Shown: piece by piece, positions 1 to 64,000 of the stretch | Numbering within the stretch: the stretch's first letter is position 1 | Layout of the letters: every line of letters begins with the position of its first letter | NCBI GenBank assembly: GCA_036496915.1 | Contig: DASXKH010000015.1 | Coordinates: forward strand, 902 to 64,901 | Source: Solirubrobacteraceae bacterium | GTDB taxonomy: Bacteria > Actinomycetota > Thermoleophilia > Solirubrobacterales > Solirubrobacteraceae | Direction of reading: 5' to 3' | DNA length: 64,000 nt | Notes under the pieces: generated by a model | The model's input: only the letters and a program-made list of their open reading frames with translations | Database searches by the model: none | Told to the model about the DNA's origin: nothing | Made by a program: the position numbers and the translations under genes

Positions 1-1026
1 TACGGATACGACCAGGCTGGGAGCCTGATCTCGGTCGAACGACCGAAAGAAGGCGAAGTGGCGAAGATCGAAGACTCCTACGCCTACAACGGCGAAGGGC
101 TACGCGTCTCCCAGACGATCTCGGGGACGACCACGTACATGGCATGGGATATGGCCGAAGGACTCCCGCTGCTGCTCACCGACAGGACAAACAGCTACAT
201 CTATGGGCCGGGTGGCATACCGATCGAGCAAATCAACAACAGCACCGGCACCACCCTCTACCTGCACCATGACCAACAGGGGTCCACGCGTCTACTGACG
301 GGCTCAACTGGAGCCAAAGAAGCGTCGATGACATACGATGCCTATGGCAACACCACCGGCGCCACTGGCGCTGCCACGACCTCGCTCGGCTACGACGCCC
401 AATACACCAGTTCTGACACAGGCCTGATCTACATGCGAGCACGCACCTACGACCCGGCTACAGCGCAGTTCCTGACCGTCGATCCGATGGTGGGCAACAC
501 GCGGGCGCCCTACTACTACGCGGGCGACAATCCCGAGAACTACATGGACCGCACTGGCCTATGCAGCATCGTCCCCGGGTCGGCAGAAAACTGCTTTTCT
601 GAAACACCAGGCGCGATCATCTCCGGGGTGGAATCCGTTGCGGAACATCCAGTCGAGGTCGGAGGTATTGGCCTCGGAGTAGTCTCACTGGGTACAGGCG
701 CCGCAGCGGTGGCTGGGGTCAGCGGGGCGGAGGTCCTGGGTGGTAGCGTCGGACTAGGAGGCATTTCAGCACTCACGGGAGCCGGCGGGGCTGCACTTGA
801 CGGATCAGCGTGTTTCAATGGAAATAGCGTAGCGTGTGGGGGCCTGGGTCTAAACGGAGCCGGCTCGGCACTAGGACTCGGAGCTACGCTCCTTGATGCG
901 GGTGTCATCGAGGGCTCTGACGCTCTCAAGGAAACGCTCGGATATAGTGGTCTTGGCTCGGCAGTGCTTGGGTTCGGGGCAGATATCTACGGATTCATCC
1001 ACGGATTGAGCTGCGGACAGCCTTGA
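1..1026 (+). CDS. RHS repeat-associated core protein, 3' part (starts left of window), with Gly-rich hydrophobic C-terminal putative toxin domain
   Basis: Frame open from base 1 (YGYDQAGSL...). YD-type repeats and RHS core signature GLIYMRARTYDPATAQFLTVDP...YYYAGDNPENYMDRTGL, followed by a divergent Gly/Ala/Leu-rich tail. Confidence 0.92.
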   Translation, partial: YGYDQAGSLISVERPKEGEVAKIEDSYAYNGEGLRVSQTISGTTTYMAWDMAEGLPLLLTDRTNSYIYGPGGIPIEQINNSTGTTLYLHHDQQGSTRLLTGSTGAKEASMTYDAYGNTTGATGAATTSLGYDAQYTSSDTGLIYMRARTYDPATAQFLTVDPMVGNTRAPYYYAGDNPENYMDRTGLCSIVPGSAENCFSETPGAIISGVESVAEHPVEVGGIGLGVVSLGTGAAAVAGVSGAEVLGGSVGLGGISALTGAGGAALDGSACFNGNSVACGGLGLNGAGSALGLGATLLDAGVIEGSDALKETLGYSGLGSAVLGFGADIYGFIHGLSCGQP

Positions 1027-1400
1027 GTTGGCTGCTTCCTACTCCGAAGTTGGAGCCGGGCGAGCGCATGCTTTGGTGCCGAAGCGGTGGCTTTTCTCGG
1101 TCAAGGGGATGGGTCGGAGGAACGCTCTGCGTCACGTCGTCCCGAGTAATGTTCGTTCCAGCGCGGCTAGCGGCTATTTCGTTTGCTCCGCTGAAGTTGC
1201 AGCAGCTCCCGCTTGATGATCTCCAATCCGTCACGGTGCAAGACCGGGACTTCACGCCGTATACAGGAGGGATGCGGAAGCGACTATGCCTCACGTTCCG
1301 AAACGGAGATACTATGCTCGTTGCTGTGAAGGACTTGGATAGGGCTGTAAATGAATTGCAGGACGTCATCAAAAGGTCTGTGATAGCAAGTCACGAGTAA
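1023..1400 (+). CDS. Putative immunity protein, PH/GRAM-like fold
   Basis: TTGA overlap with the RHS stop. GGTLCVTSSRVMF resembles the GRAM/bacterial PH motif GxLxLTxxRLxF. AT-richer codon use. Confidence 0.6.
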   Translation: MSWLLPTPKLEPGERMLWCRSGGFSRSRGWVGGTLCVTSSRVMFVPARLAAISFAPLKLQQLPLDDLQSVTVQDRDFTPYTGGMRKRLCLTFRNGDTMLVAVKDLDRAVNELQDVIKRSVIASHE

Positions 1401-1408
1401 CCCGCGGT

Positions 1409-2776
1409 TCAGGGCGTGGTGTCGTCCTCGACGAACCGAGCCAGGCTTTCCTCGCCCGACTTGATCCCCACGTGCATCCCGACGACGCGAGCCGCGACCT
1501 GCTGCATCGTGATCGTCCGCTCGTTACGAGCGCTGCCGACGAACGCGGTCAGCCACTTGAGCAGCACGATCCAGCGGTTCTTGAAGCCCGTGAGGAACGT
1601 GAGGTGGACGAACGCCCACATCAGCCAGCCGACGAACCCGCCGATCTTCAGGCCCTTGAAGCTCACGATCGCGCGAAAGCGCGAGATCGTCGCCATGCTG
1701 CCGAGGTCGCGATACACAAACGGCCTGGCCGCGGCGGCGTCGCCCTGCACGCGTCGTTTGATCGTGCGAGCCGCATGGATGCCCGACTGCATCGCGACCT
1801 CCGCGACCCCCGGGAGCCCGTTCAGGGACATCATGTCGCCGACGACGAACACCTCCGGATGCCCGGGCAAGGTGCAGTCGGGGAGCACCCGCACGTGTCC
1901 GGCGCGGTCGGTCCCGGCGCCGGTGGCCTTGACCAGCATCTCACCCAGCGGTGAGGCCTGAACGCCCGCCGACCACACCTTCGTGTGGCACGCGATGCGT
2001 TCCTCGCCGTCGGGGCCCTGGACGACGATCGCGTCCGGTTTCACGTCGGTCACGATGCTGCGCATCCGCAGCTGGACGCCCGTGCGCTCGATCTGGCTCG
2101 TGGCCTTCGCCGAGAGCGCCTCGCCGAACGTGGCCAGGGGGGCCTCGCCGCCGTCGAACAGGAGCACCTGTGCGCCGGCCGGATCGATCCTGCGGAAGTT
2201 CCCCTTCAGCGAGCGCCGCGACAGCTCGGCGATCTGTCCGGCCATCTCCACGCCCGTGGGCCCGGCGCCGATCACCGCGAACGTCAGCCACGCCCGCCGG
2301 GCCTCGGGGTCCTCCTCGATCTCGGCCATCTCGAACGCGCCGAAGATGCGCCCGCGCAGCTCCAGGGCGTCGTCCACGGTCTTCATCCCCGGCGCGAAGC
2401 GCGCGAACTCGTCGTGCCCGAAGTAGGAGCCCGTGGCGCCGGCGGCCACGATCAGGGAGTCGTACGGAACCGTGATGGCCGTCCCCAGGGGCCTGGCGGC
2501 GGTGACGGTCCGGGCTTGCAGATCGAATCCCGTGACCTCCGCGAGCTCGACACACACGTTGCGGTGCTTGCGCAGCACCTCGCGCAGCGGCGGCGCGACC
2601 GCGCCCTCGGACAGGATGCCCGTCGCCAGCTGGTAGAGCAGCGGCTGGAAGGTGTGGTGGTTGGTGCGGTCGATCAGCGTCACCCGCACCGGCGCACGAC
2701 GCAGGAACTTCGCCGCGAACAGGCCGCCGAAGCCGCCGCCCACGATCACCACGCGGTGGGCGGACGCGCCGTTCAT
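1409..2776 (-). CDS. ndh: Type II NADH dehydrogenase
   Basis: VVIVGGGFGG FAD motif, FQPLLYQLATG, VIGAGPTGVEMAG, YRDLGSMATI. The ATG at 2776 overlaps the cydB stop (ATGA). Confidence 0.93.
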   Translation of the reverse strand: MNGASAHRVVIVGGGFGGLFAAKFLRRAPVRVTLIDRTNHHTFQPLLYQLATGILSEGAVAPPLREVLRKHRNVCVELAEVTGFDLQARTVTAARPLGTAITVPYDSLIVAAGATGSYFGHDEFARFAPGMKTVDDALELRGRIFGAFEMAEIEEDPEARRAWLTFAVIGAGPTGVEMAGQIAELSRRSLKGNFRRIDPAGAQVLLFDGGEAPLATFGEALSAKATSQIERTGVQLRMRSIVTDVKPDAIVVQGPDGEERIACHTKVWSAGVQASPLGEMLVKATGAGTDRAGHVRVLPDCTLPGHPEVFVVGDMMSLNGLPGVAEVAMQSGIHAARTIKRRVQGDAAAARPFVYRDLGSMATISRFRAIVSFKGLKIGGFVGWLMWAFVHLTFLTGFKNRWIVLLKWLTAFVGSARNERTITMQQVAARVVGMHVGIKSGEESLARFVEDDTTP

Positions 2777-3843
2777 CCGCCCGGCTGTGTCCGCGGTGCC
2801 GCCGGTGCGCTCGTGCCCGCCGGTGGTGGCGCATGCGACCGCTCGGGCCGTTGTGCCTGTGGAGCCTTCAGGCGGCCACGAAAGACGTGGAACGACCAGC
2901 CCTGGTAGATCAGCACGAGCGGGAAGAAGATCACCGCCACCACGGTCATGACCGTCAACGCGTAGTGGCCGGAGGCGACGTTGTTGACGGTCAGGTTGTA
3001 GGCGGCGCTGGTGCTCGAAACCATCACGTTCGGATACAGATCGATGAAGATCGAGCCGACGGTCGCTGCGATCGCGACAGCGGAGGAGGCGAAGGCCAGA
3101 CCGTCGTGATCGCTCATCGCCATGCGCGCGGCGAACATCGTGGCGATCACAGCGAGAATTTCCACGGGCTGGGGCACGTCGGGTCCTCCGGCGACGCTGC
3201 GCGTCCAGATCACCCAGCCCACCACGAACGCGATCGTCGCCCATCCCAACGGCCGTGCGATGGCGCGGGCGCGCTCGCGCACGCGATCGGTGGTCCTGAG
3301 CTTCAGAAAGGTCGCTCCGTGCAGCAGACACAGTCCGAGCAGCGTCACGCCGGTCCACAGGCCGTAGGGGGTGAGCAGGTCGAAGAAGTTGCCGGTGTAC
3401 TCATGGCTTGAGTCGATCGGCAGGCCGTTCAGCAGATCCCCCAGCCCGACGCCGAGCAGCAGCGGGATCAGCAGACAGCCGATCGTCATCGCCCACCGCC
3501 AGGTTCCTCGCCAGCGCGGATCCTCGCTCTTGTCTTTGAACTCGAAGGCCACCCCGCGCGCCATCAGCGACGCGAGCACGAGCAGCAGCGCCAGATACAG
3601 GGCCGAGAACATCGTCGCGTACCAGCCGGGGAACGCCGCGAACATCCCTGCGCCGGCCACCACCAGCCACACCTCGTTGCCGTCCCACCACGGGCCGATC
3701 GTGCCCAGCGCGAGCTTGCGCTCGTCCTCGTCACGACCCACGAGCACGTGCAGCGCGCCGACGCCGAAGTCAAAGCCCTCGAGCACGAAGAACCCGACCC
3801 AGAAGATGGTGATGATCACGAACCAGATCGTGTGCAGTTGCAC
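2773..3843 (-). CDS. cydB: Cytochrome bd ubiquinol oxidase subunit II
   Basis: FFVLEGFDFGVG, IGPWWDGNEVWLV, AAFPGWYATMFS. GTG start after an AGGAG RBS. Confidence 0.95.
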   Translation of the reverse strand: MQLHTIWFVIITIFWVGFFVLEGFDFGVGALHVLVGRDEDERKLALGTIGPWWDGNEVWLVVAGAGMFAAFPGWYATMFSALYLALLLVLASLMARGVAFEFKDKSEDPRWRGTWRWAMTIGCLLIPLLLGVGLGDLLNGLPIDSSHEYTGNFFDLLTPYGLWTGVTLLGLCLLHGATFLKLRTTDRVRERARAIARPLGWATIAFVVGWVIWTRSVAGGPDVPQPVEILAVIATMFAARMAMSDHDGLAFASSAVAIAATVGSIFIDLYPNVMVSSTSAAYNLTVNNVASGHYALTVMTVVAVIFFPLVLIYQGWSFHVFRGRLKAPQAQRPERSHAPPPAGTSAPAAPRTQPGG

Positions 3844-3932
3844 AATGCGTCTCCTAGCGCCCAAGTCCCCCGGCTCTGGGCCGCGGCGGATGGAGATGGG
3901 GGTGGTGTCGGAGGCGATACATCGGACGCCCG

Positions 3933-5333
3933 CTAATAGCTCATGGCCGGGGTCGTGGGCGGCGTGGCCGAGCTCGCCCCGTCGGGCCCGTCCTCGTCGG
4001 GGTCCAGGCCTTTGCGTGCGTAGCGGAGCATCAAGATCAGGTCGGCTGCTCCCAACCCGATGTAGATCAGCACGAAGGCGATCAGGCTGATCCAGATATC
4101 GGTGGCGGTGACCGAGGGCGAGTTGGCGTTGACGGTCTTCATCAAGCCCTGCACGATCCAGGGCTGGCGCCCGCTCTCGGTCAGCAGCCAGCCGGCGGTG
4201 TTCATCACGAATGGCGTCACCACCGCCCCCAGTCCCGCGCGCAGAAACCACTTCGAGCGCGCGAGCGTGCCCCGGTGCACGAGCCACGCGCCCCACAGCG
4301 CCAGCAGCGCGATCAGCGACCCCAGGTAGGCCATCACGCGCATCGACCAGTATTGGATGAACACGTCGGGGATGTAATTACCGGGCCCATACTTGGCTTC
4401 GCCTTCGCGCTGCAGCTGGTTCAGCCCGACGACCGCGCCGTTCCAGGTTCCGGTCGCGAGCACCGACAGCAGATGCGGGATCGCGATCAGCTGCGTCGGG
4501 GTCTTGTCATTTTTACCGCCGCCGATCTGAAACACCGAGAACGAGCACGGCCGGCAGTTTTCCCACTGCGCCTCGGACGCGGCGATCTTGGCCGGCTGGT
4601 ATTTGGCCTCGATTTCACCGAGCTTGTTGCCGATGAACATCTGCAGCAAAATCGCCGGCAGCAGCACCAGCACCGACAGCCGCGCCGTGGGATAGAAGGC
4701 CTGCACTTCGCGCTGCCCCAGCAGATACCAGGCCGAGATCGCGAGCATCACCAGCGCGCCCGTCACCAGCGAGGCGAGGATCACGTGCACGTATCCCCAC
4801 AGGAACGTCGGATTTGTGAACAGCGCCCAGACGTTGTTCAGCACCGGCTGCCCGTGGCCGTTCAGCACATAGCCGACCGGGTGCTGCATCCACGAGTTGG
4901 CCGCCAAGATGAACAGCGCTGAGAGCATCGCGCCGCCCGCCACCAGCCAGATGCAGGCCAGATGCACGCGCTTGGGCAGCCGATCCCAGCCGAAGATCCA
5001 CAGCCCCAGGAAGGTGGACTCCAAGAAGAACGCCGCCAGGCCCTCCATCGCCAGCGGGCCGCCGAAGACGTCGCCGACGAAGCGCGAATAGGCCGACCAG
5101 TTCATCCCGAACTCGAACTCCTGCACCAGCCCGGTGACGACCCCGATCGCGACGTTGATCGTCAGCAGCACGCCGAAGAAGCGCACGATGCGCCTGTACT
5201 CGGGCCGCTGATTGCGATGCCAGCTCGTCTGCAGCAGCGCGACGAGGAAGGCCAGCCCGATCGTCACCGGCACGAACAGGAAGTGGTAGATGCTCGTCGT
5301 TGCGAACTGCCAGCGCGCAAGATCGTTGGTCAT
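3933..5333 (-). CDS. cydA: Cytochrome bd ubiquinol oxidase subunit I (short Q-loop type)
   Basis: ARWQFATTSIYHFLFVP, GLVQEFEFG, FFLESTFLG, NSWMQHPVG, GRQPWIV. Confidence 0.96.
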   Translation of the reverse strand: MTNDLARWQFATTSIYHFLFVPVTIGLAFLVALLQTSWHRNQRPEYRRIVRFFGVLLTINVAIGVVTGLVQEFEFGMNWSAYSRFVGDVFGGPLAMEGLAAFFLESTFLGLWIFGWDRLPKRVHLACIWLVAGGAMLSALFILAANSWMQHPVGYVLNGHGQPVLNNVWALFTNPTFLWGYVHVILASLVTGALVMLAISAWYLLGQREVQAFYPTARLSVLVLLPAILLQMFIGNKLGEIEAKYQPAKIAASEAQWENCRPCSFSVFQIGGGKNDKTPTQLIAIPHLLSVLATGTWNGAVVGLNQLQREGEAKYGPGNYIPDVFIQYWSMRVMAYLGSLIALLALWGAWLVHRGTLARSKWFLRAGLGAVVTPFVMNTAGWLLTESGRQPWIVQGLMKTVNANSPSVTATDIWISLIAFVLIYIGLGAADLILMLRYARKGLDPDEDGPDGASSATPPTTPAMSY

Positions 5334-5378
5334 CCAACGAGCAGTCTACGCCTGACCCTCGGACGTTTCTTTGCAGTT

Positions 5379-5472
5379 CCGAGGGCGCATGCGCCCTCGG
5401 CCGGACGGTGCATGCACCGTCCGGGGAAACCGCGCATGCGCGGTTTCCGGGAGGGTCGCATGCGACCCTCCC
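5379..5472. repeat. Four abutting perfect palindromes (22, 24, 24, 24 bp), each centred on GCATGC
   Basis: CCGAGGGCGCATGCGCCCTCGG (5379-5400), CCGGACGGTGCATGCACCGTCCGG (5401-5424), GGAAACCGCGCATGCGCGGTTTCC (5425-5448), GGGAGGGTCGCATGCGACCCTCCC (5449-5472). Confidence 0.95.
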
Positions 5473-5479
5473 CATCCGG

Positions 5480-6535
5480 TCAGCTTTCGTGCTCGGCCGG
5501 CTGCTTGGGCTTCTCGTCGTGCCCGCCGAACCCCTTGCGCATCGCCGACTGCACTTTGCCCGCGTACTCGTCCAGCCCGCGCGAGCCAAAGCGCGAGTAC
5601 AGCGCCGCCGTGAGCACGGGCGCGGGCACGCCCTCCTCGATCGCCGCGATCGACGTCCAGCGGCCCTCGCCCGAGTCCGACACGCGGCCGGCGAACTCCT
5701 GGAGCTTGGGGGACCTGAACAGCTCCTGCGCCGTCAGGTCCAGCAGCCACGAGCCGACCACGCTGCCCCGTCGCCACACCTCGGCGACCTCGGTCGTGTC
5801 GATCTCGTACTTGTAGAACTGCGGGTTCTCCAAAGGGCTCGTCTCGGCGTCCTGCTCCTGTGAGCGCAGGCCCGCGTCGGCGGAATGGATGATCGACAGG
5901 CCCTCGGCGTAGGCGGCCATCAGCCCGTACTCGATGCCGTTGTGCACCATCTTCACGAAGTGCCCCGCGCCGTTGGGGCCACAGTGCAACCAGCCCTGCT
6001 CGGACGGGCTCGGCTCGCCGCTGCGCCCGGGCGTGCGTGGGGCGGAGTCCACCCCGGGCGCGATCGTGGCGAACAGCGGGCTCAGGCGCTGCACGACCTC
6101 GCTCTCGCCGCCGATCATCAGGCAGTAGCCGCGCTCCAGCCCCCACACGCCGCCGCTCGTGCCGCAGTCGACGTGATGGATGCCCTTGCCCTTCAGTTCC
6201 TTGGCATGGCGGATGTCGTCGTGGTAATGCGTGTTGCCGCCGTCGATGATCGTGTCGCCCGGCTCCAGCGCCTGCGCCAGCTCGGCGATCGTCTTGTCGG
6301 TGATCTCGCCGGCCGGGACCATCACCCAGGCCGTGCGCGGCTTCTCCAGCTTGGCCACGAGCTCCGCGATCGTGCCCGCGCCCTGCGCGCCGTCGGCCGC
6401 GAGCGCCGCCACCGCGTCGGCGCTGACGTCATAGCCGACGCAGCGGTGCCCGTCGCGCAGCAGTCGCCGCACGATGTTGGCGCCCATGCGCCCCAGTCCG
6501 ACCATCCCCAATTGCATAGATGTGTCAGTCGCCAT
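5480..6535 (-). CDS. gnd: 6-phosphogluconate dehydrogenase, decarboxylating (short type)
   Basis: GMVGLGRMG, IIDGGN, VDCGTSGGVWG, GHFVKMVHNGIEYG, DSGEGRW, SAMRKGFGGH. Confidence 0.95.
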   Translation of the reverse strand: MATDTSMQLGMVGLGRMGANIVRRLLRDGHRCVGYDVSADAVAALAADGAQGAGTIAELVAKLEKPRTAWVMVPAGEITDKTIAELAQALEPGDTIIDGGNTHYHDDIRHAKELKGKGIHHVDCGTSGGVWGLERGYCLMIGGESEVVQRLSPLFATIAPGVDSAPRTPGRSGEPSPSEQGWLHCGPNGAGHFVKMVHNGIEYGLMAAYAEGLSIIHSADAGLRSQEQDAETSPLENPQFYKYEIDTTEVAEVWRRGSVVGSWLLDLTAQELFRSPKLQEFAGRVSDSGEGRWTSIAAIEEGVPAPVLTAALYSRFGSRGLDEYAGKVQSAMRKGFGGHDEKPKQPAEHES

Positions 6536-6656
6536 CGTCGGGCTCCTTCGCTAGTCGGTTTGCCAAGCCGGCGCCCAGGGGCCGGTGTCTCGATCTCGTG
6601 CTTCTCGCCGGGCCGGCCTCGGAGCGGGGCCGCGGGCCGGTACCGTGCTCTCTGCA

Positions 6657-7511
6657 GTGTCGCTCAATTCGCCCTCGTCCAGCGCCTCGCCCGCGATCGG
6701 GCTGCTGCTCGCCGACGTCGACGGCACGCTTGTCACGCAGGAGAAGGTCCTCACCGAGGCGGCGATCGCGGCCGTGGGCGAGCTGCACGAGGCCGGCATC
6801 CTGTTCGCGCTCACCAGCGGGCGCCCACCGCGGGGGATGTCGATGCTGATCGAGCCCCTCGACGTGCGCACTCCGATCGCCGCCTTCAACGGCGGTCTGC
6901 TCGTGGACCGCGACATGACGGTGATCGAGCAGCGCACGATCCCACCCGAGCTCGTCCCCCTGGCGATCGATTTGCTCAGGGCCCACGACCTGGACGTGTG
7001 GCTCTATCAGGGCGCCGACTGGTTCGTGCAGGACGTGGCCGGTCCGCACGTGGATCGCGAGGCCGCGACCGTGCGGTTCGCGCCGACGTTGCGCGCCGAC
7101 TACGACGGCCTCGTCGAGAGCATCGCCAAGATCGTCGGCGTCGGCGACGACCACGACGCGGTCGCCCGCGCCGCGACAGACGCCCAGGAGCGCTTCGGCG
7201 ATCGTGTGTCCGCGGCGCGCTCACAGCCCTACTACGTCGATGTGACGCATCCCCAGGCGAACAAGGGCAGCGTCGTCGAATACCTGGCGCGCCGGTACGA
7301 CATCCCCGGCGAGCGGATCGCCACGATCGGGGACATGCCCAACGACGTGCTCATGTTCGCCCGCTCGGGCCTGTCGATCGCAATGGGCAACTCCGACCGC
7401 GAGGTCCAGCGCGCCGCGCGACGCGTGACCGCCGGCAACGATCACGACGGCTTCGCCCAGGCCGTCCGGCGCTTCGTGCTCCCGCGGGCCCCTCAGCGCA
7501 GCGAGCGGTAA
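6657..7511 (+). CDS. Cof-type HAD-IIB hydrolase
   Basis: [32 protein letters not shown]. Start position uncertain. Confidence 0.9.
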
Positions 7512-9112
7512 CGCCGGATCAGGGCGTTGGTCGAGCTGTCGTGCGCAAGCTCGGGCTCGGCCGCGCTCGTCAGCTCGGGGATTATCTCCTGCGCGAGCTT
7601 CTTCCCCAACTCGACTCCCCATTGGTCGAAAGAGTCGATCCCCCAGACGGTCCCCTGCGTGAACACGCTGTGCTCGTACAGCGCCACCAGCGTCCCCAGC
7701 GCGTAGGGCGTCAGCTTCTCCGCCAGGATCACGTTCGTTGGGCGGTTGCCCTCCATCACCTTGTGCGGGACCACCGCCTCCTCGATGCCTTCCGCGCGGA
7801 TCTCCCGCGCGGTCTTGCCGAACGCGAGCGCCTGTGCCTGTGCGAACACGTTCGACATCAGGATGTCGTGGTGCTCCCCCAGTGGGTTCAGCGTCTGGCC
7901 GAACCCGATCAGATCGACTGGGATCAGCTTCGTGCCCTGATGGATCAGCTGGTAGAAGCTGTGCTGGCCGTTCGTTCCCGGCTCGCCCCAGTAGATCGCG
8001 CCCGTCTGCGTAGCGACCTTCACGCCGTCGAGCGTCACGTGCTTGCCGTTCGACTCCATCGTCAGCTGCTGCAGGTAGGCCGGCAGCCGCTTCAGATATT
8101 GCTCGTAGGGCATCACCCCGCAGGTCTGCGCGCCGAAGAAGTCGCCGTACCACACCGACAGCAGCCCCATCAACGCCGGCAGGCTCTCGCGCGGAGGCGC
8201 CGTGCGGAAGTGCTCGTCGATCGCGTGCATCCCCGCCAGCATCTCCGCGAACCGCTCCTGGCCGACCGCCAGCATCGTCGACAGCCCGATCGCCGAGTCC
8301 ATCGAATACCGCCCCCCGACCCAATCCCAGAACCCGAACATGTTGTCCGTGTCGATCCCGAACTCGCTCACGCCCCGCGCGTTAGTGGAGACCGCGACGC
8401 AGTGCTTGGCGATCGCGGCCTCGTCGCCCAGAGCCCCGAGCAGCCACGCGCGCGCCGAGCGGGCGTTGGTCATCGTCTCCAGGGTCGTGAACGTCTTCGA
8501 GGAGACGATCACAAGCGTCTCGGCCGGGTCGAGGTCGCGTGTGGCCTCGACGAAGTCGGTCGCGTCGACGTTCGAGACGAACCTGAAGGTCAGCCCGCGG
8601 GCGGAGTAGTGCTTCAGCGCCTCATAAGCCATCACCGGACCGAGGTCCGACCCGCCGATGCCGATGTTCACGACGTTGCGGATCGGCCTGCCGGTGTGGC
8701 CCAGCCACTCTCCCGAACGGACCCTCTCGGCGAACGTCCCCATCCGCGCGAGCACCTCGTGCACCTGCTTGACCACGTCCACGCCGTCGACGATCAGCGA
8801 CGCGCCGTCCGGCATCCGCAGCGCCACGTGCAACACCGAACGGTCCTCCGAGACGTTGATGCGCTCGCCCGCGAACATCGCCGCGGTTCGCTCCCGCAGA
8901 CCCGACTGCCGCGCCAGCTCGGCGAGCAGATCAAGCGTCTCCTCGGTGATGCGGTTCTTGGAGTAGTCCAGATACAGCCCCGCCGCCTCGACGCTCATCC
9001 GCTCTCCCCGCCCGGGGTCGGCGGCGAACAGCTCGCGCAGGTGCGTGTCGCGGATCGCCCCGCAATGCGCCTCGAGCGCCGCCCACGCGGGACGCTCGCG
9101 CAGCGGTGGCAC
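7493..9112 (-). CDS. pgi: Glucose-6-phosphate isomerase
   Basis: [51 protein letters not shown]. Start approximate (GTG at 9112). Confidence 0.96.
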
Positions 9113-9131
9113 GGCTTCTACGACTACGGCG

Positions 9132-9338
9132 CTACTCCTCGACGGGAGCTTCGGCGCCGGAGTCGAGGACGTCCTGACCCCTGTAGGAGCCGCAGCTCGG
9201 GCACACGCGGTGAGGCAGCTTGGGCTGGTGGCACTGCGGGCACTCGTTCGACGCCGCAGGCACGATTTTGTGCTGTGCGCGGCGCTTATGAGTGCGCGAG
9301 TAGGACTGCTTCTGCTTGGGGGTCTGGCCGCCGGACAT
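9132..9338 (-). CDS. rpmF: 50S ribosomal protein L32, Zn-binding form
   Basis: [14 protein letters not shown]...[29 protein letters not shown] -10 box lies 7 nt before the ATG. Confidence 0.92.
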
Positions 9339-9377
9339 CGAGGGCACTCTATCAACGGGGCAGGTTAGTCTCATCCG
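9339..9377. promoter_or_regulatory. Back-to-back putative leaderless promoters for rpmF and the aminotransferase gene
   Basis: TAGAGT on the minus strand (9346-9351) and TAGTCT on the plus strand (9366-9371), each 6-7 nt from an ATG with no SD. Confidence 0.55.
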
Positions 9378-10778
9378 ATGTCCTCACGACGGCCTATCCC
9401 CGGCATCAGCGAGCTGATCCAGGCGCGCACCGGCGAGGAGCTGGCGCTGAACGATCGCTACCTCAACCCTCAGATGGGCAGGATCCTGCGCACGCTCGGC
9501 TTCGATCGGACCTGGGCGGGGGGCGAGGGCGCGCATCTGATCGATTCCACCGGCGAGCGCTACCTCGACCTGTTCGGCGGCTACGGCGTGTTCGCGATCG
9601 GGCGCTCGCACCCACAGGCGATCGCCGCGATCGAGGAGGCGATGGCGGCGCGCACCGGCAACCTGCCCCAGCTGGGCGTCACCCTGCTGAGCGGCGTGCT
9701 GGCCGAGCAGCTGCTCGCCCGCGCGCCGGGCTCGGTCGGCGCGATGGTGCCCGCGAACACCGGCACCGAGGCCGTGGAGGCGGCGATCAAGATCGCCCGC
9801 GCCGCGACCGGCCGCCCGCGCGTGCTCTACGCCGAGCACGCCTTTCACGGCCTGACGCTCGGCTCGCTCTCACTCAACGGCGATGACATGTTCCGCGACG
9901 GCTTCGGGCCGCTGCTGCCCGGCTGCGATCCCGTGCCGTGGGGCGATCTGGCTGCGCTGGGAGCCCAGCTCGCGCGCGGGGACGTGGCCGCGTTCGTGGT
10001 CGAGCCGGTGCAGGGCAAGGGCGTCAACCTTCCGTCCGACGGCTACCTGGAGGGTGCCCAGACGCTGTGCCGCGAGCACGGGTCGCTGTTCGTGTGCGAC
10101 GAGGTGCAGACCGGTCTCGGGCGCACCGGGCGATTCCTCGCGCTGGAGCACTGGGATCTGCAGCCCGACCTGATCTGTCTCTCCAAGGCGCTGTCCGGGG
10201 GGATGGTGCCGATCGGCGCGGTGCTGGTCTCGCGCGCGGCCTTCGATCGCGTGTTCGACGGCATGGAGCGCGCGGTCCGCCATGGCTCGACGTTCGGCGG
10301 CAACGACCTCGCCGCGGCCGCCGCGCTGGCGACGCTGCGCGTGCTCGAGCAGGAGGATCTGATCGCCCGCTCGCAGCGCCTGGGCGCGCTGCTGCTCGAG
10401 CTGACCGCACCGCTGGTCGAACGCTACGAGGTCGTGCGCGACGTCCGCGGCCTCGGCCTGATGTGGGCGATCGAATTCGGCCCGCCCTCGGGCGCGGCGG
10501 CCCGTCGGCTGTGGGAGACGGTCGAGCGCCGCCAGCCCGGCCTGTTCTCTCAGCTGATCACAGTGCCGCTGTTTCACGAGCACCACATCTTCTGCCAGGT
10601 CGCGGGCCATCGCATGAACGTGATCAAGGCGCTCCCGCCGCTCGTGATCTCCGAGGAGGAGATCCGCCGCTTCGCCGCTGCGCTGGAGGAGACGATCGCG
10701 GCGGCCGAGCGCTACCCCTCGGCGCTCGCGCGCTTCGGTTTGCGTACAGGTATCAGGACGGCACGCTCGCACCGCTAG
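9378..10778 (+). CDS. Class III PLP aminotransferase, HpnO-like
   Basis: [55 protein letters not shown]. The N-terminus [16 protein letters not shown] resembles the hopanoid aminotransferase HpnO family. Confidence 0.8.
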
Positions 10779-10789
10779 CCTGTCGGACC

Positions 10790-12640
10790 GTGCTCGTCCC
10801 CAGAGATGACATCCGCAACGTCGCGATCGTCGCGCACGTCGACCACGGCAAGACCACGCTCGTCGACGCGATGCTGTGGCAGTCGGGCGCCTTCCGCGTC
10901 GGACAGGACGTGGCCACGCGCGTGCTGGACTCTATGGACCTCGAGCGCGAGAAGGGGATCACGATCCTCGCCAAGAACACCTCGCTGCGCTACCGCGACG
11001 TCAAGCTGAACATCGTCGACACCCCCGGGCACGCCGACTTCGGCGGGGAGGTCGAGCGTGGGCTGACGATGGTGGACGGGGTGCTGCTGCTCGTGGACGC
11101 CTCCGAGGGTCCGCTGCCGCAGACGCGGTTCGTGCTGCGCAAGGCGCTCGAGGCGGGGCTGCCGGTGATCCTCGTCGTCAACAAGGTCGATCGTCCCGAC
11201 GCGCGCGTGGCGGAGGTCGTGGACGAGGTGTACGAGCTGTTCCTCGACCTCGACGCCGACGAGCACCAGATCGAGTTCCCGATCGTCTACTGCAACGCCA
11301 AGGCCGGGGTTGCCTCGCTCGCGTACGACTCGAATCTGCCTGGTGGGATCAAGGTCGAGGGCGGCAACCTCGCGCCGCTGCTGGACCTGCTGCTGGAGCG
11401 CATCCCCGCGCCGACATATGACCCCGAGCACCCGCTGCAGGCGCTCGTGACGAACCTCGACGCCTCCCCCTACGTGGGCAGGCTGGCGGTCTGCCGCGTG
11501 CGCCACGGGACCATCAAGAAGGGCCAGCAGATCGCCTGGTGTCGCGCGGACGGCTCGATCCAGAAAGCGCAGGTGGCCGAGCTGTACGTCACCGACGCGC
11601 TCGACCGTGTCGACGCGCCCGCGGCGGGGCCGGGGGAGATCATCGCCGTGGCTGGCATCGCCGAGGTGACGATCGGCGAGACGCTCGCCGATCCCGGCGA
11701 TCCGCGGCCGCTGCCCGTGATCACCGTGGACGAGCCCGCGATGTCGATCACGCTCGGCGTCAACACCTCGCCGCTGGCGGGCAAAGACGGGAGCAAGCTG
11801 ACGGCCAGGCAGATCAAGGCCCGGCTCGACCAAGAGCTGATCGGCAACGTCTCGCTGCGCGTGCGCGAGACCGCGCGGCCGGACACGTATGAGGTGCAGG
11901 GCCGCGGTGAGCTGCAGCTGGCGGTGCTCGTGGAGATGATGCGGCGGGAAGGCTTCGAGCTCACCGTCGGGCAGCCGCACGTGGTCGAGCGCGAGATCGA
12001 CGGCAAGCGCCACGAGCCGGTCGAGCGCCTGTCGGTGGACGTGCCCGAGGAGCACGTCGGGACGGTCACGCAGCTGCTGGCGGCGCGGAAAGGGCGGATG
12101 GAGCACATGACCAACCACGGCACGGGCTGGGTGCGCATGGACTACCTCGTGCCGGCGCGCGGGCTGATCGGGTTTCGCACCGAGTTTCTCACCGAAACGC
12201 GCGGCACCGGGATCATGCACCACGTGTTCGACCGCTGGGAGCCGTGGGCGGGTGAGCTGCTCACGCGCCAGAGCGGCGTGCTCGTGGCCGATCGCCGCGG
12301 CGAGACGGTCACGTTCTCGCTGTTCACGTTGCAGGAGCGCGGCTCGCTGTTTGTGGGCCCCGGCGAGGAGGTATACGAAGGGATGATCATCGGCGAGAAC
12401 GCCCGCTCGGATGACCTCGACGTGAACCCGGTCAAGGAGAAGCACCTGACGAACATGCGCTCATCCACTTCCGACGTGCTCGTGCGCCTGGACGCGCACC
12501 GCAAACTGACGCTCGACGAGGCGCTCGAGTTCGTGCGCGAGGACGAGGCCGTCGAGGCGACGCCCTCCTCGGTGCGCATGCGCAAGGTCGTGCTGCCGAA
12601 GGTCGAGCGGTTGAAGGCGATGCGCAACGCGCGCAAGTGA
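10790..12640 (+). CDS. typA: Translational GTPase TypA/BipA
   Basis: [70 protein letters not shown]. Confidence 0.97.
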
Positions 12641-13524
12641 GCGAGATCGGCCTCAACGGGCTGGTCAAGTCCTTCCCCGGCCCGGACGGCCCGATCGAGG
12701 CGGTGCGGGGGATCGACGTGCGGATCGCGGCGGGCGAGACGGTCGCACTGCTGGGCCCCAACGGCGCGGGCAAGTCGACCACGATCGACATGCTGCTCGG
12801 GCTGCTGGAGCCCGAAGCGGGCAGCGTGTCGGTGTTTGGCCGCTCGCCCGGCGAGGCGGTCGCGCAGGGCGCGGTCGGCGCGATGTTGCAGACGGGTGCG
12901 CTGATCAGGGACCTGTCCGCGCGCGAGCTGGTCACGATGATCGCCTCGCTTTACCCCGCGCCGCTCGGCGTCGAGGAGGTGCTGAAGCTGACGGGCGCGA
13001 GCGAGTTCGCCGACCAGCGCACGCAGAAGCTGTCGGGCGGGCAGACCCAGCGCGTGCGCTGCGCGATCGCGCTCGTCAGCGACCCCGAGCTGCTGGTGCT
13101 GGACGAGCCGACCGCCGCCATGGACGTGGAGGGCAGGCGCTCGTTCTGGGCGACGATGCGCGAGTTTGCCGCGCGCGGCAAGACGATCCTGTTCGCCACT
13201 CACTACCTGGAGGAGGCTGACGTCTACGCCGACCGGGCTGTGCTGATGGCCCACGGTCGGATCGTCGCCGACGGGCCGACGAACGAGATCAAGGCGATGG
13301 TCGGCACGCGCACGATCCGCGCGACGCTGCCAGACGGCGATCAGGCCACGCTGGCGGCGCTGCCTGGTGTCGGCGGGGTCGAGCGCCGCGGCGAGGCGGT
13401 CGTCCTGAGCTGCACCGACTCCGACGCGGCGATCAGGGCGCTGCTGTCCGCCTACCCCGAGGCGCGCGACATCGAGATCGTCGCCGCGGGCCTGGAGGAG
13501 GCGTTCGTGGAGCTGACGGGATGA
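12637..13524 (+). CDS. ABC exporter ATP-binding subunit
   Basis: [29 protein letters not shown] overlap with typA. Confidence 0.93.
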
Positions 13525-14258
13525 ACCCGCTCGTCTACACCCGGTATGAGCTGCTGCGGACGCTGCGCAACCGCCGCTTCTTCTTTCTGTCGCTCGCGTT
13601 TCCGCTGATCCTGTACTTCGTGATCGCGGGCTCGAGCCGCAACGTGAAGAACCTCGCCGGCACGGGCATCTCGGCGCCGCTGTACTTCATGGTCGGGCTG
13701 GCGGCGTTCGGGACGATGAGCGCGATGCTCTCGAGCGGCGCGCGGATCGCCGCCGAGCGGGCCGTGGGCTGGAACCGGCAGCTGCGCATAACGCCGCTGT
13801 CGACGCGCGACTACTTCCGGGCGAAGGTGCTGACGGCGTACATGATGGCGCTGATCAGCCTGTTCGCGCTGTACGCGGCGGGGGCGTCGCTCGGTGTCAG
13901 CCTGGCGGCGAGCGACTGGCTCGCGATGACCGGCCTGATCGTCGTCGGGCTGATCCCGTTCGCCGCGGGAGGCGTGATGCTCGGGCACATGCTCACCCCC
14001 GAGTCGATCGGCCCGGCGATGGGCGGAGGCATCGCACTGCTGGCGTTCTTCGGCGGCACCTGGTTCCCGCTCCCCACCCATGGATTCCTGCACGACCTGG
14101 GGCAGTTGCTGCCCTCCTACTGGCTCGTGCAGGCCAGCCACGTCGCGCTCGGCGGGCACGCCTGGCCGCTGAAGGGATGGGTCGTGATCGCGGTCTGGAC
14201 GATCGTGCTGAGCCGGCTCGCCGCGCGCGCGTATCGGAAGGACACGGGGCGGGTTTAA
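13521..14258 (+). CDS. ABC-2 type permease
   Basis: Six predicted TM segments, IAAERAVGW, GTWFPL, LPSYW. ATGA overlap. Confidence 0.92.
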   Translation: MNPLVYTRYELLRTLRNRRFFFLSLAFPLILYFVIAGSSRNVKNLAGTGISAPLYFMVGLAAFGTMSAMLSSGARIAAERAVGWNRQLRITPLSTRDYFRAKVLTAYMMALISLFALYAAGASLGVSLAASDWLAMTGLIVVGLIPFAAGGVMLGHMLTPESIGPAMGGGIALLAFFGGTWFPLPTHGFLHDLGQLLPSYWLVQASHVALGGHAWPLKGWVVIAVWTIVLSRLAARAYRKDTGRV

Positions 14259-14262
14259 CAGA

Positions 14263-14287
14263 CGAGGCCCGCGGTGAGCGGGCCTCG
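14263..14287 (+). terminator. GC-rich hairpin after the ABC permease
   Basis: CGAGGCCCGC-GGTGA-GCGGGCCTCG; no U tract. Confidence 0.55.
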
Positions 14288-14357
14288 GGGTGCAACGCGA
14301 CCGTCCCTCGTACTGTGAATGCTACCGATGTCGGCTGGTGTCGATAAGGTGCCGCCG

Positions 14358-14834
14358 ATGAGATCGATGAGAGTTGCCCCCATCGCCCTGTTGAGCGTGG
14401 TCCTGGCGATGACTGTAACTGCCATGAGCGCGTCGGCGGCGACCGTGATCCACTTCCAGAGCGAGAGCCTGCCGGCGTTCGAGGCTCAGCTGCACAAGCG
14501 CGAAGTGCACGCGGTGACGTTCCACCCGACGCCCGCGCCGGGGCACATCCACGTCTCGATGAACGACGGCAAGCACTACACGGTCATCTACAGCGCCTCC
14601 GACCAGGCGCACCTGATCACGCTTGCGACCGCGAACGGCGCGCGCTATACGGTCGCGACGGTCAAACCGAAAGCCGCGAAGTCGACGCACCACACGCTGC
14701 GCTACATCGCCGGCGGGATCGTGATCGTCGTGATCGTGGTCGTCGTGACGGTGCTGCTGGTCGATCGCCGCCGCAAGCTGAACGAGGGCGGCGACGCGGA
14801 TGCCAAGCCTGCCCCGGGGGATTCCGCTACGTAG
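14358..14834 (+). CDS. Exported membrane-anchored hypothetical protein (FtsH extracellular-domain-like)
   Basis: Signal peptide ending ASA, soluble domain (LPAFEAQLHKREVHAVTF), C-terminal TM IAGGIVIVVIVVVVTVLLV followed by DRRRK. A TAAGGT -10 box 7 nt before ATG 14358 supports this start. Confidence 0.75.
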   Translation: MRSMRVAPIALLSVVLAMTVTAMSASAATVIHFQSESLPAFEAQLHKREVHAVTFHPTPAPGHIHVSMNDGKHYTVIYSASDQAHLITLATANGARYTVATVKPKAAKSTHHTLRYIAGGIVIVVIVVVVTVLLVDRRRKLNEGGDADAKPAPGDSAT

Positions 14835-16265
14835 TCAGAACCCGGTGTTCGTCTTGACGCGTTTGCGATCGGCCTCGTGCAGGCCGCCCTTGGCGTCGAG
14901 CGTGGCGCAGGCCTGCTTGATGTCCTGGCCGAGGGCGACGGTGAGCGAGTGGCTGAGCGTCTGCTTGACGAGCACGCGCATGATCTTGACGTGCTCGGCG
15001 TTGGGGGGGAGCGTGTAGGCGGGCACCATCCAGGCTCGCTCGGCAGCCAGCTGAGCGGCGACGTCGAACTCGTCGTAGTCGTGTTCGCCTGAGAGTTTGA
15101 AGGCGACGAGCGGGAGCTGCTCGTCCTGTTCGCCGCCGATCAGCTCGAAGTCGCAGTCGGCGATCTCCTTCGCGAGCGTGCGCGCGTTGTACTTCATCGT
15201 CTCCATCGCGTAGCGGTAGCCGGAGTGGCCGAGGCGGACGAAGTTGTAGTACTGCGCGAGCACCATCGCCGAGCCGGTGGAGAAGTTGAGCGTGAAGGTG
15301 GCATCGCGCTTACCTAGGTAGTTCTCGTAGAAGACGAGGTCCTCGGCGAGGTCGCTCTTCTCTCTGAAGATCAGCCAGCCGATGCCGGGGTAGACGAGCC
15401 CGAACTTGTGGCCGGAGACGTTGATCGAGCGGACCTGTTGCAGGCGGAAGTCCCATTCGGAGCCGGGGTAGAGGAACGGCCAGACGAAGCCGCCGGAGGC
15501 GGCGTCGACATGGATCGGCACGTCCAGGCCCTTGTCGTGCTTGAGGCCGACGAGCAGGTCGTTGATCCCTTGAACGTCGTCGGCGTGCCCGGTGAACGTG
15601 GTGCCGAGCACGGCGGCGACGGCGATCGTGTTCTCGTCGACATGGGGCTCCACGTCCTCGGGGCCGATCGTGTACTTGTCGGGCGCGAGCGGGACGATGC
15701 GCGGCTCGACGTCGAAGTAGCGGCAGAACTTCTCCCACACGACGTGCACGTCGCCCCCGAACACGAGGTTGGGGCGGCTGGTGTCCTTGCCGGCGGCCTC
15801 GCGGCGCTCGCGCCACTTCCACTTCAGCGACAGCGCGCCGAGCATGATCGCCTCGGACGATCCCTGCGTGCGCGCGCCGGTGGTCTCGCCGGGGGCGTTG
15901 AAGAGGTCGGCGAGCATGCGGATGCAGCGCTGCTCGATCTCGGCCGACTGCGGGTACTCGGCGTGGTCGATGAAGTTCACCTTCAGCGCAGCGTCGATCA
16001 CCTGGTGGGCCTCGGGCTCCATCCAGGTGGTGACGAACGTCGCGAGGTTGCGCATGGGCAGGCCGTCGAGGATCATTTCCTCGCCGACCAGGCGCATCGC
16101 TTCCTGGGCGGACATGCCCGTCTTGGGAAGTTTGTTGTCGGGCGGGGGCTCGAGCAGGAAGCGGTTGCCGAACTTGCCCTCCAATTTCTCGATTTGCGCG
16201 AGCGTCAGCGGGGGCGGGCTCGTATCGGGCCGATCCTCGGCAGGTTGCTGCTGGTGGGGCGGCAT
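14835..16265 (-). CDS. gadB: Glutamate decarboxylase
   Basis: NLATFVTTWME, NFIDHAEYP, GSSEAIML, IHVDAASGGF, NVSGHKFGLVYPG. A TATGAT -10 box lies 8 nt before the ATG. Confidence 0.95.
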   Translation of the reverse strand: MPPHQQQPAEDRPDTSPPPLTLAQIEKLEGKFGNRFLLEPPPDNKLPKTGMSAQEAMRLVGEEMILDGLPMRNLATFVTTWMEPEAHQVIDAALKVNFIDHAEYPQSAEIEQRCIRMLADLFNAPGETTGARTQGSSEAIMLGALSLKWKWRERREAAGKDTSRPNLVFGGDVHVVWEKFCRYFDVEPRIVPLAPDKYTIGPEDVEPHVDENTIAVAAVLGTTFTGHADDVQGINDLLVGLKHDKGLDVPIHVDAASGGFVWPFLYPGSEWDFRLQQVRSINVSGHKFGLVYPGIGWLIFREKSDLAEDLVFYENYLGKRDATFTLNFSTGSAMVLAQYYNFVRLGHSGYRYAMETMKYNARTLAKEIADCDFELIGGEQDEQLPLVAFKLSGEHDYDEFDVAAQLAAERAWMVPAYTLPPNAEHVKIMRVLVKQTLSHSLTVALGQDIKQACATLDAKGGLHEADRKRVKTNTGF

Positions 16266-16317
16266 GCGTGGCGATCATACTCGCGACCCGCGCGGGCGGG
16301 GAGAGCGCCAAGGCAAG

Positions 16318-16336
16318 AATAAGACTCAATCTTGAT
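16318..16336. promoter_or_regulatory. Putative Zur/Fur operator upstream of the metal ABC operon
   Basis: AT-rich imperfect palindrome AATAAGACTCAATCTTGAT in a very GC-rich context, immediately upstream of the operon that encodes the Fur-family regulator. Confidence 0.45.
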
Positions 16337-16347
16337 AGGGTGGGCAA

Positions 16348-17343
16348 GTGGCTGTGCACGGACAGCGCGAAGGGTGTCGCTCCCGCTCACGCGGGCGGGC
16401 GGTGTGGCCGGCGCGTCCACGCATGTTGGCGGTGGTGGTCTGCGCTCTGGTGGCCGCGTTCCTCGCGGGCTGCGACAAGAGCGGGCCGAGCGCGCCGGCC
16501 GGCACGGGAGGGGGCGCCGGCAGGCTGAGGGTGGTGGCCGCGGAGAACTTCTGGGGCGGCATCGCGAGCCAGCTGGGTGGGAGCAGGGTCGCTGTGAGCA
16601 GCATCATCGTCAACCCGGACACCGATCCGCACAGCTACGAGCCGACGGCGGCGGACGCGCGGACGATGGCGGGCGCACGGCTGGCGATCGTGAACGGGAT
16701 CGGGTACGACAACTGGGCGCCTAAGCTGCTCGCGGCCAGCCCCGCGGAAGGCGACGGGCGAGTGGTGCTGAACGTGGGCGAGGCGGTGGGGCTGAAGGAC
16801 GGCGATAACCCTCACCAGTGGTACTCGCCGGCGAGCGTGAGGCGGATCGTGGGGGAGATCGTCGCCGATTACGACAGGCTCGACCCGGCCGGCGCGGAGT
16901 ACTACGCCGCACGGGAGAGGGCCTTCGAGACCAAGAGCCTCGCGCGCTACGACGAACTGCGGGCGCAGATCCGGGCGCGATACGCGGGCACGTCGGTGGG
17001 CTACAGCGAGAGCATCTTCCGACCGCTCGGCGAAGACCTCGGGCTGAGGCTGATGACCCCTTACAGCTTCGCCAAGGCGATCGCCGAGGGCGGCGAAGTG
17101 AGCGCGCAGGACAAGCGGACGGTGGACCGGCAGGCCGAACGTCGCGAAATCAAGGTGTGGGTGTTCAACAGCCAGAACGTCACGCCGGACGTGCAGCGCG
17201 TCAACGAAATCGCGCGGGCGCACGGGATTCCGATCGCGACCGTGACGGAGACGCTGGCGCCAGCGGGCGACACCTTCGAGCAGTGGCAGGTGGCGCAGCT
17301 GGAAGGGCTCGAGCGGGCGTTGCGCGCGGGGACGGGGCGGTGA
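16348..17343 (+). CDS. Zn/Mn ABC transporter substrate-binding lipoprotein (ZnuA-like)
   Basis: Lipobox LAGC, DPHSYEPT, NPHQWYSP, SES and ET ligand motifs. Start uncertain. Confidence 0.92.
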   Translation: MAVHGQREGCRSRSRGRAVWPARPRMLAVVVCALVAAFLAGCDKSGPSAPAGTGGGAGRLRVVAAENFWGGIASQLGGSRVAVSSIIVNPDTDPHSYEPTAADARTMAGARLAIVNGIGYDNWAPKLLAASPAEGDGRVVLNVGEAVGLKDGDNPHQWYSPASVRRIVGEIVADYDRLDPAGAEYYAARERAFETKSLARYDELRAQIRARYAGTSVGYSESIFRPLGEDLGLRLMTPYSFAKAIAEGGEVSAQDKRTVDRQAERREIKVWVFNSQNVTPDVQRVNEIARAHGIPIATVTETLAPAGDTFEQWQVAQLEGLERALRAGTGR

Positions 17344-17347
17344 GCCC

Positions 17348-18220
17348 GTGACGGGCATCGCCGTGGACGGCGAGCCGGCGATCGAGCTGCGCGACGCGTC
17401 GCTGCGCCTCGGCGGGCGCACGATCTGGAGCGGCGTCGATCTGCTTGTGGGAGAGGGGGAGTTCGTCGCGATTCTGGGACCGAACGGAGCGGGCAAGTCC
17501 ACCCTGCTGGAGGTGTTGCTCGGCCTGCTTGAGCTCGCGCACGGCGAGGTCGCGGTGCTGGGCGGTCCGGCCGGTTCGGGCAACGAGCGCATCGGCTACC
17601 TGCCGCAGCGGCGGGTGTTCGACGCGAGCACGCGGGTGCGCGGAATCGACGTCGTACGCCTGGGTCTGGACGGGCGGCGCTGGGGGGTGCCGTTGCCGCT
17701 GGCGGGGCGGTTCAGTGCGCGGGCGCGCTCCGATCGCGAGCTGGTGGCGCAGGCGATCGAGCAAGTCGGCGCGAGCGCGTACGCGGGACGGCCGATTGGA
17801 GAGTGCTCGGGCGGAGAGCAGCAGCGGTTGCTGATCGCCCAGGCGCTCGTGCAGTCTCCGCGAATGCTGATCCTGGACGAGCCGCTCGACGGCCTCGACC
17901 TGCCCAACCAGGCGGGGGTCGCGGCGCTGGTGCAGGGCATCTGCCGCGCGCAGGGGGTGACCGTGCTGCTGGTCGCACACGACGTCAACCCGCTGCTGCC
18001 CTATGTCGATCGCGTTCTGTACCTGGCCGGGGGCCACGCGGCGATGGGAACGCCCGAGCAGGTGATCACGAGCGAGACGCTGAGCGGCCTGTATGGGGCG
18101 CCGGTGGAGGTGCTCAAGGCGCGTGACGGGCGGCTGGTCGTCGTCGGTGAGCCGGAGGCGCCCCACCAGCACGGACCGCGACATGGGCATGAGCACGGAC
18201 CGCGGCACGTGTTGCGATGA
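17348..18220 (+). CDS. Metal ABC transporter ATP-binding subunit with His-rich tail
   Basis: [30 protein letters not shown]-terminus HQHGPRHGHEHGPRH. Confidence 0.93.
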   Translation: MTGIAVDGEPAIELRDASLRLGGRTIWSGVDLLVGEGEFVAILGPNGAGKSTLLEVLLGLLELAHGEVAVLGGPAGSGNERIGYLPQRRVFDASTRVRGIDVVRLGLDGRRWGVPLPLAGRFSARARSDRELVAQAIEQVGASAYAGRPIGECSGGEQQRLLIAQALVQSPRMLILDEPLDGLDLPNQAGVAALVQGICRAQGVTVLLVAHDVNPLLPYVDRVLYLAGGHAAMGTPEQVITSETLSGLYGAPVEVLKARDGRLVVVGEPEAPHQHGPRHGHEHGPRHVLR

Positions 18221-19062
18221 ATCCCCACCTCACGTGGAACCTGGCGGCGGACGTGCGCCAGCTGGTGGAATACAGGTTCATGGTCAACGCCCTTCTGGCG
18301 GCGAGCGTGGTGGCGGTGATGGCGGCGGTGGTGGGCTGGTTCATGGTGCTGCGGCGGGAGACGTTCGCGGGACACACGCTGTCGATGATGTCGTTCCCGG
18401 GCGCGGCGGCGGCGGCGCTCATGGGGCTGCCGCTCGCGGCGGGCTACTTTGCGTTCTGCACCGCCGGCGCGCTCGTCATCGCCGGCGCCTCTGGCGTGGG
18501 TGGAAGGCGCGCGCCGGCACAGGAGTCGGCCGTCATCGGGACGGTGGGGGCGCTGGCGCTGGCGCTGGGATTCCTGCTGCTGAGCGTGTATGGCGGAGTG
18601 CTGGAGAGCCTGGAGTCGCTGCTGTTCGGCTCGATCCTGGGAGTCACGCGTGGGCAGGTTCTGACCCTGGCGATCGTGGCGGTGTGCGTGCTCTCGCTGC
18701 TCGCCCTCGCGGGGCGCCCGCTGCTGTTCGCGTCCATCGACGAACCGCTCGCCCGCGCACGTCGCGTGCCTGTCGGCTCGCTGTCGGTGGCGTTCCTGCT
18801 GATGCTCGGGCTCGCGGTCGCCGCGACCGCGCAGATCACGGGCGTGCTGCTGGTGTTCGCGCTGCTCGTGGCGCCGGCCGGGATCGCGCGCGAGCTGACC
18901 CCGCGCATCGACGCCGGTCTCGCACTGAGCGTGCTGCTGGGGCTCGTGATCGCGTGGGTCGGCCTGGGATTGTCGTACTTCACCAACTACTCCCCCGGGT
19001 TCTACGTGAGCACGATCGCGCTCGTGCTCTACGCGGGCGCGCGCGTCGCGCGGAGCGTGTGA
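18217..19062 (+). CDS. Metal ABC transporter permease 1 (ZnuB-like)
   Basis: GWFMVLRRETFAGHTLS, LLFG, RPLLFASID. ATGA overlap. Confidence 0.92.
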   Translation: MNPHLTWNLAADVRQLVEYRFMVNALLAASVVAVMAAVVGWFMVLRRETFAGHTLSMMSFPGAAAAALMGLPLAAGYFAFCTAGALVIAGASGVGGRRAPAQESAVIGTVGALALALGFLLLSVYGGVLESLESLLFGSILGVTRGQVLTLAIVAVCVLSLLALAGRPLLFASIDEPLARARRVPVGSLSVAFLLMLGLAVAATAQITGVLLVFALLVAPAGIARELTPRIDAGLALSVLLGLVIAWVGLGLSYFTNYSPGFYVSTIALVLYAGARVARSV

Positions 19063-19847
19063 TGGGGTTCTTTGACAATGCGCTGCTCGCGGGCTCCTGC
19101 ATCGCGATCGCGAGCGGTCTGATCGGCTGGTTCGTGGTGCTGCGAGTACAGGTGTTCGCCGGAGACGCGCTCAGCCATGTCGCGTTCACCGGCGCCCTGG
19201 CAGCGGCCGCGGCGGGACTGGATCTGCGTCTGGGGCTGTTCGTCGCGACCGTCGCGGTGGCGCTGGGGCTGGCGGCGCTGGGCGAGCGCGCGCGCGCGGA
19301 CGACGTGACGATCGGCATCGTGTTCGTGGGGACGCTCGGACTCGGCGTGCTCTGCCTGGACCTGTTCAACGCGGGCGCGGCCGGGGCGAACGGGACGATC
19401 GCCGCGCGCGCCCTGTTCGGCTCGATCTTCAGCCTGACGGCGGGCGAGGCTCAGCTCGCGGCGCTGATCGCGGCCGGGATCGTGGCTGCGCTGCTGAGCA
19501 TCGGTCGGCCGCTGCTGTTCGCCTCGCTGGACGAGTCGGTCGCGGCCGCCGGCGGGGTGCCGGTGCGGGCGCTCGGGCTCGCCTTCCTGGCGCTGCTCGG
19601 CCTCGACGCCGCCGAGGCGACGCAGGCGGTCGGCGCGCTGCTGCTGCTCGGTCTGCTCGCGGCGCCGGCCGGCGCCGCTCATCGACTGACCGCGAGCCCG
19701 TACCGAGGGATGGCGTTGTCGGCCACGATCGCGCTGGTCTCGATGTGGATCGGACTGGCTTTGAGCTACTGGATCGCGGTGTTGGCACCGGGCAGCATGG
19801 TGGTCCTCGTGGCGGCGGCGTTCTACGCTCTTACTGCCCTGCTATGA
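19062..19847 (+). CDS. Metal ABC transporter permease 2 (ZnuB-like)
   Basis: GWFVVLRVQVFAGDALSHVAF, LFGSIF, RPLLFASLD. TGATG overlap. Confidence 0.92.
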   Translation: MGFFDNALLAGSCIAIASGLIGWFVVLRVQVFAGDALSHVAFTGALAAAAAGLDLRLGLFVATVAVALGLAALGERARADDVTIGIVFVGTLGLGVLCLDLFNAGAAGANGTIAARALFGSIFSLTAGEAQLAALIAAGIVAALLSIGRPLLFASLDESVAAAGGVPVRALGLAFLALLGLDAAEATQAVGALLLLGLLAAPAGAAHRLTASPYRGMALSATIALVSMWIGLALSYWIAVLAPGSMVVLVAAAFYALTALL

Positions 19848-20305
19848 GCCCCGAGTCGCACACCGATACCTGGTCTGAGCGCGCCGAGGCGACGCTGGCC
19901 GCCACTGGGCACCGTCGCGGGGGCGCCAGACGCGCGCTGCTGGAGCTGTTGGACGGGCAAGAGTGCGCGCTTACCGCGCACGAGATCGAGGAGGCGCTGC
20001 GGGCGCGGGGCAAGGGTCGGCGCGTGGTGAGCCGGGCGAGCGTGTATCGGATCCTCGACGAGCTCGAGCGGTTGCGGTTGGTGCAGCGAGTGGAGACCGG
20101 CCAGGCGATGGTGCGCTACGAGCGCGTGTGCGAGGACCACGACCACCACCATCATCTCGTGTGCGACGAGTGCGGCGTGGTGATGCCCTTCTCCGATCCC
20201 GCGCTGGAGCGCGCGATCCAGACGCTCAGCGAGCGGGTGCCGCTGGCGGTGTCCGAGCACGAGATCGTGCTGCACGGCGCCTGCCGAGAGTGTCGCGCGG
20301 CGTAG
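19844..20305 (+). CDS. Fur-family regulator, Zur-like
   Basis: SRASVYRIL, HHHHLVCDECG, HGACREC. ATGA-coupled to the metal permease. Confidence 0.9.
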   Translation: MSPESHTDTWSERAEATLAATGHRRGGARRALLELLDGQECALTAHEIEEALRARGKGRRVVSRASVYRILDELERLRLVQRVETGQAMVRYERVCEDHDHHHHLVCDECGVVMPFSDPALERAIQTLSERVPLAVSEHEIVLHGACRECRAA

Positions 20306-22397
20306 AGGCTCGCGCGGCGACGGGCCGCCCCCACAGGTAGGCGAGCACGCAGATCAGCGTGAACACGGCGACCACGAGCAGGACCGGGCCGGAATCCTCC
20401 ACGAGCGCGCCGACGACGCCCGCGGCCAGGCCCCCGCAGAGCGCGGCCAGCCAGGCGGGATCGCCCGCGACGGGGGCCAGCAGCCGCTCGCGCCGGCGCG
20501 CTCCCCAGACCGCGCAGATGAGCGCGAGGAACGTGGCCACGGGCATCGCGTGGTTGTGCAGCTCGCCGAAGGCGGCGGTGTAGCGGCGGACGATCACATC
20601 GCGCAGGTCGCCGGCTGAGCGGGCGTGCAGGATGCTGCCGGTGTAGTGGCCGGAGCCGTGGGCGGTGAGCAGGTCGAGCGCGGCGAGGGCCACCAGCGCG
20701 AGGATCGGCGCGATCAGCACGACCAGGGCGCGCCTGCGCGTGAGGGCGCCCGGCAGCAGCATGACGCTCGCGACGGCGGTCCCGGCGCCGACCAGGATCA
20801 CCCCGCCGACCCCGGCGCCGATCCGCGCCGAGCCCTCGACGATTGCGAGCACGACGCCCGCCCCGGCCATCGAGAGCGCGCCGCGGCGACCTCTGATCGC
20901 GGGATACAGCGCCGCGGCGACCGCCGCCAGCACGAGCACCGCGAGTCCGGACTTGAGCTCGTTGCCGATGCCGTAGAAGCGCGCGCCGAGGATCGGGTTG
21001 GGGCCGAGCAGCGAGCGCATCAGCAGCTGCGTGCCCGCGAGCGCGTCGAGGGCAAGCGCGACGATCGCCACGACCGCGGGAGCGAGTGGCGCCCGTGGCC
21101 ACGGCAGCAGCAGGTCGGTGAGAGCGCCCAGCGTCAGGCAGGCGAGCGCGATCGCCATGTACTCGACCGCGGCACTCGGCTGCAGCGCCGCGGGAATCAA
21201 CACGACGACGGGTGCCCACAGCACGCCGAGCGCGCCCACGCGCATCGCCCAGGCGCGCGCGCGCGGCGAGGGCACGCATACGATCAGCAACAGCGCCCAG
21301 GCGCTCAACAGCCAGCCCAGCGCGCGCAGTCGCCGGGGGCCGATCACGTGCAGGCGGGCCATCAGCGCGCGCAGGCTCGCGGAGTGCAGCGGGCCGTCGG
21401 TGTGGATCGGATCGCCGCGCATGTCCGCGGGGATCGGCTCACCGACCGGGTCCAGGCGCCGAAGGATCGTCGGGGCGAGATCGATCGCTGCGATCAGGCC
21501 GCGCTGGTTGGTCGTCTGTGAGCTGAGCACCGTCGATGACGGCGCCTGGATCGCTCCCGGCGTCGTGTCCCCGAGGCGTTCGTCCGGCGCAAGCCCGGCT
21601 GCACCGGCCCACAGCAGCTCGTGCCCGCGCGGGGCGCGCGCCCGCTGCATGACGAGCAACAGCTCGCCCGTCGCCCGGGCGGTGCTGAGGGCGTGGAGAT
21701 CTTCATAGCCGGCGGCGCCGGCCGGCAGGTCGGCGACGACGAGGGGGTGAGTGCGCCTCAGCAGCACGATGCGCGCGAGCAGCGTGGTGGCCGGACCCAG
21801 CGAGACGCCGGCCACGTGTCCGCCACGGTCGGCGGCGGCGATCGCGTCGAGGTGGTCGATCCCATAGATGCCCGCATAGGCGCCACCGCCTAGGATCTGC
21901 GTCGCGAGCAGACCGGGGCGCAGCAGCTGGGGGGCTTCTTCGGCGCGCTTGCGCGCCGCCCGCCAGCCCGCGATCGCGCCTTCGGGACCGACCGTGCGCA
22001 GCGACATCGCCGGTGGGCGCGAGGTGGCGTAGGCCGAGCTCGCGACGCGCGCGCCCTGGGTGATGTCGAGCAGCATCTGCGCGGCGGTGTAGGAGCCCTG
22101 GGTCGCGGAGACGATCCCGACGGACATGCCCGGAACGCTCGCCAGGGCGCGCTCGTCGGTGGGCAGGAACGCCAGCACGACCGAGCCCCGCCGGGGCCGT
22201 GGAGTCGACGTGAGGACGCTGCGGGTCCGCGCTGTCGCTCCAGTCACGCCGGACGCGGCCCGCGCGGGTGTGGCGTGCGGCGCGGGGCCCGCGAAGCCCA
22301 TCGTCGCCGCGTTCGGCGCGAGTGCGCCCGCGAGCGCGATGGTCGCGGCGCCGACGAGAGGGAGGGCGACGCTCGCCGCCGTCCCCCGCCGTATCAA
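20226..22397 (-). CDS. Large hypothetical membrane protein (extracellular domain plus multi-TM domain)
   Basis: TTG start 2 nt after the MMPL stop; signal-like N-terminus; RGLIAAIDLAPTIL motif; GARFYGIGNE; about ten TM segments. Confidence 0.75.
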   Translation of the reverse strand: MIRRGTAASVALPLVGAATIALAGALAPNAATMGFAGPAPHATPARAASGVTGATARTRSVLTSTPRPRRGSVVLAFLPTDERALASVPGMSVGIVSATQGSYTAAQMLLDITQGARVASSAYATSRPPAMSLRTVGPEGAIAGWRAARKRAEEAPQLLRPGLLATQILGGGAYAGIYGIDHLDAIAAADRGGHVAGVSLGPATTLLARIVLLRRTHPLVVADLPAGAAGYEDLHALSTARATGELLLVMQRARAPRGHELLWAGAAGLAPDERLGDTTPGAIQAPSSTVLSSQTTNQRGLIAAIDLAPTILRRLDPVGEPIPADMRGDPIHTDGPLHSASLRALMARLHVIGPRRLRALGWLLSAWALLLIVCVPSPRARAWAMRVGALGVLWAPVVVLIPAALQPSAAVEYMAIALACLTLGALTDLLLPWPRAPLAPAVVAIVALALDALAGTQLLMRSLLGPNPILGARFYGIGNELKSGLAVLVLAAVAAALYPAIRGRRGALSMAGAGVVLAIVEGSARIGAGVGGVILVGAGTAVASVMLLPGALTRRRALVVLIAPILALVALAALDLLTAHGSGHYTGSILHARSAGDLRDVIVRRYTAAFGELHNHAMPVATFLALICAVWGARRRERLLAPVAGDPAWLAALCGGLAAGVVGALVEDSGPVLLVVAVFTLICVLAYLWGRPVAARASTPRDTLGRRRAARSRARTPPAAPAR

Positions 22398-22399
22398 GC

Positions 22400-24841
22400 T
22401 CAGCCTTCGGCCCCCTCGGTAGCCACGCCCGGGCGCGGGTGTGGAGTGGGGCCGGGGAGCGTCGGCGGGCCGCTGGGCGCGGCGCCATCCACGGCGTCTG
22501 GGGGCAGCTCTGTGCCCTCGACGTTCAGCTTCGGCAGTACCCTGTCCAGCCAGCCCGGGATGTGCCAGGTGCGCTCGCCGACGAGATGCAATACCGCCGG
22601 CAGCAGCAGGCAGCGCACGACGAGCGCGTCGAGGAACACGGCGCTGGCGAGGCTCAGGCCGAACTCCTTGATTACGCGATTTTCGCCGAGCATGAAGGAG
22701 AGGAAGACGCACACCATGATCGCCGCGGCCGCGGTCACGACGCGCCCGGTCAGCGCCAGTCCCTCGGCGACCGCGCGCGAGTGTTCGCGGGTATGCGTCC
22801 AGCGCTCGTGCATGCGCGAGATCAGGAAGACCTCGTAGTCCATCGACAGGCCGAACACGATCGCGAACAGCATCACCGGGATGAACGACTCGATCGGGCC
22901 CTGCTGGACGCCGAAGACGCTCCCCAGCCAGCCCCACTGGAAGATCATCACGATCACTCCGAGCGCGGCGCTGATGCTGAGCAGGTTCATGATCGCGGCC
23001 TGCAGCGGGATCACGAGCGAGCGGAACACGACCATCAGCAAGAGCGCGGAGAGCAGCACGACGACGCCGATGAACAGCGGCAGCTTGTGGCCGAGCACGG
23101 CGGCGAAGTCGACCGCGCCGGCGGTCACGCCGCCGACGTACACGGACATGCCGGTCTGGGTCTCGATCGGTGGGACCACGCTGTCGCGCAGGCGGTTGAC
23201 GAGCTGGGTCGTCGCGTACGCCTGGGGGGAGGAGTGCGGGTAGACGGTGATCGTGGCCACTTCACCGCTCGGACTGAGCTTTGCCGGGGCGACCGAGACG
23301 ACGCCCGCGGTGGAGGCGATCGCGCTGCGCAGCTTTTCGACCGACGCCGGCGCGGTGCCGGAGGAGGAGGAGGAGCTGGGGGAGGGGGCGCTGGGGGACG
23401 AGGTGGATGGGAGGGCCTGTTTGGTCGTTTCGCCGCTTGGGTTGGGGACCTTGGCGACGACCAGCAGCGGGCCGTTGAACCCTTCGCCGAAGCCCTGCGC
23501 CAGCAACTCATATGCGCGGTGCGTAGTCTGGTTCGCCGGATCGTTGGAGGCGTCGCTGGAACCGAGTCGCAGCGCCATCGCCGGAGCGGCGATCAGCAGC
23601 ATCACCAGCGTCGAGGAGATCGCGATCGTCCACGGACGGCGCTGCACGAACGCGCTCCAGCGCAGCCACGTGTGGCCCGCTTGGAGCGTGGGCTCGTCGG
23701 TTGCGAGCGCCTGTGCGCCGGCCGTTCCCTGTGTTGGTGAGCCGTTCGCCGCAGGCGAGCCGCTCGCCGCGGCGGCCGTGCCGGCCTGTGCCTCGCGAGC
23801 TTCACGCGCGCGCGCGCGACGGCTCGGACGGGCGACGCGCGCGCCGGCGATCGTCAGCAGCGCCGGCAGCAGCGTGAGCGAGGCAAGCATCACCAGCAGC
23901 ACCCCGATCGACGCCGCGATCGCGACCCCGTAGAGGAAGTCGACGCCCAGCAGCATCATCCCGAGCAGCGCGATCACGACGGTCGTCCCGGCGAACAGGA
24001 CCGCGCGTCCGGCGGTGTCCATCGCGCGCACGACCGACTCGCGCGCGTCGCCGAACGTCGGCCCGGGGGTGCGGTAGGCCTCGCGGAAGCGCGTGAGGAT
24101 GAAGAGCGCATAGTCGATGCCCACGCCGAGCCCGATCATCGCGGCCAGCTCGGAGGAGAAGTCGGGGGTGTCGACGACGTGCGTGAACAGCGCGATCGCG
24201 CCGAGGCCCGTGCCCAGGCCGAACAGGGCGGTGACGATCGGCAGGCCCATCGCCGTGAGCGAGCCGAACGTCAGCAGCAGCACGACGATCGCCGCCAGCA
24301 GGCCGACGGCGGTGGACAGGCCGAAGCCGGCCTGCTCGGTCGACTCGATCGCCTGTCCACCGAGCTCGACCTGCAACCCCGGCTGCGCCGCCGCGCGGGC
24401 GGTGTTGACGACGCGTTCGGCGGCCTCTTTCGGGAGGTTGTTCGCTTTTTCGTCGAACACGACCGTCGCGAACGCGATCTGGCCGTTCGCGGAGATCGCC
24501 TTGCCGGCCGACGCGCCGACGTAGGGGCTGATCACGCCCGCGACGTGCGGGAGCTTTTTGACCTGCGCGAACGTGGCGTTCATTCGCGCGCGCACGGCGG
24601 GGTCGAGGACCGTGCCGGAGGAGACCTTGTAGACGATCGTGTCGCGGTCGCCCGCCTGGGCGGGGAAGCTGTGCTGCAGCAGATCGGCGGCGCGCTGGGA
24701 GTCGGAGTTGGGCAGCGTGAAGTTGTTCGAGTAGCTAGTGCCCGCCGATTGCGCGAGCATGTTCACGCCGATCAGCAGCACGATCCAGCCGATGACTACG
24801 TACTTGCGATGGGTTGTAGACCAGCGAGCGAGCTTCAACAT
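22400..24841 (-). CDS. MMPL/RND family transporter
   Basis: GLGVGIDYALF, AGRAVLFAGTTV, LFAIVFGLSMDYEVFL, TGRVVTAAAAIM. Confidence 0.95.
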   Translation of the reverse strand: MLKLARWSTTHRKYVVIGWIVLLIGVNMLAQSAGTSYSNNFTLPNSDSQRAADLLQHSFPAQAGDRDTIVYKVSSGTVLDPAVRARMNATFAQVKKLPHVAGVISPYVGASAGKAISANGQIAFATVVFDEKANNLPKEAAERVVNTARAAAQPGLQVELGGQAIESTEQAGFGLSTAVGLLAAIVVLLLTFGSLTAMGLPIVTALFGLGTGLGAIALFTHVVDTPDFSSELAAMIGLGVGIDYALFILTRFREAYRTPGPTFGDARESVVRAMDTAGRAVLFAGTTVVIALLGMMLLGVDFLYGVAIAASIGVLLVMLASLTLLPALLTIAGARVARPSRRARAREAREAQAGTAAAASGSPAANGSPTQGTAGAQALATDEPTLQAGHTWLRWSAFVQRRPWTIAISSTLVMLLIAAPAMALRLGSSDASNDPANQTTHRAYELLAQGFGEGFNGPLLVVAKVPNPSGETTKQALPSTSSPSAPSPSSSSSSGTAPASVEKLRSAIASTAGVVSVAPAKLSPSGEVATITVYPHSSPQAYATTQLVNRLRDSVVPPIETQTGMSVYVGGVTAGAVDFAAVLGHKLPLFIGVVVLLSALLLMVVFRSLVIPLQAAIMNLLSISAALGVIVMIFQWGWLGSVFGVQQGPIESFIPVMLFAIVFGLSMDYEVFLISRMHERWTHTREHSRAVAEGLALTGRVVTAAAAIMVCVFLSFMLGENRVIKEFGLSLASAVFLDALVVRCLLLPAVLHLVGERTWHIPGWLDRVLPKLNVEGTELPPDAVDGAAPSGPPTLPGPTPHPRPGVATEGAEG

Positions 24842-24926
24842 GGCGGTTTCTCCGGGGAGGGTCGGCGGGCGGGGAGGGATACGCTCCCTGCAAGGGTAGC
24901 CATCTCTCCCGATCCGGCGGCGCCCT

Positions 24927-25475
24927 TCAGTTCACGCTCGGGTCCGCGGGCATGCGCGCGAGCAGCGCATAGCCCCCGCCCATGCGGTTCAGGACCATGC
25001 TCCACAGGTTTCCCGGCACTTCGGTGAACACGTCGTCGGGGACCGCGGCATGTGCGATCCAATCGCCGTCGGCGACCTCCTCGTCGAGCTGTCCTTCGCT
25101 CCAGCCGGCATATCCCGCGAACACCCGCCGGCGCGCGGTCGCCTCGGTCAGCTCCTCGATCCCGGCGTCTGGAGCGGGAAAACCGATGCGCCCGAGCACG
25201 AGCAGTCCCGCCGGGGAGGGGTCCAGGAACTCCGCCAGGCACACGATCGCGCTGGGCTGGACCGGTCCGCCGACATACACGGGCTCCTCCTCGGCGACGG
25301 CCTGCTCGAGCTGAGGCACCGCCTCGCCGACCGTGACCGTGGAGGGGCGGTTGAGCACCACGCCCATCGCGCCCTCCTGACTGTGCACCCCGATCAGGAT
25401 CACGGCCCGCTCGAAGTTGGGGTCGTGCACCGCCGGCGAGGCGAGCAGAAGCTGACCGCGAAGCGATTCCTCCAT
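24927..25475 (-). CDS. YqgE/AlgH family protein
   Basis: LLLASP...DPNFERAVIL, GAMGVVLNRP, GGPV, AGYAGWSEGQL. Confidence 0.93.
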   Translation of the reverse strand: MEESLRGQLLLASPAVHDPNFERAVILIGVHSQEGAMGVVLNRPSTVTVGEAVPQLEQAVAEEEPVYVGGPVQPSAIVCLAEFLDPSPAGLLVLGRIGFPAPDAGIEELTEATARRRVFAGYAGWSEGQLDEEVADGDWIAHAAVPDDVFTEVPGNLWSMVLNRMGGGYALLARMPADPSVN

Positions 25476-25631
25476 GATGTCATTCAGGCTAGCGCGCCGG
25501 AGGCCGATCGGCGCACGCGCGCGAGGGCATCGAGATCGGACGCCGGAAAGGCGCGGACGGTGGACCGCCACGGCCACGAACGCGGCGCCGATGCGCGGCG
25601 AAATGGGTAAATGCGACGAAGGGAGGCAGCT

Positions 25632-27053
25632 GTGAGCGCGAACGAGCTCGATGTGGTCGTGATCGGCGCCGGACCGGCGGGCGAGGTGTGCGCGGGACGG
25701 CTGGCCGCCGGCGATCTGGAGGTCGCGCTGGTCGAGCGTGAGCTGGTCGGCGGAGAATGCTCCTACTACGCGTGCATGCCCTCCAAGTCGCTGCTGCGCG
25801 CGGGTCAGGCGCTGGCGGAGGCCAGGCGCGTACCGGGCGCCGCGCAGGCGATGAACGGGGAGATCGACGTCGCCGCGGTGCTGTGCCGCCGCGACGAGGT
25901 GGTGCACGATCTGCACGACGATGCGCAGCTGCCGTGGCTGCGCGAACGGGAGATCGAGCTGGTGCGCGGACACGCGACGCTCACCGGTGAGCGTGAGGTT
26001 CTGGTCGGCGAGCGGACGCTGCGGGCGCGGCGCGCGGTCGTGCTCGCCACTGGCTCCACCGCCGCGATCCCGTCGATCCCGGGGTTGCGCGAGTGCGAGC
26101 CGTGGACCAACCGCGAGGTCACCACCGCCCACGCGGTTCCCGCCTCGTTGCTGATCCTCGGCGGTGGCGTGGTGGGTGTCGAGATGGCGTGCGCGTACGC
26201 CTCGCTCGGGGCGAGCGTGACGATCGTCGAGGGCTCCGAACGGCTGATCGCCCGCGAGGAGCCGTTCGCTTCCGAGCAGGTGCGCGAAGCGCTGGAGTCG
26301 CGGGGCGTCGAGGTCGTGCTCGGTGTCCCGGCGGCCTCGGCGCGGCGGGAGGCGGGCGGCGGGCGGACGCTCGTGCTGGAGGACGGCCGCGAGCTCGAGG
26401 GCGAGGAGTTGCTGGTCGCGGTCGGGCGCCGCCCGAACACCGGCGAGCTGGGCCTGGAAGCGCTCGGCCTGCGGCCGGGCGAGCCGATCGCCGTGCGCGA
26501 CGGCATGCGCACGATCGAGCACGAGTGGCTGTATGCGATCGGGGACGTGAACGGGCGCGTGCTGTTGACGCACATGGGCAAGTACCAGGGCCGCGTGGCC
26601 GCCGCGCACATCCTCGGGCGGGCGATCCCGCTGCTGAGCGATGGCCCGCTCTCCCCGCGCGCGATCTTCGGCGAGCCCCAGATCGCGGCTGTGGGTCACA
26701 CGCTCGCGAGCGCGCGGGAGGCGGGTCTGAACGCGCGCGCCGTCGACGTGCCCACGGGCGCCAACGCCGGCGCCAGCTTCGTCGGACACGAAGCACCCGG
26801 GACGTGCCGGCTCGTGCTCGACGAGGATCGGGGGACGATCGCCGGCGCGACGTTCACGGGTGCCGAGATGGCCGAGTCGCTACACGCCGCCACGATCGCG
26901 GTCGTCGGCGAGGTTTCGCTGGAGCGCATCTGGCACGCGGTCCCGTGCTTTCCCACTCGCAGCGAGGTATGGCTGAATCTGCTGGAGGCGATCGGCGCCG
27001 ATATCGATATTCTGACTGCGCGGGAAGATCGTCAAGCGAACGGGAGGACGTAG
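25632..27053 (+). CDS. Pyridine nucleotide-disulphide oxidoreductase (Lpd/MerA family)
   Basis: VIGAGPAG, redox-active GGECSYYACMPSK, LGGGVVG, AIGD. GGGAGG RBS before the GTG start. Confidence 0.9.
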   Translation: MSANELDVVVIGAGPAGEVCAGRLAAGDLEVALVERELVGGECSYYACMPSKSLLRAGQALAEARRVPGAAQAMNGEIDVAAVLCRRDEVVHDLHDDAQLPWLREREIELVRGHATLTGEREVLVGERTLRARRAVVLATGSTAAIPSIPGLRECEPWTNREVTTAHAVPASLLILGGGVVGVEMACAYASLGASVTIVEGSERLIAREEPFASEQVREALESRGVEVVLGVPAASARREAGGGRTLVLEDGRELEGEELLVAVGRRPNTGELGLEALGLRPGEPIAVRDGMRTIEHEWLYAIGDVNGRVLLTHMGKYQGRVAAAHILGRAIPLLSDGPLSPRAIFGEPQIAAVGHTLASAREAGLNARAVDVPTGANAGASFVGHEAPGTCRLVLDEDRGTIAGATFTGAEMAESLHAATIAVVGEVSLERIWHAVPCFPTRSEVWLNLLEAIGADIDILTAREDRQANGRT

Positions 27054-27059
27054 AGCACC

Positions 27060-27527
27060 ATGGCCAAGACTCCGCAGGTGGGCGAGCCGGCGCCGGACTT
27101 CGAGCTTGCCGGGACCGACGGTACCTTCAGGCTCTCAGAGCATCGTGGCGAGCGCGTCGTGCTGCTTTTCTACCCAGGAGATCGAACGATGGTCTGTACC
27201 AAACAGTTCTGCTCCTACCGTGACCGGACCGAGGATTTCAACGAGCTTGGTGCGACTGTCGTCGGGATCTCGGCTCAGGATGTTGCTTCCCATGAGGACT
27301 TCGTTACAAAGAACTCGCTCACGGTGCCGCTGCTGGCCGACATCGGCGGGACCGTCGCAAAGCAATACGGTGCATGGGGGGGAAGGCTCGGTACCAAGCG
27401 GGCGGTGATCGTGATTGACGAGGACGGGATCGTCCGTCATCGTCATGATCATCTGTTGGGGCTTGATTACCAGTCTGTGGACGACCTCAAGGCGGCGCTG
27501 GACGCACTGCCCGGCCGGGCCGCCTGA
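27060..27527 (+). CDS. bcp: Peroxiredoxin, BCP/PrxQ type
   Basis: FYPGDRTMVCTKQFC (PxxxTxxC with a resolving Cys). Confidence 0.88.
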   Translation: MAKTPQVGEPAPDFELAGTDGTFRLSEHRGERVVLLFYPGDRTMVCTKQFCSYRDRTEDFNELGATVVGISAQDVASHEDFVTKNSLTVPLLADIGGTVAKQYGAWGGRLGTKRAVIVIDEDGIVRHRHDHLLGLDYQSVDDLKAALDALPGRAA

Positions 27528-27599
27528 GGGGTAGCATCGCATCCAACGGCTTTCGGGAAAGGCTTTGAAAAAACGAAGCCCTATGGGTAGTCTGAGGGT

Positions 27600-27758
27600 A
27601 TGGCTACTAAGCATGATCGTGCTCTAGCGTCGTTTCTGGTCGGTCTGGACGATGTGGCACATTCCGTTTTCGTGGTGGACACGGTCGCCCGTACGCCTGA
27701 CTTCTCCGTGACCCTGCGGTGCGACGCTGAAACCAAGGAGCGCGGAACCCTCGGCTGA
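27600..27758 (+). CDS. Possible 52-aa hypothetical protein
   Basis: GAGGGT RBS-like sequence, then ATG MATKHDRALASFLVGLDD...RGTLG. No recognisable motif. Confidence 0.25.
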   Translation: MATKHDRALASFLVGLDDVAHSVFVVDTVARTPDFSVTLRCDAETKERGTLG

Positions 27759-27935
27759 CTCGCTCCTGCTTCTCGTCCGGAGCGCAAGCTCGGCAGTGGG
27801 GTGGGTGGGCTGTCGCGATGCTCAGCTAGCAGGCGTTTCGTTTGGGCCTACACACCTGGGCCGTCCGTCCTGAGCGGCGGTGGGTGCCCGACTCCGCCAG
27901 CCCTGGCCCTCGCATGCCGCGAATGCGAGCTGTCG

Positions 27936-28259
27936 CTAGCCGCCCGCCTCGGCTTCCGCAATCCGTCCCGCCTGGCCGCGCTTTTCGACCACGACATAAC
28001 CGGGGTAGACCTCGACGGTCGACTCGATGGCCGGTTCCTCGTGCCCTGGGAGCACGACGAACCGGCGCGGATGGGATCGCACGCGTGAGTATTCCCCGAT
28101 CGAGAGGTCGAGTACCCCGCCGCAATCCACGCGGATGCACTCGCATATGAAGGTGTCGGCCGACTCTCCGTTGCGTGGACGCTGGTACTCGATCCTGTCG
28201 TTTATGCGCCGTGCGAGGGCCTCGTTCTGCGCCATACGGCGCTTGCGTTGATCGTCCAC
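27936..28259 (-). CDS. Hypothetical 107-aa protein with CEC-x3-C/His motif
   Basis: RMAQNEALARRINDRI...FICECIRVDC...YSRVRSHPRRFVVLPGHE...VVVEK; reads like a recurrent Thermoleophilia small-protein family (recollection). Confidence 0.75.
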   Translation of the reverse strand: MDDQRKRRMAQNEALARRINDRIEYQRPRNGESADTFICECIRVDCGGVLDLSIGEYSRVRSHPRRFVVLPGHEEPAIESTVEVYPGYVVVEKRGQAGRIAEAEAGG

Positions 28260-28291
28260 TCCAGGATCATCCCACTCGAGCGGGGAGATCG

Positions 28292-28879
28292 CTATCGGTA
28301 CAGATCGATGAGCTGGCGTGCCATCGACTTGCCTCGCCGCGCGGCTTGCGCATCGCCCTCGGCTGCTACGACGATCGAGCCCTCCATGAGGATGTGCCAC
28401 GAGCGCGCGAACGACTCGGTGTCGCGCAGACCGGCTTCCTCGGCTAGGCGGCGTACGATCGCGCGGATCTGCTCGAGATGCCGTACGCTGGCGCCGCCTG
28501 CGGGATGGTTGGGGCCGAGTTCGAGCAGTACCTTGATGAACGAGCCCGCCTCGAAGTCGTCGCGATGGAACCACTCGTCGAGTACATCGAAGATGGCAAG
28601 TAGTCGCTCCTCGGGGTTCGAGCCGCGACGGATGGCCCCGGCTTCAATGAGGTCTTTGGTCCAGCGCTGTTCGCGGAGGTCGAGGAACGCGAGCACGAGC
28701 CTGTCCTTGGAGGGGAAGTGCCGGTAGAACGTCGCGGTCGCGACGCCCGCGCGCTCAGTCAGCTCGTTGACCCCAACCGCTTGGATGCCGCGTCGCGAGA
28801 ACAGCTCGTAGGCGGCATCCAGAATCCGCTCGCGGGCGCTTACACCCGTCTCGGTCGGTTGGCGGTGGGTTTCAAGCAT
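28292..28879 (-). CDS. TetR/AcrR family regulator
   Basis: ARERILDAAYELFSRRGIQAVGVNELTERAGVATATFYRHFPSK. Confidence 0.95.
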   Translation of the reverse strand: MLETHRQPTETGVSARERILDAAYELFSRRGIQAVGVNELTERAGVATATFYRHFPSKDRLVLAFLDLREQRWTKDLIEAGAIRRGSNPEERLLAIFDVLDEWFHRDDFEAGSFIKVLLELGPNHPAGGASVRHLEQIRAIVRRLAEEAGLRDTESFARSWHILMEGSIVVAAEGDAQAARRGKSMARQLIDLYR

Positions 28880-28892
28880 CCTCAGAAGGGTA
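28869..28892 (+). promoter_or_regulatory. SigB/SigF-type general-stress promoter
   Basis: GTTT-N15-GGGTA, matching the established consensus, upstream of the small-protein genes. Confidence 0.6.
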
Positions 28893-28896
28893 CCAC

Positions 28897-28939
28897 TAGA
28901 AAGAGCGCTCTCTCTATGATAGAAAGAGTGTTCTCTCTC
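28897..28939. promoter_or_regulatory. Tandem TetR-type operators flanking a TATGAT -10 box
   Basis: TAGAAAGAGCGCTCTCTCTA (one-mismatch palindrome) and TAGAAAGAGTGTTCTCTCTC, 23-bp period. Confidence 0.7.
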
Positions 28940-28984
28940 CTCGCTAAGGCTTGCTGAGGAGCATCCAACGTAAAGGAGGATCCT

Positions 28985-29140
28985 GTGGGGCTCTTGGAGT
29001 TGCTTTTGATTGTCCTAGTCATCGCAGCCGTCGCAGGCGGGATCGGCGTAAGCCCGTTGCTTTGGCTGCTGCTTGTGATAGCGCTCGTGGTCTTCCTCAC
29101 GGGCGGCGGATTCGGCTATCGCAGAGGCGGGCGGGTCTAG
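28985..29140 (+). CDS. 51-aa hydrophobic membrane protein (absent from the ORF track)
   Basis: AAAGGAGG RBS; MGLLELLLIVLVIAAVAGGIGVSPLLWLLLVIALVVFLTGGGFGYRRGGRV. Confidence 0.8.
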   Translation: MGLLELLLIVLVIAAVAGGIGVSPLLWLLLVIALVVFLTGGGFGYRRGGRV

Positions 29141-29142
29141 CT

Positions 29143-29349
29143 ATGACCCTCGGAACATCAATTTTCCTCATCGCCGTCGGCGCGATCATCCGCTACGGCC
29201 TGACATTTCACGTGTCGGGCGTATCGCGGCCAACGATCGGCCTGATCCTCATCATCGCCGGCATCGTCGGTTTGGTGCTGTCGCTGTTCTACATGGCCAC
29301 CGCTCGACGGCGAGTAGTCGGCGGACCTTATGAAGAACGGCGCCTGTAG
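29143..29349 (+). CDS. 68-aa two-TM protein, DUF6458-like
   Basis: MTLGTSIFLIAVGAIIRYG...GLILIIAGIVGLVLSL; starts 2 nt after the previous stop. Confidence 0.8.
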   Translation: MTLGTSIFLIAVGAIIRYGLTFHVSGVSRPTIGLILIIAGIVGLVLSLFYMATARRRVVGGPYEERRL

Positions 29350-29356
29350 TCCGAGT

Positions 29357-29383
29357 GACCCCCTGCGAGCGCCGCAGGGGGTC
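29357..29383 (+). terminator. Hairpin after the DUF6458-like gene
   Basis: GACCCCCTGCG-AGCGC-CGCAGGGGGTC. Confidence 0.6.
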
Positions 29384-29562
29384 GGCCCGTCAGGCGCCTA
29401 CGCGGCTCGCCCTGCTGCTGGGCGGCGAGCTCAGCTCGAGACGCCGCGCAGACTCCGCGGCCTTTAGCTCCAGCGGCACTAGGGCCCACGGCGCCTGCCC
29501 GGGCTAGATGTCTTCGCGTCAGCCACAGGAAGCTAAACAAAGCTAGCTACAGGAGGGAAACC

Positions 29563-29961
29563 GTGAACACCGGAACGATCATCGGAATTGCTGTTGGCGC
29601 CGTGGTGGTGCTACTGCTCATCGCCCTCGTCGCTCGCGCCGCGAGCCGCAGGCGGGACGAACGTCGTCGTGAGCAAGCGGGTGAGCTTCGCCAGGAGGCC
29701 AGAAGCCGTTCGATCCAAGCGGAAAGCGCGCGTGCCTCGGCTGATGAGCAAGCCGCCGAAGCCAAGCGTGCTCAGGCTGAAGCTGAGGAACGCGCCGCTC
29801 AGGCGCGGCAAGGACATGCCGCCGCAGAGCGACAGGCAGTTGAGGCTGAGCATCTGACCGAGTCTGCCCGCGATCAACACGCGCAGGCACGTGCGATCGA
29901 CCCAGATGCGAGCGACAGCGGCCACGACGAGGCACTGGCTATCAACGAACGCACTGACTGA
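29563..29961 (+). CDS. Membrane-anchored coiled-coil hypothetical protein
   Basis: AGGAGG RBS; N-terminal TM followed by an A/E/R/Q-rich helix. Confidence 0.8.
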   Translation: MNTGTIIGIAVGAVVVLLLIALVARAASRRRDERRREQAGELRQEARSRSIQAESARASADEQAAEAKRAQAEAEERAAQARQGHAAAERQAVEAEHLTESARDQHAQARAIDPDASDSGHDEALAINERTD

Positions 29962-30015
29962 CCAGTTTTATTGGAAGCCACTCAGTGAGAAGGAACAAAT
30001 ATTGAGGAGGAACAA

Positions 30016-30303
30016 ATGACTAAGAGTGAAACAGACCTATTCAAGAGCCTGAGGGCGCGAGGAGTCCGCAAGAAGATCGCCAAGCAAATGACCCGTGCTA
30101 CGAGCGGCGCTGGTAAGCCAAAGGTCGCCACGCGCGCGATGGCGGACCTTAGCTCGGTCGTCGGGGATGTTAGTGATCGCCTTCGCCACGGACCGGAGAA
30201 GCGGAGTGCGGCAGCGAAGAAGGCCGCGCGTACGCGCAAGCGAAAGGCTCACAAGCGCAGTCAGTCTGCCAAGCGCGGCGCCCGGACTCGCGCTCGGGCG
30301 TAG
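30016..30303 (+). CDS. Small, very basic hypothetical protein (histone-like tail)
   Basis: GAGGAGG RBS; RSAAAKKAARTRKRKAHKRSQSAKRGARTRARA. Confidence 0.8.
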   Translation: MTKSETDLFKSLRARGVRKKIAKQMTRATSGAGKPKVATRAMADLSSVVGDVSDRLRHGPEKRSAAAKKAARTRKRKAHKRSQSAKRGARTRARA

Positions 30304-30329
30304 AGCCGCGGGTGACCGCTACGCCAATG

Positions 30330-30849
30330 TTACGAGTGCGTGAATCCAGTCGTCAGCAACGGCCGGCTCGGCAGCCTCGTCAAGTCGTCTCGGCACTCCA
30401 CGCCCTGTATGTCGAACTCGCACACCGCGCCGTCGGTGAGCGCGAGTCCGGGATTCTGGAAGCCGAGCTCGCTCCAGCGCGGTCGCCCGTCGTGGGCGTC
30501 GAGGGCGAGCAGCATTTCGTCGGGGTTCCCGCTCCGACCGAGACCGTTCGCCACTGCCACACCCGGGTGGCGCCATCGCCGAATACACATGTGGAAGCAC
30601 CCCGGTGAGACAACGGGTGGGGTGATCGCCAAGCTCCCCAACGAACAGGTCAACAAAACGAGGATGTCGTTCACGTGGGACTACCGGCAGAAATCTGAGA
30701 TTCAGGCACCCTCCGAATACGAAGAAGGCGCGACGAAAGTCTCGGCCTACCTTACGAGCGTCGTCGGTGTCGGTGGCCTCCATGTGAGAACCGGTGAGGA
30801 AGCCACGGAAACCATGACGTTCTCCAGCAACGTCGAGATCAGCGCATAA
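30330..30849. pseudogene. Two divergent 5'-truncated gene remnants
   Basis: Minus strand carries LLALDAHDGRPRW (PQQ-like repeat); plus strand carries HMWKHPGE...SNVEISA. Neither has a plausible start. Confidence 0.35.
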
Positions 30850-30896
30850 ACAACAATACGAGCGTGGTCGTCAGCGTCTGAGATCGCGACCGAAAC

Positions 30897-30923
30897 GTGG
30901 GGGATGGCGCCGCCGTCCCCCAC
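30897..30923 (-). terminator. Hairpin terminating the copper operon
   Basis: GTGGGGGATGGCG-C-CGCCGTCCCCCAC, followed by GTTT on the minus strand. Confidence 0.6.
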
Positions 30924-30970
30924 AGCCGGTCGGGTCCGATGGCGCCGGACCAAGTTGGGGCCTATCGGAG

Positions 30971-31702
30971 CTACGCGGTCGTCCTGCGCCGCGCGGCGAG
31001 GAGCGCGGCGAGGCCGGCGATCAGCCCGAGCGCGCCGAGGATCAGGCCGGCGACGGCGAGACCTTTGCTCGCAGCGCTGCCGCTGGAGCTCGCCGCGGCC
31101 GGTGTCGATGCCGACGCGGACGGGCTCGCGGCCTTCTGTCCCGCTTCCGGTCCGGCCTCGTCGCCGGCGATGTCCTGAATCACTCCGCCCTTTGCGGTGA
31201 CGTTGATCCTCGGGGAGGGGTGTTCGGCTGTCAGCGAGGGCGAGATCCAGTGGACCACCTGCCCGTTGCTGTAGGTCTGCACGGTCCTGAATTCGAGCGC
31301 CCTGCCGGTCGCGTCGGTCGGGATCGCCAGCGAGAGCGGGAACTGGACGAACTGTCCGTTGCCTACCTTGCCCAGCGGGCCGGTCCACGTCCAGACGATC
31401 TGTGAGACCTCGGTGTCGATCGTTTCACCGTCTTCTTTGATCGGGGTGGTGAGCTTGGCTTCGATCACGCGCGTGCTCCAGCCGGGCACGTTTTCGTAAT
31501 CCACCCCGGCGAACCCCTGCGGGAACAGCGTGTCCACCTTCTTGACATAGGCGCCTTCCTGCTCGCCGGGGACGCGCACGTCGAGCGTCGCGAACGCCCC
31601 TGCGGGGATCGTGTTGGGGTGCAGGCTGATGTGGGCCTGCGCGCCCGCCGGCGCCAGCAGGGCTCCGGCGGTGAGCAGGGCGGCGAGACGCTTGGCTTTC
31701 AT
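30971..31702 (-). CDS. YcnI (DUF1775) family copper-binding membrane protein
   Basis: Signal ending AQA-H(ISL), RVPGE, PGW, QTYSNG...W, C-terminal TM. Confidence 0.92.
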   Translation of the reverse strand: MKAKRLAALLTAGALLAPAGAQAHISLHPNTIPAGAFATLDVRVPGEQEGAYVKKVDTLFPQGFAGVDYENVPGWSTRVIEAKLTTPIKEDGETIDTEVSQIVWTWTGPLGKVGNGQFVQFPLSLAIPTDATGRALEFRTVQTYSNGQVVHWISPSLTAEHPSPRINVTAKGGVIQDIAGDEAGPEAGQKAASPSASASTPAAASSSGSAASKGLAVAGLILGALGLIAGLAALLAARRRTTA

Positions 31703-31727
31703 GCTTAGGTGTTCCTCCTGGATGGGT

Positions 31728-33626
31728 TCATTGGATGGGCACCTTCACCGTGCGGCTGAACTGTTCGAATTCAGACACCCGGTCGACGAATTCGATCTCC
31801 CAGGTCCCGCCGGGGCTGAGCACGGTGGAGCTGATGATGTAGTGGCCCGGTCCCGCCACGGTCGGCTTCAGCGCCAGCGGGCCGATCCCCTTGGCGGGCA
31901 GCCTGGCCGTGGCCGTGAGTTCCTTGGTGGCGGTGAACTGGGCGCCAGTCCTGGCGTCGATCAGATAGAGGTGGATCGTGTTCAGCCCGACCCTGGCCGG
32001 TTCGACGGTCATCTCGAGCTCGGCCGGACCCAGTGTCGTGTTGACGGAGAACGGCCCCGACGCCGCGTCGATCGGGGGCGCGTAGCCGATCAGCGCCGCG
32101 GTCACGCCGAACACGCACAGCATCAGCGCGAGCTCGCCGCGCATCGTGCGACGGGCCAGCGCGCCGACTCCACCAGGCGGCCGGCCGTCGCCCACCAAGC
32201 GCTCGAGTGCCGGGATGATCCGTTCGCGGTGAACCCAGCCGAGGCCGAGCAGCGTCGCCAGCAGCGCGACCTTGACGACGATCAGCGCGCCGTAGGTCGT
32301 GTGGAAGAGCCCGTGCAAGCTCCGTACGTCGATGTACGCCTGGACGACCCCGGTCGCGGCGATCGCGATCACCGCGCCCAGGGCGATCGGAGAGAAGCGC
32401 GCGAGCGTGCCGAGCAAAAGGCGGCTGCGCTCGTCGCCCTCGAGCCGGCGCGTGGCGCCCGGCAGCGCGAGCAGCAGGCACGCGATCCCTCCGACCCAGA
32501 CGCTCGCGGCGAGGACGTGCAGCGCATCCGAGGGGAAGAACACGACGACGGGGCTCTCGACGCTCGCGTGGCCGGCCAGCGCCGGGGTGATCGCCAGGTA
32601 GAGAGCGCCGATCGCGAGCAGGGCGAGGATCGCGCGCGGCGCGGGTGGGGTCAGCGACAGTCCCTCCTCGCCCGGGGTGCTCGTCAACGGCGTGTCCCGG
32701 GCCGTCGCCCGTGGTGTGTCCCGGGTGCTCGCCGGGGGAGTGTCCCTCGCTGCGGGCGGCGGCGTGTCTCGGGCACTCGAGCGCAGCGTGCGGATGACAT
32801 CCCGGCCGAGCACCCTGGCGAGCAGCAAAAGCGCGCCGAGCGCGAGCCAGTCGATCGCGCGCAGGCCCCACACGCGGCCAAAGCGGCTTTCCAGGGTGCT
32901 TTCGAGGATCGGGTCTTTCAGTGACGCCCACAGCGACACGCCCGCAGCGCTCGCCCCTTGCAGCAGCACGCCGAGCACGCTCACGATCACGCCCAGCACG
33001 ATCGCGAGCGCGAACAGCCGCCACAGGCGCGAGGCGAACGCGCGCGAGGCCTCGACCCAGCGCGGTCGCGCGCCCGCGAGCGCCGCGAGGCCGGGAAGCC
33101 AGGCGCAGAACAGGAAGGCGAGCCCGCCGAGCATCAGCGCGATCGTCAGGTAGTTAAGCGCGCGCACGACGCCGAAGGCGACGGTGGTGGCCTCGCCGCT
33201 CCGGCTCTTGCCGATCAGCCCGGCGACCGTGAACTTCGGCGCGGCGCCCGCGTGCCCGATGTTGAACACCAGCCCGCCATAGACGATGTGCGTGTCGGCC
33301 GAGATCACGCGGTAGGTGGCGGTATAGGTGCCGTCCGGCAGATGCGGCTTCAAACCGACGCCCATCCAGCGCTCGTCGCCGTATGGGTGCGAGACGTCCA
33401 GGTCGTCTACCTCCTCGCCCCGCGCGTCATAGACGCGGACGGCGCCCAGCGTGCCGCCGACGTCCTGGTCGAACTCGAAGATCACCTCATGGGGCTGAAT
33501 CTGGACGGTCGAGCCCGACGTTGGCGAGGTGCCGAGCAGCTGCGCGTGCGCCCACGCCGGCGGGGCGCTCGCGAGCGTGGCGGCGAGCGTGATGGCGAGC
33601 ATCGGCAAGATGAGACGGCGGGACAT
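31728..33626 (-). CDS. CopC/CopD fusion copper importer (YcnJ-like)
   Basis: AWA-HAQLLGTSP, YRVISADTH, LAGHA, LHVLAASVWVGG, C-terminal YtkA-like domain. Confidence 0.93.
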   Translation of the reverse strand: MSRRLILPMLAITLAATLASAPPAWAHAQLLGTSPTSGSTVQIQPHEVIFEFDQDVGGTLGAVRVYDARGEEVDDLDVSHPYGDERWMGVGLKPHLPDGTYTATYRVISADTHIVYGGLVFNIGHAGAAPKFTVAGLIGKSRSGEATTVAFGVVRALNYLTIALMLGGLAFLFCAWLPGLAALAGARPRWVEASRAFASRLWRLFALAIVLGVIVSVLGVLLQGASAAGVSLWASLKDPILESTLESRFGRVWGLRAIDWLALGALLLLARVLGRDVIRTLRSSARDTPPPAARDTPPASTRDTPRATARDTPLTSTPGEEGLSLTPPAPRAILALLAIGALYLAITPALAGHASVESPVVVFFPSDALHVLAASVWVGGIACLLLALPGATRRLEGDERSRLLLGTLARFSPIALGAVIAIAATGVVQAYIDVRSLHGLFHTTYGALIVVKVALLATLLGLGWVHRERIIPALERLVGDGRPPGGVGALARRTMRGELALMLCVFGVTAALIGYAPPIDAASGPFSVNTTLGPAELEMTVEPARVGLNTIHLYLIDARTGAQFTATKELTATARLPAKGIGPLALKPTVAGPGHYIISSTVLSPGGTWEIEFVDRVSEFEQFSRTVKVPIQ

Positions 33627-33665
33627 CGAAGGCTCCTCGTGGCGTATCCGGGCATGGCGATCGCG

Positions 33666-33697
33666 GAACGGTCACGACGAGATCGACGTGACCGTTC
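33666..33697 (-). promoter_or_regulatory. 11-bp stem hairpin between the leader ORF and copC/D
   Basis: GAACGGTCACG-N10-CGTGACCGTTC. Confidence 0.6.
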
Positions 33698-33752
33698 ATG
33701 ACTGGGGTCTGAGGACGAGCAGCCGCCGCCCCGGGCGGGACGGAAGTGAGGT

Positions 33753-34010
33753 CTAGCTCGCCGCGATCGGCACGGGCGGCGGGCGCACCGCCAGGGAGCA
33801 GCCGATCAGCCGACCGCCGCGCACCACCCACGACACGACACCGGTACGCGCGGGCTCAGACGAGCGTGGGCGTGGCCATTGAGCCGGCTCCATGCCCCTT
33901 CGCAGCGCGAGCAGGGCGCGCTCGCCCGGATAGCGACGCGCGAGGAGCGGTATCGCCAGTGCGATCGCAGGGAGCAGACAGAGCAAAGCATGCAGCACGG
34001 CTGCAGACAC
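33753..34010 (-). CDS. 85-aa leader ORF of the copper operon, ending in an RPPP motif
   Basis: GGAGGAG RBS and GTG start; hydrophobic N-terminus containing His and Cys; C-terminus GRLIGCSLAVRPPPVPIAAS. Confidence 0.7.
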   Translation of the reverse strand: MSAAVLHALLCLLPAIALAIPLLARRYPGERALLALRRGMEPAQWPRPRSSEPARTGVVSWVVRGGRLIGCSLAVRPPPVPIAAS

Positions 34011-34160
34011 TACTCCTCCGCTCCTCCCATCAGTGCGGCCTGGGCCGCCGTCTCGACCTGGGCGCGAACCTCCCGTCAAAACGCCACTGCGGTGACCGGC
34101 GCCGGCAGGGCTGTGGGAACCCGCGGGCTATGGGTCACCCATCCAACCCCGCGAGCGTCC

Positions 34161-36323
34161 TCAGCCGACCGGCGCGGTCTCCCCGGCGCGCGGGTGCTCC
34201 TCGGGAGCGCGCCGAGAGTGCAGCTCCGCGAGCTCCAGCTGCAGGTTGCGCGGGCGCTCGCTCGGGCCGGGGGAGCGTCGGGTCCAGACGCTCTCGGCAT
34301 CGAGCTCCCACGAGCTCTGGTTGTCGGCAAAGGCCCGCTCCAGAGCGTCAAGCAGCTCGGCACGCAGCGCAGGAGACTCGATCGGGGTCGCGAGCTCGAC
34401 GCGGTGGTCGAGATTGCGCGGCATCATGTCGGCCGAGCCGATGTAGATCGTGTGCTCGCCGGCGCGCTCGAAGGCGTATACGCGCGAATGCTCGAGCAGC
34501 CGTCCGACGATCGAGACGACGCGGACGTTCTCGGAGACGCCAGGTACGCCTGGTCGCAGGCAGCAGATCCCGCGCACGTTCAGATCGACCCGGACGCCCG
34601 CCTGGGAGGCCTCATACAGCGCCCGGATGCAGCGCCCGTCGACGAGCGCGTTCATCTTCATCATGATCCGGCCGGGCGTCTGTGGAGAATGCGAGGCGAT
34701 CGTCTGCTCGATCTGGGCGAGGATGCCATCGCGCAGCTGGTTGGGCGCGATCAGCACCTTGCGGTAGTGCAGCGGGCGGCCGAAGCCGGTCAGGTAGTTG
34801 AACATGTCGGCCACGTCCGCGCCGATCTGCTCGTCGGTCGTGAACAGCCCAAAGTCCGTGTACAGGCGCGCGGTCGCCGAGTGGTAGTTGCCGGTGCCGA
34901 TATGCACGTAGTTGCGCACGCCGTCGCCCTCGCGGCGCACGACCAGCACGCACTTGGCGTGCGTCTTCAGCGCGGGCTGACCGTAGACGACGTGCACGCC
35001 GGCCTCCTCCAGCGCCTTGGCCCAGTGGATGTTCATGCGCTCGTCAAAGCGCGCCTTCAGCTCGACCAGCGCGACCGCCTGCTTGCCGCGCTCGGTGGCG
35101 TCGATCAGCGCCGGCACGAGCGGCGAGTCATCGCTCGTGCGATACACGGTCTGCTTGATCGCGAGCACGTTCGGGTCGGCCACGGCCTGCTGGACGAAGC
35201 GCTCCACGGAGGTGGAGAAGGAGTCGTAGGGGTGGTGCACGAGCAGGTCGCCTTCACGCATCGCGCCGAACACGTCCGGGCGCTCGGAGTCGTGGCGCAA
35301 GAGGCGCGGGTGGGTGTTGCCGAGCAGTGGCTCCTCGCGCAGCTCGCCGTGGCCGGGCAGGCGCACGAGCTGCCACAGCGCGCCCATGTCGAGCAGCCCG
35401 TCCACCGGGTAGACCTCGTCCTCGGCGACGCCCAGCAGCTCGATCAGCTCCTCGCGCAGGCGGTGCGAGCAGCGCGTGCCGATCTCCACGCGCACGATCT
35501 CGCCGAAGCGCCGGCGGCGCAGCTCGTCCTCGACCGCCTGCAGCAGGTCGGCGGCGTCGTCGGAGACCTCCAGGTCGGCGTCGCGCGTGACGCGGAAGAC
35601 GTCGCAGTCGACGATCTCCATGCCTGCGAACAGCGCGTCGAGATGGTGCGCGATCACGTCCTCCAGCGCAACCAGCGTGAGCGGACCGTCCGCGGGCTGC
35701 TCGAGCGCGACGAAGCGCGGCAGGATCTCGGTGGGGACCTTCACGCGCGCGAACACAGTCTCCTCGGTCGCCGGATCGCGCACGAGCACGGCCAGGCTGA
35801 GGGAGAGGTTGGAGATGTAAGGGAAAGGGCGCCCGGGGGCGACGGCGAGCGGTGTCAGCGCCGGGAAGATCACGCGGCGAAAATGGCGGGCCAGCTCGGC
35901 ACGCTGGTCCTCGTCGAGCTCGTCCACGGCGACCACCGCGATCCCGTGCTCGGCCAGGGCGGGGCGCAGGCGCCCTTCGAAGCAGTCGCTCAGGCGCACC
36001 CCGAGCTCCTGCGCGCGCTCGCGGATCAGGGCGATCGTCTGCGAGGGCGTGCGCCCGTCCTGGCTGGGGCTCTCCACGCCCGCGTCGATCTGGTCGTGCA
36101 GGCCGGCGACGCGCACCATGTAGTACTCGTCGAGGTTCGTCGTGTAGATCGCGCAGAACTTGACCCGCTCGAGCAGCGGCGCGGACTCGTCCTCGGCGAG
36201 CTGCAGGACGCGGTCGTTGAAGTCCAGCCAGGAGAGCTCGCGGTTGATGTACAGCGCGGGATCCTCCAATGCGGGACCCTCCACGGCCGGACCGTCTGCT
36301 GCGGGGTGATCGTCGTCGAACAT
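34161..36323 (-). CDS. ppk1: Polyphosphate kinase 1
   Basis: INRELSWLDFNDRVL, NLDEYYMVRVAGL, VHHPYDSF, KQTVYRT, ELKARFDE, KTHAK, GTGNYH. Confidence 0.97.
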   Translation of the reverse strand: MFDDDHPAADGPAVEGPALEDPALYINRELSWLDFNDRVLQLAEDESAPLLERVKFCAIYTTNLDEYYMVRVAGLHDQIDAGVESPSQDGRTPSQTIALIRERAQELGVRLSDCFEGRLRPALAEHGIAVVAVDELDEDQRAELARHFRRVIFPALTPLAVAPGRPFPYISNLSLSLAVLVRDPATEETVFARVKVPTEILPRFVALEQPADGPLTLVALEDVIAHHLDALFAGMEIVDCDVFRVTRDADLEVSDDAADLLQAVEDELRRRRFGEIVRVEIGTRCSHRLREELIELLGVAEDEVYPVDGLLDMGALWQLVRLPGHGELREEPLLGNTHPRLLRHDSERPDVFGAMREGDLLVHHPYDSFSTSVERFVQQAVADPNVLAIKQTVYRTSDDSPLVPALIDATERGKQAVALVELKARFDERMNIHWAKALEEAGVHVVYGQPALKTHAKCVLVVRREGDGVRNYVHIGTGNYHSATARLYTDFGLFTTDEQIGADVADMFNYLTGFGRPLHYRKVLIAPNQLRDGILAQIEQTIASHSPQTPGRIMMKMNALVDGRCIRALYEASQAGVRVDLNVRGICCLRPGVPGVSENVRVVSIVGRLLEHSRVYAFERAGEHTIYIGSADMMPRNLDHRVELATPIESPALRAELLDALERAFADNQSSWELDAESVWTRRSPGPSERPRNLQLELAELHSRRAPEEHPRAGETAPVG

Positions 36324-36489
36324 TGCCTGCGCTCACGCTACACCCTCGGCGGCCGCGATCTGTCGTCAAGCGCCGCCTGCAACGCGCATGTCCCTCCGTG
36401 GGTCGCCCGGACTCCGTCCCCGGCACGCCGCACGCCGAGGACGTCCTGTCAATGGCGATGGTGCAGAGCGCGCTAATCTGATGCCGGGC

Positions 36490-36996
36490 ATGGCGCGCCA
36501 ACTCTGGCTACTACGTCACGCCGAGGCCGAGCCGCACGGGACGCGCCCGGACTCGGAACGACGGCTGACCGCGCGCGGGGAGCAGCAGGCGCGCGCGGCC
36601 GGGGTCGCGATCCAGCGGCTGGCGGTCGCCTTCGACGAGGTGCTGTTCTCTCCCAAGGAGCGCGCCCGTGCGACCGCCGAGCTGGCCGCCGAGGGCTGGA
36701 GCGCCCAGCAGCGTGAGCTGTTGCGCGAGCATCCCCCGCTGGCGGGCGGGTTTCACTCCTCGCAGGCGATCGACGTGCTGGCCGGGACGCCGCCGCAGGA
36801 TGGTCGCCTGCTGCTGGTCGGTCACGAGCCGGACCTCTCGCTGACGGCCGGCGGGCTGACCGGCGGGCGGATCGACCTGAAGAAGGGTGGCCTGGCGGTC
36901 GTGCGGCTAGAGGGCGCCGGCGGTGAGCTCGCGCTCCTGATGCGTCCCCGCGAGCTCGCGCTGATCGCGGGCGTTACCCCAATCGACCGGGACTGA
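36490..36996 (+). CDS. sixA: Phosphohistidine phosphatase SixA family
   Basis: LLRHAEAE, RRLTARG, SPKERARATA, LVGHEP. Confidence 0.88.
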   Translation: MARQLWLLRHAEAEPHGTRPDSERRLTARGEQQARAAGVAIQRLAVAFDEVLFSPKERARATAELAAEGWSAQQRELLREHPPLAGGFHSSQAIDVLAGTPPQDGRLLLVGHEPDLSLTAGGLTGGRIDLKKGGLAVVRLEGAGGELALLMRPRELALIAGVTPIDRD

Positions 36997-37833
36997 GGCA
37001 GCGGCGTCGGCCGCGCCGGGGGCGACCGAGATGTCGATGTCGCCCTCCCGCGCGGAGCTCGCCGCGCCGGCGGCGATCGCGTCCAGCGACTCCGCGGCGA
37101 AGCGGTAGCCGATGCCGAAGTGGGTGTGGATGTAGCGCCAGCGCGGCGAAGCCCGCTCGAGCTTCTGGCGGAGCTTGCGCACGAACACGTCGACCGAGCG
37201 GTCGCCGCGCACCATCGCGTAGCCCCACAGGCGCGAGTAGATCTCCTCGCGCTCGAGCACCCGGCCCTCGGCGGCGGCGAGCAGCTCGATCAGCTCGAAC
37301 TCGCGCCTGGTCAGGTCGAGGCTTGAGCCTGCGACGAACGCCTGGAAGCGGTCGGTGCGGATCTCGACCTCCCCCGCCTGCAGCGGCTTGACCTCGGCGC
37401 GGCCGCTGGCGCGACGGCGACGGCGCGCGACGCCCTGCACGCGGGCGATGACCTCCTCGGGGTGGCAGGGCTTGGTGATCCAGTCGTCGGCGCCCAGACG
37501 CAGCCCGCGCACGCGCTGGGCGACCGTCGAGGGGCCGGTGCAAACGACCACGCCGAGCTCGGGCAGCGCGCCGCACAGGCGCTCCAGCCACTCCCACGCC
37601 TGCGGGCCGAGCACCGCCAGATCGACGATCAGGGCACTCAGACGCATCGAGGCGATCGCGTCGGTGGGGACGGGTCCGGCGAGCACGCGGTGCTCCCAGG
37701 CGAGGCGGTCCAGACGCTTGCTCAGGACCTGAATGAAGCCACTGTCGCGGTCGAGCACCGCAATACGCAAGGAGCTTGCGCCCGGGGTGCTGGACGGCGC
37801 CGCCTCCTCCGTGGCGCGGATGCTTTCCGTCAT
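36907..37833 (-). CDS. OmpR/PhoB-family response regulator (no adjacent kinase)
   Basis: Receiver domain (IVDL, VCTG, GADDWITKP) plus winged helix (LTRREFELI, RSVDVFVRKLRQKL, HTHFGIGY). A TAAACT -10 box lies 8 nt before the ATG. Confidence 0.92.
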   Translation of the reverse strand: MTESIRATEEAAPSSTPGASSLRIAVLDRDSGFIQVLSKRLDRLAWEHRVLAGPVPTDAIASMRLSALIVDLAVLGPQAWEWLERLCGALPELGVVVCTGPSTVAQRVRGLRLGADDWITKPCHPEEVIARVQGVARRRRRASGRAEVKPLQAGEVEIRTDRFQAFVAGSSLDLTRREFELIELLAAAEGRVLEREEIYSRLWGYAMVRGDRSVDVFVRKLRQKLERASPRWRYIHTHFGIGYRFAAESLDAIAAGAASSAREGDIDISVAPGAADAAASVPVDWGNARDQRELAGTHQERELTAGAL

Positions 37834-37885
37834 CGCCGCGCAGTTTAGGGGACCGCGCGGACCGCGTGTGCAACGTCCTGCCCAC

Positions 37886-37903
37886 GGTAACAGGATGTTC
37901 ACA
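37886..37903 (+). promoter_or_regulatory. PHO-box-like direct repeat upstream of the response regulator
   Basis: GGTAACAGGATGTTCACA; TAACA and TCACA are 11 bp apart. Confidence 0.45.
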
Positions 37904-37938
37904 AGCGAAAATCGCTATTTGCGAGCCGATCGAGGCGC

Positions 37939-38748
37939 TCAGCGCGGCTCGGGCGCGGCATCGGGCGGCACGCCGGCCGGGTGCGACGAGTCGGAGAACT
38001 CCCTGAACAGCCCGGTGACGACGAACGCGACCTGCTCGCCGATGTCCACGGCGTTGTCGCCGATCCGCTCCAGCGCGCGGGCCACGAGGATCATGTGCAT
38101 CGCCCACTCGCGCGTGTCGGGATCCTCGCCGATCTCGATGGCCATGCGAAAGATGTCGCGGTTCAGGCGGTTGATCTCGTGGTCCTGGCGCACCAGGTCC
38201 TCGGCCAGTTCGACGTCGCGCCCGGAGAAGGCCGCGCGCGACTGCACGACCTCCGAGCGCGCCTGCGCGCCCATCTTCGCCAGCGCGTCCAGGACCTCGC
38301 GGCGCACGGGCGGCTCGTGGCCGGAGAGCGGGATCAGCTTGGCGATGTTCACGCACTGATCGCCCATCCGCTCGACGCGCATGATCACGTGCAGGAGCGC
38401 GGCGACCAGGCGCAGGTCCCCAGCGACGGGCGCCTGCAGGGCCAGCAGCGAGAGGATCCCCTGGTGGACCTCCAGGTAGCGCCCGTCGAGGCGGTCGTCG
38501 TCGGCGATCACCATCTGCGCGAGCTCCACGTCCTGATGACCCAGCGCCTCCATCACGCGATCCAGCTGCTCGACGACGAGATCGAGGCCGCCGAGCGCGC
38601 GCTCCTGCAGCTCCAGCAGCTGCTGCTGGAAGTGCACACGGCCCTGGGCCGGAGGCGGGGGCGCGCCGTCGTTGGGGCCGCCGAGCGAGTCGGGGATTTC
38701 AGGCTGAGCTGCGCCCGTGCGTGGGTCATTGCCGGCAGCCCCGGTCAT
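37939..38748 (-). CDS. phoU: Phosphate signalling protein PhoU
   Basis: IADDDRLD, QAPVAGDLR, ERMGD, LERIGDNAVDIGE. Confidence 0.95.
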   Translation of the reverse strand: MTGAAGNDPRTGAAQPEIPDSLGGPNDGAPPPPAQGRVHFQQQLLELQERALGGLDLVVEQLDRVMEALGHQDVELAQMVIADDDRLDGRYLEVHQGILSLLALQAPVAGDLRLVAALLHVIMRVERMGDQCVNIAKLIPLSGHEPPVRREVLDALAKMGAQARSEVVQSRAAFSGRDVELAEDLVRQDHEINRLNRDIFRMAIEIGEDPDTREWAMHMILVARALERIGDNAVDIGEQVAFVVTGLFREFSDSSHPAGVPPDAAPEPR

Positions 38749-38760
38749 TGTCCCAAGCTC

Positions 38761-39765
38761 CTAGCCGAACTTTCCGGTGACATATTCCTCAGTCCTCGGG
38801 TCCGATGGGGTGGTGAAGATCTCGTCGGTCGGGCCGACCTCGACGAGCCGCCCGTCGAGCAGGAAGGCGGTACGGTCGGCCACGCGCGCGGCCTGCTGCA
38901 TGTTGTGGGTCACGATCACGATCGTCACACGCGCCTTGAGCTGGTCGATCAGCTCCTCGATCTTGAGCGTCGCGATCGGGTCGAGCGCCGAGCAGGGCTC
39001 GTCCATCAGGATCACCTCGGGGTCGACCGCGAGCGAGCGGGCGATGCACAGCCGCTGCTGCTGTCCGCCGGAGAGGCCCGCGCCGGGCTCGTGCAGCCTG
39101 TCCTTGACCTCCTCCCACAGCCCGGCGCCGCGCAGCGCCGCTTCGACCTTCGGCTGCTGGACGGCCTTCGAGCGCGAGCGCCGTCCGTGCGCGGTCAGGC
39201 GCAGGCCGGCGGCGACGTTGTCGAACACGGACATCGTCGGGAACGGGTTGGGCTTCTGGAAGACCATCCCGATCGCGCGGCGCACGGCGACGACGTCGAC
39301 CGAGGGGTCGTAGACGTCGAAGTCATCCAGCAGCACCTTGCCCTGCGCGCGGGCGCCCGGGATCTCCTCGTGCATGCGGTTGATGCAGCGCACCATCGTC
39401 GACTTGCCACAGCCCGAGGGCCCGATGATCGCCGTCACCTCGTTGGCGCGGAACTCAAGGTCCACGCCCTTGACCTGTTCGGCCTGACCGTAGAACGCGC
39501 GCAAGCCCCGCAGGCGCACGGCCAGCCCGGGCTTGCTCAGCGCGACGGGCCTGCTCGCGGCGGAAACCTCTGGGCGCGCGGGCTCGGGCGCGCGGGCTTG
39601 GCTTGGCTCAGCGAGCTCGTCGGGATCCATCGTGGCGGTCCTCGGGGTTTGAGTTGGCGTTTGGGTTTGAGTTTCGGCTGGGGTCGGGACGTCGGTGGTG
39701 TGAAGCGCGGTGGCGAGACCGTCGGTGCAGAGGCCGTCGTTGGTGTTGGGGGGAGATGCGGTCAT
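38761..39765 (-). CDS. pstB: Phosphate ABC transporter ATP-binding subunit (long N-terminal extension)
   Basis: [52 protein letters not shown] overlap with pstA. Confidence 0.96.
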
Positions 39766-40661
39766 ACAAGGCGACTCCTTCGCGCGACGAGTCGGGCTAT
39801 CAGGTTGAGTATGAGGATCATCGTGACCAGTGCGAGCGCGGCCCCCCACGCACGGTCTACCACGGCCGTAGTGGGAGATGTGACGTCGTTGTAGATTTGC
39901 ACGGGCAGCGAGTTCATGAAGCCCCCCAGGTCGGTGGTCGTCTTGTTCGTCGCGCCGGCCGTGAACAGCAGCGGCGCCGTCTCACCGGCGGCACGGGCGA
40001 TCGCGAGCAGCACGCCGGTCACCATCCCGGGCAGCGCGGTCGGCAGCACGACGCTGCCGATCACCCGCCAGCGGGGCGCGCCGAGCGCGAGCGCCGATTC
40101 GCGCAGGGCGCCCGGGACGAGCAGCAGCACGACCTCCGCGGCTCGGATCACGACCGGCAGCATCAGCAGCGCCAGCGCGATCGAGCCCTTGTAACCGGCA
40201 TAGGAGCTGCCGGTGCCGATGATCAGCGCGATGTAGACGAACAGGCCGAAGATGATCGAGGGCACGCCCGTGAGCACGTCGACGAAGAAGCGCACGGTGT
40301 TCGCGAACCAGCCGCTGCGCCCGTACTCGACGAGCCACACGGCCACGCCGATGCCGAGCGGGATCGCGATCACCGAGGCGAGCGCGACGATCTCGATCGT
40401 GCCGAGGATCGCGCTCTGCACGCCGCCGATGTCGGAGTTCTTGAAGAACGTGTTGCCGGTCGGGTCGGACGTGAAGAAGCTCCAGCTCCACGAGGACAGG
40501 CCCTTGCTGAGCAGGTACCAGACGATCAGCAGCAGCGGGATCAGCGCGAGGATCGTGCCGGCGAGGACTCCGCCGCGGGCGATGCGATCGCGGCGCTTGC
40601 GCGCGGGCGTGAGCGCGTAGCGGTCCAGGCGCCGGGCCGGCGTGGCGGGCGGCGGCGTCAC
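39762..40661 (-). CDS. pstA: Phosphate ABC transporter permease
   Basis: [36 protein letters not shown] overlap. Confidence 0.95.
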
Positions 40662-41689
40662 AGTCCGGCCGCTCCGGCGACCGTCGGTGGGACGCCCTCG
40701 GCGCGCTCGCGGACGGTGGTGCGCTTGGGCGCGCGGGAGCGCTCCGCGCGCATCACGATCAGGCGGGCGATCACGTTGACGATCAGGGTCAGCACGAACA
40801 GCAACAGGCCGGCGGCGAACAGAGCCGAGCGGTGCAGTCCCTGCGCCTCGCCGAACTCGTTGGCGATCACGGCGGCCAGCGAGTAGCCCTGACCGAACAG
40901 GTGCTGGGGCATCTGCGGCGCGTCGCCGATCATGATCGTCACCGCGATCGTCTCGCCGATCGCGCGGCCGAGCCCGAGCATCGCGCCGCCGATGATGCCG
41001 CCGCGGCAGTAGGGCAGCACGGCCAGGCGGATCATCTCCCAGCGCGTGGCGCCGAGGCCGAGCGCGGCCTCCTTGTGGTCGGAGGGGACGGTGGCCATTA
41101 CCTCGCGGGAGATGGCGCTGACGATCGGCAGGATCATGATCGCGAGGATCAGCCCGGCGACGAAGATGTTGGGGATCGTGACCACGCCCCCGCCGATGAA
41201 CGGGACGAAGGAGAAGGTGTCGGCGATCCACTGCTCGACCGGCACGAGCTTGGGCGCGAGGAAGAAGATGCCCCACAGCCCGTACACAACTGAGGGCACG
41301 GCCGCGAGCAGCTCGATCAGGACGGTGACGGGCGCCCGCACCCGCCCGGGGCAGAGCTCTGTGATGTAGATCGCGGTGGCGACCGCGACCGGCACGCCGA
41401 TCAGCAGCGCCAACCCCGACGTGATCAGCGTTCCGAGCACCAGCGGCAGCGCGCCGAACTGTTCGGCGGAGACGTTCCAGTCGTTGTCGAAGGTGAAGCC
41501 GAGAACGCCGAACTTGGCGAACGCCGGCTGCGCTTCGCCGGCGAGGCGGAAGAAGAAGTAGACGATCAGCGCCAGGATCAGCGCCGCGAGCGCGGTCAGG
41601 CCGTAGCGCAGCGCGCGATCGGGAAAGCGCGCGAGCGGTGAGCGCGAGAGAACGCTGCGGTCACCGCTCGGGATCGATGCGGCCTCCAA
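40658..41689 (-). CDS. pstC: Phosphate ABC transporter permease
   Basis: ELLAAVPSVVYGLWG, EAALGLGATRWE, GRAIGETIAV. Confidence 0.95.
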   Translation of the reverse strand: MEAASIPSGDRSVLSRSPLARFPDRALRYGLTALAALILALIVYFFFRLAGEAQPAFAKFGVLGFTFDNDWNVSAEQFGALPLVLGTLITSGLALLIGVPVAVATAIYITELCPGRVRAPVTVLIELLAAVPSVVYGLWGIFFLAPKLVPVEQWIADTFSFVPFIGGGVVTIPNIFVAGLILAIMILPIVSAISREVMATVPSDHKEAALGLGATRWEMIRLAVLPYCRGGIIGGAMLGLGRAIGETIAVTIMIGDAPQMPQHLFGQGYSLAAVIANEFGEAQGLHRSALFAAGLLLFVLTLIVNVIARLIVMRAERSRAPKRTTVRERAEGVPPTVAGAAGL

Positions 41690-41714
41690 TGCGCTTCCTA
41701 GTTCCCAGCGACCG

Positions 41715-41786
41715 CCGGATGACGCTCAGCCGACAACATCAGCTTCATTTTCACCACTGCCTCCATTGTCGTCTAAGCGTATCCGG
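41715..41786 (-). other. Long bulged stem-loop between pstS and pstC
   Basis: Minus strand CCGGAT/ATCCGG, ACGCTTAG/CTGAGCGT and CGACAA/TTGTCG pairings enclose a 29-nt loop. Confidence 0.65.
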
Positions 41787-41812
41787 GGTCCTGGGTGCGT
41801 GACTGTCGCGGA

Positions 41813-42907
41813 TCAGCCGCTGAGCGGCGAGCCGTTGCATTCCAGTTTCGTGACGGCTTCCTTGGACTTCGCCAGGATCGAGGACGGCAGCGCCGCGTAG
41901 TCGGCCTGAGCGAGCACGGACTGGCCCTGTGAGCCCAGACCGTAGTTCAGGAACTGCACGACGCCCTTGGCGGCCGCTTCGCCGCCGGGGATGCCGGCCT
42001 TGCACATGTCCTTGTAGACGACCACGAACGTCTGCGAGGTGATCGGGTAGGCCTGCGCGCCGACGGGGTTTGAGATCTTGATCCCGAGGTTCGCCGGCAC
42101 GACCACCACCGAGGCGGCTGCGCTGGTCGAGGCCAGGCTCGGCGCGACGAAGTTGCCGGCTTTGTTCTTCACCGATGCGTAGGTGAAGTTGTGCTGCAGC
42201 GCATAGGCCTGCTCGACGTAGCCGATGGCGCCCGTGGTCTGCTGCACCGCTCCGGCGACGCCGGCGTTGCCCTTGGCGCCCGTGCCGGTCGGCCACTGCA
42301 CGTCCTTGCCTTCGCCGACCTTGCTCTTGAATTCCGGTGCGACCGCCGACAGGAAGCCGGTGAAGCCGGCCGTCGTGCCGGATGAGTCCGAGCGGTGAAT
42401 GACCGTGATCGGGGTGCTCGGCAGCGAGACGCCAGGGTTCAGCGCCTTGATCGCGGCGTCGTTCCAGGTTTTGATCTTGCCCAGGTAGATGTCGGCGATC
42501 GTCGTGCCTTCGAGCTTCAGGCCGGTCTGCACGCCGGGGAGGTTGTAGGAGACGGTGATCGCGCCCAGGAACATCGGGATCTGCTGGACGGGGCCGACCT
42601 TTTCAAGCGACGCGAAGTCGGCAGGCTTCAGCGGTGGGTCCGAGGCGCCGAAGTCGACGGTCTTGGCCGCGAGCGAGGTGATTCCCGCCCCCGAGCCGAC
42701 CGCCTGGTAGTTGACCGTTAGGGGCGAGAGCGACGACGCCCACTGCTGGTAGACCGGTGCCGCGAACGTCGAGCCGGCGCCGGAGATCGTGCCCCCGGTG
42801 CTGCTCGATGACGACGAGCTTGAGCTTGAGGAGCTGGAGCCGCAGGCACCGAGGCCGAGCGCCAGCGCCGCGACGCCTGCGAGCGCGCCAATCTTGTTAT
42901 GGATCAC
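41813..42907 (-). CDS. pstS: Phosphate-binding lipoprotein
   Basis: Lipobox LGAC, Ser linker, GAGSTF, GSGAG, FGASD, HRSDSSGTT, AYPI. Confidence 0.96.
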   Translation of the reverse strand: MIHNKIGALAGVAALALGLGACGSSSSSSSSSSSSSTGGTISGAGSTFAAPVYQQWASSLSPLTVNYQAVGSGAGITSLAAKTVDFGASDPPLKPADFASLEKVGPVQQIPMFLGAITVSYNLPGVQTGLKLEGTTIADIYLGKIKTWNDAAIKALNPGVSLPSTPITVIHRSDSSGTTAGFTGFLSAVAPEFKSKVGEGKDVQWPTGTGAKGNAGVAGAVQQTTGAIGYVEQAYALQHNFTYASVKNKAGNFVAPSLASTSAAASVVVVPANLGIKISNPVGAQAYPITSQTFVVVYKDMCKAGIPGGEAAAKGVVQFLNYGLGSQGQSVLAQADYAALPSSILAKSKEAVTKLECNGSPLSG

Positions 42908-43011
42908 TGAGAGTCTCTCCCTCTACTGGGTTATGTGGTGCCGGTCGCCACGCCGCGAGCGTTTGCACGCAAGCGGAGTTCCCTGCCGGCCGATGTTGGC
43001 TTGCGTAAGTC

Positions 43012-43467
43012 TCACGAATCCCCCACGGCACCGATGTGAACATTTCGTAAAAGCGCGCCGGTGGGCTCTTCGGTGGCCTCGGAAACGTCCACCGTCTCGC
43101 TCGCGGCGCCGCCCCCGCTGCCGGCCTCGCGCGCGGGCTGAGGCTGGAAGCGGTAGCCGAAGCCCGGATGGGTGTGGATGAAGCGACGGTCGGGCATCGC
43201 CGTCTCGAGCTTGCCCCGCAGCTTGCTCACGTAGACGTCGACCGAGCGGTCGCCGGGTCGCAGCTCACCGCCCCAGACCTCGGCGTAGAGCGCCTCGCGC
43301 GTGACGATCGCGCCGGCGTGCCGGGCCATCGCCGCGAGCAGTTCGAACTCGCGCACCGACAGCGTCAGCGCCCGTCCCGTGGCCAGCACGAGACCCTCGC
43401 CGAGCCGGATCTCCAGTTCGCCGGCGTAGAGGGTGCTCGTGTTCTCAGCAGCGGCCGCCACGGGCAC
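43012..43467 (-). CDS. Winged-helix (OmpR/PhoB DNA-binding domain)-only protein
   Basis: LSVREFELL, RSVDVYVSKLRGKL, HTHPGFGYRF. No receiver domain fits before the divergent DUF47 promoter. Confidence 0.85.
   Translation of the reverse strand: MPVAAAAENTSTLYAGELEIRLGEGLVLATGRALTLSVREFELLAAMARHAGAIVTREALYAEVWGGELRPGDRSVDVYVSKLRGKLETAMPDRRFIHTHPGFGYRFQPQPAREAGSGGGAASETVDVSEATEEPTGALLRNVHIGAVGDS
43036..43051 (-). promoter_or_regulatory. PHO-box-like repeat upstream of pstS
   Basis: Minus strand TTTACGAAATGTTCAC; TTTAC and TTCAC are 11 bp apart. Confidence 0.45.
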
Positions 43468-43503
43468 ATAGCCTTGCCTGGACCGTCTCGGGGCGGGTTG
43501 CGA

Positions 43504-43536
43504 AGTCGTGATCGAGTCGTGAAGAACTCGTGAAGA
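43504..43536. promoter_or_regulatory. Three 11-bp direct repeats (PHO-box-like) in the wHTH/DUF47 divergent promoter
   Basis: AGTCGTGATCG AGTCGTGAAGA ACTCGTGAAGA (TTCACGA on the minus strand); CATAAT -10 box at 43561. Confidence 0.65.
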
Positions 43537-43574
43537 GAGCCCGCCGCCTCGGTGGAGGTCCATAATCTCCGCGG

Positions 43575-44204
43575 ATGAGCCTGTTCACACGCCCGATCGA
43601 CACGACCCTGGCGGCCCTGCTGGAGGACGCGGGGCGCAACGTCGAGCGCTCGGCGCTGCTGCTGCGCGAGCTGCTGCGCGCCTTCCCCGAGCACGCCTCG
43701 GTGGCGCAGGAGCTGGGCGCGTGCGAGCAGGAGGGCGACCGCATCACCCACGACATCATCCACCGCATGGGCGGCGGGCGGCGGGTGCGCGCGCCGTTCG
43801 ACGCGGGCGACGGCTACGCGCTGGCGACGGCGATCGACGACGTCGTCGACTACACCGAGCAGGCGGCGGCGCAGCTGGACCTGTACGGGGTCGAAGCGCC
43901 GATGGAGCAGGCGGTGGAGTTCGCCGACGTGCTCGTCGCGGCCGGCGCGGAGATCCTGGGGGCGCTGCGCTGCCTGCACAGCGGCGGCGAGCTCGGCCCG
44001 CACCTGGTGGAGATCCACCGCCTGGAGAACGAGGGCGACCGGCTCCAGCGCGATGCCGTGACCTCGCTGTTCGCGGGCGGCATCGACCCGATGGTGGTGA
44101 TCCGCTGGAAGGACATCTTCGAGTCGCTGGAGGCGGCGGTGGACGCTTGCGAGACGGTCGCGCACGTGCTCGAGGGGATCACCTTGAAGCGCAGACGGCG
44201 CTGA
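43575..44204 (+). CDS. DUF47 family (PhoU-like) phosphate transport regulator
   Basis: EQEGDRITHDI, LATAIDDVVD, IHRLENEGD, WKDIFESLEAAVDACE. Confidence 0.92.
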   Translation: MSLFTRPIDTTLAALLEDAGRNVERSALLLRELLRAFPEHASVAQELGACEQEGDRITHDIIHRMGGGRRVRAPFDAGDGYALATAIDDVVDYTEQAAAQLDLYGVEAPMEQAVEFADVLVAAGAEILGALRCLHSGGELGPHLVEIHRLENEGDRLQRDAVTSLFAGGIDPMVVIRWKDIFESLEAAVDACETVAHVLEGITLKRRRR

Positions 44205-44223
44205 GGAAAGCTGATGTTGTGTG

Positions 44224-44247
44224 GCCCAGGCCGCATGCGGCCTGGGC
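44224..44247. repeat. Solo 24-bp perfect palindrome centred on GCATGC
   Basis: GCCCAGGCCGCATGCGGCCTGGGC, between convergent genes; same length and core as the 5379-5472 array. Confidence 0.9.
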
Positions 44248-44254
44248 ACAGCAA

Positions 44255-44989
44255 TCACCCGAAGGTAGTCGCCGGAGCGCTCGCTTCCAGCCGGGCCCCG
44301 CTCGGGTCGCCCTGCAGGAACGCCTGAAACGGCAGCGACGCGCCCGCGCCGACTTCCGGCAGCACCGCTCTACCCGCCGCGACCACCTGTCCGGAGCGGC
44401 GCGCGAGCACGTACACGACGAGGTTCTGCTGGATCAAGCTCGACCCGTTGCGCACCGTGCCCGCTGCGCCGGTCGTGCCGCCTTCTTCGCTCGCGTGCAC
44501 TGCGCTGACTTCGATCCGCGGCAGGGCTCCATTCACGCTGGGTGCTTCGCCCACGATCGCGCTGACGCTCGCCGGCGTGCCCGACGCGAGGATCTGATCG
44601 TCGATCCACGTCTGCGTGCCATGCGCCGCCAGCGAGCCCAGCGAGGTCAGCGCCGGTTCCAGGCCCGCAGTGTTGTTCTGGAAGAGAATCGCCCCATGCG
44701 CGTCCTTGACCGTGAGCGCGACCGGGACCGCCCGCAGCGCCCGCGTGGAGGTGTTGCGCAGGGTGATCACGGCTGCGGCGCCTTCGTGGCCGTGCACGAT
44801 CGTCGCGCTCAGCACGCGCACGTCGCCGCTCGGCTTGGCGATCGTCAGGCCTTTTTCGGCCAGGCGCGTGTGATGGGCGGCCTTTTCGAGCTTCGCGCTT
44901 TTCTCGGCCGTCGTCTCGCACGCGCTGAGCGAGACCGCGAGCGCGGCCGCCGTCAACGCCGGCGCGAGCACCCTCGCGAGCGCTCTCAC
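44255..44989 (-). CDS. Lipoprotein with two FxLYD-like Ig domains
   Basis: Lipobox LSAC; TLRNT...TVKDAHG and GTVRNG...GQVVAAG...GASLPF beta-sandwich patterns. Confidence 0.75.
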   Translation of the reverse strand: MRALARVLAPALTAAALAVSLSACETTAEKSAKLEKAAHHTRLAEKGLTIAKPSGDVRVLSATIVHGHEGAAAVITLRNTSTRALRAVPVALTVKDAHGAILFQNNTAGLEPALTSLGSLAAHGTQTWIDDQILASGTPASVSAIVGEAPSVNGALPRIEVSAVHASEEGGTTGAAGTVRNGSSLIQQNLVVYVLARRSGQVVAAGRAVLPEVGAGASLPFQAFLQGDPSGARLEASAPATTFG

Positions 44990-45054
44990 CTGCCCTGCAC
45001 GTCTGTGCACGGCCGGCGAACACGGCACGAGGGGGAGTGGGGCGGCGGGCTCAT
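44986..45054 (-). CDS. 22-aa mini-ORF bridging pstB2 and the lipoprotein gene
   Basis: ATGA overlap with the pstB2 stop and GTGA overlap with the lipoprotein start; MSPPPHSPSCRVRRPCTDVQGR. Confidence 0.4.
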   Translation of the reverse strand: MSPPPHSPSCRVRRPCTDVQGR

Positions 45055-46079
45055 CCGAACGCCCCGCCGACGTAATCGCGCGTGCGCTGGTTGCGCGGCG
45101 CGCCGAAGATCTGCGCGCTCGGGCCGTACTCGACGAGCTCGCCCAGGTGCATGAACGCGACGTGATCGGCCACGCGCATCGCCTGCTGCAGGTTGTGCGT
45201 CACGATCACGATCGCCACGTCCGAGCGCAGCTCCACGATCAGCCGCTCGATCGTCGCCGTCGAGATCGGGTCCAGGGCCGAGCACGGCTCGTCGAGTAGC
45301 AGCACCTCCGGCCTGACCGCCAGCCCGCGCGCGATGCACAGCCGCTGCTGCTGGCCGCCCGACAGGCGCAGCGCGGGATGGTCGAGGTCGCCCGCCACCT
45401 CCTCGTACAGCCCCGCCCGCCGCAGCGCCGCGACCACCTCCGGCTCCAGCTCGCGGCGCGAGCGGCGCCTGCGGCGCCGTCCCGGGGCGTGCTCCTCGCG
45501 CAGTGCATAGGCGACATTCTCATAGATGCTCATCGGGAACGGGTTCGGCTGCTGAAAGACCATCGAGATGCGCCGCCGCAGCGCGTTGACCTCCATCGTC
45601 TCGACCTCCTCACCGTCCAGCGCGATCCGTCCCGCGCGCGTCGCGCCGTCGGTGATCTCCGTCAAGCGGTTCAGCGAGCGCAGCAGCGTCGTCTTGCCCG
45701 AGCCCGACGCGCCGATCAGCGCCAGCACCTCGCCCTGGCGCACCGGCAGGCTCACGTCGCGCACGACCCAGCGATCGCCGTACGCGAGCCACACGCCTTC
45801 GATCGACATCCGCTCGATTGTCGCGCCGGTCGGAGCCAAGGCATTCGCGGGGGTGCCGGGGATCGCCGCGACCGCGGCCGCGTGGCCGTTCTGGGCGAGC
45901 GTCCCGGTCGCCGGGGCGCCCGCGAGGCCAGGGCCGCCCGTTTGCCCCGGGCTGTCAGCCGCGAGTCCTGTCGCCGGGTCCGGCGGAGCGCCCGCGGGCG
46001 TGAGCGGACGCGGTTCGACGATCGTGGGGGCGCCGCCTCCGGCGATCCGGCGCGCGCGGGGCGGTTGCGTGGGACTCAT
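45051..46079 (-). CDS. pstB: Second phosphate ABC ATP-binding subunit
   Basis: [47 protein letters not shown]. Confidence 0.93.
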   Translation of the reverse strand: MSPTQPPRARRIAGGGAPTIVEPRPLTPAGAPPDPATGLAADSPGQTGGPGLAGAPATGTLAQNGHAAAVAAIPGTPANALAPTGATIERMSIEGVWLAYGDRWVVRDVSLPVRQGEVLALIGASGSGKTTLLRSLNRLTEITDGATRAGRIALDGEEVETMEVNALRRRISMVFQQPNPFPMSIYENVAYALREEHAPGRRRRRRSRRELEPEVVAALRRAGLYEEVAGDLDHPALRLSGGQQQRLCIARGLAVRPEVLLLDEPCSALDPISTATIERLIVELRSDVAIVIVTHNLQQAMRVADHVAFMHLGELVEYGPSAQIFGAPRNQRTRDYVGGAFG

Positions 46080-47122
46080 GCCTCGTCCTCGTTCGTGTTC
46101 TTCCAGAACGGCAGCCACGACCACGCCATCATCCGCTCGAACATGCCGCGGCGCTCGTGCGTGATGCGCGTCACCAGCGCGTTCAGCGCGATCACCATCA
46201 GCAGCAGCACGAACGCCGCCGCGTACGCCTTCTGCGCCTGGTTGCCTTCGCCCGCGGGGGAGAAATATTTGACGTAGCTCGTCAACGTGCCGCCGGTCCC
46301 GCGCAGCGTCGAGAGGCCCGGAGCCCCGCCCGCCCCTTCCAGGTGCAGCGTCGCCCCGAGCAGGATCACCACGATCGCCGTATCGCCGATGATCCGCCCC
46401 AGCCCCAAGGTCACCCCGCCCGCGATGCTGCGCCGGATCGAGGGCAGCAGCACCTTGCGGATCGTCGTGATCTTCGCCTTGCCCAGGGCGTAGGAGGCCT
46501 CGCGCACGTGACCGGGCACCTGCGCCAGCCCCTCGCGCGTGGCACCCACGACCAGCGGCAGCGCCAGCAGCGACATCATCGCGCCGGCCGTCAAGAACGA
46601 GCGCCCGAACACCGACCCCCCGGCCGAGGTCTGCGACAGGAACGCCAGGAACGGGCGCGAGAACATCAGCAGGCCGAAGATCGCCAGCACCACGCTCGGC
46701 GCGCCCGCGATCATCTCGATGCCCGATTCGACCGCCCGCGCCAGCGCCGCCGGCCGTCCGTACTCGCCCAGCCACACCGCCACCGCCACCCCCAGCGGCG
46801 CCGCGATCAGGATCCCGAGCGCCCCCAGCAGCAGCGTGCCGAGGATCGGATCCAGGAAGCCGCCCGAGGTCGCCTGCGTCGCGCCGACGCCCGGTGATGT
46901 GAACAGCAGGCTCGGGCGCACATAGGCGATGCCCTTCACCAACATGAACACCACGATCGCCCCCGCCGCCACGCACAACCCGATCCCGACCGCCCAGCAC
47001 AGCACGTAGGCGGCGCGGTCGATCAGCGGCCAGCTGCCCACCGAGTCGCGCGGGCGCTCGCGCCGCAGCGCGCTCGCGGGGGGCCCCGCCAGGGCCTCAG
47101 GTGTCGCCGCGGACGCGCTCAT
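46076..47122 (-). CDS. pstA: Second phosphate ABC permease
   Basis: AGAPSVVLAIFG, REASYALG, GRIIGDTA. ATGA overlaps at both ends. Confidence 0.9.
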   Translation of the reverse strand: MSASAATPEALAGPPASALRRERPRDSVGSWPLIDRAAYVLCWAVGIGLCVAAGAIVVFMLVKGIAYVRPSLLFTSPGVGATQATSGGFLDPILGTLLLGALGILIAAPLGVAVAVWLGEYGRPAALARAVESGIEMIAGAPSVVLAIFGLLMFSRPFLAFLSQTSAGGSVFGRSFLTAGAMMSLLALPLVVGATREGLAQVPGHVREASYALGKAKITTIRKVLLPSIRRSIAGGVTLGLGRIIGDTAIVVILLGATLHLEGAGGAPGLSTLRGTGGTLTSYVKYFSPAGEGNQAQKAYAAAFVLLLMVIALNALVTRITHERRGMFERMMAWSWLPFWKNTNEDEA

Positions 47123-48117
47123 GTCCTTATTCCGTACTTCTTCATCGGCTGCTTCACGGCCCACGCGGCCAGCGAGAGGAACGCGCAGGAAACCAGCAGC
47201 ACCGCCGCCATCGCATACAGCGTCTGTTCGAGCGGCACCACCGAGATGCCGTCGATGTAGGCGATCAGCGTCGCCGCCAGCGGGCGCACGGGCTCGAACA
47301 GGAACGTGACCCCGTCCAGCGGGTTGACCGCATACGCGCGCGAGCCTGCGACCATCGAGAGCATGATCGCCTCGCCCAGCGCGCGCCCGGTCGCGAGCAC
47401 CGTCGCGGCGAGGATCGCCGGGCGCACCGTGCGCAGCGACACGCGCCACATCGTGCGCCAGCGGTTCACGCCCAGCGCCGCCGAGCCCTCCGTCCACGAG
47501 CGCGGCACCGTCTCCAGCGCCGCCACGATGATCGCCACCATGATCGGCACGATCATCAGCGCCAGGATCACCACCGCCGTCGTGAGGTTAGTGCCCGTCA
47601 GCTGCACGATGTACTGCACCGAGTGCTTGCGCTGCTGGGAAATGTAGCCCTGAATCCAGGGCGCCACCACGAGGATCCCGATCAGCCCGTAGATCACCGA
47701 CGGCACGGCCGCCAGCAGCTGGATCACCGGGTCGATCGTGCGCCTCACCGGGGCGGGCGCCAGCTCGACGACGTACACTGCCGCCAGCACCGACACGCCG
47801 AGCGCCACGATCACCGCCAGCCCGGTCGTCACGATCGTGTCCCAGATCAAAGGCCACGCGCGGATGTGGTAGTCGTAGTGCGCCGGGTCGGTCGGCCCGG
47901 TGATGATCGCTTTCAGCTGCTGATCGACATCGCCGCCGGGAAAGAACCACTTGATCCCGTTATGCGCGAACGACGGCCACGCCTTCAGGAAGACGGTCAC
48001 CAGCATCAGCGCGATCAGCGCCAGCACGCCGACGGACAGCGAGCCGAGCATCAGCTCGGCTCGCCCATCGGGCGTTCCACGCGGTCGTCGATGCGTCCAC
48101 ATGGAGGATTTCCTCAC
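47119..48117 (-). CDS. pstC: Second phosphate ABC permease
   Basis: LLAAVPSVIYGLIG, EGSAALGVNRW, GRALGEAIM. Start uncertain. Confidence 0.9.
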   Translation of the reverse strand: MRKSSMWTHRRPRGTPDGRAELMLGSLSVGVLALIALMLVTVFLKAWPSFAHNGIKWFFPGGDVDQQLKAIITGPTDPAHYDYHIRAWPLIWDTIVTTGLAVIVALGVSVLAAVYVVELAPAPVRRTIDPVIQLLAAVPSVIYGLIGILVVAPWIQGYISQQRKHSVQYIVQLTGTNLTTAVVILALMIVPIMVAIIVAALETVPRSWTEGSAALGVNRWRTMWRVSLRTVRPAILAATVLATGRALGEAIMLSMVAGSRAYAVNPLDGVTFLFEPVRPLAATLIAYIDGISVVPLEQTLYAMAAVLLVSCAFLSLAAWAVKQPMKKYGIRT

Positions 48118-48194
48118 GACATTTCCACTTCAGCTAAAAAGCCGTTTCCTGCGCAAGCATTGCCCATCGCCGCTCAGGACTCCTCCCGAGCCGG

Positions 48195-48220
48195 GCGCCG
48201 GGCGGTCGTGCGCCCGGCGC
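48195..48220 (-). other. Hairpin after pstS2
   Basis: GCGCCGGGCG-GTCGTG-CGCCCGGCGC. Confidence 0.6.
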
Positions 48221-48244
48221 GCTGTGAACGGGTTGCGTCTGCGC

Positions 48245-49063
48245 CTAGTGGATCGTGATCCACTGCGAGCCGATGATCTTCTTGGTCGTCCTGTTGCCGC
48301 TCGTGATCCAGGCGATGAACTTCGCCGCGGCGCCTTTCGGCCGGCCCTTCGTGACCATCCAGAAGTTACGCACGCCCTGGTACTGGCCGGACTTGGCGTT
48401 CTGCAGCGTGCAGGGGATGCCCTGGTAGCCGACCGCGTTCACGCCGCCCGTGAACGCGAACGACACGAACCCGATCGCGTTCGGGTCGTTTTTGACCTTG
48501 CTCTGCACGAGGCCGTTCGTTTCCTCCGCATTCGCGCTCGGGGCGATCTTCAGGCTCGGCCCGAGGAAGATGTTCTGGAAGGCGTCCTGCGTACCCGAGG
48601 AGGCGATGCGGTCCACGAGGTCGATCGAGCCCGAGATTTTCGAGCCCGGCACTTCGCTCCAGTCGCGGATGTTGCCCGTGAAGATGCCCTGCACCGTCTG
48701 CTGGTTGAGGTTCGCCAGGCGATTGCTCGGATGGGTGATCATGCACACGCCGTCGCGCGCGATCTTCGTGAACACCAGCCCGTGCGGGTCCGAGCCGACG
48801 ATCGGGTCGCGCGAGACGTCGCCGATGTCGACTTTGCCGGCGTTAACTTCGTTGACCCCCGCGTCGGAGGTGCCTTGGTTCACCTTCGGCGTCGACTGGT
48901 GCGTCGCCTTGTGGTAGGCGGAGGCGAGCTGGATCATCAGCGGGTAGATCGAGGTCGAGCCGCTCAGCAGCAGCGCGCGCGCGCCGGCGGCGGCGGGCGC
49001 GGCCAGCGTGAGGGCTGTAACGGCCAGCAGGATGGTCAGGGTACGGGTGGGTCGTCGTCGCAC
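48245..49063 (-). CDS. pstS: Second phosphate-binding protein (different PstS clade, no lipobox)
   Basis: SGSTSIYP, GTSDAG, GDVSRD, RIASSGT, AIGFVS. AAGGAG RBS; the signal peptide has no Cys. Confidence 0.88.
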   Translation of the reverse strand: MRRRPTRTLTILLAVTALTLAAPAAAGARALLLSGSTSIYPLMIQLASAYHKATHQSTPKVNQGTSDAGVNEVNAGKVDIGDVSRDPIVGSDPHGLVFTKIARDGVCMITHPSNRLANLNQQTVQGIFTGNIRDWSEVPGSKISGSIDLVDRIASSGTQDAFQNIFLGPSLKIAPSANAEETNGLVQSKVKNDPNAIGFVSFAFTGGVNAVGYQGIPCTLQNAKSGQYQGVRNFWMVTKGRPKGAAAKFIAWITSGNRTTKKIIGSQWITIH

Positions 49064-49279
49064 GGACAGGCTCCTTGTGTGGGCGGTTTCGGCAGGTTCG
49101 CTGTTACCAGGGTTTTGCCGTCGAGGATCCGTCCCCGGCGAGGCGCCTGCCAGTTTCCAGCCCCTCATCCGCGCAAACGTAAAGAAAATGTGTTCGCTGC
49201 TAGAAATATGCTCAGGCGCGAAAGAGGGGTTCGCCGCACGAACCGGTCCCGGTCGCGAATGGAGCGGTGCGGGCGAAAT

Positions 49280-49297
49280 GTTCTCAACTCGTTAACA
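49280..49297 (+). promoter_or_regulatory. PHO-box-like repeat upstream of the exported-protein cluster
   Basis: GTTCTCA-ACTC-GTTAACA, 11-bp period. Confidence 0.55.
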
Positions 49298-49329
49298 GGT
49301 CGAGGCCTCCCAGGGATCAATCTGCCGGG

Positions 49330-51333
49330 GTGCTCCCTCTGCATCGCGCACGCGGTCTTCCGCGTCGTGCGAGCGCTCGTGCCCGAACGGCGGCCCTCCC
49401 GGCGCTCGTCCTCCTGGGGTTCGCGACGCTCGCGCACGCCCCCGCGGCGACCGCCCTGATCTCCCCGGTCACGACGCTGGACGGCGCCAGCTCGGAAATC
49501 GTCGAGCTCGGCGGCGTCGCGATGGCCTCTGACGGCAGCGGTGGGCTCGTCTATCGCAAGCGCGTTGACGGCCGCCCCCACATCTTCGCCGCGCTCTACT
49601 CCCACGGCGTCTGGCAGGTCCCCCGGCGCGTCGACGTCGGCCAGCCCTTCGAATCCTCCTTCCCGGCGATCGGCGCCGGCGAAGGCGGCAGGCTGGTGGT
49701 GGTCTGGACAAACCACTACTCCTCCACGACCGACGGCCTCTTCTCCGCTGCCCTGGAGCCCGGCTCGACCGGCTTTCAGTCGCCTGTCCCCGTCGACCTG
49801 AACATCGGCCAGGCGATCGGCACGTATCCCTCGGTGGCGATGAACCTCGCCGGCAACGCGCTCGTCGCCTACCGCGTGATCACCGCCGTCAGCGGGCCCT
49901 CCACGCCGGAAATCCCGCCCGGCTACGTCAAGGCCGAAATCCGCATGGCCCGCTTCGACGGCGAGTTCTGGTCCTCGTTCGGGCAGCCGCTGAACCGCAA
50001 CCCCGCCCAGCCGATGCTCGCGCCCACCGCCGCCAACTCCCCGCGCGTGGCGATCGACCTCACCGGGCAGGGCATCGTCGCCTGGCAGGAGCCCGACGAC
50101 TCGTTCGTCAACCGCATCTACGCGCGGCGCATCTTCGGGATGACGCCCGGCAACATCCTCCAGGTCAGCCCCTCCGCCTACGCGGGGCATGCGCTGAACG
50201 GCCCCGCCGACGAGCTCGCGCTCGACACCGCCGGCTTCGGCGAGGGCGCGGTCGCGTGGCGCCAGCGGCCCGCACCCGGCTCGGGCTTCACCCGCCCGCG
50301 CGTGCTCGTCGCGGAGATCCCCTCCTCGTTCGACCCCCACGGCGCCGCCTTCGCGCCCGCGCGGATCGTCGACGGCGCCGGCGCCGAAGGTCCCGCGGGC
50401 CCGGTCGGCCCGCTCAGCCTCGGCCTCGACGGCGAGGGCGACTTCGACGTCGGCTTCGGCTCAGGCGTCTCGAGCCTCGACGCGCGCGGAACCGCAATCG
50501 GCCTCACCGTGCCGGTGCGCATGGACGACGGCGCGAGCGATATCGCCGGCGACCCGGTGGTTACGCGCGCGGACAACGGCGCGCTCGCCGCCGCCTGGAA
50601 GGTCGACGAGCACGGCGCCGGCGCTGTCGGCGTGCTCGAGCGCCGGGCGGACGGCACCCCCAACCGTCAGCTGGTCTCCGCGCCCGGCGGCGGGACCGTG
50701 CACCAGCTGCAGCTCGGCGCCTCCCACCACGGCGACGCGATCGTCGGCTTCCTGCAGGGCGATGGCGCCAACACGAAGATCGGCGCCGTCGTCGTGCGCG
50801 CTCCCCCGGGCGAGTTCGTGCTCGACACGCCCTCGGGCTGGGTCCACGCCGCGAAAGTCCCGCTGCAATGGGAAACCCCCTTGGCGGGCGCCGGCACGCT
50901 CACCTACGGCGTGCTCGTCGACGACCGCGAAGTCGCCGAAAACCTCACCACCACCGGAACGATCCTCCACGGCTCGGAGATCCCGAGCGGCGTCCACACG
51001 ATCCAGGTGCAGGCGACCGACTCGCTCGGGCAGGTCGTCGACTCCGTGCCCGCCACGCTCAAGATCGACCGCACGCCCCCGCGCGTGCGCGTGCGCGTGC
51101 GCGGCAGCTCGGTCACCGTGCGCGTCAGCGACGGGGCCAAGGGGCAGGTTTCGGGCGTCAACGCGAGCTCGGTGCACGTCCGCTTCGGCGACGGCGGCCG
51201 TCACGGCAGCGCGCACGGGCGCACCCTGCTCGGTCATCGCTACGCCGCCAGGGGGTCCTACACGATCACGATCACGGCTTCTGACAAGGCCGGCAACCGG
51301 ACCAAAGTGCGCCGGGCGGTGAAGGTTTCGTGA
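49330..51333 (+). CDS. Exported protein with beta-rich N-terminal domain, Ig-like domain and C-terminal PKD domain
   Basis: Signal ending ATA; IDRTPP; VRFGDG...HRYAARGSYTITITASDKAGN. Confidence 0.8.
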   Translation: MLPLHRARGLPRRASARARTAALPALVLLGFATLAHAPAATALISPVTTLDGASSEIVELGGVAMASDGSGGLVYRKRVDGRPHIFAALYSHGVWQVPRRVDVGQPFESSFPAIGAGEGGRLVVVWTNHYSSTTDGLFSAALEPGSTGFQSPVPVDLNIGQAIGTYPSVAMNLAGNALVAYRVITAVSGPSTPEIPPGYVKAEIRMARFDGEFWSSFGQPLNRNPAQPMLAPTAANSPRVAIDLTGQGIVAWQEPDDSFVNRIYARRIFGMTPGNILQVSPSAYAGHALNGPADELALDTAGFGEGAVAWRQRPAPGSGFTRPRVLVAEIPSSFDPHGAAFAPARIVDGAGAEGPAGPVGPLSLGLDGEGDFDVGFGSGVSSLDARGTAIGLTVPVRMDDGASDIAGDPVVTRADNGALAAAWKVDEHGAGAVGVLERRADGTPNRQLVSAPGGGTVHQLQLGASHHGDAIVGFLQGDGANTKIGAVVVRAPPGEFVLDTPSGWVHAAKVPLQWETPLAGAGTLTYGVLVDDREVAENLTTTGTILHGSEIPSGVHTIQVQATDSLGQVVDSVPATLKIDRTPPRVRVRVRGSSVTVRVSDGAKGQVSGVNASSVHVRFGDGGRHGSAHGRTLLGHRYAARGSYTITITASDKAGNRTKVRRAVKVS

Positions 51334-53492
51334 AACGGATTCTCGCCTCGAGCCAGGTCGCGGTGCTCTGCACGCTCGTCTTCGCCGCTTCGACACACGC
51401 GATCTACGGGCCGGCCGCCGGTGGGCTTGGGGCGGACATCGTCTCGGTCGATCGCGCTTCGGATGAACAGGCCGACGCGCCCACGAGCGACGCCGCGATC
51501 TCGGCCGACGGGCGGTATGTCGTGTTTCAATCGCGCGCGACGAACTTCTTCGAAAACGATGGCGTGGCGAACGGTGACCCCGAACCGCTCGATGCCTGCC
51601 GCGAGGGTGGCATCTTCCGCTATGACCGGGACACCGGCGAACTGGCGCTCGTCGCTGACGGCAGCGAGGCGGTGCTGAACAAGAATGGCGAATGCGAACC
51701 GTCGCACGTGATTCTCGGTGGCGCCGAAAGTCCCTCGATCAGCGCAGACGGGCGCTACGTCGCCTTCGATACCGCCCAGCAACTCGCGCCGCAGGACACC
51801 AATGAAAATTACGACGTCTACGTCCGCGACATGACCGTGCCGCTGTCCGCAGAACGCAAGAGCTCGGGTGCGTACACGCTCGTCTCGGCCAAGAACGGCA
51901 CCGAAGAGCCGGCTGCCTACATATCCAAAGAAACCCCCCAGCCCGGTCGCGAACCCGGCGCCGAAGTGTGGCCCAACACCGCGATCTCGGCCGACGGTCG
52001 CTACGTTGCGTTCCGTACCGGCGAAGTCAGCTCGAATCTGCCGGACGACGCTGGAGTCGAAACGCCGCCGCAACAGCTGTTCGTGCGCGACCTACAGGCA
52101 AAGACGACCACGCTCGTCAGCACCCGGAAAAAGGGTGAACCCGAAGAAGGCAAGCCAGCCGGTGGCGCCATCGGCCCCACCACGATCAGCGGGGATGGCT
52201 CCACCGTTGCCTGGGTGGCAACCAATGCGCCCTCCCAAACGCGTTTCCTGTCCGGGGAGTCGCTGAACAACAGCGAGCCCTACTACCTCTGGCGGCGCTG
52301 GCAGGAACCGGCGGCCGTCACCCGCCGTGTGACCGGAATCGCCGATCCCGACGATCCCGCGTGCCCGCCGGATGGTGAAATTACGTTGAACCAGACCTCG
52401 ACAGGCCCCTGCTATGGACCCTTGAGCGAGCCGGAGTCAGCCCTTGGAAGCATCGCCCTTACGTCTCTTGGCCTGAGCGATGACGGCTACACGGTCGCTT
52501 TCCTGGCCGGTGCTGCGCTGCGTCCGAACATCACGAAGACAAATGGCCTGGATCTCTTTCTCACGAGCATGCGACCCGGCGTGTCGCGCAAGGCCGGTAC
52601 GCGCGAGTTGACGCTGGGTGTCAAATCCGGCAACCCGGGATCGACTCCCTCGATCGAATCGGTCGCGCTTTCCCCGGACGGCTCGACGATCGCATTCACC
52701 TCTTTGCGCGACGACTTCGTGCTGCCCGAACCGGATCCAGTGGGCGCCTTCCGTTCCTTTCCGACGGTGGGCGATCTATACGTTGTACACCTGGGTGCGA
52801 ATACGCTGGAACGCGCGATTGTCAGTTACGAAGGCGGCGATCCGAACAGGTCAGTCTTGGTCAATCCGACGCTCTCCCAGGATGGCTCCACGGTCGCGTT
52901 TGTCTCGGCGGCGACCAATCTCGTATTCGGCGACGGCAATGGCTTCCCCGATGCTTTCGCAGCGACGCTCCAGGCCCCCGGCGGCACGTCCACCCCACCG
53001 GCCGGGGTCAACGCGGGCTCGGGCGGCTTCTCACTAACCGCGGTGTCATCCCCAGAACTTGGCGTGACAGTGAAGCGGGCCAAGGACGGGGGGGTCACCC
53101 TGCTAGTGGAGACACCGGGCCCAGGCAAGCTGGTCGCCAAGGCGCGGGGCTCGATTCCCAAGGCCGCCGCGGCCAGGTCGTCGCGTGCGCACAAGTCCGC
53201 CGCCCGCGCGGCGAAGGCGAAGAAGAAGCCGAAGCCTCCACCCCCAGTCCTGCTCGCGAGCGGGGCGGCGACGGCGCGCTCGGAGGGCACGACCACCTTG
53301 ACGCTGCACATCTCCGCCAGGTACGTCAAGGACCTCAAGCGCGCCGTCAGGCTCAAGGCCAACGTCGCGATCGCTTTCACGCCGCCCGCGCCGGCCGAAG
53401 CGCTGTCGGACGAAGTCTCCGCGACGTTCGTCTCCGCTTCGCCGGCGAAGAAGCCTTCGCAGAAGAGCAAAGAGAAGAGGAAGAAGGGGTGA
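51330..53492 (+). CDS. Exported TolB/PD40-like beta-propeller protein with basic C-terminal domain
   Basis: Repeated (P/A)xISxDGRYV(A/V)F motifs; D(V/L)(Y/F)VRD; Lys-rich tail ending KRKKG. GTGA overlap. Confidence 0.88.
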   Translation: MKRILASSQVAVLCTLVFAASTHAIYGPAAGGLGADIVSVDRASDEQADAPTSDAAISADGRYVVFQSRATNFFENDGVANGDPEPLDACREGGIFRYDRDTGELALVADGSEAVLNKNGECEPSHVILGGAESPSISADGRYVAFDTAQQLAPQDTNENYDVYVRDMTVPLSAERKSSGAYTLVSAKNGTEEPAAYISKETPQPGREPGAEVWPNTAISADGRYVAFRTGEVSSNLPDDAGVETPPQQLFVRDLQAKTTTLVSTRKKGEPEEGKPAGGAIGPTTISGDGSTVAWVATNAPSQTRFLSGESLNNSEPYYLWRRWQEPAAVTRRVTGIADPDDPACPPDGEITLNQTSTGPCYGPLSEPESALGSIALTSLGLSDDGYTVAFLAGAALRPNITKTNGLDLFLTSMRPGVSRKAGTRELTLGVKSGNPGSTPSIESVALSPDGSTIAFTSLRDDFVLPEPDPVGAFRSFPTVGDLYVVHLGANTLERAIVSYEGGDPNRSVLVNPTLSQDGSTVAFVSAATNLVFGDGNGFPDAFAATLQAPGGTSTPPAGVNAGSGGFSLTAVSSPELGVTVKRAKDGGVTLLVETPGPGKLVAKARGSIPKAAAARSSRAHKSAARAAKAKKKPKPPPPVLLASGAATARSEGTTTLTLHISARYVKDLKRAVRLKANVAIAFTPPAPAEALSDEVSATFVSASPAKKPSQKSKEKRKKG

Positions 53493-53528
53493 TCGCGCCG
53501 ATCTTGTGACCACTTTACGCAAAGTGTT

Positions 53529-53579
53529 GTTACCAACTTGTTATCAATCTGGAACCAAGTCGTAACTTCTCGTCACAAC
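53529..53579 (+). promoter_or_regulatory. AT-rich array of 11-bp-period repeats (PHO-box-like)
   Basis: GTTACCA (53529), GTTATCA (53540), GGAACCA (53551), GTAACTT (53562), TCACAAC (53573). Confidence 0.55.
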
Positions 53580-53699
53580 TTGATGCCGCGGCGTTACCGC
53601 CTTGTATATCTTCTGTGAACGGGCTTGCGCTCGGGCGACGGGGCGTGTGAGACTCGCTTCTGTTCCCGACCTCTGCTCGTGAAAGGACTCATCCTGCTC

Positions 53700-55760
53700 A
53701 TGCGTGCAAGCTTTCCCCTGACCGCTGAACGCGGTCGTATCCGCGCCGTCGTAGCGGCGCTCTGTGCGGTGGCCGCGATGGCCGCTGTCGCAGCCGTGGC
53801 GCCGCCCGCGGCGCACGCCGCGTTTACTATCGGACGTTGCGAAGGCGCCCCCATCGAAGGCCAGGGCTCCTCTGCTCAGAAGGAAGCCCAGCTCGAATTC
53901 TGGAGCACTACCGTCTTTCACGGCGTGGAAGGCTGCGGCGCTTCGGCGCCTCACGTGGAATATAAGGGCAACGGAAGCGGCTGTGGGATCGCCTCAATCG
54001 GCGGCGCTGCGAGTTCGATCGAATGCCTTGGCTTTACGGCGGCTGAATCGAAACCCGGGTTCCGGGCTCCATCGACCCGCTACGCCGGAAGCGACGCGCC
54101 GCTGACCGTCACCCAGCAGCTTGCGGCCGACGCCGCCGGCGGGACGAAACCCGGCGTGATCCACCAGATCCCGGTTGCCTCGTTCGCGGTCGCGATCATC
54201 GTGCACTTCCCTGAAGGGTGCAAGCTCAAGGACCCGGGCTCCGGAGCTGCCTCCAACGGCACGGTGGGCAGCCTCAATGGCGATACAAGCACCGGTGGTC
54301 CCAATGATCCGCCTGGCGGAGAAACGGGGGACAAGGCGTCCGAAGAAACTCTGCGCGTTCACATCGAAGCGTCCGAGATGGAGACGATCTGGGACGGAAC
54401 GTCTCAGACCTGGGGAAACATTGTTCCCGAAGCGGATCTCGAAGGCGAAGGCAAAACCGCCAAAGAATGCGCTGAAGTGCCGGTAATCCGGATTGCCCGG
54501 TTCGATGGCTCGGGTACTACATACAATTTCAAGGCATACCTTAGCCTGCTGCCCGGCGCACCTGCTGGTCTGTGGACGGAAGCGCCGGTTGCCGGTGACA
54601 ACTCCACCTGGCCTGAAACCTTCAATTCTGAAAAGAAGAAGCCTGAAGCCGTCACGATTACAGAACCCGTCGGTAAAAAGACATTTGAATGCAAATCGTC
54701 CAACCACATCTGTACTGCTGCCGCCGAAGGGGGCGGTCCGCTCACCGAAGCTGTGGCTGGTGTCAACGGCTCGATCGGCTACGCGGACCTAGCGACGTCC
54801 CGCAAGCACGGCTTCTACATGGAAAAGAACAAAAAAGACCACACCTACTGGATTCCGATGCAGACCGTCAGTCCGGAAAAAGGCAACGAAGTAGGCGTGG
54901 GTTACGCTGAGCCCTCCGAAGTGGCGACTTCCAATTTGGTTGCCTCGCCCGAAGGCGCCAATTGCACGGACGCCGACTACCGCGGCTTCCCAACCGAAGG
55001 GGCAGACCCGACCCTTGGCGATTGGGAAAAATCGATCGCTACGGGTAGCACTGCCAGTGCAATCAAAAACGAACCGGTTCACGCCTATCCGATATGTGCC
55101 CTGACGTATGACTTCGCATGGGATGACGACGCGCCTGTGTACGGCGAAAGTCTGGAAGAGCAGGAAAAGGCCAGGACCGTCAAGGACTACCTGGAAGGTG
55201 TCGAGTCGACCAAGGGCCAGTTCCAGTTGGCTCTGCACGACTATGGAACGCTGCCGCTCAGCATCGTGCAGATCGCCCAAAACGGCGTGAAAGCGATCGA
55301 CTGGAACAAGTCGGCGGGCTCCGGTAAAGGCAGCGAAGAAGTTGTGAAACCGCCGGAAAGTAAAACTCCGACGGTGACCACCACGACCACAACGACGGTC
55401 GTTACACCCCCCAGCAACGTCTTCTCGGTCGCAGGGACCAAGATCAAGGGCAAGAGCGTCGTGCTCTCGCTGGTCCTCCCTGGCGCCGGGAGGGTCCAGA
55501 TCAAGGCGGTCGGTGGTGGTGTGACGGTGGCCAACGTCTCGGCGAGCGTGGGCGGCGGTCAGGGAACGGTGACGTTGCCGATCTCGAGCGCTGCGGTGAA
55601 GAAGCTCGCGAAGGTCAAGGGCCACAGGCTGTCGGTCAAGATCACGGTGACGTTTACGCCCACGGGCGGAGCGGCGGCGAGCAAGACGAAGACGATCACG
55701 ATCACCCAGGCCGCGATCACGGCGAAGAAGAAGACGAAGAAAGGCAAGAAGAAAGGCTAG
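53700..55760 (+). CDS. Exported PstS/DING-like phosphate-binding protein with insertions and basic C-terminal domain
   Basis: GQGSSAQ, GSGCG, AGSDAP, RFDGSGTT, GSIGYAD, YPICALTY; AHA signal cleavage site; Thr linker; tail ending KKGKKKG. Confidence 0.85.
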   Translation: MRASFPLTAERGRIRAVVAALCAVAAMAAVAAVAPPAAHAAFTIGRCEGAPIEGQGSSAQKEAQLEFWSTTVFHGVEGCGASAPHVEYKGNGSGCGIASIGGAASSIECLGFTAAESKPGFRAPSTRYAGSDAPLTVTQQLAADAAGGTKPGVIHQIPVASFAVAIIVHFPEGCKLKDPGSGAASNGTVGSLNGDTSTGGPNDPPGGETGDKASEETLRVHIEASEMETIWDGTSQTWGNIVPEADLEGEGKTAKECAEVPVIRIARFDGSGTTYNFKAYLSLLPGAPAGLWTEAPVAGDNSTWPETFNSEKKKPEAVTITEPVGKKTFECKSSNHICTAAAEGGGPLTEAVAGVNGSIGYADLATSRKHGFYMEKNKKDHTYWIPMQTVSPEKGNEVGVGYAEPSEVATSNLVASPEGANCTDADYRGFPTEGADPTLGDWEKSIATGSTASAIKNEPVHAYPICALTYDFAWDDDAPVYGESLEEQEKARTVKDYLEGVESTKGQFQLALHDYGTLPLSIVQIAQNGVKAIDWNKSAGSGKGSEEVVKPPESKTPTVTTTTTTTVVTPPSNVFSVAGTKIKGKSVVLSLVLPGAGRVQIKAVGGGVTVANVSASVGGGQGTVTLPISSAAVKKLAKVKGHRLSVKITVTFTPTGGAAASKTKTITITQAAITAKKKTKKGKKKG

Positions 55761-55794
55761 GCGTAAGCAGCTGGCCGACTCAAGGCAAGATCCA

Positions 55795-55849
55795 AGCACA
55801 CGGCCCCGGCGCCCGGCACCGCAGTTAGGCGCCGGGTGCCGTCCGTGCT
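55795..55849 (+). other. Long hairpin after the PstS-like gene
   Basis: AGCAC/GTGCT, ACGGC/GCCGT and CCCGGCGCC/GGCGCCGGG pairings. Confidence 0.65.
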
Positions 55850-55912
55850 CCGGCGGATGTTTGTTGTGTCCGCAGTTACGACAACCACGACGACAAGAGC
55901 GCTCAAACACCC

Positions 55913-58144
55913 ATGACTGACGACGACGATATCCAGCCCGAGGGCACAGAGCCCGGAGACACAAGTCCCACGCCCGCGAACGGCCGTGCTCCGGGGGAGA
56001 TCGCCGGGGCGTCCAAGCCCCGCCCGTCGGCCTCTCGCCCGTCGGTGCGCTCGGGTCTTGCGCATAAACGCAATCCGGTGCTTGCCACGGCGGGAGACAT
56101 CGCTGTCGGTGCGCGCCGGCTCGTGTTCCGCGACAAGCTCGCGCTGTTCCTGGCGGTCGCGTCGATCGCGCTGGCGGTGACGTTCTTCGTGCTGTTGGGG
56201 TCGATCGGCCCCTCCAGCCACGGCACGGAACTGCCGATCAGCCGCGTCGTCTCGCTGGCCGAGCACAAACAGGTCGCGACGGCGACGCTGCTCGACCACG
56301 ACGATCGCGTGGAGATCGCGCTGAAGGCGCCGACGGCGGCGGGCAGCGTGCCGGCCGGGACGGCGTCCGGCGGAACCACAGCGACAGGGACGACGACTGC
56401 CGGCTCCGAACAGCTCAACACGACTTCTAAAAACGCGCCGCTGGCCACGCCCGCGAAGCTCGAATATTGGGCCGCGTACCCCGTCTCGGGCGCGCAGACG
56501 CAGGGGCTTTTGCAGACCCTCACCCGCGCGGGCGTGGTCGTGAACGTCGATCAGCAGTCGGGCAAGGCGCCGCGCGCGATCCTCGTGCAGTTCCTGCTGC
56601 CGATCCTGCTGCTCGTGTGCCTGTTCGCGCTGTTCATGCGCATCGGCGCGGACGGCGGCGCGGGCGGGATCGCGGCGTTCTCGGAGTTCACCGGCAAAGG
56701 GCGCAAGAAGGGCAAGGGCAAAACTGAAGCGATCACGTTCGCGGACGTCGCCGGCGCCGGTGAGGCCGTGGCCGAGCTGCGCGAGATTCGCGACTACCTG
56801 AACGACCCTTCGCGCTATCTGAACGTGGGCGCGGCGGCGCCGAAGGGCGTCCTGCTGGTCGGCCCTCCGGGCACCGGCAAGACATTGCTCGCGAAGGCGG
56901 TCGCGGGTGAGGCAGACGCCTCCTTCTTCTCGCTGTCGGGGTCGGATTTCGTCGAGTCGCTTGTCGGCGTCGGCGCGGCGCGCGTGCGCGATCTGTTCGC
57001 GAAGGCGCGCAAGGCGGCGCCGGCGATCATCTTCATCGACGAGTTCGACGCCGCCGGGCGCAAGCGCGGCGCCGGCATCGGGCAGGGCAACGACGAGCGC
57101 GAGCAGACGCTGAACGCGCTGCTGGTGGAGATGGACGGCTTCTCCGGCGACGGCGGCCTGGTCGTGATGGGCGCGACGAACCGACCCGACATCCTCGACC
57201 CCGCGCTGCTGCGCCCCGGGCGCTTCGACCGCCAGGTCACGATCGACGTCCCCGACGTGCACGGGCGCCTGGAGATCCTGCGCCTGCACGGCGCCAAGCG
57301 CCCGCTCGGACCCGACACCTCGCTGGAGGAGATCGCGCACCAGACGCCGGGCTTCAGCGGCGCCGAGCTGGCGAACGTGATCAACGAGGCGGCGCTGCTG
57401 AGCGTGCGCGACTCAAACCACGAGATCGACCAGGCGACGCTCGAGGAGTCGATCGATCGCGTCGTCGCCGGACCGGCTAAAAAGCACATCCTCACGCGCG
57501 AGGAGCGCTGGCTGATCTCCGTGCACGAGGCCTCGCACGCCGTCGTCACGGATGCGCTGGGGCACACGAGCTCGACGCGCAAGCTCTCGATCGTCGCGCG
57601 CGGGCGCACGCTGGGCACGGCCGCGCACATGCTCACCGACCGCGATCAGGTGATCCAGACCGAGTTCGACCTGCAGCGTCAGCTGATCGTGATCGTCGCG
57701 GGCACGGCCGGCGAGCGGATCGCGTTCGGCAGTCTCTCCACGGGCGTGAGCGACGACCTGCACGCCGCGACCTCCCTGGCGCGCAGCATGGTCACCTCGT
57801 TTGGCATGTCAACCGCGCTGGGACCGGTGACGATCGGCGAGAAGGGCGGCGAGGTCTTCCTCGGCGCATCGCTGCAGGACCTCGGCTCGGTCGGACCGTC
57901 CACGCTCGACCTGATCGACCGCGAGGTCGAGCGGCTCGTCGGCGACGCCGAAACGCGCGCCGCGTTCATCCTCGACCGCCATTGGAGCGCGGTCGAGGAG
58001 ACCGCCAACGCCCTGCTGGAGCAGGAGACGCTGTCGGGCGTCGCGCTCGACGCCGTGCTTTCGACCGTGCACGAGATGACGCTCGAGGAGCTGCGCGACG
58101 TGCGCCGTCCCGCGCCCGAGCGGGACCCGGGGCGCAGACCTTGA
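55913..58144 (+). CDS. ftsH: FtsH-family AAA+ zinc metalloprotease paralogue
   Basis: Two TMs, [49 protein letters not shown]. Confidence 0.93.
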
Positions 58145-59919
58145 GGCGGCCCGCCGCCGGGATGCTGATCGCCGCGGCGATCGTCTCGGCCGGCGTCGCG
58201 TCCGCCCGGGGCGAAGCGAGCTGGCGCCTGGAACAACCACCGCCGCCGGAAGGAGCACCGTTCAAGGTCCCTCTCGGACGCGTCGACGACATGGAGTTCT
58301 TCGCACCCAACGAGGGCCTGTTGAGCGTCGAGGGCAACGCCACCATCTCCGCCGGTCTGTTCTTCTACAACGGGCGCGGCTGGCATCAGCTGGCGACCGT
58401 GTGTGGCGGCGCCGGAGAAGTCTCGCGCATCGCCTGGGCGGGACCCGACGAGTTCTGGACGATCACCGAACCGAGTGAGCCACGGGTGGGCTCCGGGCTG
58501 GGACTGTGTCACTTCAAGGAAGGCGTGGTCGTCGGTTCCTACTCGACGCCGCTGCAGTCCCCGGACCCGTTCCATCCGCTCGATGCGGCCGCCTGCAACG
58601 GCCCGGACGACTGCTGGTTTGCGGGCGTCGGGAGCGAGGATCCCTCGGGGCAGCGCATCGGCGCCTTTCATCTGCATTGGAACGGGACGGCCTTGACGAG
58701 CTCCTACCAGCCCCAGGGCCGTGGTGTCAGTGGGCTGGCGTTCTTCCACGGCGCCTTCTACGAGAGCACGTTCGTCGGCGCCGAAGCGGGCAACACGACC
58801 AAGCAGGTGACGTTGGCGACGCCCGAGCCCGAACACCCGATCCTGGTGCACAAGCTGGTCGGCTCGACGTTCACCGGCGCGAGCTTTCTGCCCTTCCCCT
58901 ACCCGGGCGTGCCGACCGAAGGCACCGAGCTGCTGTCGGCCAAGTCAGACGGCTCTGGCCTGTGGTTCTCCGGAGGCGGCGCCGCCTCGGGACCGGACGC
59001 ACCGCGTGACGGATCGGTGCCGAGCCCGCCCGTGGCGGTGCGCTACTCCGAACCCTTCTATCAGCAAGCCCCGATCGAAACCTCGCTGTTCGGACCTGAA
59101 GATCGCTTCATCGACATCGCACCGGTCCCGGGCACCGAAGATGCCTGGGTGGCCGACCAGCCCTATGCGTCACGCGGGAGCGCCACCGCCAAGGCCAAGG
59201 TCGCGCTGATCGGGGCGGACGGAGCGAGCACTCTGGACGTCCTGCCCGTCAGCGGCCCGGCGCGGGGAAGCGCGCAGGCGATCGCCGCCACCGGCCCCGA
59301 AGAAGCCTGGATGGCAACCTCCGCCGGCTGGTTGTTCCACTACACCAACGGGGCCGTACTGCCCGAAGACACCGATGCCAACTGGACGAGCACGATCACC
59401 CAGCGCCCGAACGAGTCGATCGAACAGTTCGTGCCCGACACTCCCCCGGCGGACAACTCGCAGCTGTTCGCGCCGCCCCCGGTCGCGGTTGAACAGGCGC
59501 AGAGCCTGGAAGCACCCGTGCCGGAGGTCATCCCGGCGCTGCTGAAGGACATAAAAGTCTCCCGCCACGGCCTGACCGTGATCGTCAGCTTCAAGCTGGC
59601 GGGCCTCGCCGATGTCCAGCTGATCGCCAAGCGCCACGGCAAGACGATCGCCAAGACCGCCAAGCTGCGCCTGAAGGCCGGTAGGCACTCATTGAAGCTG
59701 AGCTTCAGCGCCAAGCGCTGGCCGACCGGTCTGAGCTTCAAGACCAAGGCGCTCGTCAAGCTCAAGCCTGTGCCCGCGACCGGATGTGAAGGCAAGTCCG
59801 GTGCCTCGGGCGGCGGGGGCGCAGGCCCCAATGCGGTCGCGACGTCATGCGAATCGGGCTCCTCCTCCAGCTCCCCGGGCGCGGGGCCGAACGCGGTCGC
59901 CACGAGCCTGCGCCGATGA
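58141..59919 (+). CDS. Exported hypothetical protein (propeller-like) with basic C-terminal domain and duplicated GAGPNAVATS tail
   Basis: TTGA overlap with the ftsH stop; signal peptide; DCWFAG and EAWMAT blade-like motifs; Lys/Arg-rich C-terminal domain. Confidence 0.8.
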   Translation: MRRPAAGMLIAAAIVSAGVASARGEASWRLEQPPPPEGAPFKVPLGRVDDMEFFAPNEGLLSVEGNATISAGLFFYNGRGWHQLATVCGGAGEVSRIAWAGPDEFWTITEPSEPRVGSGLGLCHFKEGVVVGSYSTPLQSPDPFHPLDAAACNGPDDCWFAGVGSEDPSGQRIGAFHLHWNGTALTSSYQPQGRGVSGLAFFHGAFYESTFVGAEAGNTTKQVTLATPEPEHPILVHKLVGSTFTGASFLPFPYPGVPTEGTELLSAKSDGSGLWFSGGGAASGPDAPRDGSVPSPPVAVRYSEPFYQQAPIETSLFGPEDRFIDIAPVPGTEDAWVADQPYASRGSATAKAKVALIGADGASTLDVLPVSGPARGSAQAIAATGPEEAWMATSAGWLFHYTNGAVLPEDTDANWTSTITQRPNESIEQFVPDTPPADNSQLFAPPPVAVEQAQSLEAPVPEVIPALLKDIKVSRHGLTVIVSFKLAGLADVQLIAKRHGKTIAKTAKLRLKAGRHSLKLSFSAKRWPTGLSFKTKALVKLKPVPATGCEGKSGASGGGGAGPNAVATSCESGSSSSSPGAGPNAVATSLRR

Positions 59920-62900
59920 GCTCCGAAGGCTTGGTTGGTCGTCGTATCGGCGCCGTCGCAGGGATGGCGCTGCTTGCGCTGCTCGGTCTCTACTGCCTGG
60001 CGCATCTGGTCGGCTCCGGCGCGCGCGCGGACACGGGTGGGAACGATCCCCAGCCCCAACCGGTGCTCGGCACCGCCTCTGGTCCGACGGTCTTGATGGG
60101 TGCCGCCACCTCGGGTGAACCGGGAGAGGCGTGGGCGTACCGCGTACTGCCACTGAACGTTCCGCCACCCGCGAACGGGAACGGACGTGCGCAGTTCGCC
60201 GCGCCGCCGGGTGGCGAATCGCCACCGGGCCAGCTGGTGTTCGAGCGTGCGACCGACGCCAATCCCGATTGGACGGTCTACGAAACCCCACTGAGCGAAG
60301 CCCAGGCCCAGCCCTATCGGGGGATGAGCCCCGATCGGCCCTCGGCGAGAATCACGCCACACGCCGGCGGCCTGCTCGCCGGACAGGACCCGACGCGGCC
60401 CTCGGGCAAGCGGATCGTGGTGCTCGCACGCGATCCGGGCGGACGCTTTCACGTGCTGCCCGAACCGTCCACGGGGGTGCTGCCCGAAGCGGGCGAAGGC
60501 GGGGATCCCGCCGCGGGAACGCTGGGCGAAGGCGAAGGCGCCGGGGCGGTCGCCGACGCAGCTATTGAAAGCGCTGGTCACACCGAAGCGTATTTCGCCG
60601 CGCTTGGCCGCAAGCAGGATACGTCTATCGCGCGCTGGAGCGGCACGCAGTGGTCACGCGAGCCCGTGGAACTGCCCAGCGGCTACACCGGCTCCTTCAC
60701 GATCGTCGCGCTCGCCGGGACGACGCCACAGAACATGTGGCTGCTCGGCAAGGCGAGTCAGGAAAGCGGCCTCGGGCCGATGCTGTTCAAGCGCGTGGTC
60801 AACGGCTCGGGCGAAGGGCGCTGGGAACACGTCGAGCTCGGCTCGGCGCTGTTCGCCCAGGCTGCGACTCCGGCGCAGAACGTCTCGGACCTCGCGCCGC
60901 TCGCCAGTCCCGGTCAGTCGCTCACCGTCTCAGACCAGGGGGTGTGGATCGACGGCAACATGCAGGCGCCGGGCGGCGGCAGCAACGGTTACGACTTCAC
61001 TCTTTACTACGACATCGCCCAGGCCAAGGTCACGACGAGCTGGTGCGACGCCCATAGCGGCGGCGGGGAAGCGCTGTGCGCTCATCCGCTGGGCGTGCGC
61101 TTTGGACGCCTCGCGGGCTATCGCAGCTTCGCCTTCGACGGCGCCGGCTTCGGCTCGCGGATCGTCACCAACCCGCTGCAGCCCGGCGGCGGGGACTCGA
61201 CCAACATGGGTTCCTATTTGAGCCTCGAAGGCGCCACCTTCCAGCGGATGCCCGGCGCTGGGCCGAACGATGCGCCCGGTGGCGCCTTCTACACACCGAG
61301 CGATGGTTGGCTGGAAGGACTGGTGCAGATCACAGGTAATGCTCAGCCCCAGCGGCTGACGAGCTGGCCCGTGTCCGCGCGTGCGCCGTTCACGGGCGTT
61401 GCGCCTGCGCCCGGGACAACGCCGGGCGATCCCAATGCGCAGGCGCTCGCCGTCGGCGCCGGAGGGGCCGTCGCCCGCTACATCCCCGGACAGGGTTGGC
61501 AGCGTGAGTTCCTGCTCAGCTCGAGCGGCGCGGTCAGCTCGCCCACGCTACGGGCGGTCGCGTGGCCTGAGGCCAATCGTGCTTTCGCGGTCGGCGATCT
61601 CGGTGCGCTATGGGTGTGGCGCGCGGAAACCGGCCTGTGGGAGAAAGATCCGGCGGCGCCGCCGGAAGGCACTCACGCCGATCTGCTGGGGATCGCCTTC
61701 GACCCGAGTGATCCCGCGCTCGGCTATGCCGTCGGCCTCAGCGGGACGCTGTGGAGCTATGACAAGACCTGGACGCAGGACGCGCTGCCCGAACCATTCC
61801 AGAAGGAGCTCAGCGAAGGTCTCAACGGAAACCCCGAAGAAGCCCTGAAGGCGAACTTCACGTCGGTCGCCTTCGCCGGATCGGAGGCGATGGTCGTGGC
61901 GGAACACGATCTGCTCGTCAACTCCGGCTCCGGGTGGCGAATCGACCCTGAAGTCCACGCCCTGCTGGCGAGCTTGTCGAGCCGACCGCAGCTGAACGTC
62001 ATCGCCGGTCTCCCGAATGGCGGGGCGGTGCTCGCCGGGCACAACGTGGTGTTGGAGCGAGATGGCGCGACCGGCCCGTGGCGCTTCTCCGAACAGCCGA
62101 TCGTGGATGAGACCGCGGTTGCGGCGAGCGCCTATATGGATGGCTCGAAAGTGCGCGCCGTGCTTTCGGTGGTGCCGGACTTCATCTACCCACCACCGCT
62201 GATCCTGCCGCCGATCGACCCCAACACGCCGCCGCCGCTGATCCCGCCCAACCCCCTCCCCGGCGACGGCTACATGTTGCGCGAAACGGGCGGCGGCTGG
62301 GAGGACGAGGAGCGCGCCGCCTACGCGGGCGACAGCGAGGACAGGCCGGTCAAGGCCGATCCGATCGCCGCGTTCGATCTCGGCCCCGAAGGCTCGGGCT
62401 GGGCCGTCGGTGGATGGAGTGGGCACGCCGACGACGCCGGACGCGGGACGGACAACGGTGGCTCGGGTCAGGCGGTGCGCGAAAACGTGCAGACCGCCGG
62501 GATCTACCGTTACGCGCCCGGTGGTGGCGCACAGAGCCCGCCGAGCGCCGCAACCGCTCCCGTCTCGTTGCAGGCGAACGTCGCGACGTTCGCACTCGCC
62601 GGCCATGCCGAGTGCGCCGAACACTGTGCCGACCTTGCCGACGAGGGGATCGCCCCCGACCGCAATCTGACAAGTGCGCTGAGCGCGATCGATGGCCTTG
62701 CGGGCCAGCCCAACGGCCCGCGCGCGCTCCTCTACACCGGCGGACGCGAGACGCCGGGCGAGGGTCCGGAGTCGAGCGCCGAGGCCAACCGTTACGCCCA
62801 GCTGCTCGCCCAAGGCGGTGGGCTGGGAGTGTTCCCGGCCGTATCCGCGGGGGATTCCGAAGGCGGCGGCGCGGGCGCGTTCGGCGCGGCGTTCGCCGGC

Positions 62901-64000
62901 TTTCCCGCGCCGTTTGGCGAAGGCGGTCTGCCGGCGGGCGTCAGCACGTCGAACATCCCCGGCCCGAGCGGGCCCGTGCGCGCGGGAGCGCGCACGCACT
63001 ACGCTTTCGACAGCACCGGCTCGGCGGGCACCGTGCGGGTGATCGTGATCGACAACTCGCGCGGCTCGCTGGCGGCGAGCGATCCTTACCAGAACCCCGC
63101 CGAACCGCAGACGCCGTGGCTGGCCGAGATGCTTGCCGACGCCCGCGCTCGTGGCATCCCCGCGATCGTCGTGGGCTCTCGCGAGCTCAACCCCGGCCTG
63201 CCGCCTGCCCTGAACGTGGCCTCCGACGCGAGCGAAGAGGCGCAGATCATGGTTGCAGGTGGCGCTTCGGCGTACCTGTACGAGCGCCCTGAGGAAAGCC
63301 GCGCCAGCCGTATCCCCGCGGGTGCAGCCGTGACGATCCCCGAGCTCGGCACCGGCGCGCTCGGCTATCGCTCGGCGATCGGCGGATCGTTCACACCGGG
63401 CCAGCCGGATGCGCTGTTCGGCGCGACCGGCTACCTGCTCGTGAACGTCAACGTCGCTCAGCGCAACCCCGCGACGAACGTTGCGCCGGTCACGGCGCGA
63501 CTGATTCCGCTCGTACAGAGCCTGTCGCTGAACCCGCTCGACGGGACGCTGCTGCGGCGCAGCGCGCCAGCGTTGTTCGAGGGCCTGGCGCGGCGTCCTG
63601 TCAGCGGCGATCGCTGGGGGCCGGCGTCGGCCGACGGCAGTCCCAACCCGCCCGGCGCGAGCCCCTACAGCGAATTCCCCCAGCCCCTGTGCCTGCAATC
63701 CGACTGCGCGAGCGCGATCGAACCGGAATACACGTTCACCTCCTCCGAACCGGAAATCGCGAGCTTCGTCGCGCACGATCCCAACTCGACGAACTTGCGC
63801 AAGCCCCTGCAGGATGCCGCCGGGCATGTCATCCCCGACTCGAAATCGGGCATTCTGTGCGCATTCAACGCCGGTAACACGGTGGTCACGATCTCGGCCG
63901 GGGGACTGTCTTACTCTGTGCCGGTGACGGTCCTGGGCGGCAGCGTCGAGCAGCCCTGCGGCACCGTGCCGTTGGCCGCAAGCCGCTTTGCGAAAGCGGC
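59916..64000 (+). CDS. Giant (>1360 aa) exported protein: BNR/YCF48-like propeller repeats, degenerate metallophosphoesterase domain, Ig-like domain; truncated by the window end
   Basis: ATGA overlap; frame open to the window end by manual translation. LRAVAWP..RAFAVGDLG, LLGIAFDP..GYAVGLSG, HYAFD..TVRVIVIDNS, QTPWLAEML, FTSSEPEIA..GNTVVTISAG. Confidence 0.85.
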   Translation, partial: MSSEGLVGRRIGAVAGMALLALLGLYCLAHLVGSGARADTGGNDPQPQPVLGTASGPTVLMGAATSGEPGEAWAYRVLPLNVPPPANGNGRAQFAAPPGGESPPGQLVFERATDANPDWTVYETPLSEAQAQPYRGMSPDRPSARITPHAGGLLAGQDPTRPSGKRIVVLARDPGGRFHVLPEPSTGVLPEAGEGGDPAAGTLGEGEGAGAVADAAIESAGHTEAYFAALGRKQDTSIARWSGTQWSREPVELPSGYTGSFTIVALAGTTPQNMWLLGKASQESGLGPMLFKRVVNGSGEGRWEHVELGSALFAQAATPAQNVSDLAPLASPGQSLTVSDQGVWIDGNMQAPGGGSNGYDFTLYYDIAQAKVTTSWCDAHSGGGEALCAHPLGVRFGRLAGYRSFAFDGAGFGSRIVTNPLQPGGGDSTNMGSYLSLEGATFQRMPGAGPNDAPGGAFYTPSDGWLEGLVQITGNAQPQRLTSWPVSARAPFTGVAPAPGTTPGDPNAQALAVGAGGAVARYIPGQGWQREFLLSSSGAVSSPTLRAVAWPEANRAFAVGDLGALWVWRAETGLWEKDPAAPPEGTHADLLGIAFDPSDPALGYAVGLSGTLWSYDKTWTQDALPEPFQKELSEGLNGNPEEALKANFTSVAFAGSEAMVVAEHDLLVNSGSGWRIDPEVHALLASLSSRPQLNVIAGLPNGGAVLAGHNVVLERDGATGPWRFSEQPIVDETAVAASAYMDGSKVRAVLSVVPDFIYPPPLILPPIDPNTPPPLIPPNPLPGDGYMLRETGGGWEDEERAAYAGDSEDRPVKADPIAAFDLGPEGSGWAVGGWSGHADDAGRGTDNGGSGQAVRENVQTAGIYRYAPGGGAQSPPSAATAPVSLQANVATFALAGHAECAEHCADLADEGIAPDRNLTSALSAIDGLAGQPNGPRALLYTGGRETPGEGPESSAEANRYAQLLAQGGGLGVFPAVSAGDSEGGGAGAFGAAFAGFPAPFGEGGLPAGVSTSNIPGPSGPVRAGARTHYAFDSTGSAGTVRVIVIDNSRGSLAASDPYQNPAEPQTPWLAEMLADARARGIPAIVVGSRELNPGLPPALNVASDASEEAQIMVAGGASAYLYERPEESRASRIPAGAAVTIPELGTGALGYRSAIGGSFTPGQPDALFGATGYLLVNVNVAQRNPATNVAPVTARLIPLVQSLSLNPLDGTLLRRSAPALFEGLARRPVSGDRWGPASADGSPNPPGASPYSEFPQPLCLQSDCASAIEPEYTFTSSEPEIASFVAHDPNSTNLRKPLQDAAGHVIPDSKSGILCAFNAGNTVVTISAGGLSYSVPVTVLGGSVEQPCGTVPLAASRFAKA

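What the first reader, a model, noticed from the sequence alone, without database searches (positions are those of the whole stretch)
5379..5472. Array of four abutting perfect palindromes with an invariant GCATGC core and unrelated arms
Seen: units of 22/24/24/24 bp with no spacers, each a perfect inverted repeat centred on GCATGC, but with different arm sequences. Divergence that keeps perfect symmetry implies selection on structure or a mechanism that regenerates the arms. It lies immediately after the gnd stop and in the leader of cydA. It is not CRISPR-like and differs from classical REPs, whose sequence is conserved. Inference: a REP/BIME-like non-autonomous element, a cruciform or protein-binding array, or an RNA processing element.
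Basis: seen in the sequence. Interest (0 to 1): 0.8.

Follow-up and report, generated by a model that had tools for sequence, protein, structure and literature searches.

The report
Dispersed hairpin-array repeat of Solirubrobacterales
The four back-to-back perfect palindromes are real. They are one copy of an apparently undescribed, probably mobile repeat family of soil Solirubrobacterales bacteria, which sits mostly just after stop codons, sometimes in frame inside genes, and keeps each unit perfectly symmetric while its arms change.

Summary
Window 5379-5472 holds four abutting perfect palindromes (22/24/24/24 bp) centred on GCATGC. An independent assembly of the source sample reproduces them with no differences.

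The array is an insertion-type polymorphism. It lies between the gnd stop codon and cydA, and four related lineages lack it at the same site.

It belongs to a family. A scan of metagenomes for the core alone found about 60 high-GC soil contigs with arrays of 3-8 such units, plus a fifth, solo unit in this window. Each unit is 24 bp, with a centre of the form Y-R-CATG-Y-R and hypervariable G+C-rich arms. Arm pairs 4-11 are Watson-Crick in 1741 of 1752 cases, with almost no G.T pairs.

The same ordered set of units recurs at unrelated loci, and many arrays carry an AACAGC-like tail on one side. Arrays mostly start 0-35 nt after a stop codon. Two lie in frame inside genes, one of them leuS, where orthologous arrays diverged by symmetric double changes and by loss of whole units.

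Best reading: a REP/BIME- and RPE-like non-autonomous hairpin element whose symmetry is kept at the DNA level. The enzyme that moves it is unknown. Any terminator or mRNA-stabiliser effect on gnd is inferred, not shown.

The parts
5379..5400 (.). Unit 1: 22-bp perfect palindrome CCGAGGGCGCATGCGCCCTCGG. The 24-bp frame 5378-5401 has a mismatched outermost pair.
   Evidence: Homologous by rank to unit 1 of L084, L118 and L001.
5401..5424 (.). Unit 2: 24-bp perfect palindrome CCGGACGGTGCATGCACCGTCCGG.
   Evidence: DNA hairpin -12.0 kcal/mol.
5425..5448 (.). Unit 3: 24-bp perfect palindrome GGAAACCGCGCATGCGCGGTTTCC.
   Evidence: Identical unit in L118. L001 has GGAAGCCGCGCATGCGCGGCTTCC, which differs by one symmetric double change.
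5449..5472 (.). Unit 4: 24-bp perfect palindrome GGGAGGGTCGCATGCGACCCTCCC.
5366..5378 (-). Polar tail next to unit 1. It reads AACTGCAAAGAAA on the minus strand. The first six bases match the family tail AAC(A/T)(G/A)C.
   Evidence: This stretch is absent from the array-free spacers of L001, X2 and X3.
5473..5482 (-). 7-nt spacer (CCGGATG on the minus strand) and the TGA stop codon of gnd (5480-5482).
5480..6535 (-). gnd-like NAD(P)-dependent 6-phosphogluconate dehydrogenase, the upstream gene.
   Evidence: NF007161, E 1.6e-136; PF03446, PF00393.
3933..5333 (-). cydA, cytochrome bd oxidase subunit I, the downstream gene.
   Evidence: PF01654.
5343..5348 (-). TAGACT, a -10-like hexamer 9 nt before the cydA ATG. 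Putative leaderless promoter, downstream of the array. Inferred.
   Evidence: Read directly from the sequence. The stretch from AGGCGTAGACTG to the ATG is shared with L001, and the related strains X2 and X3 align with the window from cydA through 5352, which covers this stretch. The sigma-70 consensus scan found nothing.
44224..44247 (.). Solo fifth unit GCCCAGGCCGCATGCGGCCTGGGC. It lies 19 nt after the stop of a TIGR00153-family gene and is followed by the tail ACAGCAATCACCC (44248-44260). The orthologous site in L118 carries five units.

Best explanation
The array is one copy of a dispersed family of non-autonomous hairpin-array repeats carried by a lineage of soil Solirubrobacterales (Solirubrobacteraceae-like bacteria).

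Anatomy. The building block is a 24-bp perfect palindrome. It has an invariant CATG centre flanked by R:Y and Y:R pairs (YRCATGYR) and nine hypervariable G+C-rich arm pairs. Three to eight different units abut with 0-1 nt between them. Many arrays carry a short polar tail, AAC(A/T)(G/A)C, on one side. Whole ordered sets of units recur at unrelated loci, so the array behaves as one composite element.

Insertion (mechanism inferred). Copies land mostly a few nucleotides after stop codons, in either orientation and without target-site duplication. Because units are 24 bp (8 codons), they can also sit in frame in tolerant protein linkers such as that of leuS. This profile fits single-strand, hairpin-recognising mobilisation in trans, like REP/RAYT or IS200/IS605-derived elements, with the CATG loop or centre as the recognised feature. 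No enzyme was identified.

Maintenance. Once inserted, arrays persist and evolve by symmetric double substitutions and by gain or loss of whole units. The near-total absence of G.T pairs and the indifference to orientation point to a DNA-level constraint. The likely process is hairpin-templated correction (template switching at quasi-palindromes), selection for hairpin or cruciform recognition, or both. This is inferred.

At this locus (inferred). The element was inserted between the gnd stop and the probable leaderless cydA promoter. In gnd transcripts it would fold into four independent 10-bp stems with CAUG loops. That would most plausibly act as a 3' barrier against exonucleases or read-through, as a by-product rather than the reason the element exists.
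For: Real and non-random: (X1 contig, 0 differences).

Family: a scan for the core alone gave 61 high-GC loci, and in 50 of them all three matched cores lie in perfect palindromes of 20 bp or more. 795 kb of other high-GC taxa held no GCATGC- or ACATGT-centred palindrome of 18 bp or more (a single CCATGG-centred one).

Symmetry: arm positions 4-11 are Watson-Crick in 1741 of 1752 pairs, with only 3 G.T/A.C. There is a sharp boundary at position 12. In 150 distinct units there are 540 double-sided changes and 0 one-sided changes in pairs 2-10.

Centre: CGCATGCG 164, TGCATGCA 51, CACATGTG 13, TACATGTA 2.

Presence/absence at orthologous sites: the gnd-cydA spacer lacks the array in L001 and in related strains X2, X3 and X4. 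The site at window 44224 has 1 unit against 5 in L118.

Composite copies at non-orthologous loci: the window, L084, L118 and L001 share the same unit order. 22 array pairs are collinear, against 5.9 expected. 97 of 231 arms are identical to an arm in another array, against 31 expected.

Polar tail. No target-site duplication.

Position: at least 35 of 66 arrays start within about 40 nt after a stop codon. Only 2 of 64 lie in a frame that looks coding on both sides.

In-frame leuS arrays.

Symmetric evolution in place: 10 double changes against 2 single changes, with flanks 83-92% identical.

Taxon. Hairpin energies. Template switching can create and maintain perfect stems: PMC8794818.
Against: No mobilising enzyme was found. 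There is no RAYT-like hit in 2.27 Mb of fetched loci and no gene family recurs next to arrays.

No clean filled/empty pair from near-identical strains is available, so the exact element ends and the insertion chemistry are not defined.

No complete genome could be scanned, so copy number (roughly one array per 30-60 kb here) and strand bias are not established.

Units lack the asymmetric tag that defines REPs. Orthologous arrays that persist through 10-20% flank divergence could also reflect a host function.

There are no RNA data, so the proposed effect on gnd and cydA is untested.
Confidence: 0.6

Rival explanations
1. Host-encoded multi-hairpin transcription terminators or mRNA 3'-end stabilisers that arise and evolve in place. 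The conserved loop and perfect stems would be selected for RNA function. Dispersal would be only apparent.
For: Arrays sit 0-35 nt after stop codons, often filling the gap between convergent genes. They form very stable independent hairpins (-106 kcal/mol, z -8.4). A need to work on both strands between convergent genes could explain pairing that is Watson-Crick only. REPs in E. coli act as 3'UTR elements (bioRxiv 10.64898/2026.03.23.713779; abstract only was read).
Against: There is no U-tract and no terminator-like hit. The tail is A-rich in gnd sense. The same ordered composite occurs at non-orthologous loci. The array is absent at orthologous sites in relatives that keep the same genes. 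Arrays lie in frame inside the essential gene leuS and inside an ABC-F gene, where an efficient terminator would be harmful. G.U pairs, which RNA stems tolerate, are almost absent. A conserved loop is not needed for termination.
Confidence: 0.2
2. An array of double-stranded DNA binding sites, or of cruciforms, for a dimeric protein that reads the palindromic YRCATGYR centre. The protein could be a nucleoid-associated protein, topoisomerase or regulator, and the array would have a chromosomal or regulatory role, for example on cydAB.
For: The only invariant part is an 8-bp palindromic centre. The symmetry is at the DNA level and independent of orientation. BIMEs bind IHF and gyrase (background in PMC3733652).
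Against: A duplex-binding protein gives no reason for the arms to be perfectly self-complementary or for the sharp 24-bp limit. The 24-bp spacing puts successive centres out of helical phase. The sites are not linked to any gene class. Most arrays lie at 3' ends, not in promoters. A cruciform-specific binder is still possible and is compatible with the best explanation.
Confidence: 0.1
3. Units are made anew by an enzymatic process that builds palindromes on a CATG-containing primer (snap-back or self-primed synthesis). New 24-bp units with new arms would then be added to arrays, so the arms really are regenerated.
For: Unit length is fixed, the centre is invariant and the arms are hypervariable (185 of 219 units are distinct). 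Whole-unit differences occur between orthologous arrays. Units within one array are never near-duplicates of each other.
Against: Most arms have close or identical relatives in other arrays, and unit order is conserved between copies. That fits copying of existing units plus symmetric drift. The differences among the leuS arrays are explained by differential loss from an ancestor of about 7 units. The arms show no excess of matches to local sequence. No candidate enzyme is known.
Confidence: 0.07
4. Assembly or sequencing artefact, or a chance cluster of palindromes.
For: None beyond the general risk that palindromes pose to assemblers.
Against: An independent contig reproduces the array with 0 differences. 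The same architecture is found in JGI, ENA, NCBI and long-read MAG assemblies. Shuffles give 0 expected.
Confidence: 0.01

Closest known systems
REP / BIME elements (repetitive extragenic palindromes, mobilised by RAYT, an IS200-like HUH tyrosine transposase)
   Same: Short (20-40 bp) G+C-rich palindromes that are dispersed, mostly extragenic and at gene 3' ends. They occur singly or clustered, vary between related strains, show complementary stem changes within families, and are occasionally intragenic (PMC3733652).
   Different: There is no asymmetric GTAG/CGTC tag. Units are fully symmetric, so they have no head-to-head or tail-to-tail orientation. The arms are hypervariable rather than family-conserved, and only the 8-bp centre is fixed. 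Units abut without the linker motifs of BIMEs. One array combines several different units in a conserved order. No RAYT was found (not testable genome-wide).
Rickettsia palindromic elements (RPE)
   Same: Selfish palindromic elements of roughly 100-150 bp that insert in frame into protein-coding genes, including essential ones, and are translated as extra peptide segments. Compare the leuS arrays of 96-120 bp. The comparison with RPEs rests on my own knowledge of Ogata et al. 2000 and on reviews listed.
   Different: RPEs are conserved sequences that fold into one long hairpin, in AT-rich Alphaproteobacteria. Here the element is a chain of independent 24-bp perfect palindromes in Actinomycetota of about 70% G+C, and most copies are extragenic.
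IS200/IS605-derived non-autonomous elements (PATEs) and other hairpin-dependent single-strand DNA transposition
   Same: Recognition of structure rather than sequence is plausible. There is no target-site duplication. The ends are polar (a tail on one side). There is a hint of a preferred flank (TGA/purine-rich) on the other side.
   Different: Those elements have one imperfect subterminal hairpin at each end with defined cleavage tetranucleotides. Here there are 3-8 perfect palindromes and no defined cleavage site. The enzyme link is untested.
Intrinsic (factor-independent) terminators, including the tandem or bidirectional hairpin terminators described for high-GC Actinobacteria
   Same: Stable G+C-rich stem-loops immediately after stop codons, also between convergent genes.
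   Different: There is no U-tract. The loop is conserved. The elements are multi-copy and collinear, present or absent at orthologous sites, and some are in-frame intragenic copies.
Organellar hairpin repeats (repetitive hairpin-forming elements of sponge mitochondria, Volvox and Lobosphaera palindromic repeats)
   Same: Selfish short hairpin-forming palindromes that invade intergenic DNA and sometimes genes (abstracts of PMC2800124, PMC2670323 and PMC4524435).
   Different: They occur in different genomes with different sequences, and they lack the regular 24-bp unit and the invariant CATG centre.

Membership tests
REP/BIME | Short (20-40 bp) palindromic repeats in many copies, mostly extragenic | tested here: met
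   Units are 24 bp. 62 of 64 arrays are not in a frame that looks coding on both sides. About 60 independent loci were found. Copy number per genome was not measured.
REP/BIME | Family-conserved sequence with an asymmetric terminal tag (GTAG or CGTC) that gives each unit an orientation | tested here: not met
   Units are perfectly symmetric. 185 of 219 are distinct, and information is high only at the centre. For contrast, a true GTAG-tagged REP was seen in L181.
REP/BIME | Clusters of units in alternating orientation separated by specific linker motifs | tested here: not met
   Centre-to-centre spacing is 23-25 bp, meaning 0-1 nt between units and no linkers.
REP/BIME | A cognate RAYT (Y1 HUH transposase) gene in the genome, typically flanked by the repeats | tested here: inconclusive
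   tblastn with E. coli RayT on 2.27 Mb of fetched loci gave nothing below E=1, and no gene family recurs next to arrays. No complete genome of a carrier could be scanned.
MITE (DDE-transposase derived) | Terminal inverted repeats plus target-site duplication | tested here: not met
   The longest direct repeats across arrays match the mismatched-flank control. The only 9-bp repeat (L188) is within chance expectation. The ends are a one-sided tail, not clear inverted repeats.
RPE-like in-frame palindromic insertions | Palindromic element inserted in frame in protein-coding genes and translated | tested here: met
   LeuRS linker arrays occur in L188, L216 and L218, and the site is empty in L217. 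There are about 45 extra residues relative to T. thermophilus LeuRS. 19 of 111 homologues carry extended linkers, nearly all with signatures of translated units. L138 has an array in an ABC-F gene.
RPE-like in-frame palindromic insertions | Sequence homology to the RPE families of Rickettsia | not tested
   No RPE sequence was compared. The difference in composition and architecture makes homology very unlikely.
Intrinsic terminator | G+C-rich hairpin followed by a U-tract, at the end of a transcription unit | tested here: not met
   The hairpins and the position fit. There is no T-run: 0 terminator-like sites in 5000-5900. The tail is AACTGCAAAGAAA in gnd sense. Termination activity itself cannot be tested here.
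CRISPR array | Identical direct repeats separated by unique spacers of about 30 bp, with a leader or cas genes | tested here: not met
   There are no spacers and no conserved repeat. Only the 8-bp centre is shared.
Known RNA families (Rfam 15) | Match at the family's gathering score | tested here: not met
   0 matches at gathering in the whole window. Only sub-threshold hairpin look-alikes appear in 5300-5560.

The most novel reading that the evidence does not exclude
These are self-maintaining palindrome modules. Under this reading they are a so far undescribed class of bacterial repeat in which a 24-bp perfect palindrome, recognised only through its CATG centre by an unknown structure-specific enzyme (not a classical RAYT), is the unit of propagation. 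Its two arms would be kept identical by hairpin-templated copying at the DNA level, so arrays could drift freely in sequence, gain and lose whole units, and colonise both gene ends and protein linkers (leuS), adding 8-residue modules to proteins.
Probability: 0.3. Interest if true: 0.8.

Novelty: new variant of a known kind. Interest (0 to 1): 0.65.

Why it matters
The family gives an unusually clean natural data set on how palindromes stay perfect. About 1750 arm pairs are almost exclusively Watson-Crick, and orthologous copies differ by double, symmetric changes. That makes the long-standing question of compensatory evolution (selection through mismatched intermediates versus template-switch conversion) directly testable in a bacterium.

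It also extends REP/RPE-type selfish hairpin DNA to Thermoleophilia. These are abundant but little-studied soil Actinomycetota in which I found no described REP-like family.

It shows in-frame colonisation of an essential aminoacyl-tRNA synthetase.

On the practical side, such arrays can confuse gene callers, CRISPR finders and assemblers in high-GC soil metagenomes. They may also serve as strain-level markers.

Tried and rejected
- Rfam: nothing at gathering score in the whole window. With permissive E-values in 5300-5560 only sub-threshold hairpin look-alikes appeared (Atu_C8, sX14, miRNAs).
- tRNA/tmRNA: none.
- Sigma-70 promoter and terminator consensus scans: none.
- Viral contigs: 14 pattern hits, none of this type.
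- Plasmid BLAST with the array: no match.
- RNA sequencing runs: none available.
- Arms copied from neighbouring sequence: no convincing excess. 9-mers 14 against 9, 8-mers 33 against 17.
- Target-site duplications: the distribution equals the control. The 9-bp CAGAGATCC repeat around the leuS insertion in L188, and 7-bp repeats in L185, L163 and L200, remain anecdotal.
- A gene family recurrently next to arrays (a candidate mobilising enzyme): none.
- E. coli RayT tblastn: nothing.
- Restriction-site avoidance of GCATGC: not seen. There are 14 non-unit sites in the window against about 22 expected from composition (my calculation).
- Hammerhead likeness of the flank CTGATGAGGA...GAAC: rejected. 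The core GAAA/A15.1 is absent, the motif is present in only two loci, and the empty leuS site (L217) shows it is host sequence.
- CCATGG-centred 16-18-bp palindromes in Acidimicrobiia loci: they lie in coding frames and were judged chance.
- L175 against the window near 58.2 kb as a second filled/empty pair: too diverged to align.
- Literature searches for this motif or for REPs in Solirubrobacterales: nothing specific. One lead: unexplained 'false CRISPRs' reported as prevalent in Conexibacter woesei (PMC5294841). I could not check whether these are the same arrays.

Full report
1. The observation.

Window 5379-5472 reads CCGAGGGCGCATGCGCCCTCGG, CCGGACGGTGCATGCACCGTCCGG, GGAAACCGCGCATGCGCGGTTTCC, GGGAGGGTCGCATGCGACCCTCCC. 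These are four perfect palindromes of 22, 24, 24 and 24 bp with no spacer, each centred on GCATGC.

The window (68.8% G+C) has only five perfect palindromes of 22 bp or more, and all five are GCATGC-centred. The fifth is a solo unit at 44224-44247. A pattern of three phased cores is expected 0.00 times in shuffles and occurs twice.

On the minus strand the order is: a gnd-like 6-phosphogluconate dehydrogenase (6535->5480), 7 nt, the array, 45 nt, cydA (5333->3933), then cydB.

The window is part of a 69.5-kb JGI soil-metagenome contig. An independent Logan contig of run X1 covers 5302-5770 without a single difference, so the array is not an assembly artefact.

2. It is a family.

The closest genome found is a Solirubrobacterales MAG (L001, 89% identity in Gnd). 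It has no array in its gnd-cydA spacer but carries five abutting units 7.5 kb away.

I scanned the metagenome collection for the cores alone: GCATGCR-N15-17-YGCATGCR-N15-17-YGCATGC. Of 61 hits with G+C of 0.64 or more, 50 have all three matched cores inside perfect palindromes of 20 bp or more, and five more are partly decayed arrays. The low-GC hits are ordinary satellites.

Arrays have 3-8 units with centre-to-centre spacing of 23-25 bp.

In 219 units, arm positions 4-11 from the centre are Watson-Crick in 1741 of 1752 cases, with only three G.T/A.C pairs. Position 12 pairs in 182 of 219 units and position 13 in 21 of 219, so the 24-bp limit is sharp. 185 of the 219 units are distinct.

On 150 distinct units, the count of structure pairs gives 98.6% paired cells (58% in shuffles). 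There are 540 cells changed on both sides and none changed on one side only in pairs 2-10.

The invariant part is Y-R-CATG-Y-R: CGCATGCG 164, TGCATGCA 51, CACATGTG 13, TACATGTA 2. In 795 kb of other high-G+C taxa no GCATGC- or ACATGT-centred palindrome of 18 bp or more occurs; the control held a single CCATGG-centred one.

3. The array behaves as a composite, dispersed element.

The window array (units 1-4), L084, L118 and L001 (reversed) carry the same ordered series of unit types at four non-orthologous loci. They differ by symmetric changes. Three of the four have a conserved 1-nt spacer after unit 3.

Over all arrays, 22 pairs share three or more collinear units, against 5.9 expected. 97 of 231 arms are identical to an arm in another array, against 31 expected. 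Units within one array are never near-duplicates.

So 'unrelated arms' is true within an array but not across the family.

About half of the arrays carry a tail on one side that reads outward AAC(A/T)(G/A)C, often AACAGCAATCA-like. Here it is AACTGCAAAGAAA, next to unit 1.

There is no general target-site duplication, no gene family that recurs nearby and no RayT-like sequence in the 2.27 Mb I fetched.

4. Presence or absence at orthologous sites.

Contigs of related strains in runs X2 and X3 skip 5353-5478 and have 11 nt there instead. X4 skips 5353-5507. L001 also lacks the array and the tail at this site.

The reverse case also occurs. L118 is orthologous to window 42258-45479 (79-85% identical) and has five units where the window has the solo unit.

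Other orthologous groups (L129/L133/L152/L185 and L183/L194) differ by whole units.

5. Position.

At least 35 of 66 arrays begin within about 40 nt of a stop codon of a flanking gene, often 0-8 nt. Six fill the gap between convergent genes. Either orientation occurs.

Only two of 64 arrays lie in a frame that looks coding on both sides.

One of these, in L188, is leuS. Its five units (120 nt) are in frame in the linker between the catalytic and anticodon-binding domains, and the linker has about 45 more residues than T. thermophilus LeuRS.

The closest homologues are named Solirubrobacteraceae. 19 of 111 of them have extended linkers of 54-95 residues, most with peptide signatures of translated units (PHAA, GSHATLP, SAHAPT, AHV, SRMRE). 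The rest have 31-46 residues.

At the DNA level, L216 and L218 have four perfect units at the same place and L217 has none.

The flanking leuS DNA is 83-92% identical. Homologous units differ by 10 symmetric double changes and only 2 single changes, both at the outermost position. The three arrays look like different whole-unit losses from an ancestor of about 7 units.

This shows that dyad symmetry is maintained in place, even in translated DNA.

6. Mechanism.

Shown: the family, its anatomy, its dispersal as ordered composites, its presence/absence polymorphism, its bias to just after stop codons, its in-frame copies, and its symmetric evolution.

Inferred:
(a) The constraint acts on DNA or on both strands. 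G.U-type pairs are essentially absent, and both orientation and coding status are irrelevant.
(b) The likely maintenance process is hairpin-templated correction, that is, template switching at quasi-palindromes. This process is known to create and repair perfect stems (PMC8794818, PMC7202029). Selection for a protein that recognises the hairpin or cruciform and its CATG centre may act as well.
(c) Spread is by a trans-acting enzyme that recognises hairpins. The lack of target-site duplication, the polar tail and a purine/TGA-rich flank on the other side recall IS200/IS605- and RAYT-type single-strand transposition, but no enzyme was found.
(d) At this locus the conserved TAGACT 9 nt before the cydA ATG suggests a leaderless promoter downstream of the array. 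It is shared with L001, and strains X2 and X3 align with the window across it. The array would then lie at the 3' end of the gnd transcript. There, four independent 10-bp stems (RNA fold -106 kcal/mol, z -8.4; DNA hairpins -11 to -13 kcal/mol each) could block exonucleases or read-through. There is no U-tract and there are no RNA data.

7. Comparison with known kinds.

It works like REP/BIME elements and, for the in-frame copies, like Rickettsia palindromic elements.

It fails defining REP features: no GTAG/CGTC tag, no family-conserved stem and no linkers (PMC3733652). It fails MITE features (no target-site duplication) and canonical terminator features (no U-tract). It matches nothing in Rfam.

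I found no description of it in the literature. Unexplained 'false CRISPRs' reported as prevalent in Conexibacter woesei are a lead that I could not check.

8. Verdict.

I rate this a new variant of a known kind: selfish hairpin repeats. Its unusual features are perfect symmetry, variable arms, an invariant CATG centre and a 24-bp module that preserves the reading frame.

Interest is 0.65. The main gaps are the missing enzyme, the lack of whole-genome counts and the lack of transcript data.

Noticed in passing
window 44224-44247 (flanks 44210-44260): A solo unit, GCCCAGGCCGCATGCGGCCTGGGC, lies 19 nt after the stop of a TIGR00153-family gene. It is flanked by imperfectly inverted tail-like sequences (GCTGATGTTGTGTG ... 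ACAGCAATCACCC). The orthologous site in L118 holds a five-unit array.
   Followed up: yes
L188 9812-9931; L216 10588-10683; L218 10456-10551; L217 about 11356-11400 (empty site): Arrays of 4-5 perfect units lie in frame in the leuS linker of several Solirubrobacteraceae lineages and are translated as HA/HV-containing 8-residue modules. 19 of 111 related LeuRS proteins have extended linkers, nearly all with signatures of translated units.
   Followed up: yes
L138 4428-4523: A four-unit array with tail-like sequence on both sides lies in frame in the C-terminal part of an ABC-F type ATPase gene.
   Followed up: partly
L181 1048-1075 and 4104-4131 (partial tandem copies to about 4180): A classical GTAG-tagged REP, GTAGGGGCGACGCATGCGTCGCCCCTAC, occurs twice 3 kb apart, with truncated tandem copies. 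It is a conserved-sequence family from a different organism that happens to share the GCATGC centre.
   Followed up: partly
L203 4263-4284, L204 8495-8516, L205 3397-3418 (viral contigs, G+C 0.40): Related phage-like contigs carry the palindromes GAGACAACGCATGCGTTGTCTC and AGACAAGGCATGCCTTGTCT. They are unrelated to the high-G+C family.
   Followed up: no
window 5334-5352: The stretch AGGCGTAGACTGCTCGTTGG directly before the cydA ATG is shared with L001, and related strains X2 and X3 align with the window across it, while the rest of the spacer is not conserved. TAGACT 9 nt before the ATG looks like the -10 element of a leaderless actinobacterial promoter.
   Followed up: partly
L001 11050-11075: The array-free gnd-cydA spacer of L001 contains CCGGGCGAGCATCCCCGG followed by AATC. 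This could be a decayed single unit plus tail, or just a small hairpin. Unresolved.
   Followed up: no
L001 18440-20044 (minus strand): The open frame of a glycoside hydrolase family 15 gene runs through the five-unit array to a stop at 18440. Stop codons in another frame lie just outside the array. Either the array supplies the C-terminal 50 or so residues, or the long-read MAG has a frameshift near the gene end.
   Followed up: partly
window 5899-5972: Contig depth in soil runs rises 100-fold or more here (up to about 13,000). The segment is a very conserved part of gnd shared by many soil bacteria and is not related to the array.
   Followed up: no
L009 3658-3673, 13783-13800, 19857-19872; L013 2256-2271; L063 4009-4024: Acidimicrobiia loci contain 16-18-bp palindromes centred on CCATGG. 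Three of the five lie in a frame that looks coding upstream (L009 3658, L009 19857, L013 2256), and all five were judged chance.
   Followed up: yes

Follow-up and report, generated by a model that had tools for sequence, protein, structure and literature searches.

What is the small open reading frame (ORF) that lies 5′ of a copC/D-ycnI copper operon in a Solirubrobacteraceae bacterium, and does its translation control the operon? An initial annotation of a 64,000-nt stretch of this genome (here called the window) had proposed that it encodes a copper-sensing arrest peptide. We compared the locus with its relatives, with folds of its RNA, and with the arrest leaders known from other copper operons. 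All features claimed in the initial annotation are on the minus strand, as are the candidate promoter and the three genes concerned:

34007..34012, minus strand: TAGTGT, a −10-like TANNNT hexamer of putative function, within a conserved GGAGTAGnGT box and 8 nt 5′ of the conserved GTG
33753..33998, minus strand: gene of the leader peptide, with 81 codons from the conserved GTG onward and a TAG stop
31728..33626, minus strand: copC-copD fusion, encoding a 632-aa YcnJ-type copper-uptake membrane protein (Pfam CopC 7e-16, CopD 2e-21)
30971..31702, minus strand: ycnI (DUF1775), encoding a membrane-anchored copper-binding protein (Pfam DUF1775 1.5e-31)

The leader ORF had been given as 85 aa, and a frame of 85 codons does run from GTG 34010 to the TAG at 33755-33753. 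The conserved start, however, is GTG 33998, which is codon 5 of that frame. This position, 20 codons 5′ of a conserved RRYPGER motif, is occupied by GTG, TTG, or ATG in 72 of 77 loci and never by a Val codon other than GTG, and about 20 of the loci carry an in-frame TAG five codons further 5′. Because of the retained start codon and these upstream stops, GTG 33998 rather than 34010 is probably the start in the window, which would make the peptide 81 aa long with the N-terminus MLHALLC. A TANNNT hexamer ends 7 to 10 nt 5′ of the conserved start in 71 of 72 loci, while only five other TANNNT hexamers occur in the 60 nt upstream of the start. The GGAGGAG found 5′ of 34010, which resembles a ribosome-binding site (RBS), overlaps the conserved GGAGTAGnGT box. 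The spacing of the hexamer is the geometry of an actinobacterial −10 element that serves leaderless or nearly leaderless mRNAs. It thus argues for a promoter and a leaderless mRNA instead of a Shine-Dalgarno (SD) site, and the leader mRNA is probably leaderless or nearly so. A scan for E. coli-type promoters and terminators gave no result; the TANNNT box emerged only from the comparison of loci.

Judged by its conservation, the ORF is a real, conserved gene, and a chance ORF is ruled out. The G+C content at third codon positions (0.78, versus 0.91 in the neighboring genes) is uninformative for a gene so short. Nor does the RPPP motif carry weight by itself in DNA of 69% G+C, where, across all six frames of the whole window, 20 other R[APGS]PP motifs lie no more than 12 codons from a stop; its significance derives from its conservation. 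A protein search returned 214 homologues at E≤0.01, all of about 80 to 85 aa and without an assigned name, and those with a source name come from Solirubrobacterales metagenome-assembled genomes. Extended to 1.8 billion representative proteins, a profile search retrieved 774 clusters with one or two membrane helices, many of them with a second N-terminal helix; the named family members are all Solirubrobacterales. In an alignment of 39 sequences (56 to 81% identity), LLxRRYPGER and L-A-x-R-P-P-P are invariant, and the C-termini of the family read ...(P)RGGxLIAxSLAVRPPP followed by 4 to 9 residues. LAGRAPP replaces RPPP in a few distant relatives (P0200, P0255, and P0270), and one locus (L078) has a second small ORF with LAGRAPP 5′ of a second ycnI-like gene. 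The peptide and 24 relatives match no model in Pfam or NCBIfam. The organisms are uncultured, and a search over sequencing runs of any kind placed the sequence in five soil DNA metagenome runs and, among the matches listed, in no RNA run. These genes of about 80 aa are now annotated as “hypothetical protein” or left uncalled.

The neighborhood ties the gene to copper. Among 80 loci from species-representative genomes, copC-copD lies on the same strand 3′ of the leader in 79, with ycnI next in nearly all. Conservation of RPPP-bearing ORFs 5′ of copCD/ycnI in relatives, proposed with the original claim as its check, was examined directly and found: RPPP itself is present in 77 of 77 loci. The gene order meets the ycnJ-ycnI pattern of Bacillus subtilis, in which CopC and CopD form one protein and DUF1775 follows; the NCBIfam CopC and CopD matches of the fusion protein are below the equivalog cut-offs. 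Upstream of the leader is a polyphosphate kinase gene, ppk, which is shared by only two loci, so that the small gene belongs to the copper operon and not to ppk. The spacer between the leader stop and the copCD ATG at 33626 is 126 nt long (33752-33627), as first reported. In about 45 loci a further protein of about 250 aa, secreted and anchored at its C-terminus, is encoded between leader and copCD; it belongs to no known family, and a PDB sequence search with the 255-aa protein found no match. The relatives with two helices lie directly 5′ of CopC-CopD and DUF1775, and RAPP variants occur in other metal-related settings, beside CtaG and DUF5134 or 5′ of PepSY_TM. An Rfam scan of 30000-37000 at E≤1 gave three sub-threshold chance matches and no riboswitch. 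By gene order, the leader nearly always opens a copC/D-ycnI operon for copper acquisition.

The peptide consists of a membrane segment and a C-proximal module joined by a linker, with the following conserved parts:

33939..33998, minus strand: N-terminal hydrophobic segment MLHALLCLLPAIALAIPLLA, a predicted single membrane helix with the N-terminus outside, holding His3 and Cys7 (HxxxC)
33918..33938, minus strand: juxtamembrane motif RRYPGER, without variation in the alignment of 39 sequences and mostly retained in the wider family
33774..33818, minus strand: C-proximal module GGRLIGCSLAVRPPP, a putative arrest sequence predicted to occupy the exit tunnel and the peptidyl-transferase center
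33774..33785, minus strand: RPPP codons CGC CCG CCG CCC

AlphaFold2 predicts a helix over residues 2 to 26 with a pLDDT of about 91, while the rest of the peptide scores about 50 to 74 in ten-residue blocks, so that the model is confident only for the membrane helix. The arginines that follow the helix fit the positive-inside rule, which would place the N-terminus outside. Inspected by eye for a signal peptide, the sequence is hydrophobic from residue 1, without an n-region or an AxA-type cleavage site, and resembles an uncleaved anchor. The Pro at position −11 is invariant. The hydrophobic, His- and Cys-containing N-terminus described at the outset is present in the window peptide, but its metal-binding residues are not invariant: His3 occurs in 56 of 77 loci, Cys7 in 59, and the two together in only 47 (61%). 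For this reason copper sensing through His3 and Cys7 can be put forward only as a hypothesis. RRYPGER is left without a role in the arrest model, a hint that the peptide may itself have a function.

The C-proximal end of the peptide is under the strictest constraint. The sequence GCSLAVRPPP is present as originally read, with RPPP at 33785-33774; it is not the C-terminus, however, since six further residues (VPIAAS) follow. Across the 77 loci the G, L, L, A, R, P, P, and P of the C-proximal module are invariant or nearly so, and so are the G, L, S, L, A, and V that precede RPPP, after a variable linker. Despite this linker, 70 codons separate the start from the Arg codon in 56 of the 77 loci (range, 69 to 72), and the tail after PPP is 6 codons in 65, with its first four residues varying freely. 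The Arg is written as CGC in 57 loci, CGT in 13, CGA and CGG in 3 each, and AGA in 1, and each invariant Pro is written with all four Pro codons. Fixed residues with synonymous codons indicate selection on the peptide. By analogy with RAPP leaders, the predicted P site is at 33779-33777 and the A site at 33776-33774 (PMC10951233, PMC12992588). The end of the ORF behaves in the opposite way: GCG-AGC-TAG is fixed at the nucleotide level in 60 to 63 of the 77 loci without synonymous change, which indicates that selection there is on the RNA.

These observations bear on the strongest alternative, that the peptide is a working small membrane protein, such as an accessory subunit or chaperone of CopCD or YcnI, whose RPPP and RRYPGER are structural or binding motifs and whose RNA pairings are incidental. 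Small membrane proteins that accompany transporters are common, the helix and RRYPGER are kept in every member of the family, two-helix forms included, and the gene remains with transporter genes. Yet beyond the helix the peptide is predicted with low confidence, basic, and variable in sequence; the sole substitution tolerated in RPPP yields RAPP, a canonical arrest motif; the motif keeps a fixed short distance from the stop; and the terminal codons are constrained as RNA, not as protein. RAPP relatives also stand 5′ of unrelated metal genes (PepSY_TM; CtaG/DUF5134), which would be odd for a dedicated CopCD subunit. We consider this explanation unlikely as a full account, and such a function may coexist with a regulatory one.

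If the leader regulates copCD, the link would be expected in the RNA between the RPPP codons and the copCD start, where the following elements are found:

33789..33803, minus strand: anti-SD element 1, GGCTGCTCCCTGGCG (codons G-C-S-L-A), 4 to 18 nt 5′ of the Arg codon
33753..33762, minus strand: SD mimic GGCGAGCTAG, the last two codons and the stop, which pairs with anti-SD element 2
33726..33743, minus strand: small G+C-rich hairpin right after the stop codon in the minimum-energy fold, with an equivalent in most loci
33711..33724, minus strand: anti-SD element 2, GGCTGCTCGTCCTC, within which GCTGCTCG is nearly invariant
33666..33697, minus strand: central hairpin with an 11-bp perfect stem; most loci with spacers of 118 to 137 nt have a long hairpin of different sequence there
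33631..33640, minus strand: RBS of copCD, ACGAGGAGCC; CGAGGAG is kept before the first downstream gene in most loci

Two of these elements had been noticed before. The tract GCTCGTCCTC, described as partly complementary to the copCD RBS, lies at 33720-33711 within anti-SD element 2 and proves to be a conserved anti-SD element. The perfect 11-bp hairpin (GAACGGTCACG/CGTGACCGTTC) is confirmed at 33697-33666; it is not a core element, because it is missing in the variants with short spacers.

The 191 nt that reach from the SLAV codons as far as the copCD start have a minimum-energy fold of −87.8 kcal/mol (z = −3.2). In this fold, GCUCCCUGGCG (33799-33789, the codons just 5′ of RPPP, in anti-SD element 1) is paired with the copCD RBS, the ORF end GCGAGC(UAG) with GCUGCUCGU, and the tail codons CGAUCGCG with CGCGAUCG, 3′ of the central hairpin. 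An RNAalifold consensus of 30 loci recovers the first two of these helices, so that anti-SD element 1 pairs with the RBS in both folds. When the ORF is omitted from the consensus fold, GCUGCUCGU is paired with the RBS instead; anti-SD element 2 thus has two partners, the ORF end if the ORF is free and the RBS if the ORF is left out. The four segments (anti-SD element 1, SD mimic, anti-SD element 2, and SD) therefore have the potential, in these models, for mutually exclusive pairings, and the RBS is predicted to be free only if anti-SD element 1 is covered while the SD mimic holds anti-SD element 2.

Comparison of the loci gives these pairings uneven support. In the comparative pairing table, 86% of cells are paired, versus 38 to 55% with slid partners, and the helix of SD mimic and anti-SD element 2 reaches 92%. 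Anti-SD element 1 is the best partner of the RBS in 19 of 52 loci. Compensatory changes are seen in two of three tested pairs of the post-stop hairpin. Covariation is weak to almost absent, with only 4 of 22 pairs changing on both sides and a score of 0.138 versus 0.126 in shuffles, and does not prove the RNA switch; in the main helices, the peptide and the RBS put constraints on both strands. Duplex energies exceed those of shuffled controls by only 2 to 4 kcal/mol and in only about half of the loci. When folding is constrained by a ribosome footprint, the RBS opens in only about a third of the loci, and only with the P site −33 to +3 nt from the Arg codon, not at +6, the place of a RAPP-type pause; a queued second ribosome or a larger footprint would be needed.

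Taken together, we think it probable, although far from certain, that the leader is a cis-acting ribosome-arrest leader of the RAPP-like (RxPP) class and the first gene of a copper-acquisition operon. The core idea, an actinobacterial stalling leader 5′ of copCD-ycnI, is well supported by conservation and by analogy; the pause, the sensed signal, and the direction of the switch are inferred. Transcription would start a few bases 3′ of the TANNNT box and yield a leaderless mRNA, on whose 5′-terminal GUG a ribosome would begin, trailing the polymerase closely. The first 20 residues would enter the membrane as a helix, N-terminus outward, and the basic rest of the peptide would stay in the cytoplasm; about 70 codons on, the ribosome would pause at ...SLAV-R-P-P-P. 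Until then the RBS would be masked either by the codons 4 to 18 nt 5′ of the Arg codon or by the GCUGCUCGUC element 30 nt after the stop, for which the last two codons and the stop, as an SD mimic, would compete. If the first masking element were covered by at least one halted ribosome while the second was paired to the ORF end, the site would be free and copCD-ycnI translated; on release of the pause, the masked fold would re-form. Anti-SD element 1 and the SD mimic would bracket the stall window at about one footprint, and a queued second ribosome would cover anti-SD element 1 exactly. The pause could be released by the pull on the inserting helix, by Cu bound at His3/Cys7 on the outer face, or by elongation factor P (EF-P). 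Because the operon imports copper, we would expect a logic like that of CruR, in which the paused state is ON at low copper and the released state is OFF.

Against this arrest model stands the weakness of RPPP relative to RAPP in the ApdA context. PPP pauses are normally relieved by EF-P.

Other outputs of an arrest, or none, would also fit parts of the data. In one of them, the leader arrests ribosomes but acts through Rho-dependent termination, as CruR does with an intergenic region of 162 nt (PMC9426467), the ribosome stalled near the stop blocking the loading of Rho on the spacer. The long spacer and its C-rich first 25 nt after the stop (mean C 0.43, G 0.30) would suit this, and the lead ribosome on a leaderless mRNA would be in tight coupling with the polymerase. 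The whole spacer, however, is highly structured, with C at 0.354 versus G at 0.32, and a poor Rho substrate, and the conserved masking elements and the SD mimic would be left without a role; we regard this output as improbable. Least probable of all is plain translational coupling, in which any ribosome on the leader briefly opens the masking helix, RPPP slows its passage slightly, and copper control is transcriptional, for example by a CsoR-type repressor: the in silico opening of the RBS with the P site −33 to +3 nt from the Arg codon and a CsoR/RcnR-type repressor gene (PF02583) 0.5 to 1.6 kb upstream in two of three two-helix relatives are consistent with it, but it leaves unexplained the invariant Arg and three Pro, the 11 conserved preceding residues, the RAPP alternates, and the fixed helix-to-motif spacing.

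Within the preferred arrest model, it is tempting to go one step further, in a direction that we rate as speculative and doubtful. The leader may be a minimal transmembrane copper sensor, in which a chain still held at RPPP exposes on the outer face of the membrane an NH2-Met-Leu-His site of the ATCUN type for Cu(II). The deformylated peptide of a leaderless mRNA would offer NH2-Met-Leu-His as an Xaa-Xaa-His site, with Cys7 one helical turn away; copper outside would stabilize or pull the inserted helix, release the pause, and thereby switch off the Cu(II) importer. Such a sensor would have about 80 residues without a folded domain and would unite two traits, the block that RAPP peptides impose through their Arg and the sensitivity of polyproline to EF-P.

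If true, the arrest model would bring an entire order of abundant soil actinobacteria, the Solirubrobacterales, into the recently recognized class of arrest leaders that respond to copper, and would mean that motif surveys restricted to RAPP and RGPP miss natural users of RPPP. The invariant RPPP poses the question of whether the arrest is an EF-P-sensitive hybrid between a RAPP block at the peptidyl-transferase center and a polyproline pause. Built from a probably leaderless start, a single helix, a fixed-length linker, and four short RNA segments, the element would be a compact and handy model for the transfer of a signal from outside the membrane to the ribosome, and RRYPGER leaves room for a function of the released peptide. 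For annotation, the start codon in the window would also be mis-set.

Among known systems, the closest are the leaders surveyed by the Chiba laboratory (EMBO J 2025, PMC12992588), such as Streptomyces lividans SLIV_18480. This December 2025 survey found small membrane proteins with RAPP or RGPP strongly enriched 5′ of YcnI-family genes, with 2,570 RGPP and 280 RAPP cases in its source data, and showed Arg-dependent arrest for seven S. lividans proteins, one of them encoded 5′ of YcnI (PMC12992588). The original analogy to CruR and CutF is an apt one, and arrest of translation by RAPP/RGPP leaders 5′ of YcnI genes in Actinomycetota, and 5′ of other copper genes, has now been demonstrated (PMC12992588). 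RxPP with G, A, S, or P at the second position stalls in E. coli screens, and ApdA Ala121Pro, which creates RPPP, retains partial arrest (PMC12992588). The leader described here and those of the survey are alike in being small ORFs with a membrane segment and R-x-P-P near the C-terminus, located on the same strand directly 5′ of YcnI or copper genes in Actinomycetota (PMC12992588). Metal genes lie downstream, as with RAPP-like leaders, and the first 20 residues, hydrophobic and followed by RR, form the kind of N-terminal localization signal expected of such leaders; the motif six residues before the stop is RPPP, not RAPP or RGPP, and RAPP appears in relatives. The survey searched only RAPP and RGPP (PMC12992588), and the part of its supplementary text that we consulted contains neither RYPGE nor Solirubrobacter. 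In size, 81 aa with one helix contrast with about 280 aa and four helices in the SLIV_18480 type, and RAPP/RGPP arrests resist EF-P, whereas the RPPP here may not. A profile comparison with a Streptomyces RGPP upstream ORF 5′ of YcnI gave no significant match (hhalign E = 0.12); the likeness between RRG[DE]LALxRL and RRYPGERALLALRR is thus only a lead.

In Bordetella pertussis, CruR stands at the head of an operon for copper import; its RAPP arrest is relieved by copper, and Rho termination can then follow (PMC9426467). Like it, the present leader is the first ORF of a copper-import operon, has a C-proximal R-x-P-P followed by a few residues, and is followed by a long structured or C-rich intergenic region; arrest is expected to mean ON at low copper. 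In both, moreover, an N-terminal motif with Cys keeps a conserved distance to the known or putative arrest motif (the CXXC-RAPP ruler of CruR; PMC9426467). CruR differs in having a signal peptide, CXXC, DUF2946, and Rho, in place of which we find what looks like an uncleaved helix, at most HxxxC, and elements predicted to mask an RBS. Neither CXXC nor CxxxC is present at a fixed spacing in the window peptide, which has only HxxxC, its two residues co-occurring in 47 of 77 loci. Nor did DUF2946, to which CruR and CutF belong, match the window peptide or any of 24 family members, even at E≤10.

In Rhodobacter capsulatus, periplasmic copper makes CutF stall at a PPP at its C-terminus, an arrest that overrides EF-P and melts a stem-loop over the cutO RBS (PMC9973294; bioRxiv 10.1101/2025.02.05.636593). 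The PPP stall, the downstream RBS within an RNA structure, and a sensing part of the nascent chain outside the cytoplasm would be common to both systems, and EF-P is likely relevant here as well. CutF is unlike our leader in being secreted, in carrying CxxxC and DUF2946, and in turning on a detoxifying oxidase at high copper. As the genes downstream of our leader serve uptake, the opposite polarity is expected.

In its architecture, the leader recalls the peptides that monitor protein export and membrane insertion. MifM of Bacillus subtilis is small and spans the membrane once, its N-terminus outside; its arrest site lies about 50 to 55 residues after the helix and a few codons before the stop, and the RBS downstream is masked. 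MifM, along with SecM, VemP, ApdA, and ApdP, shares this architecture with the leader, but the downstream genes here encode CopC/CopD and DUF1775 and not Sec or YidC components, and the multi-site acidic arrest of MifM differs from an RxPP-type motif. From conservation and by analogy, the family is most aptly called an RPPP variant of the RAPP-like leaders known from copper operons.

A conserved GGAGTAGnGT box, which includes a TANNNT hexamer, lies upstream of the leader at 34007-34012 (minus strand) in the window and at equivalent positions in the 80 related loci (L001-L080). In 71 of 72 loci, the distance from the end of the box to the GTG start codon conserved in this small membrane-peptide gene is 7 to 10 nt, and TAGGGT is found at an equal distance from the start in two loci carrying two-helix relatives of the leader (L081 and L083). 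This placement suggests that the copper operon mRNA is leaderless.

In about 45 of the 80 loci, an extra gene of ~250 codons separates the leader from the gene for the CopC-CopD fusion, copCD (e.g., L009, positions 5380-6147). Its product is predicted to be secreted and anchored to the membrane at its C terminus, and harbors the conserved motifs NPINDQGSNYNYRS and LEWHDHRIHWMS (His-rich); searches of Pfam, NCBIfam, and PDB with the protein returned no relative. It may be a copper-binding component of the operon. Where present (L001, position 5376; L009, position 5380; and others), the extra gene begins with MSRRLIVA and is preceded by a conserved CGAGGAGCC site. The corresponding gene start in the window (33624-33540) is that of copCD, which begins with MSRRLILP and follows the same CGAGGAGCC site. 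Degenerate remnants of the extra gene are found in several loci (L019, L023, L007, and L010). This shared start and site, together with the remnants, suggest that the extra gene was deleted repeatedly, its 5′ end thereby becoming fused to copCD.

In most loci (L001-L048, columns 201-226 of alignment A2), a conserved stretch, CCGTACAGGCACGTATGCGAGGAG, follows the central hairpin and precedes the ribosome-binding site, ~25 nt ahead of the first gene after the leader. Unlike most of these loci, the window lacks CCGTACAGGCACGTATGCGAGGAG.

Some genomes possess two complete leader-copCD-ycnI modules, separated by ~70 kb (L002 and L006, contig CAVUST010000001.1) or ~555 kb (L015 and L022, contig CAVOKU010000001.1), with the extra gene present in one copy and absent from the other. 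L078 contains a second, divergent member of the leader family (5993-6316; 107 amino acids, two helices), which carries GRYPGE and SLAGRAPP, the latter followed by VARATV, and is flanked in the same operon by copCD on one side and a second ycnI-like gene on the other. Thus, one locus has both an RPPP leader and a RAPP leader.

The copper operon of the window adjoins a phosphate-regulon block, an adjacency common to only 2 of the 80 relatives:

34161-41276, minus strand: ppk, a response regulator gene, phoU, pstB, and pstA

A gene for a CsoR/RcnR-type metal-sensing repressor (PF02583; L081, 3070-3372; L083, 3215-3517) is found near the two-helix leaders, on the opposite strand and 0.5 to 1.6 kb upstream. 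At these two loci, transcriptional control may be layered with leader-based control.

Follow-up and report, generated by a model that had tools for sequence, protein, structure and literature searches.

An ftsH gene usually lies in the context tilS-hpt-ftsH-folE, whereas the one considered here lies in a 27-kb phosphate island among genes for exported proteins. The window that we analyzed, a 64-kb stretch of Solirubrobacteraceae DNA, raises two questions: do ftsH and its neighbors form a unit, and does that unit belong to the phosphate-starvation regulon? Literature searches returned no published description of the cluster, and all of its homologues carry the annotation "hypothetical."

Layout and conservation of the cluster

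From open-frame maps and the third-position GC of each frame, we placed six co-directional genes on the plus strand across 49330-64000 (g1, g2, g3, ftsH, g5 and g6; Table 1), in line with the six or more of the original prediction. It had also described them as mostly coupled by short overlaps. Reading the junctions directly, we found 4-nt overlaps at three of the five, GTGA at g1/g2, TTGA at ftsH/g5 (an alternative ATG for g5 lies at 58162) and ATGA at g5/g6, but the other two are gaps of about 200 nt (g2/g3) and 150 nt (g3/ftsH). Such overlaps are also called in relatives. We conclude that ftsH, g5, g6 and g7, the gene that follows g6 in most loci, are translationally coupled. RNA folding of the g3-ftsH gap (55760-55870) gives -53.7 kcal/mol (z -2.3) with a terminator-like site at 55840-55859. 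Most group-A loci have a hairpin at the same place with a different sequence, and it is absent where g3 abuts ftsH (L045, L055, L056 and L063).

Table 1. Positions of genes and sequence elements in the window
Feature	Position	Strand	Description
Third motif site	43504..43539	-	Between orphan OmpR-type winged-helix gene (then pstS1 operon) and PhoU_div gene
pstS2	48245..49168	-	First gene of divergent pstS2-pstC-pstA-pstB operon (45051-49168); PBP_like_2 E 1e-28, TIGR02136
PHO-box-like site	49276..49300	+	Two 11-nt direct-repeat units, GTTCTCAACTC GTTAACAGG; pstS2/g1 intergenic, ~30 nt upstream of g1 start
g1	49330..51333	+	Exported 667-aa protein; GC3 frame; Pfam Big_13, PKD_4, PKD
g2	51330..53492	+	Exported 720-aa PD40 (TolB/Tricorn-type) propeller; Pfam PD40 E 8e-15; Tricorn_N faint
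g3 repeat array	53504..53603	+	11-bp-period direct repeats upstream of g3; repeat finding, pattern enrichment, PWM
g3	about 53700-55760	+	Exported 686-aa PstS-family protein, predicted phosphate-binding
Hairpin	55795..55859	+	GC-rich hairpin then T-rich stretch, terminator/attenuator-like, between g3 and ftsH
ftsH	55913..58144	+	743-aa FtsH-family AAA+/M41 protease; AAA, AAA_lid_3, Peptidase_M41
g5	58141..59919	+	Exported 592-aa protein; AF2 pLDDT 86
g6	59916..64000, running past window end	+	Full length 1558 aa (P0271, source contig L084)

As predicted, a second pstSCAB operon runs divergently from the cluster. In addition to pstS2, this operon encodes two BPD_transp_1 proteins and a PstB-like ATPase (TIGR00972, 314 bits, which does not reach the cutoff of 343.2). 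The same island contains genes for PhoU and PhoU_div proteins and a pstS1 operon preceded by an orphan OmpR-type winged-helix gene. Beyond the window, g8 encodes a membrane protein with a predicted cytoplasmic zinc ribbon, TM helix and outside tail, and g9, which closes the cluster, encodes a TM-anchored PF04185 phosphoesterase. Each exported cluster protein, that is, all but FtsH, has one N-terminal hydrophobic segment. We inspected the N-termini of g1, g2, g3, g5 and g6 by eye and saw no lipobox, which agrees with their predicted status as Sec-type exported non-lipoproteins.

A synteny check across relatives, set beforehand, found the order g3-ftsH-g5-g6 in about 75 of 80 Solirubrobacterales species-level loci, and most loci have a canonical pstS no more than 10 kb away. 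Orthologues of g1 are present at 43-94% identity in most loci; g5 occurs in 440 genome loci (380 clusters at 50% identity), and Conexibacter and Patulibacter isolates have relatives of g6. In two lineages, L003 and L087, the gene set is the same, but ftsH is inverted and g5 is only about 35% identical. In L087, the inverted ftsH has a common intergenic region with g3, and a PhoD-like gene sits at the cluster edge. A PstS-like gene is found immediately beside ftsH in every lineage, including those in which ftsH is inverted or the two genes nearly abut. In group B, identities are 61-69% for ftsH, 48-55% for g5, 45-59% for g6 and 51-60% for g7, but only 28-38% for g3; ftsH, g5, g6 and g7 are the slowest-evolving and most conserved genes of the cluster. 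Group B lacks g8 and g9, and some of its loci have g1 and g2 inverted downstream. The cluster is therefore a real conserved unit of Solirubrobacterales, an order of soil actinobacteria, undescribed so far, and the original prediction does not fall on gene order.

Repeats at the g1 and g3 promoters

Direct repeats at 10-11 bp are targets of the OmpR family as a whole, not of phosphate regulators alone. Repeats with an 11-bp period had been claimed for both promoter regions of the cluster, and we located their units at 49276-49300 and 53527-53581. We trained a PWM on pstS/g1 intergenic sequence from 24 group-A relatives, with the window excluded, and applied it to the 64-kb window. It returned only three sites: the pstS2/g1 site, with the best score (20.3), the site at 43504 inside the phosphate island (15.8) and the g3 array (12.8 and 12.0, against at most 5.7 in controls). 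The core of the pstS2/g1 repeat resembles GTTCACC, the Streptomyces coelicolor core of the PHO box as defined in PMC4415409. In this respect both promoters are like those of the Streptomyces PhoR-PhoP Pho regulon, with tandem 11-nt, GTTCACC-like repeats.

The g3 array contains two near-exact units, TTGTTACCAAC and TTGTTATCAAT (82% identical), followed by about three degenerate ones (GGAACCA, GTAACTT and GTCACAA). Self-identity upstream of g3 is 0.51 at lag 11, compared to 0.39-0.43 at other lags, and 64% of 75 loci, against 7% of coding controls, have 11 as their best lag. The array is conserved in relatives, and in L003 and L087, too, PHO-like repeats precede the g3-like gene. With a PWM built from group-B pstS promoters, g3 promoters score 11.3, compared to 0.5-3.3 in controls. 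Judged by these sequence patterns, the g1 and g3 promoters carry 11-nt direct repeats of the canonical pstS promoter type. Upstream of ftsH, we detected no PHO-like site (median PWM score of 2.9 in group B and -5.9 in group A).

Proteins encoded by the cluster

Pfam and TIGR searches, AF2 models and Foldseek together matched the domain make-up that had been proposed for g1 to g6. No Pfam family covers g5, g6 or g7. The N-terminal ~530 residues of g1 consist of repeated "xVAW" strands with a propeller-like look, and its Big_13 and PKD domains form the C-terminus. The propeller of g2 is followed by a beta-sandwich and a Lys-rich tail. This C-terminal domain is common to g2 and g3 (E 3e-6), and that of g5 weakly resembles it.

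The original prediction called g3 PstS/DING-like, and of the two it stands nearer to PstS. A profile of g3 orthologues matches 22 PstS/DING chains in the PDB, the best being the PstS 8ods (E 1.3e-16), whereas DING structures match weakly (E about 1e-4 to 6e-4). The motifs GSS, GSG, SD-P and R-x-D-x-SGT are invariant or nearly so among orthologues. This profile and motif evidence places g3 in the PstS family, with its predicted phosphate-binding signature intact. It nevertheless differs from PstS: it is twice as large, has large insertions, and has an Ig-like beta-sandwich and a poly-Lys tail at the C-terminus, and its six invariant cysteines probably make three disulfides. It also scores far below the TIGR00975 equivalog cutoff (46.7 bits, E 2e-12, against 205 bits), and the next gene is ftsH rather than pstCAB. 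Like the Pseudomonas DING proteins, g3 is predicted to belong to the PstS family, to be exported and to be controlled by phosphate. However, the suggested analogy to their dedicated Hxc type II export machinery is not supported: the cluster contains no secretion-system genes, and the ordinary N-terminal signal-like segments would suffice for Sec export.

FtsH scores 633 bits against TIGR01241, above the equivalog cutoff of 600. Behind a conserved MTDDD start, a disordered N-terminal extension of about 95 residues leads into two TM helices that flank an outside domain of about 130 residues. The catalytic set is complete, with Walker A and B, SRH, lid domain, an intact HExxH and the third Asp ligand. 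In the pore-1 loop, SLVG stands where (M/L)FVG is usual (the T. maritima loop is DFVELFVGVGA), which puts Leu in place of the conserved Phe, the residue with which FtsH grips its substrate. An SLVG-type motif is present in 73 of 82 orthologues; the other nine have no match, three of them cut by the locus end. Every orthologue that could be read has Leu at this position, and the loop of L003 carries SLVG as well. L004, the closest relative, has a second ftsH-like gene, 67% identical and by its looks a recent duplicate of this type. The FtsH of the window may be a paralogue, as originally proposed. As in the E. coli FtsH-HflK/HflC system, a full FtsH architecture is co-encoded with extracytoplasmic partners. 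The Leu pore loop and the extension set the FtsH of the window apart from such known systems, and its partners are propellers and a giant pseudo-phosphatase, not SPFH proteins.

In the AF2 model of g5, a beta-propeller (residues ~27-402) precedes a beta-sandwich (~468-537), and the tail is disordered. Ycf48 structures are its best compact Foldseek matches (TM 0.62-0.65), with generic propellers scoring similarly. At the sequence level, Ycf48/HCF136 (PF14870) is the only match of both g5 (E 0.03) and g6 (E 0.017), under the Pfam cutoff. The Ycf48 match is lost with the g5 orthologue profile, and generic propellers match about as well. Since these organisms are not known to be photosynthetic, the Ycf48 likeness of g5 and g6 probably reflects just the propeller fold.

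In g6, an N-terminal signal or anchor precedes a propeller-like region of about 830 residues with faint Ycf48/PSII_BNR similarity (PF14870 is precomputed on many orthologues), a metallophosphoesterase-fold domain and an Ig-like domain. Past the window, the protein continues with a linker rich in proline, a TM helix near the C-terminus, as seen in the orthologue, and a basic tail. Residues 870-1361 model confidently (AF2 pLDDT 88, pTM 0.90), with Lmo2642, SMPDL3A, purple acid phosphatases, GAP50 and Rv0805 as top Foldseek matches. The metallophosphoesterase fold takes up residues ~870-1200, a part of g6 for which sequence searches gave no family match. Its metal-ligand motifs (DxH, GD, GNH(D/E), H and GHxH) are replaced in 12 of 12 lineages aligned, and the domain is embedded in a multi-domain protein, both in contrast to the metallophosphoesterases that it resembles. 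Plasmodium GAP50, too, is a scaffold that is anchored in the membrane and catalytically dead. As modeled, the huge g6 protein spans the membrane once, and its outside part combines propeller-like regions with a phosphatase-fold domain that lacks the catalytic motifs. In L003 (P0164), g5 and g6 are fused, as they are in P0169, judged by length, and no stop separates their frames in L055, L063 and L076. The two are thus one polypeptide in at least one lineage.

A possible role in phosphate starvation

Five lines of evidence link the cluster to phosphate: the promoter repeats, the g3 signature, g9, a pstS within 10 kb and the 27-kb island. We tentatively favor a conserved Solirubrobacterales envelope module that is at least partly in the phosphate-starvation regulon, although ftsH to g7 are conserved to a degree that one expects of core machinery rather than of surface proteins that scavenge nutrients. 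Membership of a phosphate-regulated envelope module, which the original prediction extended to the whole cluster, is well supported for g1-g3. For ftsH-g5-g6-g7 it is plausible: ftsH lacks an upstream PHO-like site and a hairpin follows g3, so these genes may be a separate constitutive unit. A search for this sequence among RNA runs gave no match.

It is extremely improbable that unrelated exported proteins merely happen to adjoin ftsH and the pst operon. The two gaps of 150-200 nt and the inversion of g1 and g2 in some group-B loci would fit such an accident, which synteny already contradicts: the order is conserved over 80 species-level genomes and the set survives rearrangement in two lineages at 35% identity. 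The g5-g6 fusions, the three 4-nt overlaps and the motif common to the g1 and g3 promoters also speak against it. A more serious alternative, though still somewhat unlikely, is that ftsH-g5-g6-g7 is a housekeeping module, the main and possibly only FtsH with lineage-specific outside partners that modulate or cage it as HflK/HflC do, and that only g1-g3 are phosphate-regulated neighbors. The slow evolution of these four genes, the missing PHO-like site and the hairpin are consistent with it. Since SLVG is common to orthologues of every lineage examined, L003 included, this could be the ancestral FtsH of the order, and the second copy in L004 looks like its recent duplicate. Yet a PstS-like gene accompanies ftsH in every lineage, even where ftsH is inverted (L087) or nearly abuts it, and canonical pstS is linked in most loci. 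Moreover, g6 has a phosphatase-derived domain, g9 (group A) or a PhoD-like gene (L087) lies at the edge, and the cluster encodes no SPFH protein.

Pseudo-enzymes often act as ligand sensors. In a further reading, quite unlikely in our estimate, levels of phosphate or phosphoester outside the cell would be sensed by g3 and by the dead phosphatase domain of g6. Through g6 (and g8 in this lineage), both would gate FtsH proteolysis of a cytoplasmic or membrane regulator such as PhoU, tuning the Pho response. Both PhoU and PhoU_div are encoded in the island, g6 has a C-terminal TM helix and basic cytoplasmic tail, and the architecture of g8 is typical of regulated-proteolysis substrates. In cyanobacteria, Pho induction requires FtsH1/3, which lowers PhoU (PMC11287208). 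This is a precedent for a link between FtsH and phosphate starvation under the favored reading too, but that link is regulatory, its genes are not clustered with pstS and exported partners are absent. It is not obvious why sensing would call for four large propeller proteins and a scaffold of 1558 aa; group B has no g8, and the cluster has neither a histidine kinase nor a sigma/anti-sigma pair.

In the envelope module that we favor, an OmpR/PhoP-type regulator would switch on g1-g2 and g3 under phosphate limitation. Read-through past the hairpin, or direct coupling where the genes abut, would raise ftsH-g5-g6-g7, along with g8 and the phosphoesterase g9 in the window's lineage. The exported proteins would assemble at the cell surface on the membrane-anchored g6 scaffold. 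The C-terminal beta-sandwich common to g2, g3 and g5 is a possible docking module, and the basic tails of g2 and g3 may hold both on the anionic wall. Phosphate freed by g9 and other phosphatases would be caught by g3 and passed to the neighboring PstSCAB. Under the complex, the specialized FtsH hexamer would govern assembly or turnover of the single-pass proteins g6, g8 and g9 via their cytoplasmic tails, a role as hypothetical as the maturation or quality control suggested originally. The cluster thus points to a new envelope machine tied to phosphate starvation.

Organization of the cluster and its conservation

Third-position GC content in each frame, combined with stop-to-stop maps, delimits six plus-strand genes, g1, g2, g3, ftsH, g5 and g6, that run from 49330 to the end of the window and agree with the co-directional set originally predicted (see the table). 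The genes had also been described as mostly coupled by overlaps, which holds for three of the five junctions. Read base by base, these three contain 4-nt overlaps (GTGA at g1/g2, TTGA at ftsH/g5 and ATGA at g5/g6; an ATG at 58162 is an alternative g5 start), whereas the genes are separated by gaps of about 200 nt at g2/g3 and about 150 nt at g3/ftsH. Within 52000-56000, g2 and especially g3 have a GC content of 0.60-0.65 and a third-position GC content of 0.55-0.8, compared with about 0.9 in their neighbors, a difference that could come from a separate origin or from a codon bias suited to strong expression.

As expected, the cluster diverges from a second pstSCAB operon, pstS2-pstC-pstA-pstB (a pstCAB operon with its own pstS, 4 kb upstream of g3). 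Leftward of this operon come a PhoU_div gene and an orphan OmpR-type winged-helix gene, then pstS1 and pstC1; beyond them we found two unannotated open frames, a full PhoU that scores 156 bits against TIGR02135 (cutoff 130), and an OmpR-family response regulator. Because pst operons, PhoU genes and OmpR-type genes adjoin the cluster, we regard 36.5-64 kb as one phosphate island. A search for RNA evidence found the window sequence in soil DNA metagenomes only.

Coordinates of the cluster genes, neighboring phosphate genes and sequence elements
Feature	Position	Strand	Remarks
OmpR-family response regulator and full-length PhoU	36907-38760	minus	335-aa open frame (regulator, 36907-37914); end of pstS1 operon
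Unannotated open frames	38761-39981 and 40237-40620
Orphan OmpR-type winged-helix gene	43012-43584	minus	no receiver domain; followed by pstS1 operon
Motif site	43504-43539		score 15.8; between winged-helix gene (pstS1 operon side) and PhoU_div gene
PhoU_div/DUF47 gene	43575-44204	plus
pstS2-pstC-pstA-pstB	45051-49168	minus	faces the cluster
Motif site	49276-49300		score 20.3
g1	49330-51333	plus
g2	51330-53492	plus
g2 beta-sandwich end	53190-53489
Motif site	53525-53560		scores 12.8 and 12.0
g3 leader	53600-53699		repeats to ATG
g3	about 53700-55760	plus
g3 beta-sandwich end	55470-55757
Hairpin after g3	55795-55859
ftsH	55913-58144	plus
g5	58141-59919	plus
g5 beta-sandwich end	59520-59730
g6	59916 to beyond 64000	plus
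g7	past window, source contig (L084)		264 aa; 4-nt overlap with g6; four invariant Cys; no known family
g8	past window, source contig (L084)		zinc ribbon and TM helix
g9	past window, source contig (L084)		TM helix and PF04185 phosphoesterase domain

The propeller gene g5 has 1736 database relatives. Each of the best 120 shows 70% identity or more, and all of these 120 derive from Solirubrobacteraceae MAGs. Clustering at 50% identity gives 380 clusters. A scan with one genome per species gave 440 g5 loci, and the best 80 of these all belong to Solirubrobacterales or Thermoleophilia except for one contig labeled Chlamydiae. This contig (L043, CAJCHW010000098.1, titled "Chlamydiae bacterium") carries pstS and g1-g6 up to the locus end, at 46-75% identity to the window proteins, and is probably a mis-binned Solirubrobacterales contig.

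The original prediction named gene order in relatives as a check. Using tblastn of all cluster proteins against the best 80 of the 440 loci, we found the order g3-ftsH-g5-g6 in about 75 of the 80, that is, wherever the flank suffices. In most of these 80 loci g1-g2 lie upstream (in some they are inverted downstream), g7 follows g6, and a canonical pstS is found within 10 kb, either divergent upstream or just after g7; g8 and g9 are restricted to the closer group of relatives. In the distant group, identities are 61-69% for ftsH, 48-55% for g5, 45-59% for g6 and 51-60% for g7, all exceeding the 28-38% of g3, which makes ftsH to g7 a slowly evolving core. Adjacent g5 and g6 are sometimes joined: they form a single called protein of 2062 aa (P0164) in locus L003, no stop separates their frames in L055, L063 and L076, and a further protein, P0169, aligns over g5 and, at 2055 aa, has the length for another such fusion.

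Even L003 and L087, which have only ~35% g5 identity, keep a g3-like PBP, PKD proteins, g1, g2, g5, g6 and g7. The ftsH gene is inverted in both, and in L087 it and the g3-like gene lie back to back as a divergent pair. Linkage that outlasts such rearrangement argues for function, not inherited order. The L087 genome, which lacks g9, also has a PhoD-like phosphatase gene (24068-25516, minus strand) 8 kb downstream of the cluster. We found no description of the cluster in the literature, and its homologues are all annotated as hypothetical, so its predicted novelty still holds.

Promoter repeats and the g3-ftsH junction

PHO boxes consist of two or more tandem 11-nt direct-repeat units, with GTTCACC as the core in S. 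coelicolor (PMC4415409). Repeats of 11 bp had been reported at both promoter regions of the cluster, and we recovered them at each. In the region before g3, the 11-mers TTGTTACCAAC and TTGTTATCAAT stand in tandem as nearly exact copies (82% identical), and degenerate units come after them. Over the g3 upstream regions of 75 loci, self-identity at lag 11 reaches 0.51, compared with 0.39-0.43 for lags 7-16, and lag 11 ranks first in 64% of the loci, compared with 7% in coding controls.

Two motifs relate these repeats to pst promoters. The first, a Gibbs motif, was trained solely on distant-group regions upstream of canonical pstS; with it, the median score of g3 promoters is 11.3, against 0.5-3.3 for coding, shuffled and ftsH-upstream controls. 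The second, a PWM, was built on the intergenic region between pstS and g1 in 24 close relatives, leaving the window out of the training set; in the 64-kb window only three places exceed a score of 6, two of which are the g1 and g3 promoter regions. The PWM consensus, read by eye from aligned sites of the closest relatives, is TG(T/A)TAAC-N4-TGAGAAC (reverse, GTTCTCA-N4-GTTAACA), and the relatives' pstS-proximal array, GTTCACC/GTTCTCA/GAACACA/GTTCACC, has the S. coelicolor core (PMC4415409). Similar repeats lie upstream of the g3-like genes in L003 and L087.

The proposed link to phosphate is thus strengthened, as the g1 and g3 promoter repeats match the pstS-promoter motif and the cluster sits in a phosphate island. 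Repeats of this kind are bound by OmpR-family proteins in general. The common motif suggests that one putative regulator, most likely the PhoP/PhoB orthologue, acts on g1-g2, g3 and the pst operons alike, and the OmpR-family response regulator of the island is a candidate to bind the repeats.

Close relatives share an almost unchanged g3 leader, the ~100 nt from the repeats to the ATG (…TGTATATCTTCTGTGAAC…CTGTGAGACTCGC…GAAAGGAC…). Rfam contains no match to this leader, which might act as a regulatory RNA. A sigma-70 promoter scan found nothing, as expected from the GC content. In L001, ~0.9 kb (4640-5380) lies between g2 and the g3 repeats, compared with ~200 nt in the window; this stretch contains two short ORFs on the minus strand (65 and 55 aa) that could be a toxin-antitoxin pair, and the repeats and leader downstream of it are intact.

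Neither motif scan found a PHO-like box upstream of ftsH. A stable GC hairpin with a T-rich tail follows g3 in the window genome and most close relatives, and the fold of 55760-55870 has an energy of -53.7 kcal/mol (z -2.3). Its sequence varies between lineages while the stem is kept, which is typical of a terminator or attenuator; such elements follow many binding-protein genes. In four distant loci (L045, L055, L056 and L063) hardly any sequence lies between the g3 stop and the ftsH start, and there is no hairpin; in L087 the g3-like gene and ftsH share a divergent promoter region with the repeat. These arrangements make partial read-through from g3 into ftsH the most economical reading. The 9-mer CCGCAGTTA occurs twice, 51 nt apart, in the loop region of the hairpin (55819-55827) and just downstream (55870-55878).

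Features of the encoded proteins

Considered alone, g3 is weakly PstS-like: it scores 46.7 bits against TIGR00975, below the cutoff of 205, and the window protein has no Pfam match, although its orthologues in L002 and L087 match PBP_like_2. A profile of 13 orthologues matches 22 solved PstS/DING chains, with a best E of 1.3e-16. The binding signature GSS, GSG, SD-P and R-x-D-x-SGT is invariant, and S58, S93, G94, D132, R267, D269, S271, G272 and T273 are the same in all 13 orthologues. By its sequence, g3 is a divergent PstS-family protein in which the predicted phosphate-binding residues are kept. In addition, it has large insertions, six cysteines that are invariant, a beta-sandwich at the C-terminus and a poly-Lys tail.

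The C-terminal domain of g3 is common to g2 (E 3e-6), and that of g5 is weakly similar (E 0.014). Lys/Arg-rich tails follow the beta-sandwich in g2 and g3, and their basic character is kept across the order. The shared beta-sandwich could be a common docking or wall-binding module. Elsewhere, g2 contains PD40 repeats (E 8e-15), and g1 has Big_13 and PKD domains at its C-terminal end.

The window FtsH is a member of its family on every test except the pore-loop aromatic. It scores 633.3 bits against TIGR01241 (equivalog cutoff 600) and contains AAA (E 3e-43), Peptidase_M41 (E 1e-42) and AAA_lid_3 (E 2.7e-13) domains. Aligned to T. maritima FtsH, it has the Walker A and B motifs, the second region of homology, HExxH and the third Zn ligand Asp (GVSDDL), and these catalytic motifs are kept in orthologues. 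Two TM helices (hydropathy segments at residues 70-102 and 217-250) flank an extracytoplasmic domain. However, pore loop 1 is SLVG rather than the LFVG of T. maritima (DFVELFVGVGA) and lacks the aromatic of the (M/L)FVG pattern. Leucine replaces phenylalanine in 73 of the 82 orthologues scanned; the other nine gave no match, three of them ended by the locus end, and the L003 FtsH is counted here because its wider motif fell outside the search pattern even though its loop is SLVG. L004, the closest relative (92% g5 identity), has a second ftsH-like gene (20862-21758, minus strand) ~10 kb downstream of g5 that is 67% identical to the cluster FtsH over the protease half, indicating duplication of the family in this lineage. 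At the corresponding place, the window's own contig encodes a PKD-type exported protein (L084, 18149-18703).

No SPFH/Band-7 domain occurs in any cluster protein or neighbor in the window, L001, L002 or L084; in contrast to FtsH-HflK/HflC, the cluster has no SPFH partner genes, so the HflKC model does not apply as membership. The same holds for the likeness to Pseudomonas DING/Hxc export in the original prediction, which we abandoned: the called genes of these four sequences include no type II secretion genes, and the cluster has no dedicated system of that kind beside its PstS-like gene.

No Pfam family matches g5. Its AlphaFold2 model (51 sequences, pLDDT 86) consists of a beta-propeller, a beta-sandwich and a disordered tail. 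Foldseek places Ycf48 among the top matches (TM 0.62-0.65), with G-beta and paraoxonase propellers scoring about equally, and a search of the PDB returned a lone Ycf48 chain at E 0.033 that disappeared with an orthologue profile. We therefore rejected homology to Ycf48 and attribute the likeness to a shared fold only. Many g6 orthologues also carry a Ycf48/PSII_BNR match, but in g6 it amounts to 14-15 bits against PF14870, below the Pfam gathering cutoff of 27; neither protein's likeness to Ycf48 passes a threshold.

On the source contig g6 is 1558 aa long, and an orthologue has a hydrophobic segment at its N-terminus and, at its C-terminus, a TM helix with a basic tail. An LPVGA considered as a sortase-type sorting signal was dismissed, as it is not conserved in the alignment consensus. 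The AlphaFold2 model of residues 870-1361 (pLDDT 88, pTM 0.90) has a calcineurin-like metallophosphoesterase fold and an Ig-like domain. Foldseek matches 15 phosphoesterase chains (E 3e-7 to 2e-5), the best being Lmo2642, SMPDL3A, purple acid phosphatases, the pseudo-phosphatase GAP50 and Rv0805. Although the domain shares the alpha/beta sandwich of these enzymes, the metal-ligand motifs DxH, GD, GNH[DE], H and GHxH are missing in all 12 lineages aligned; the strand ends at their places, located by sequence position rather than structural superposition, read AGHAEC, YTGGR, SAGDS, VIDNS and VVGSRELN. With the fold modeled and the motifs replaced, the earlier description of g6 as containing a pseudo-phosphatase is borne out. 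For g7, even a profile search of Pfam and the PDB gave no relative; its motif W..A...C..GG.LPT may be C-type-lectin/DUF1566-like.

A possible envelope module of the phosphate regulon

We tentatively interpret the cluster as a phosphate-regulon envelope module, in which a predicted PHO-box-driven g3 and two exported propellers would be produced together with, or next to, a specialized FtsH coupled to g5, g6 and g7. This FtsH is translationally coupled to the exported propeller g5, to g6, read as a giant scaffold that crosses the membrane once and carries a dead phosphatase domain, and to the small Cys-rich g7; this lineage adds the zinc-ribbon membrane protein g8 and the anchored phosphoesterase g9. 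The exported proteins may assemble on g6, docking via the shared C-terminal domain, and may hand phosphate over to PstSCAB, while FtsH would act on the cytoplasmic tails of g6, g8 and g9.

Other explanations seem less probable to different degrees. That the genes adjoin by chance is hardly credible and is contradicted by the synteny. It is possible that ftsH-g7 form a separate constitutive unit, and they might be a housekeeping FtsH module that merely neighbors the phosphate genes, an explanation we consider unlikely. The cluster might also be a sensor controlling whether FtsH degrades a regulator such as PhoU; cyanobacteria offer a precedent, in which FtsH1/3 lowers PhoU and is required for Pho induction (PMC11287208), yet we think this quite improbable here. 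At slightly longer odds, the SLVG-type FtsH, with its softened pore loop, and g5/g6/g7 might constitute an unknown trans-envelope machine that does not mainly degrade proteins; it would power or gate the steps by which a giant phosphate-capture surface scaffold is assembled, inserted or released under control. If true, a monoderm bacterium would have a new means of linking ATP in the cytoplasm to a structure that harvests nutrients outside the cell.

The predictions of the envelope-module reading are testable because Conexibacter and Patulibacter isolates carry g6 relatives. Solirubrobacterales are abundant soil actinobacteria, phosphate is a main limiting nutrient in soil, and to our knowledge the order is almost unstudied. 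With the cluster, the actinobacterial Pho response would gain a component that is strongly conserved throughout the order, including three members, g5, g6 and g7, without any family assignment. It would also provide a natural FtsH variant, its pore-loop Phe replaced and hard-wired to extracytoplasmic partners, that bears on substrate selection and on regulation from outside the membrane.
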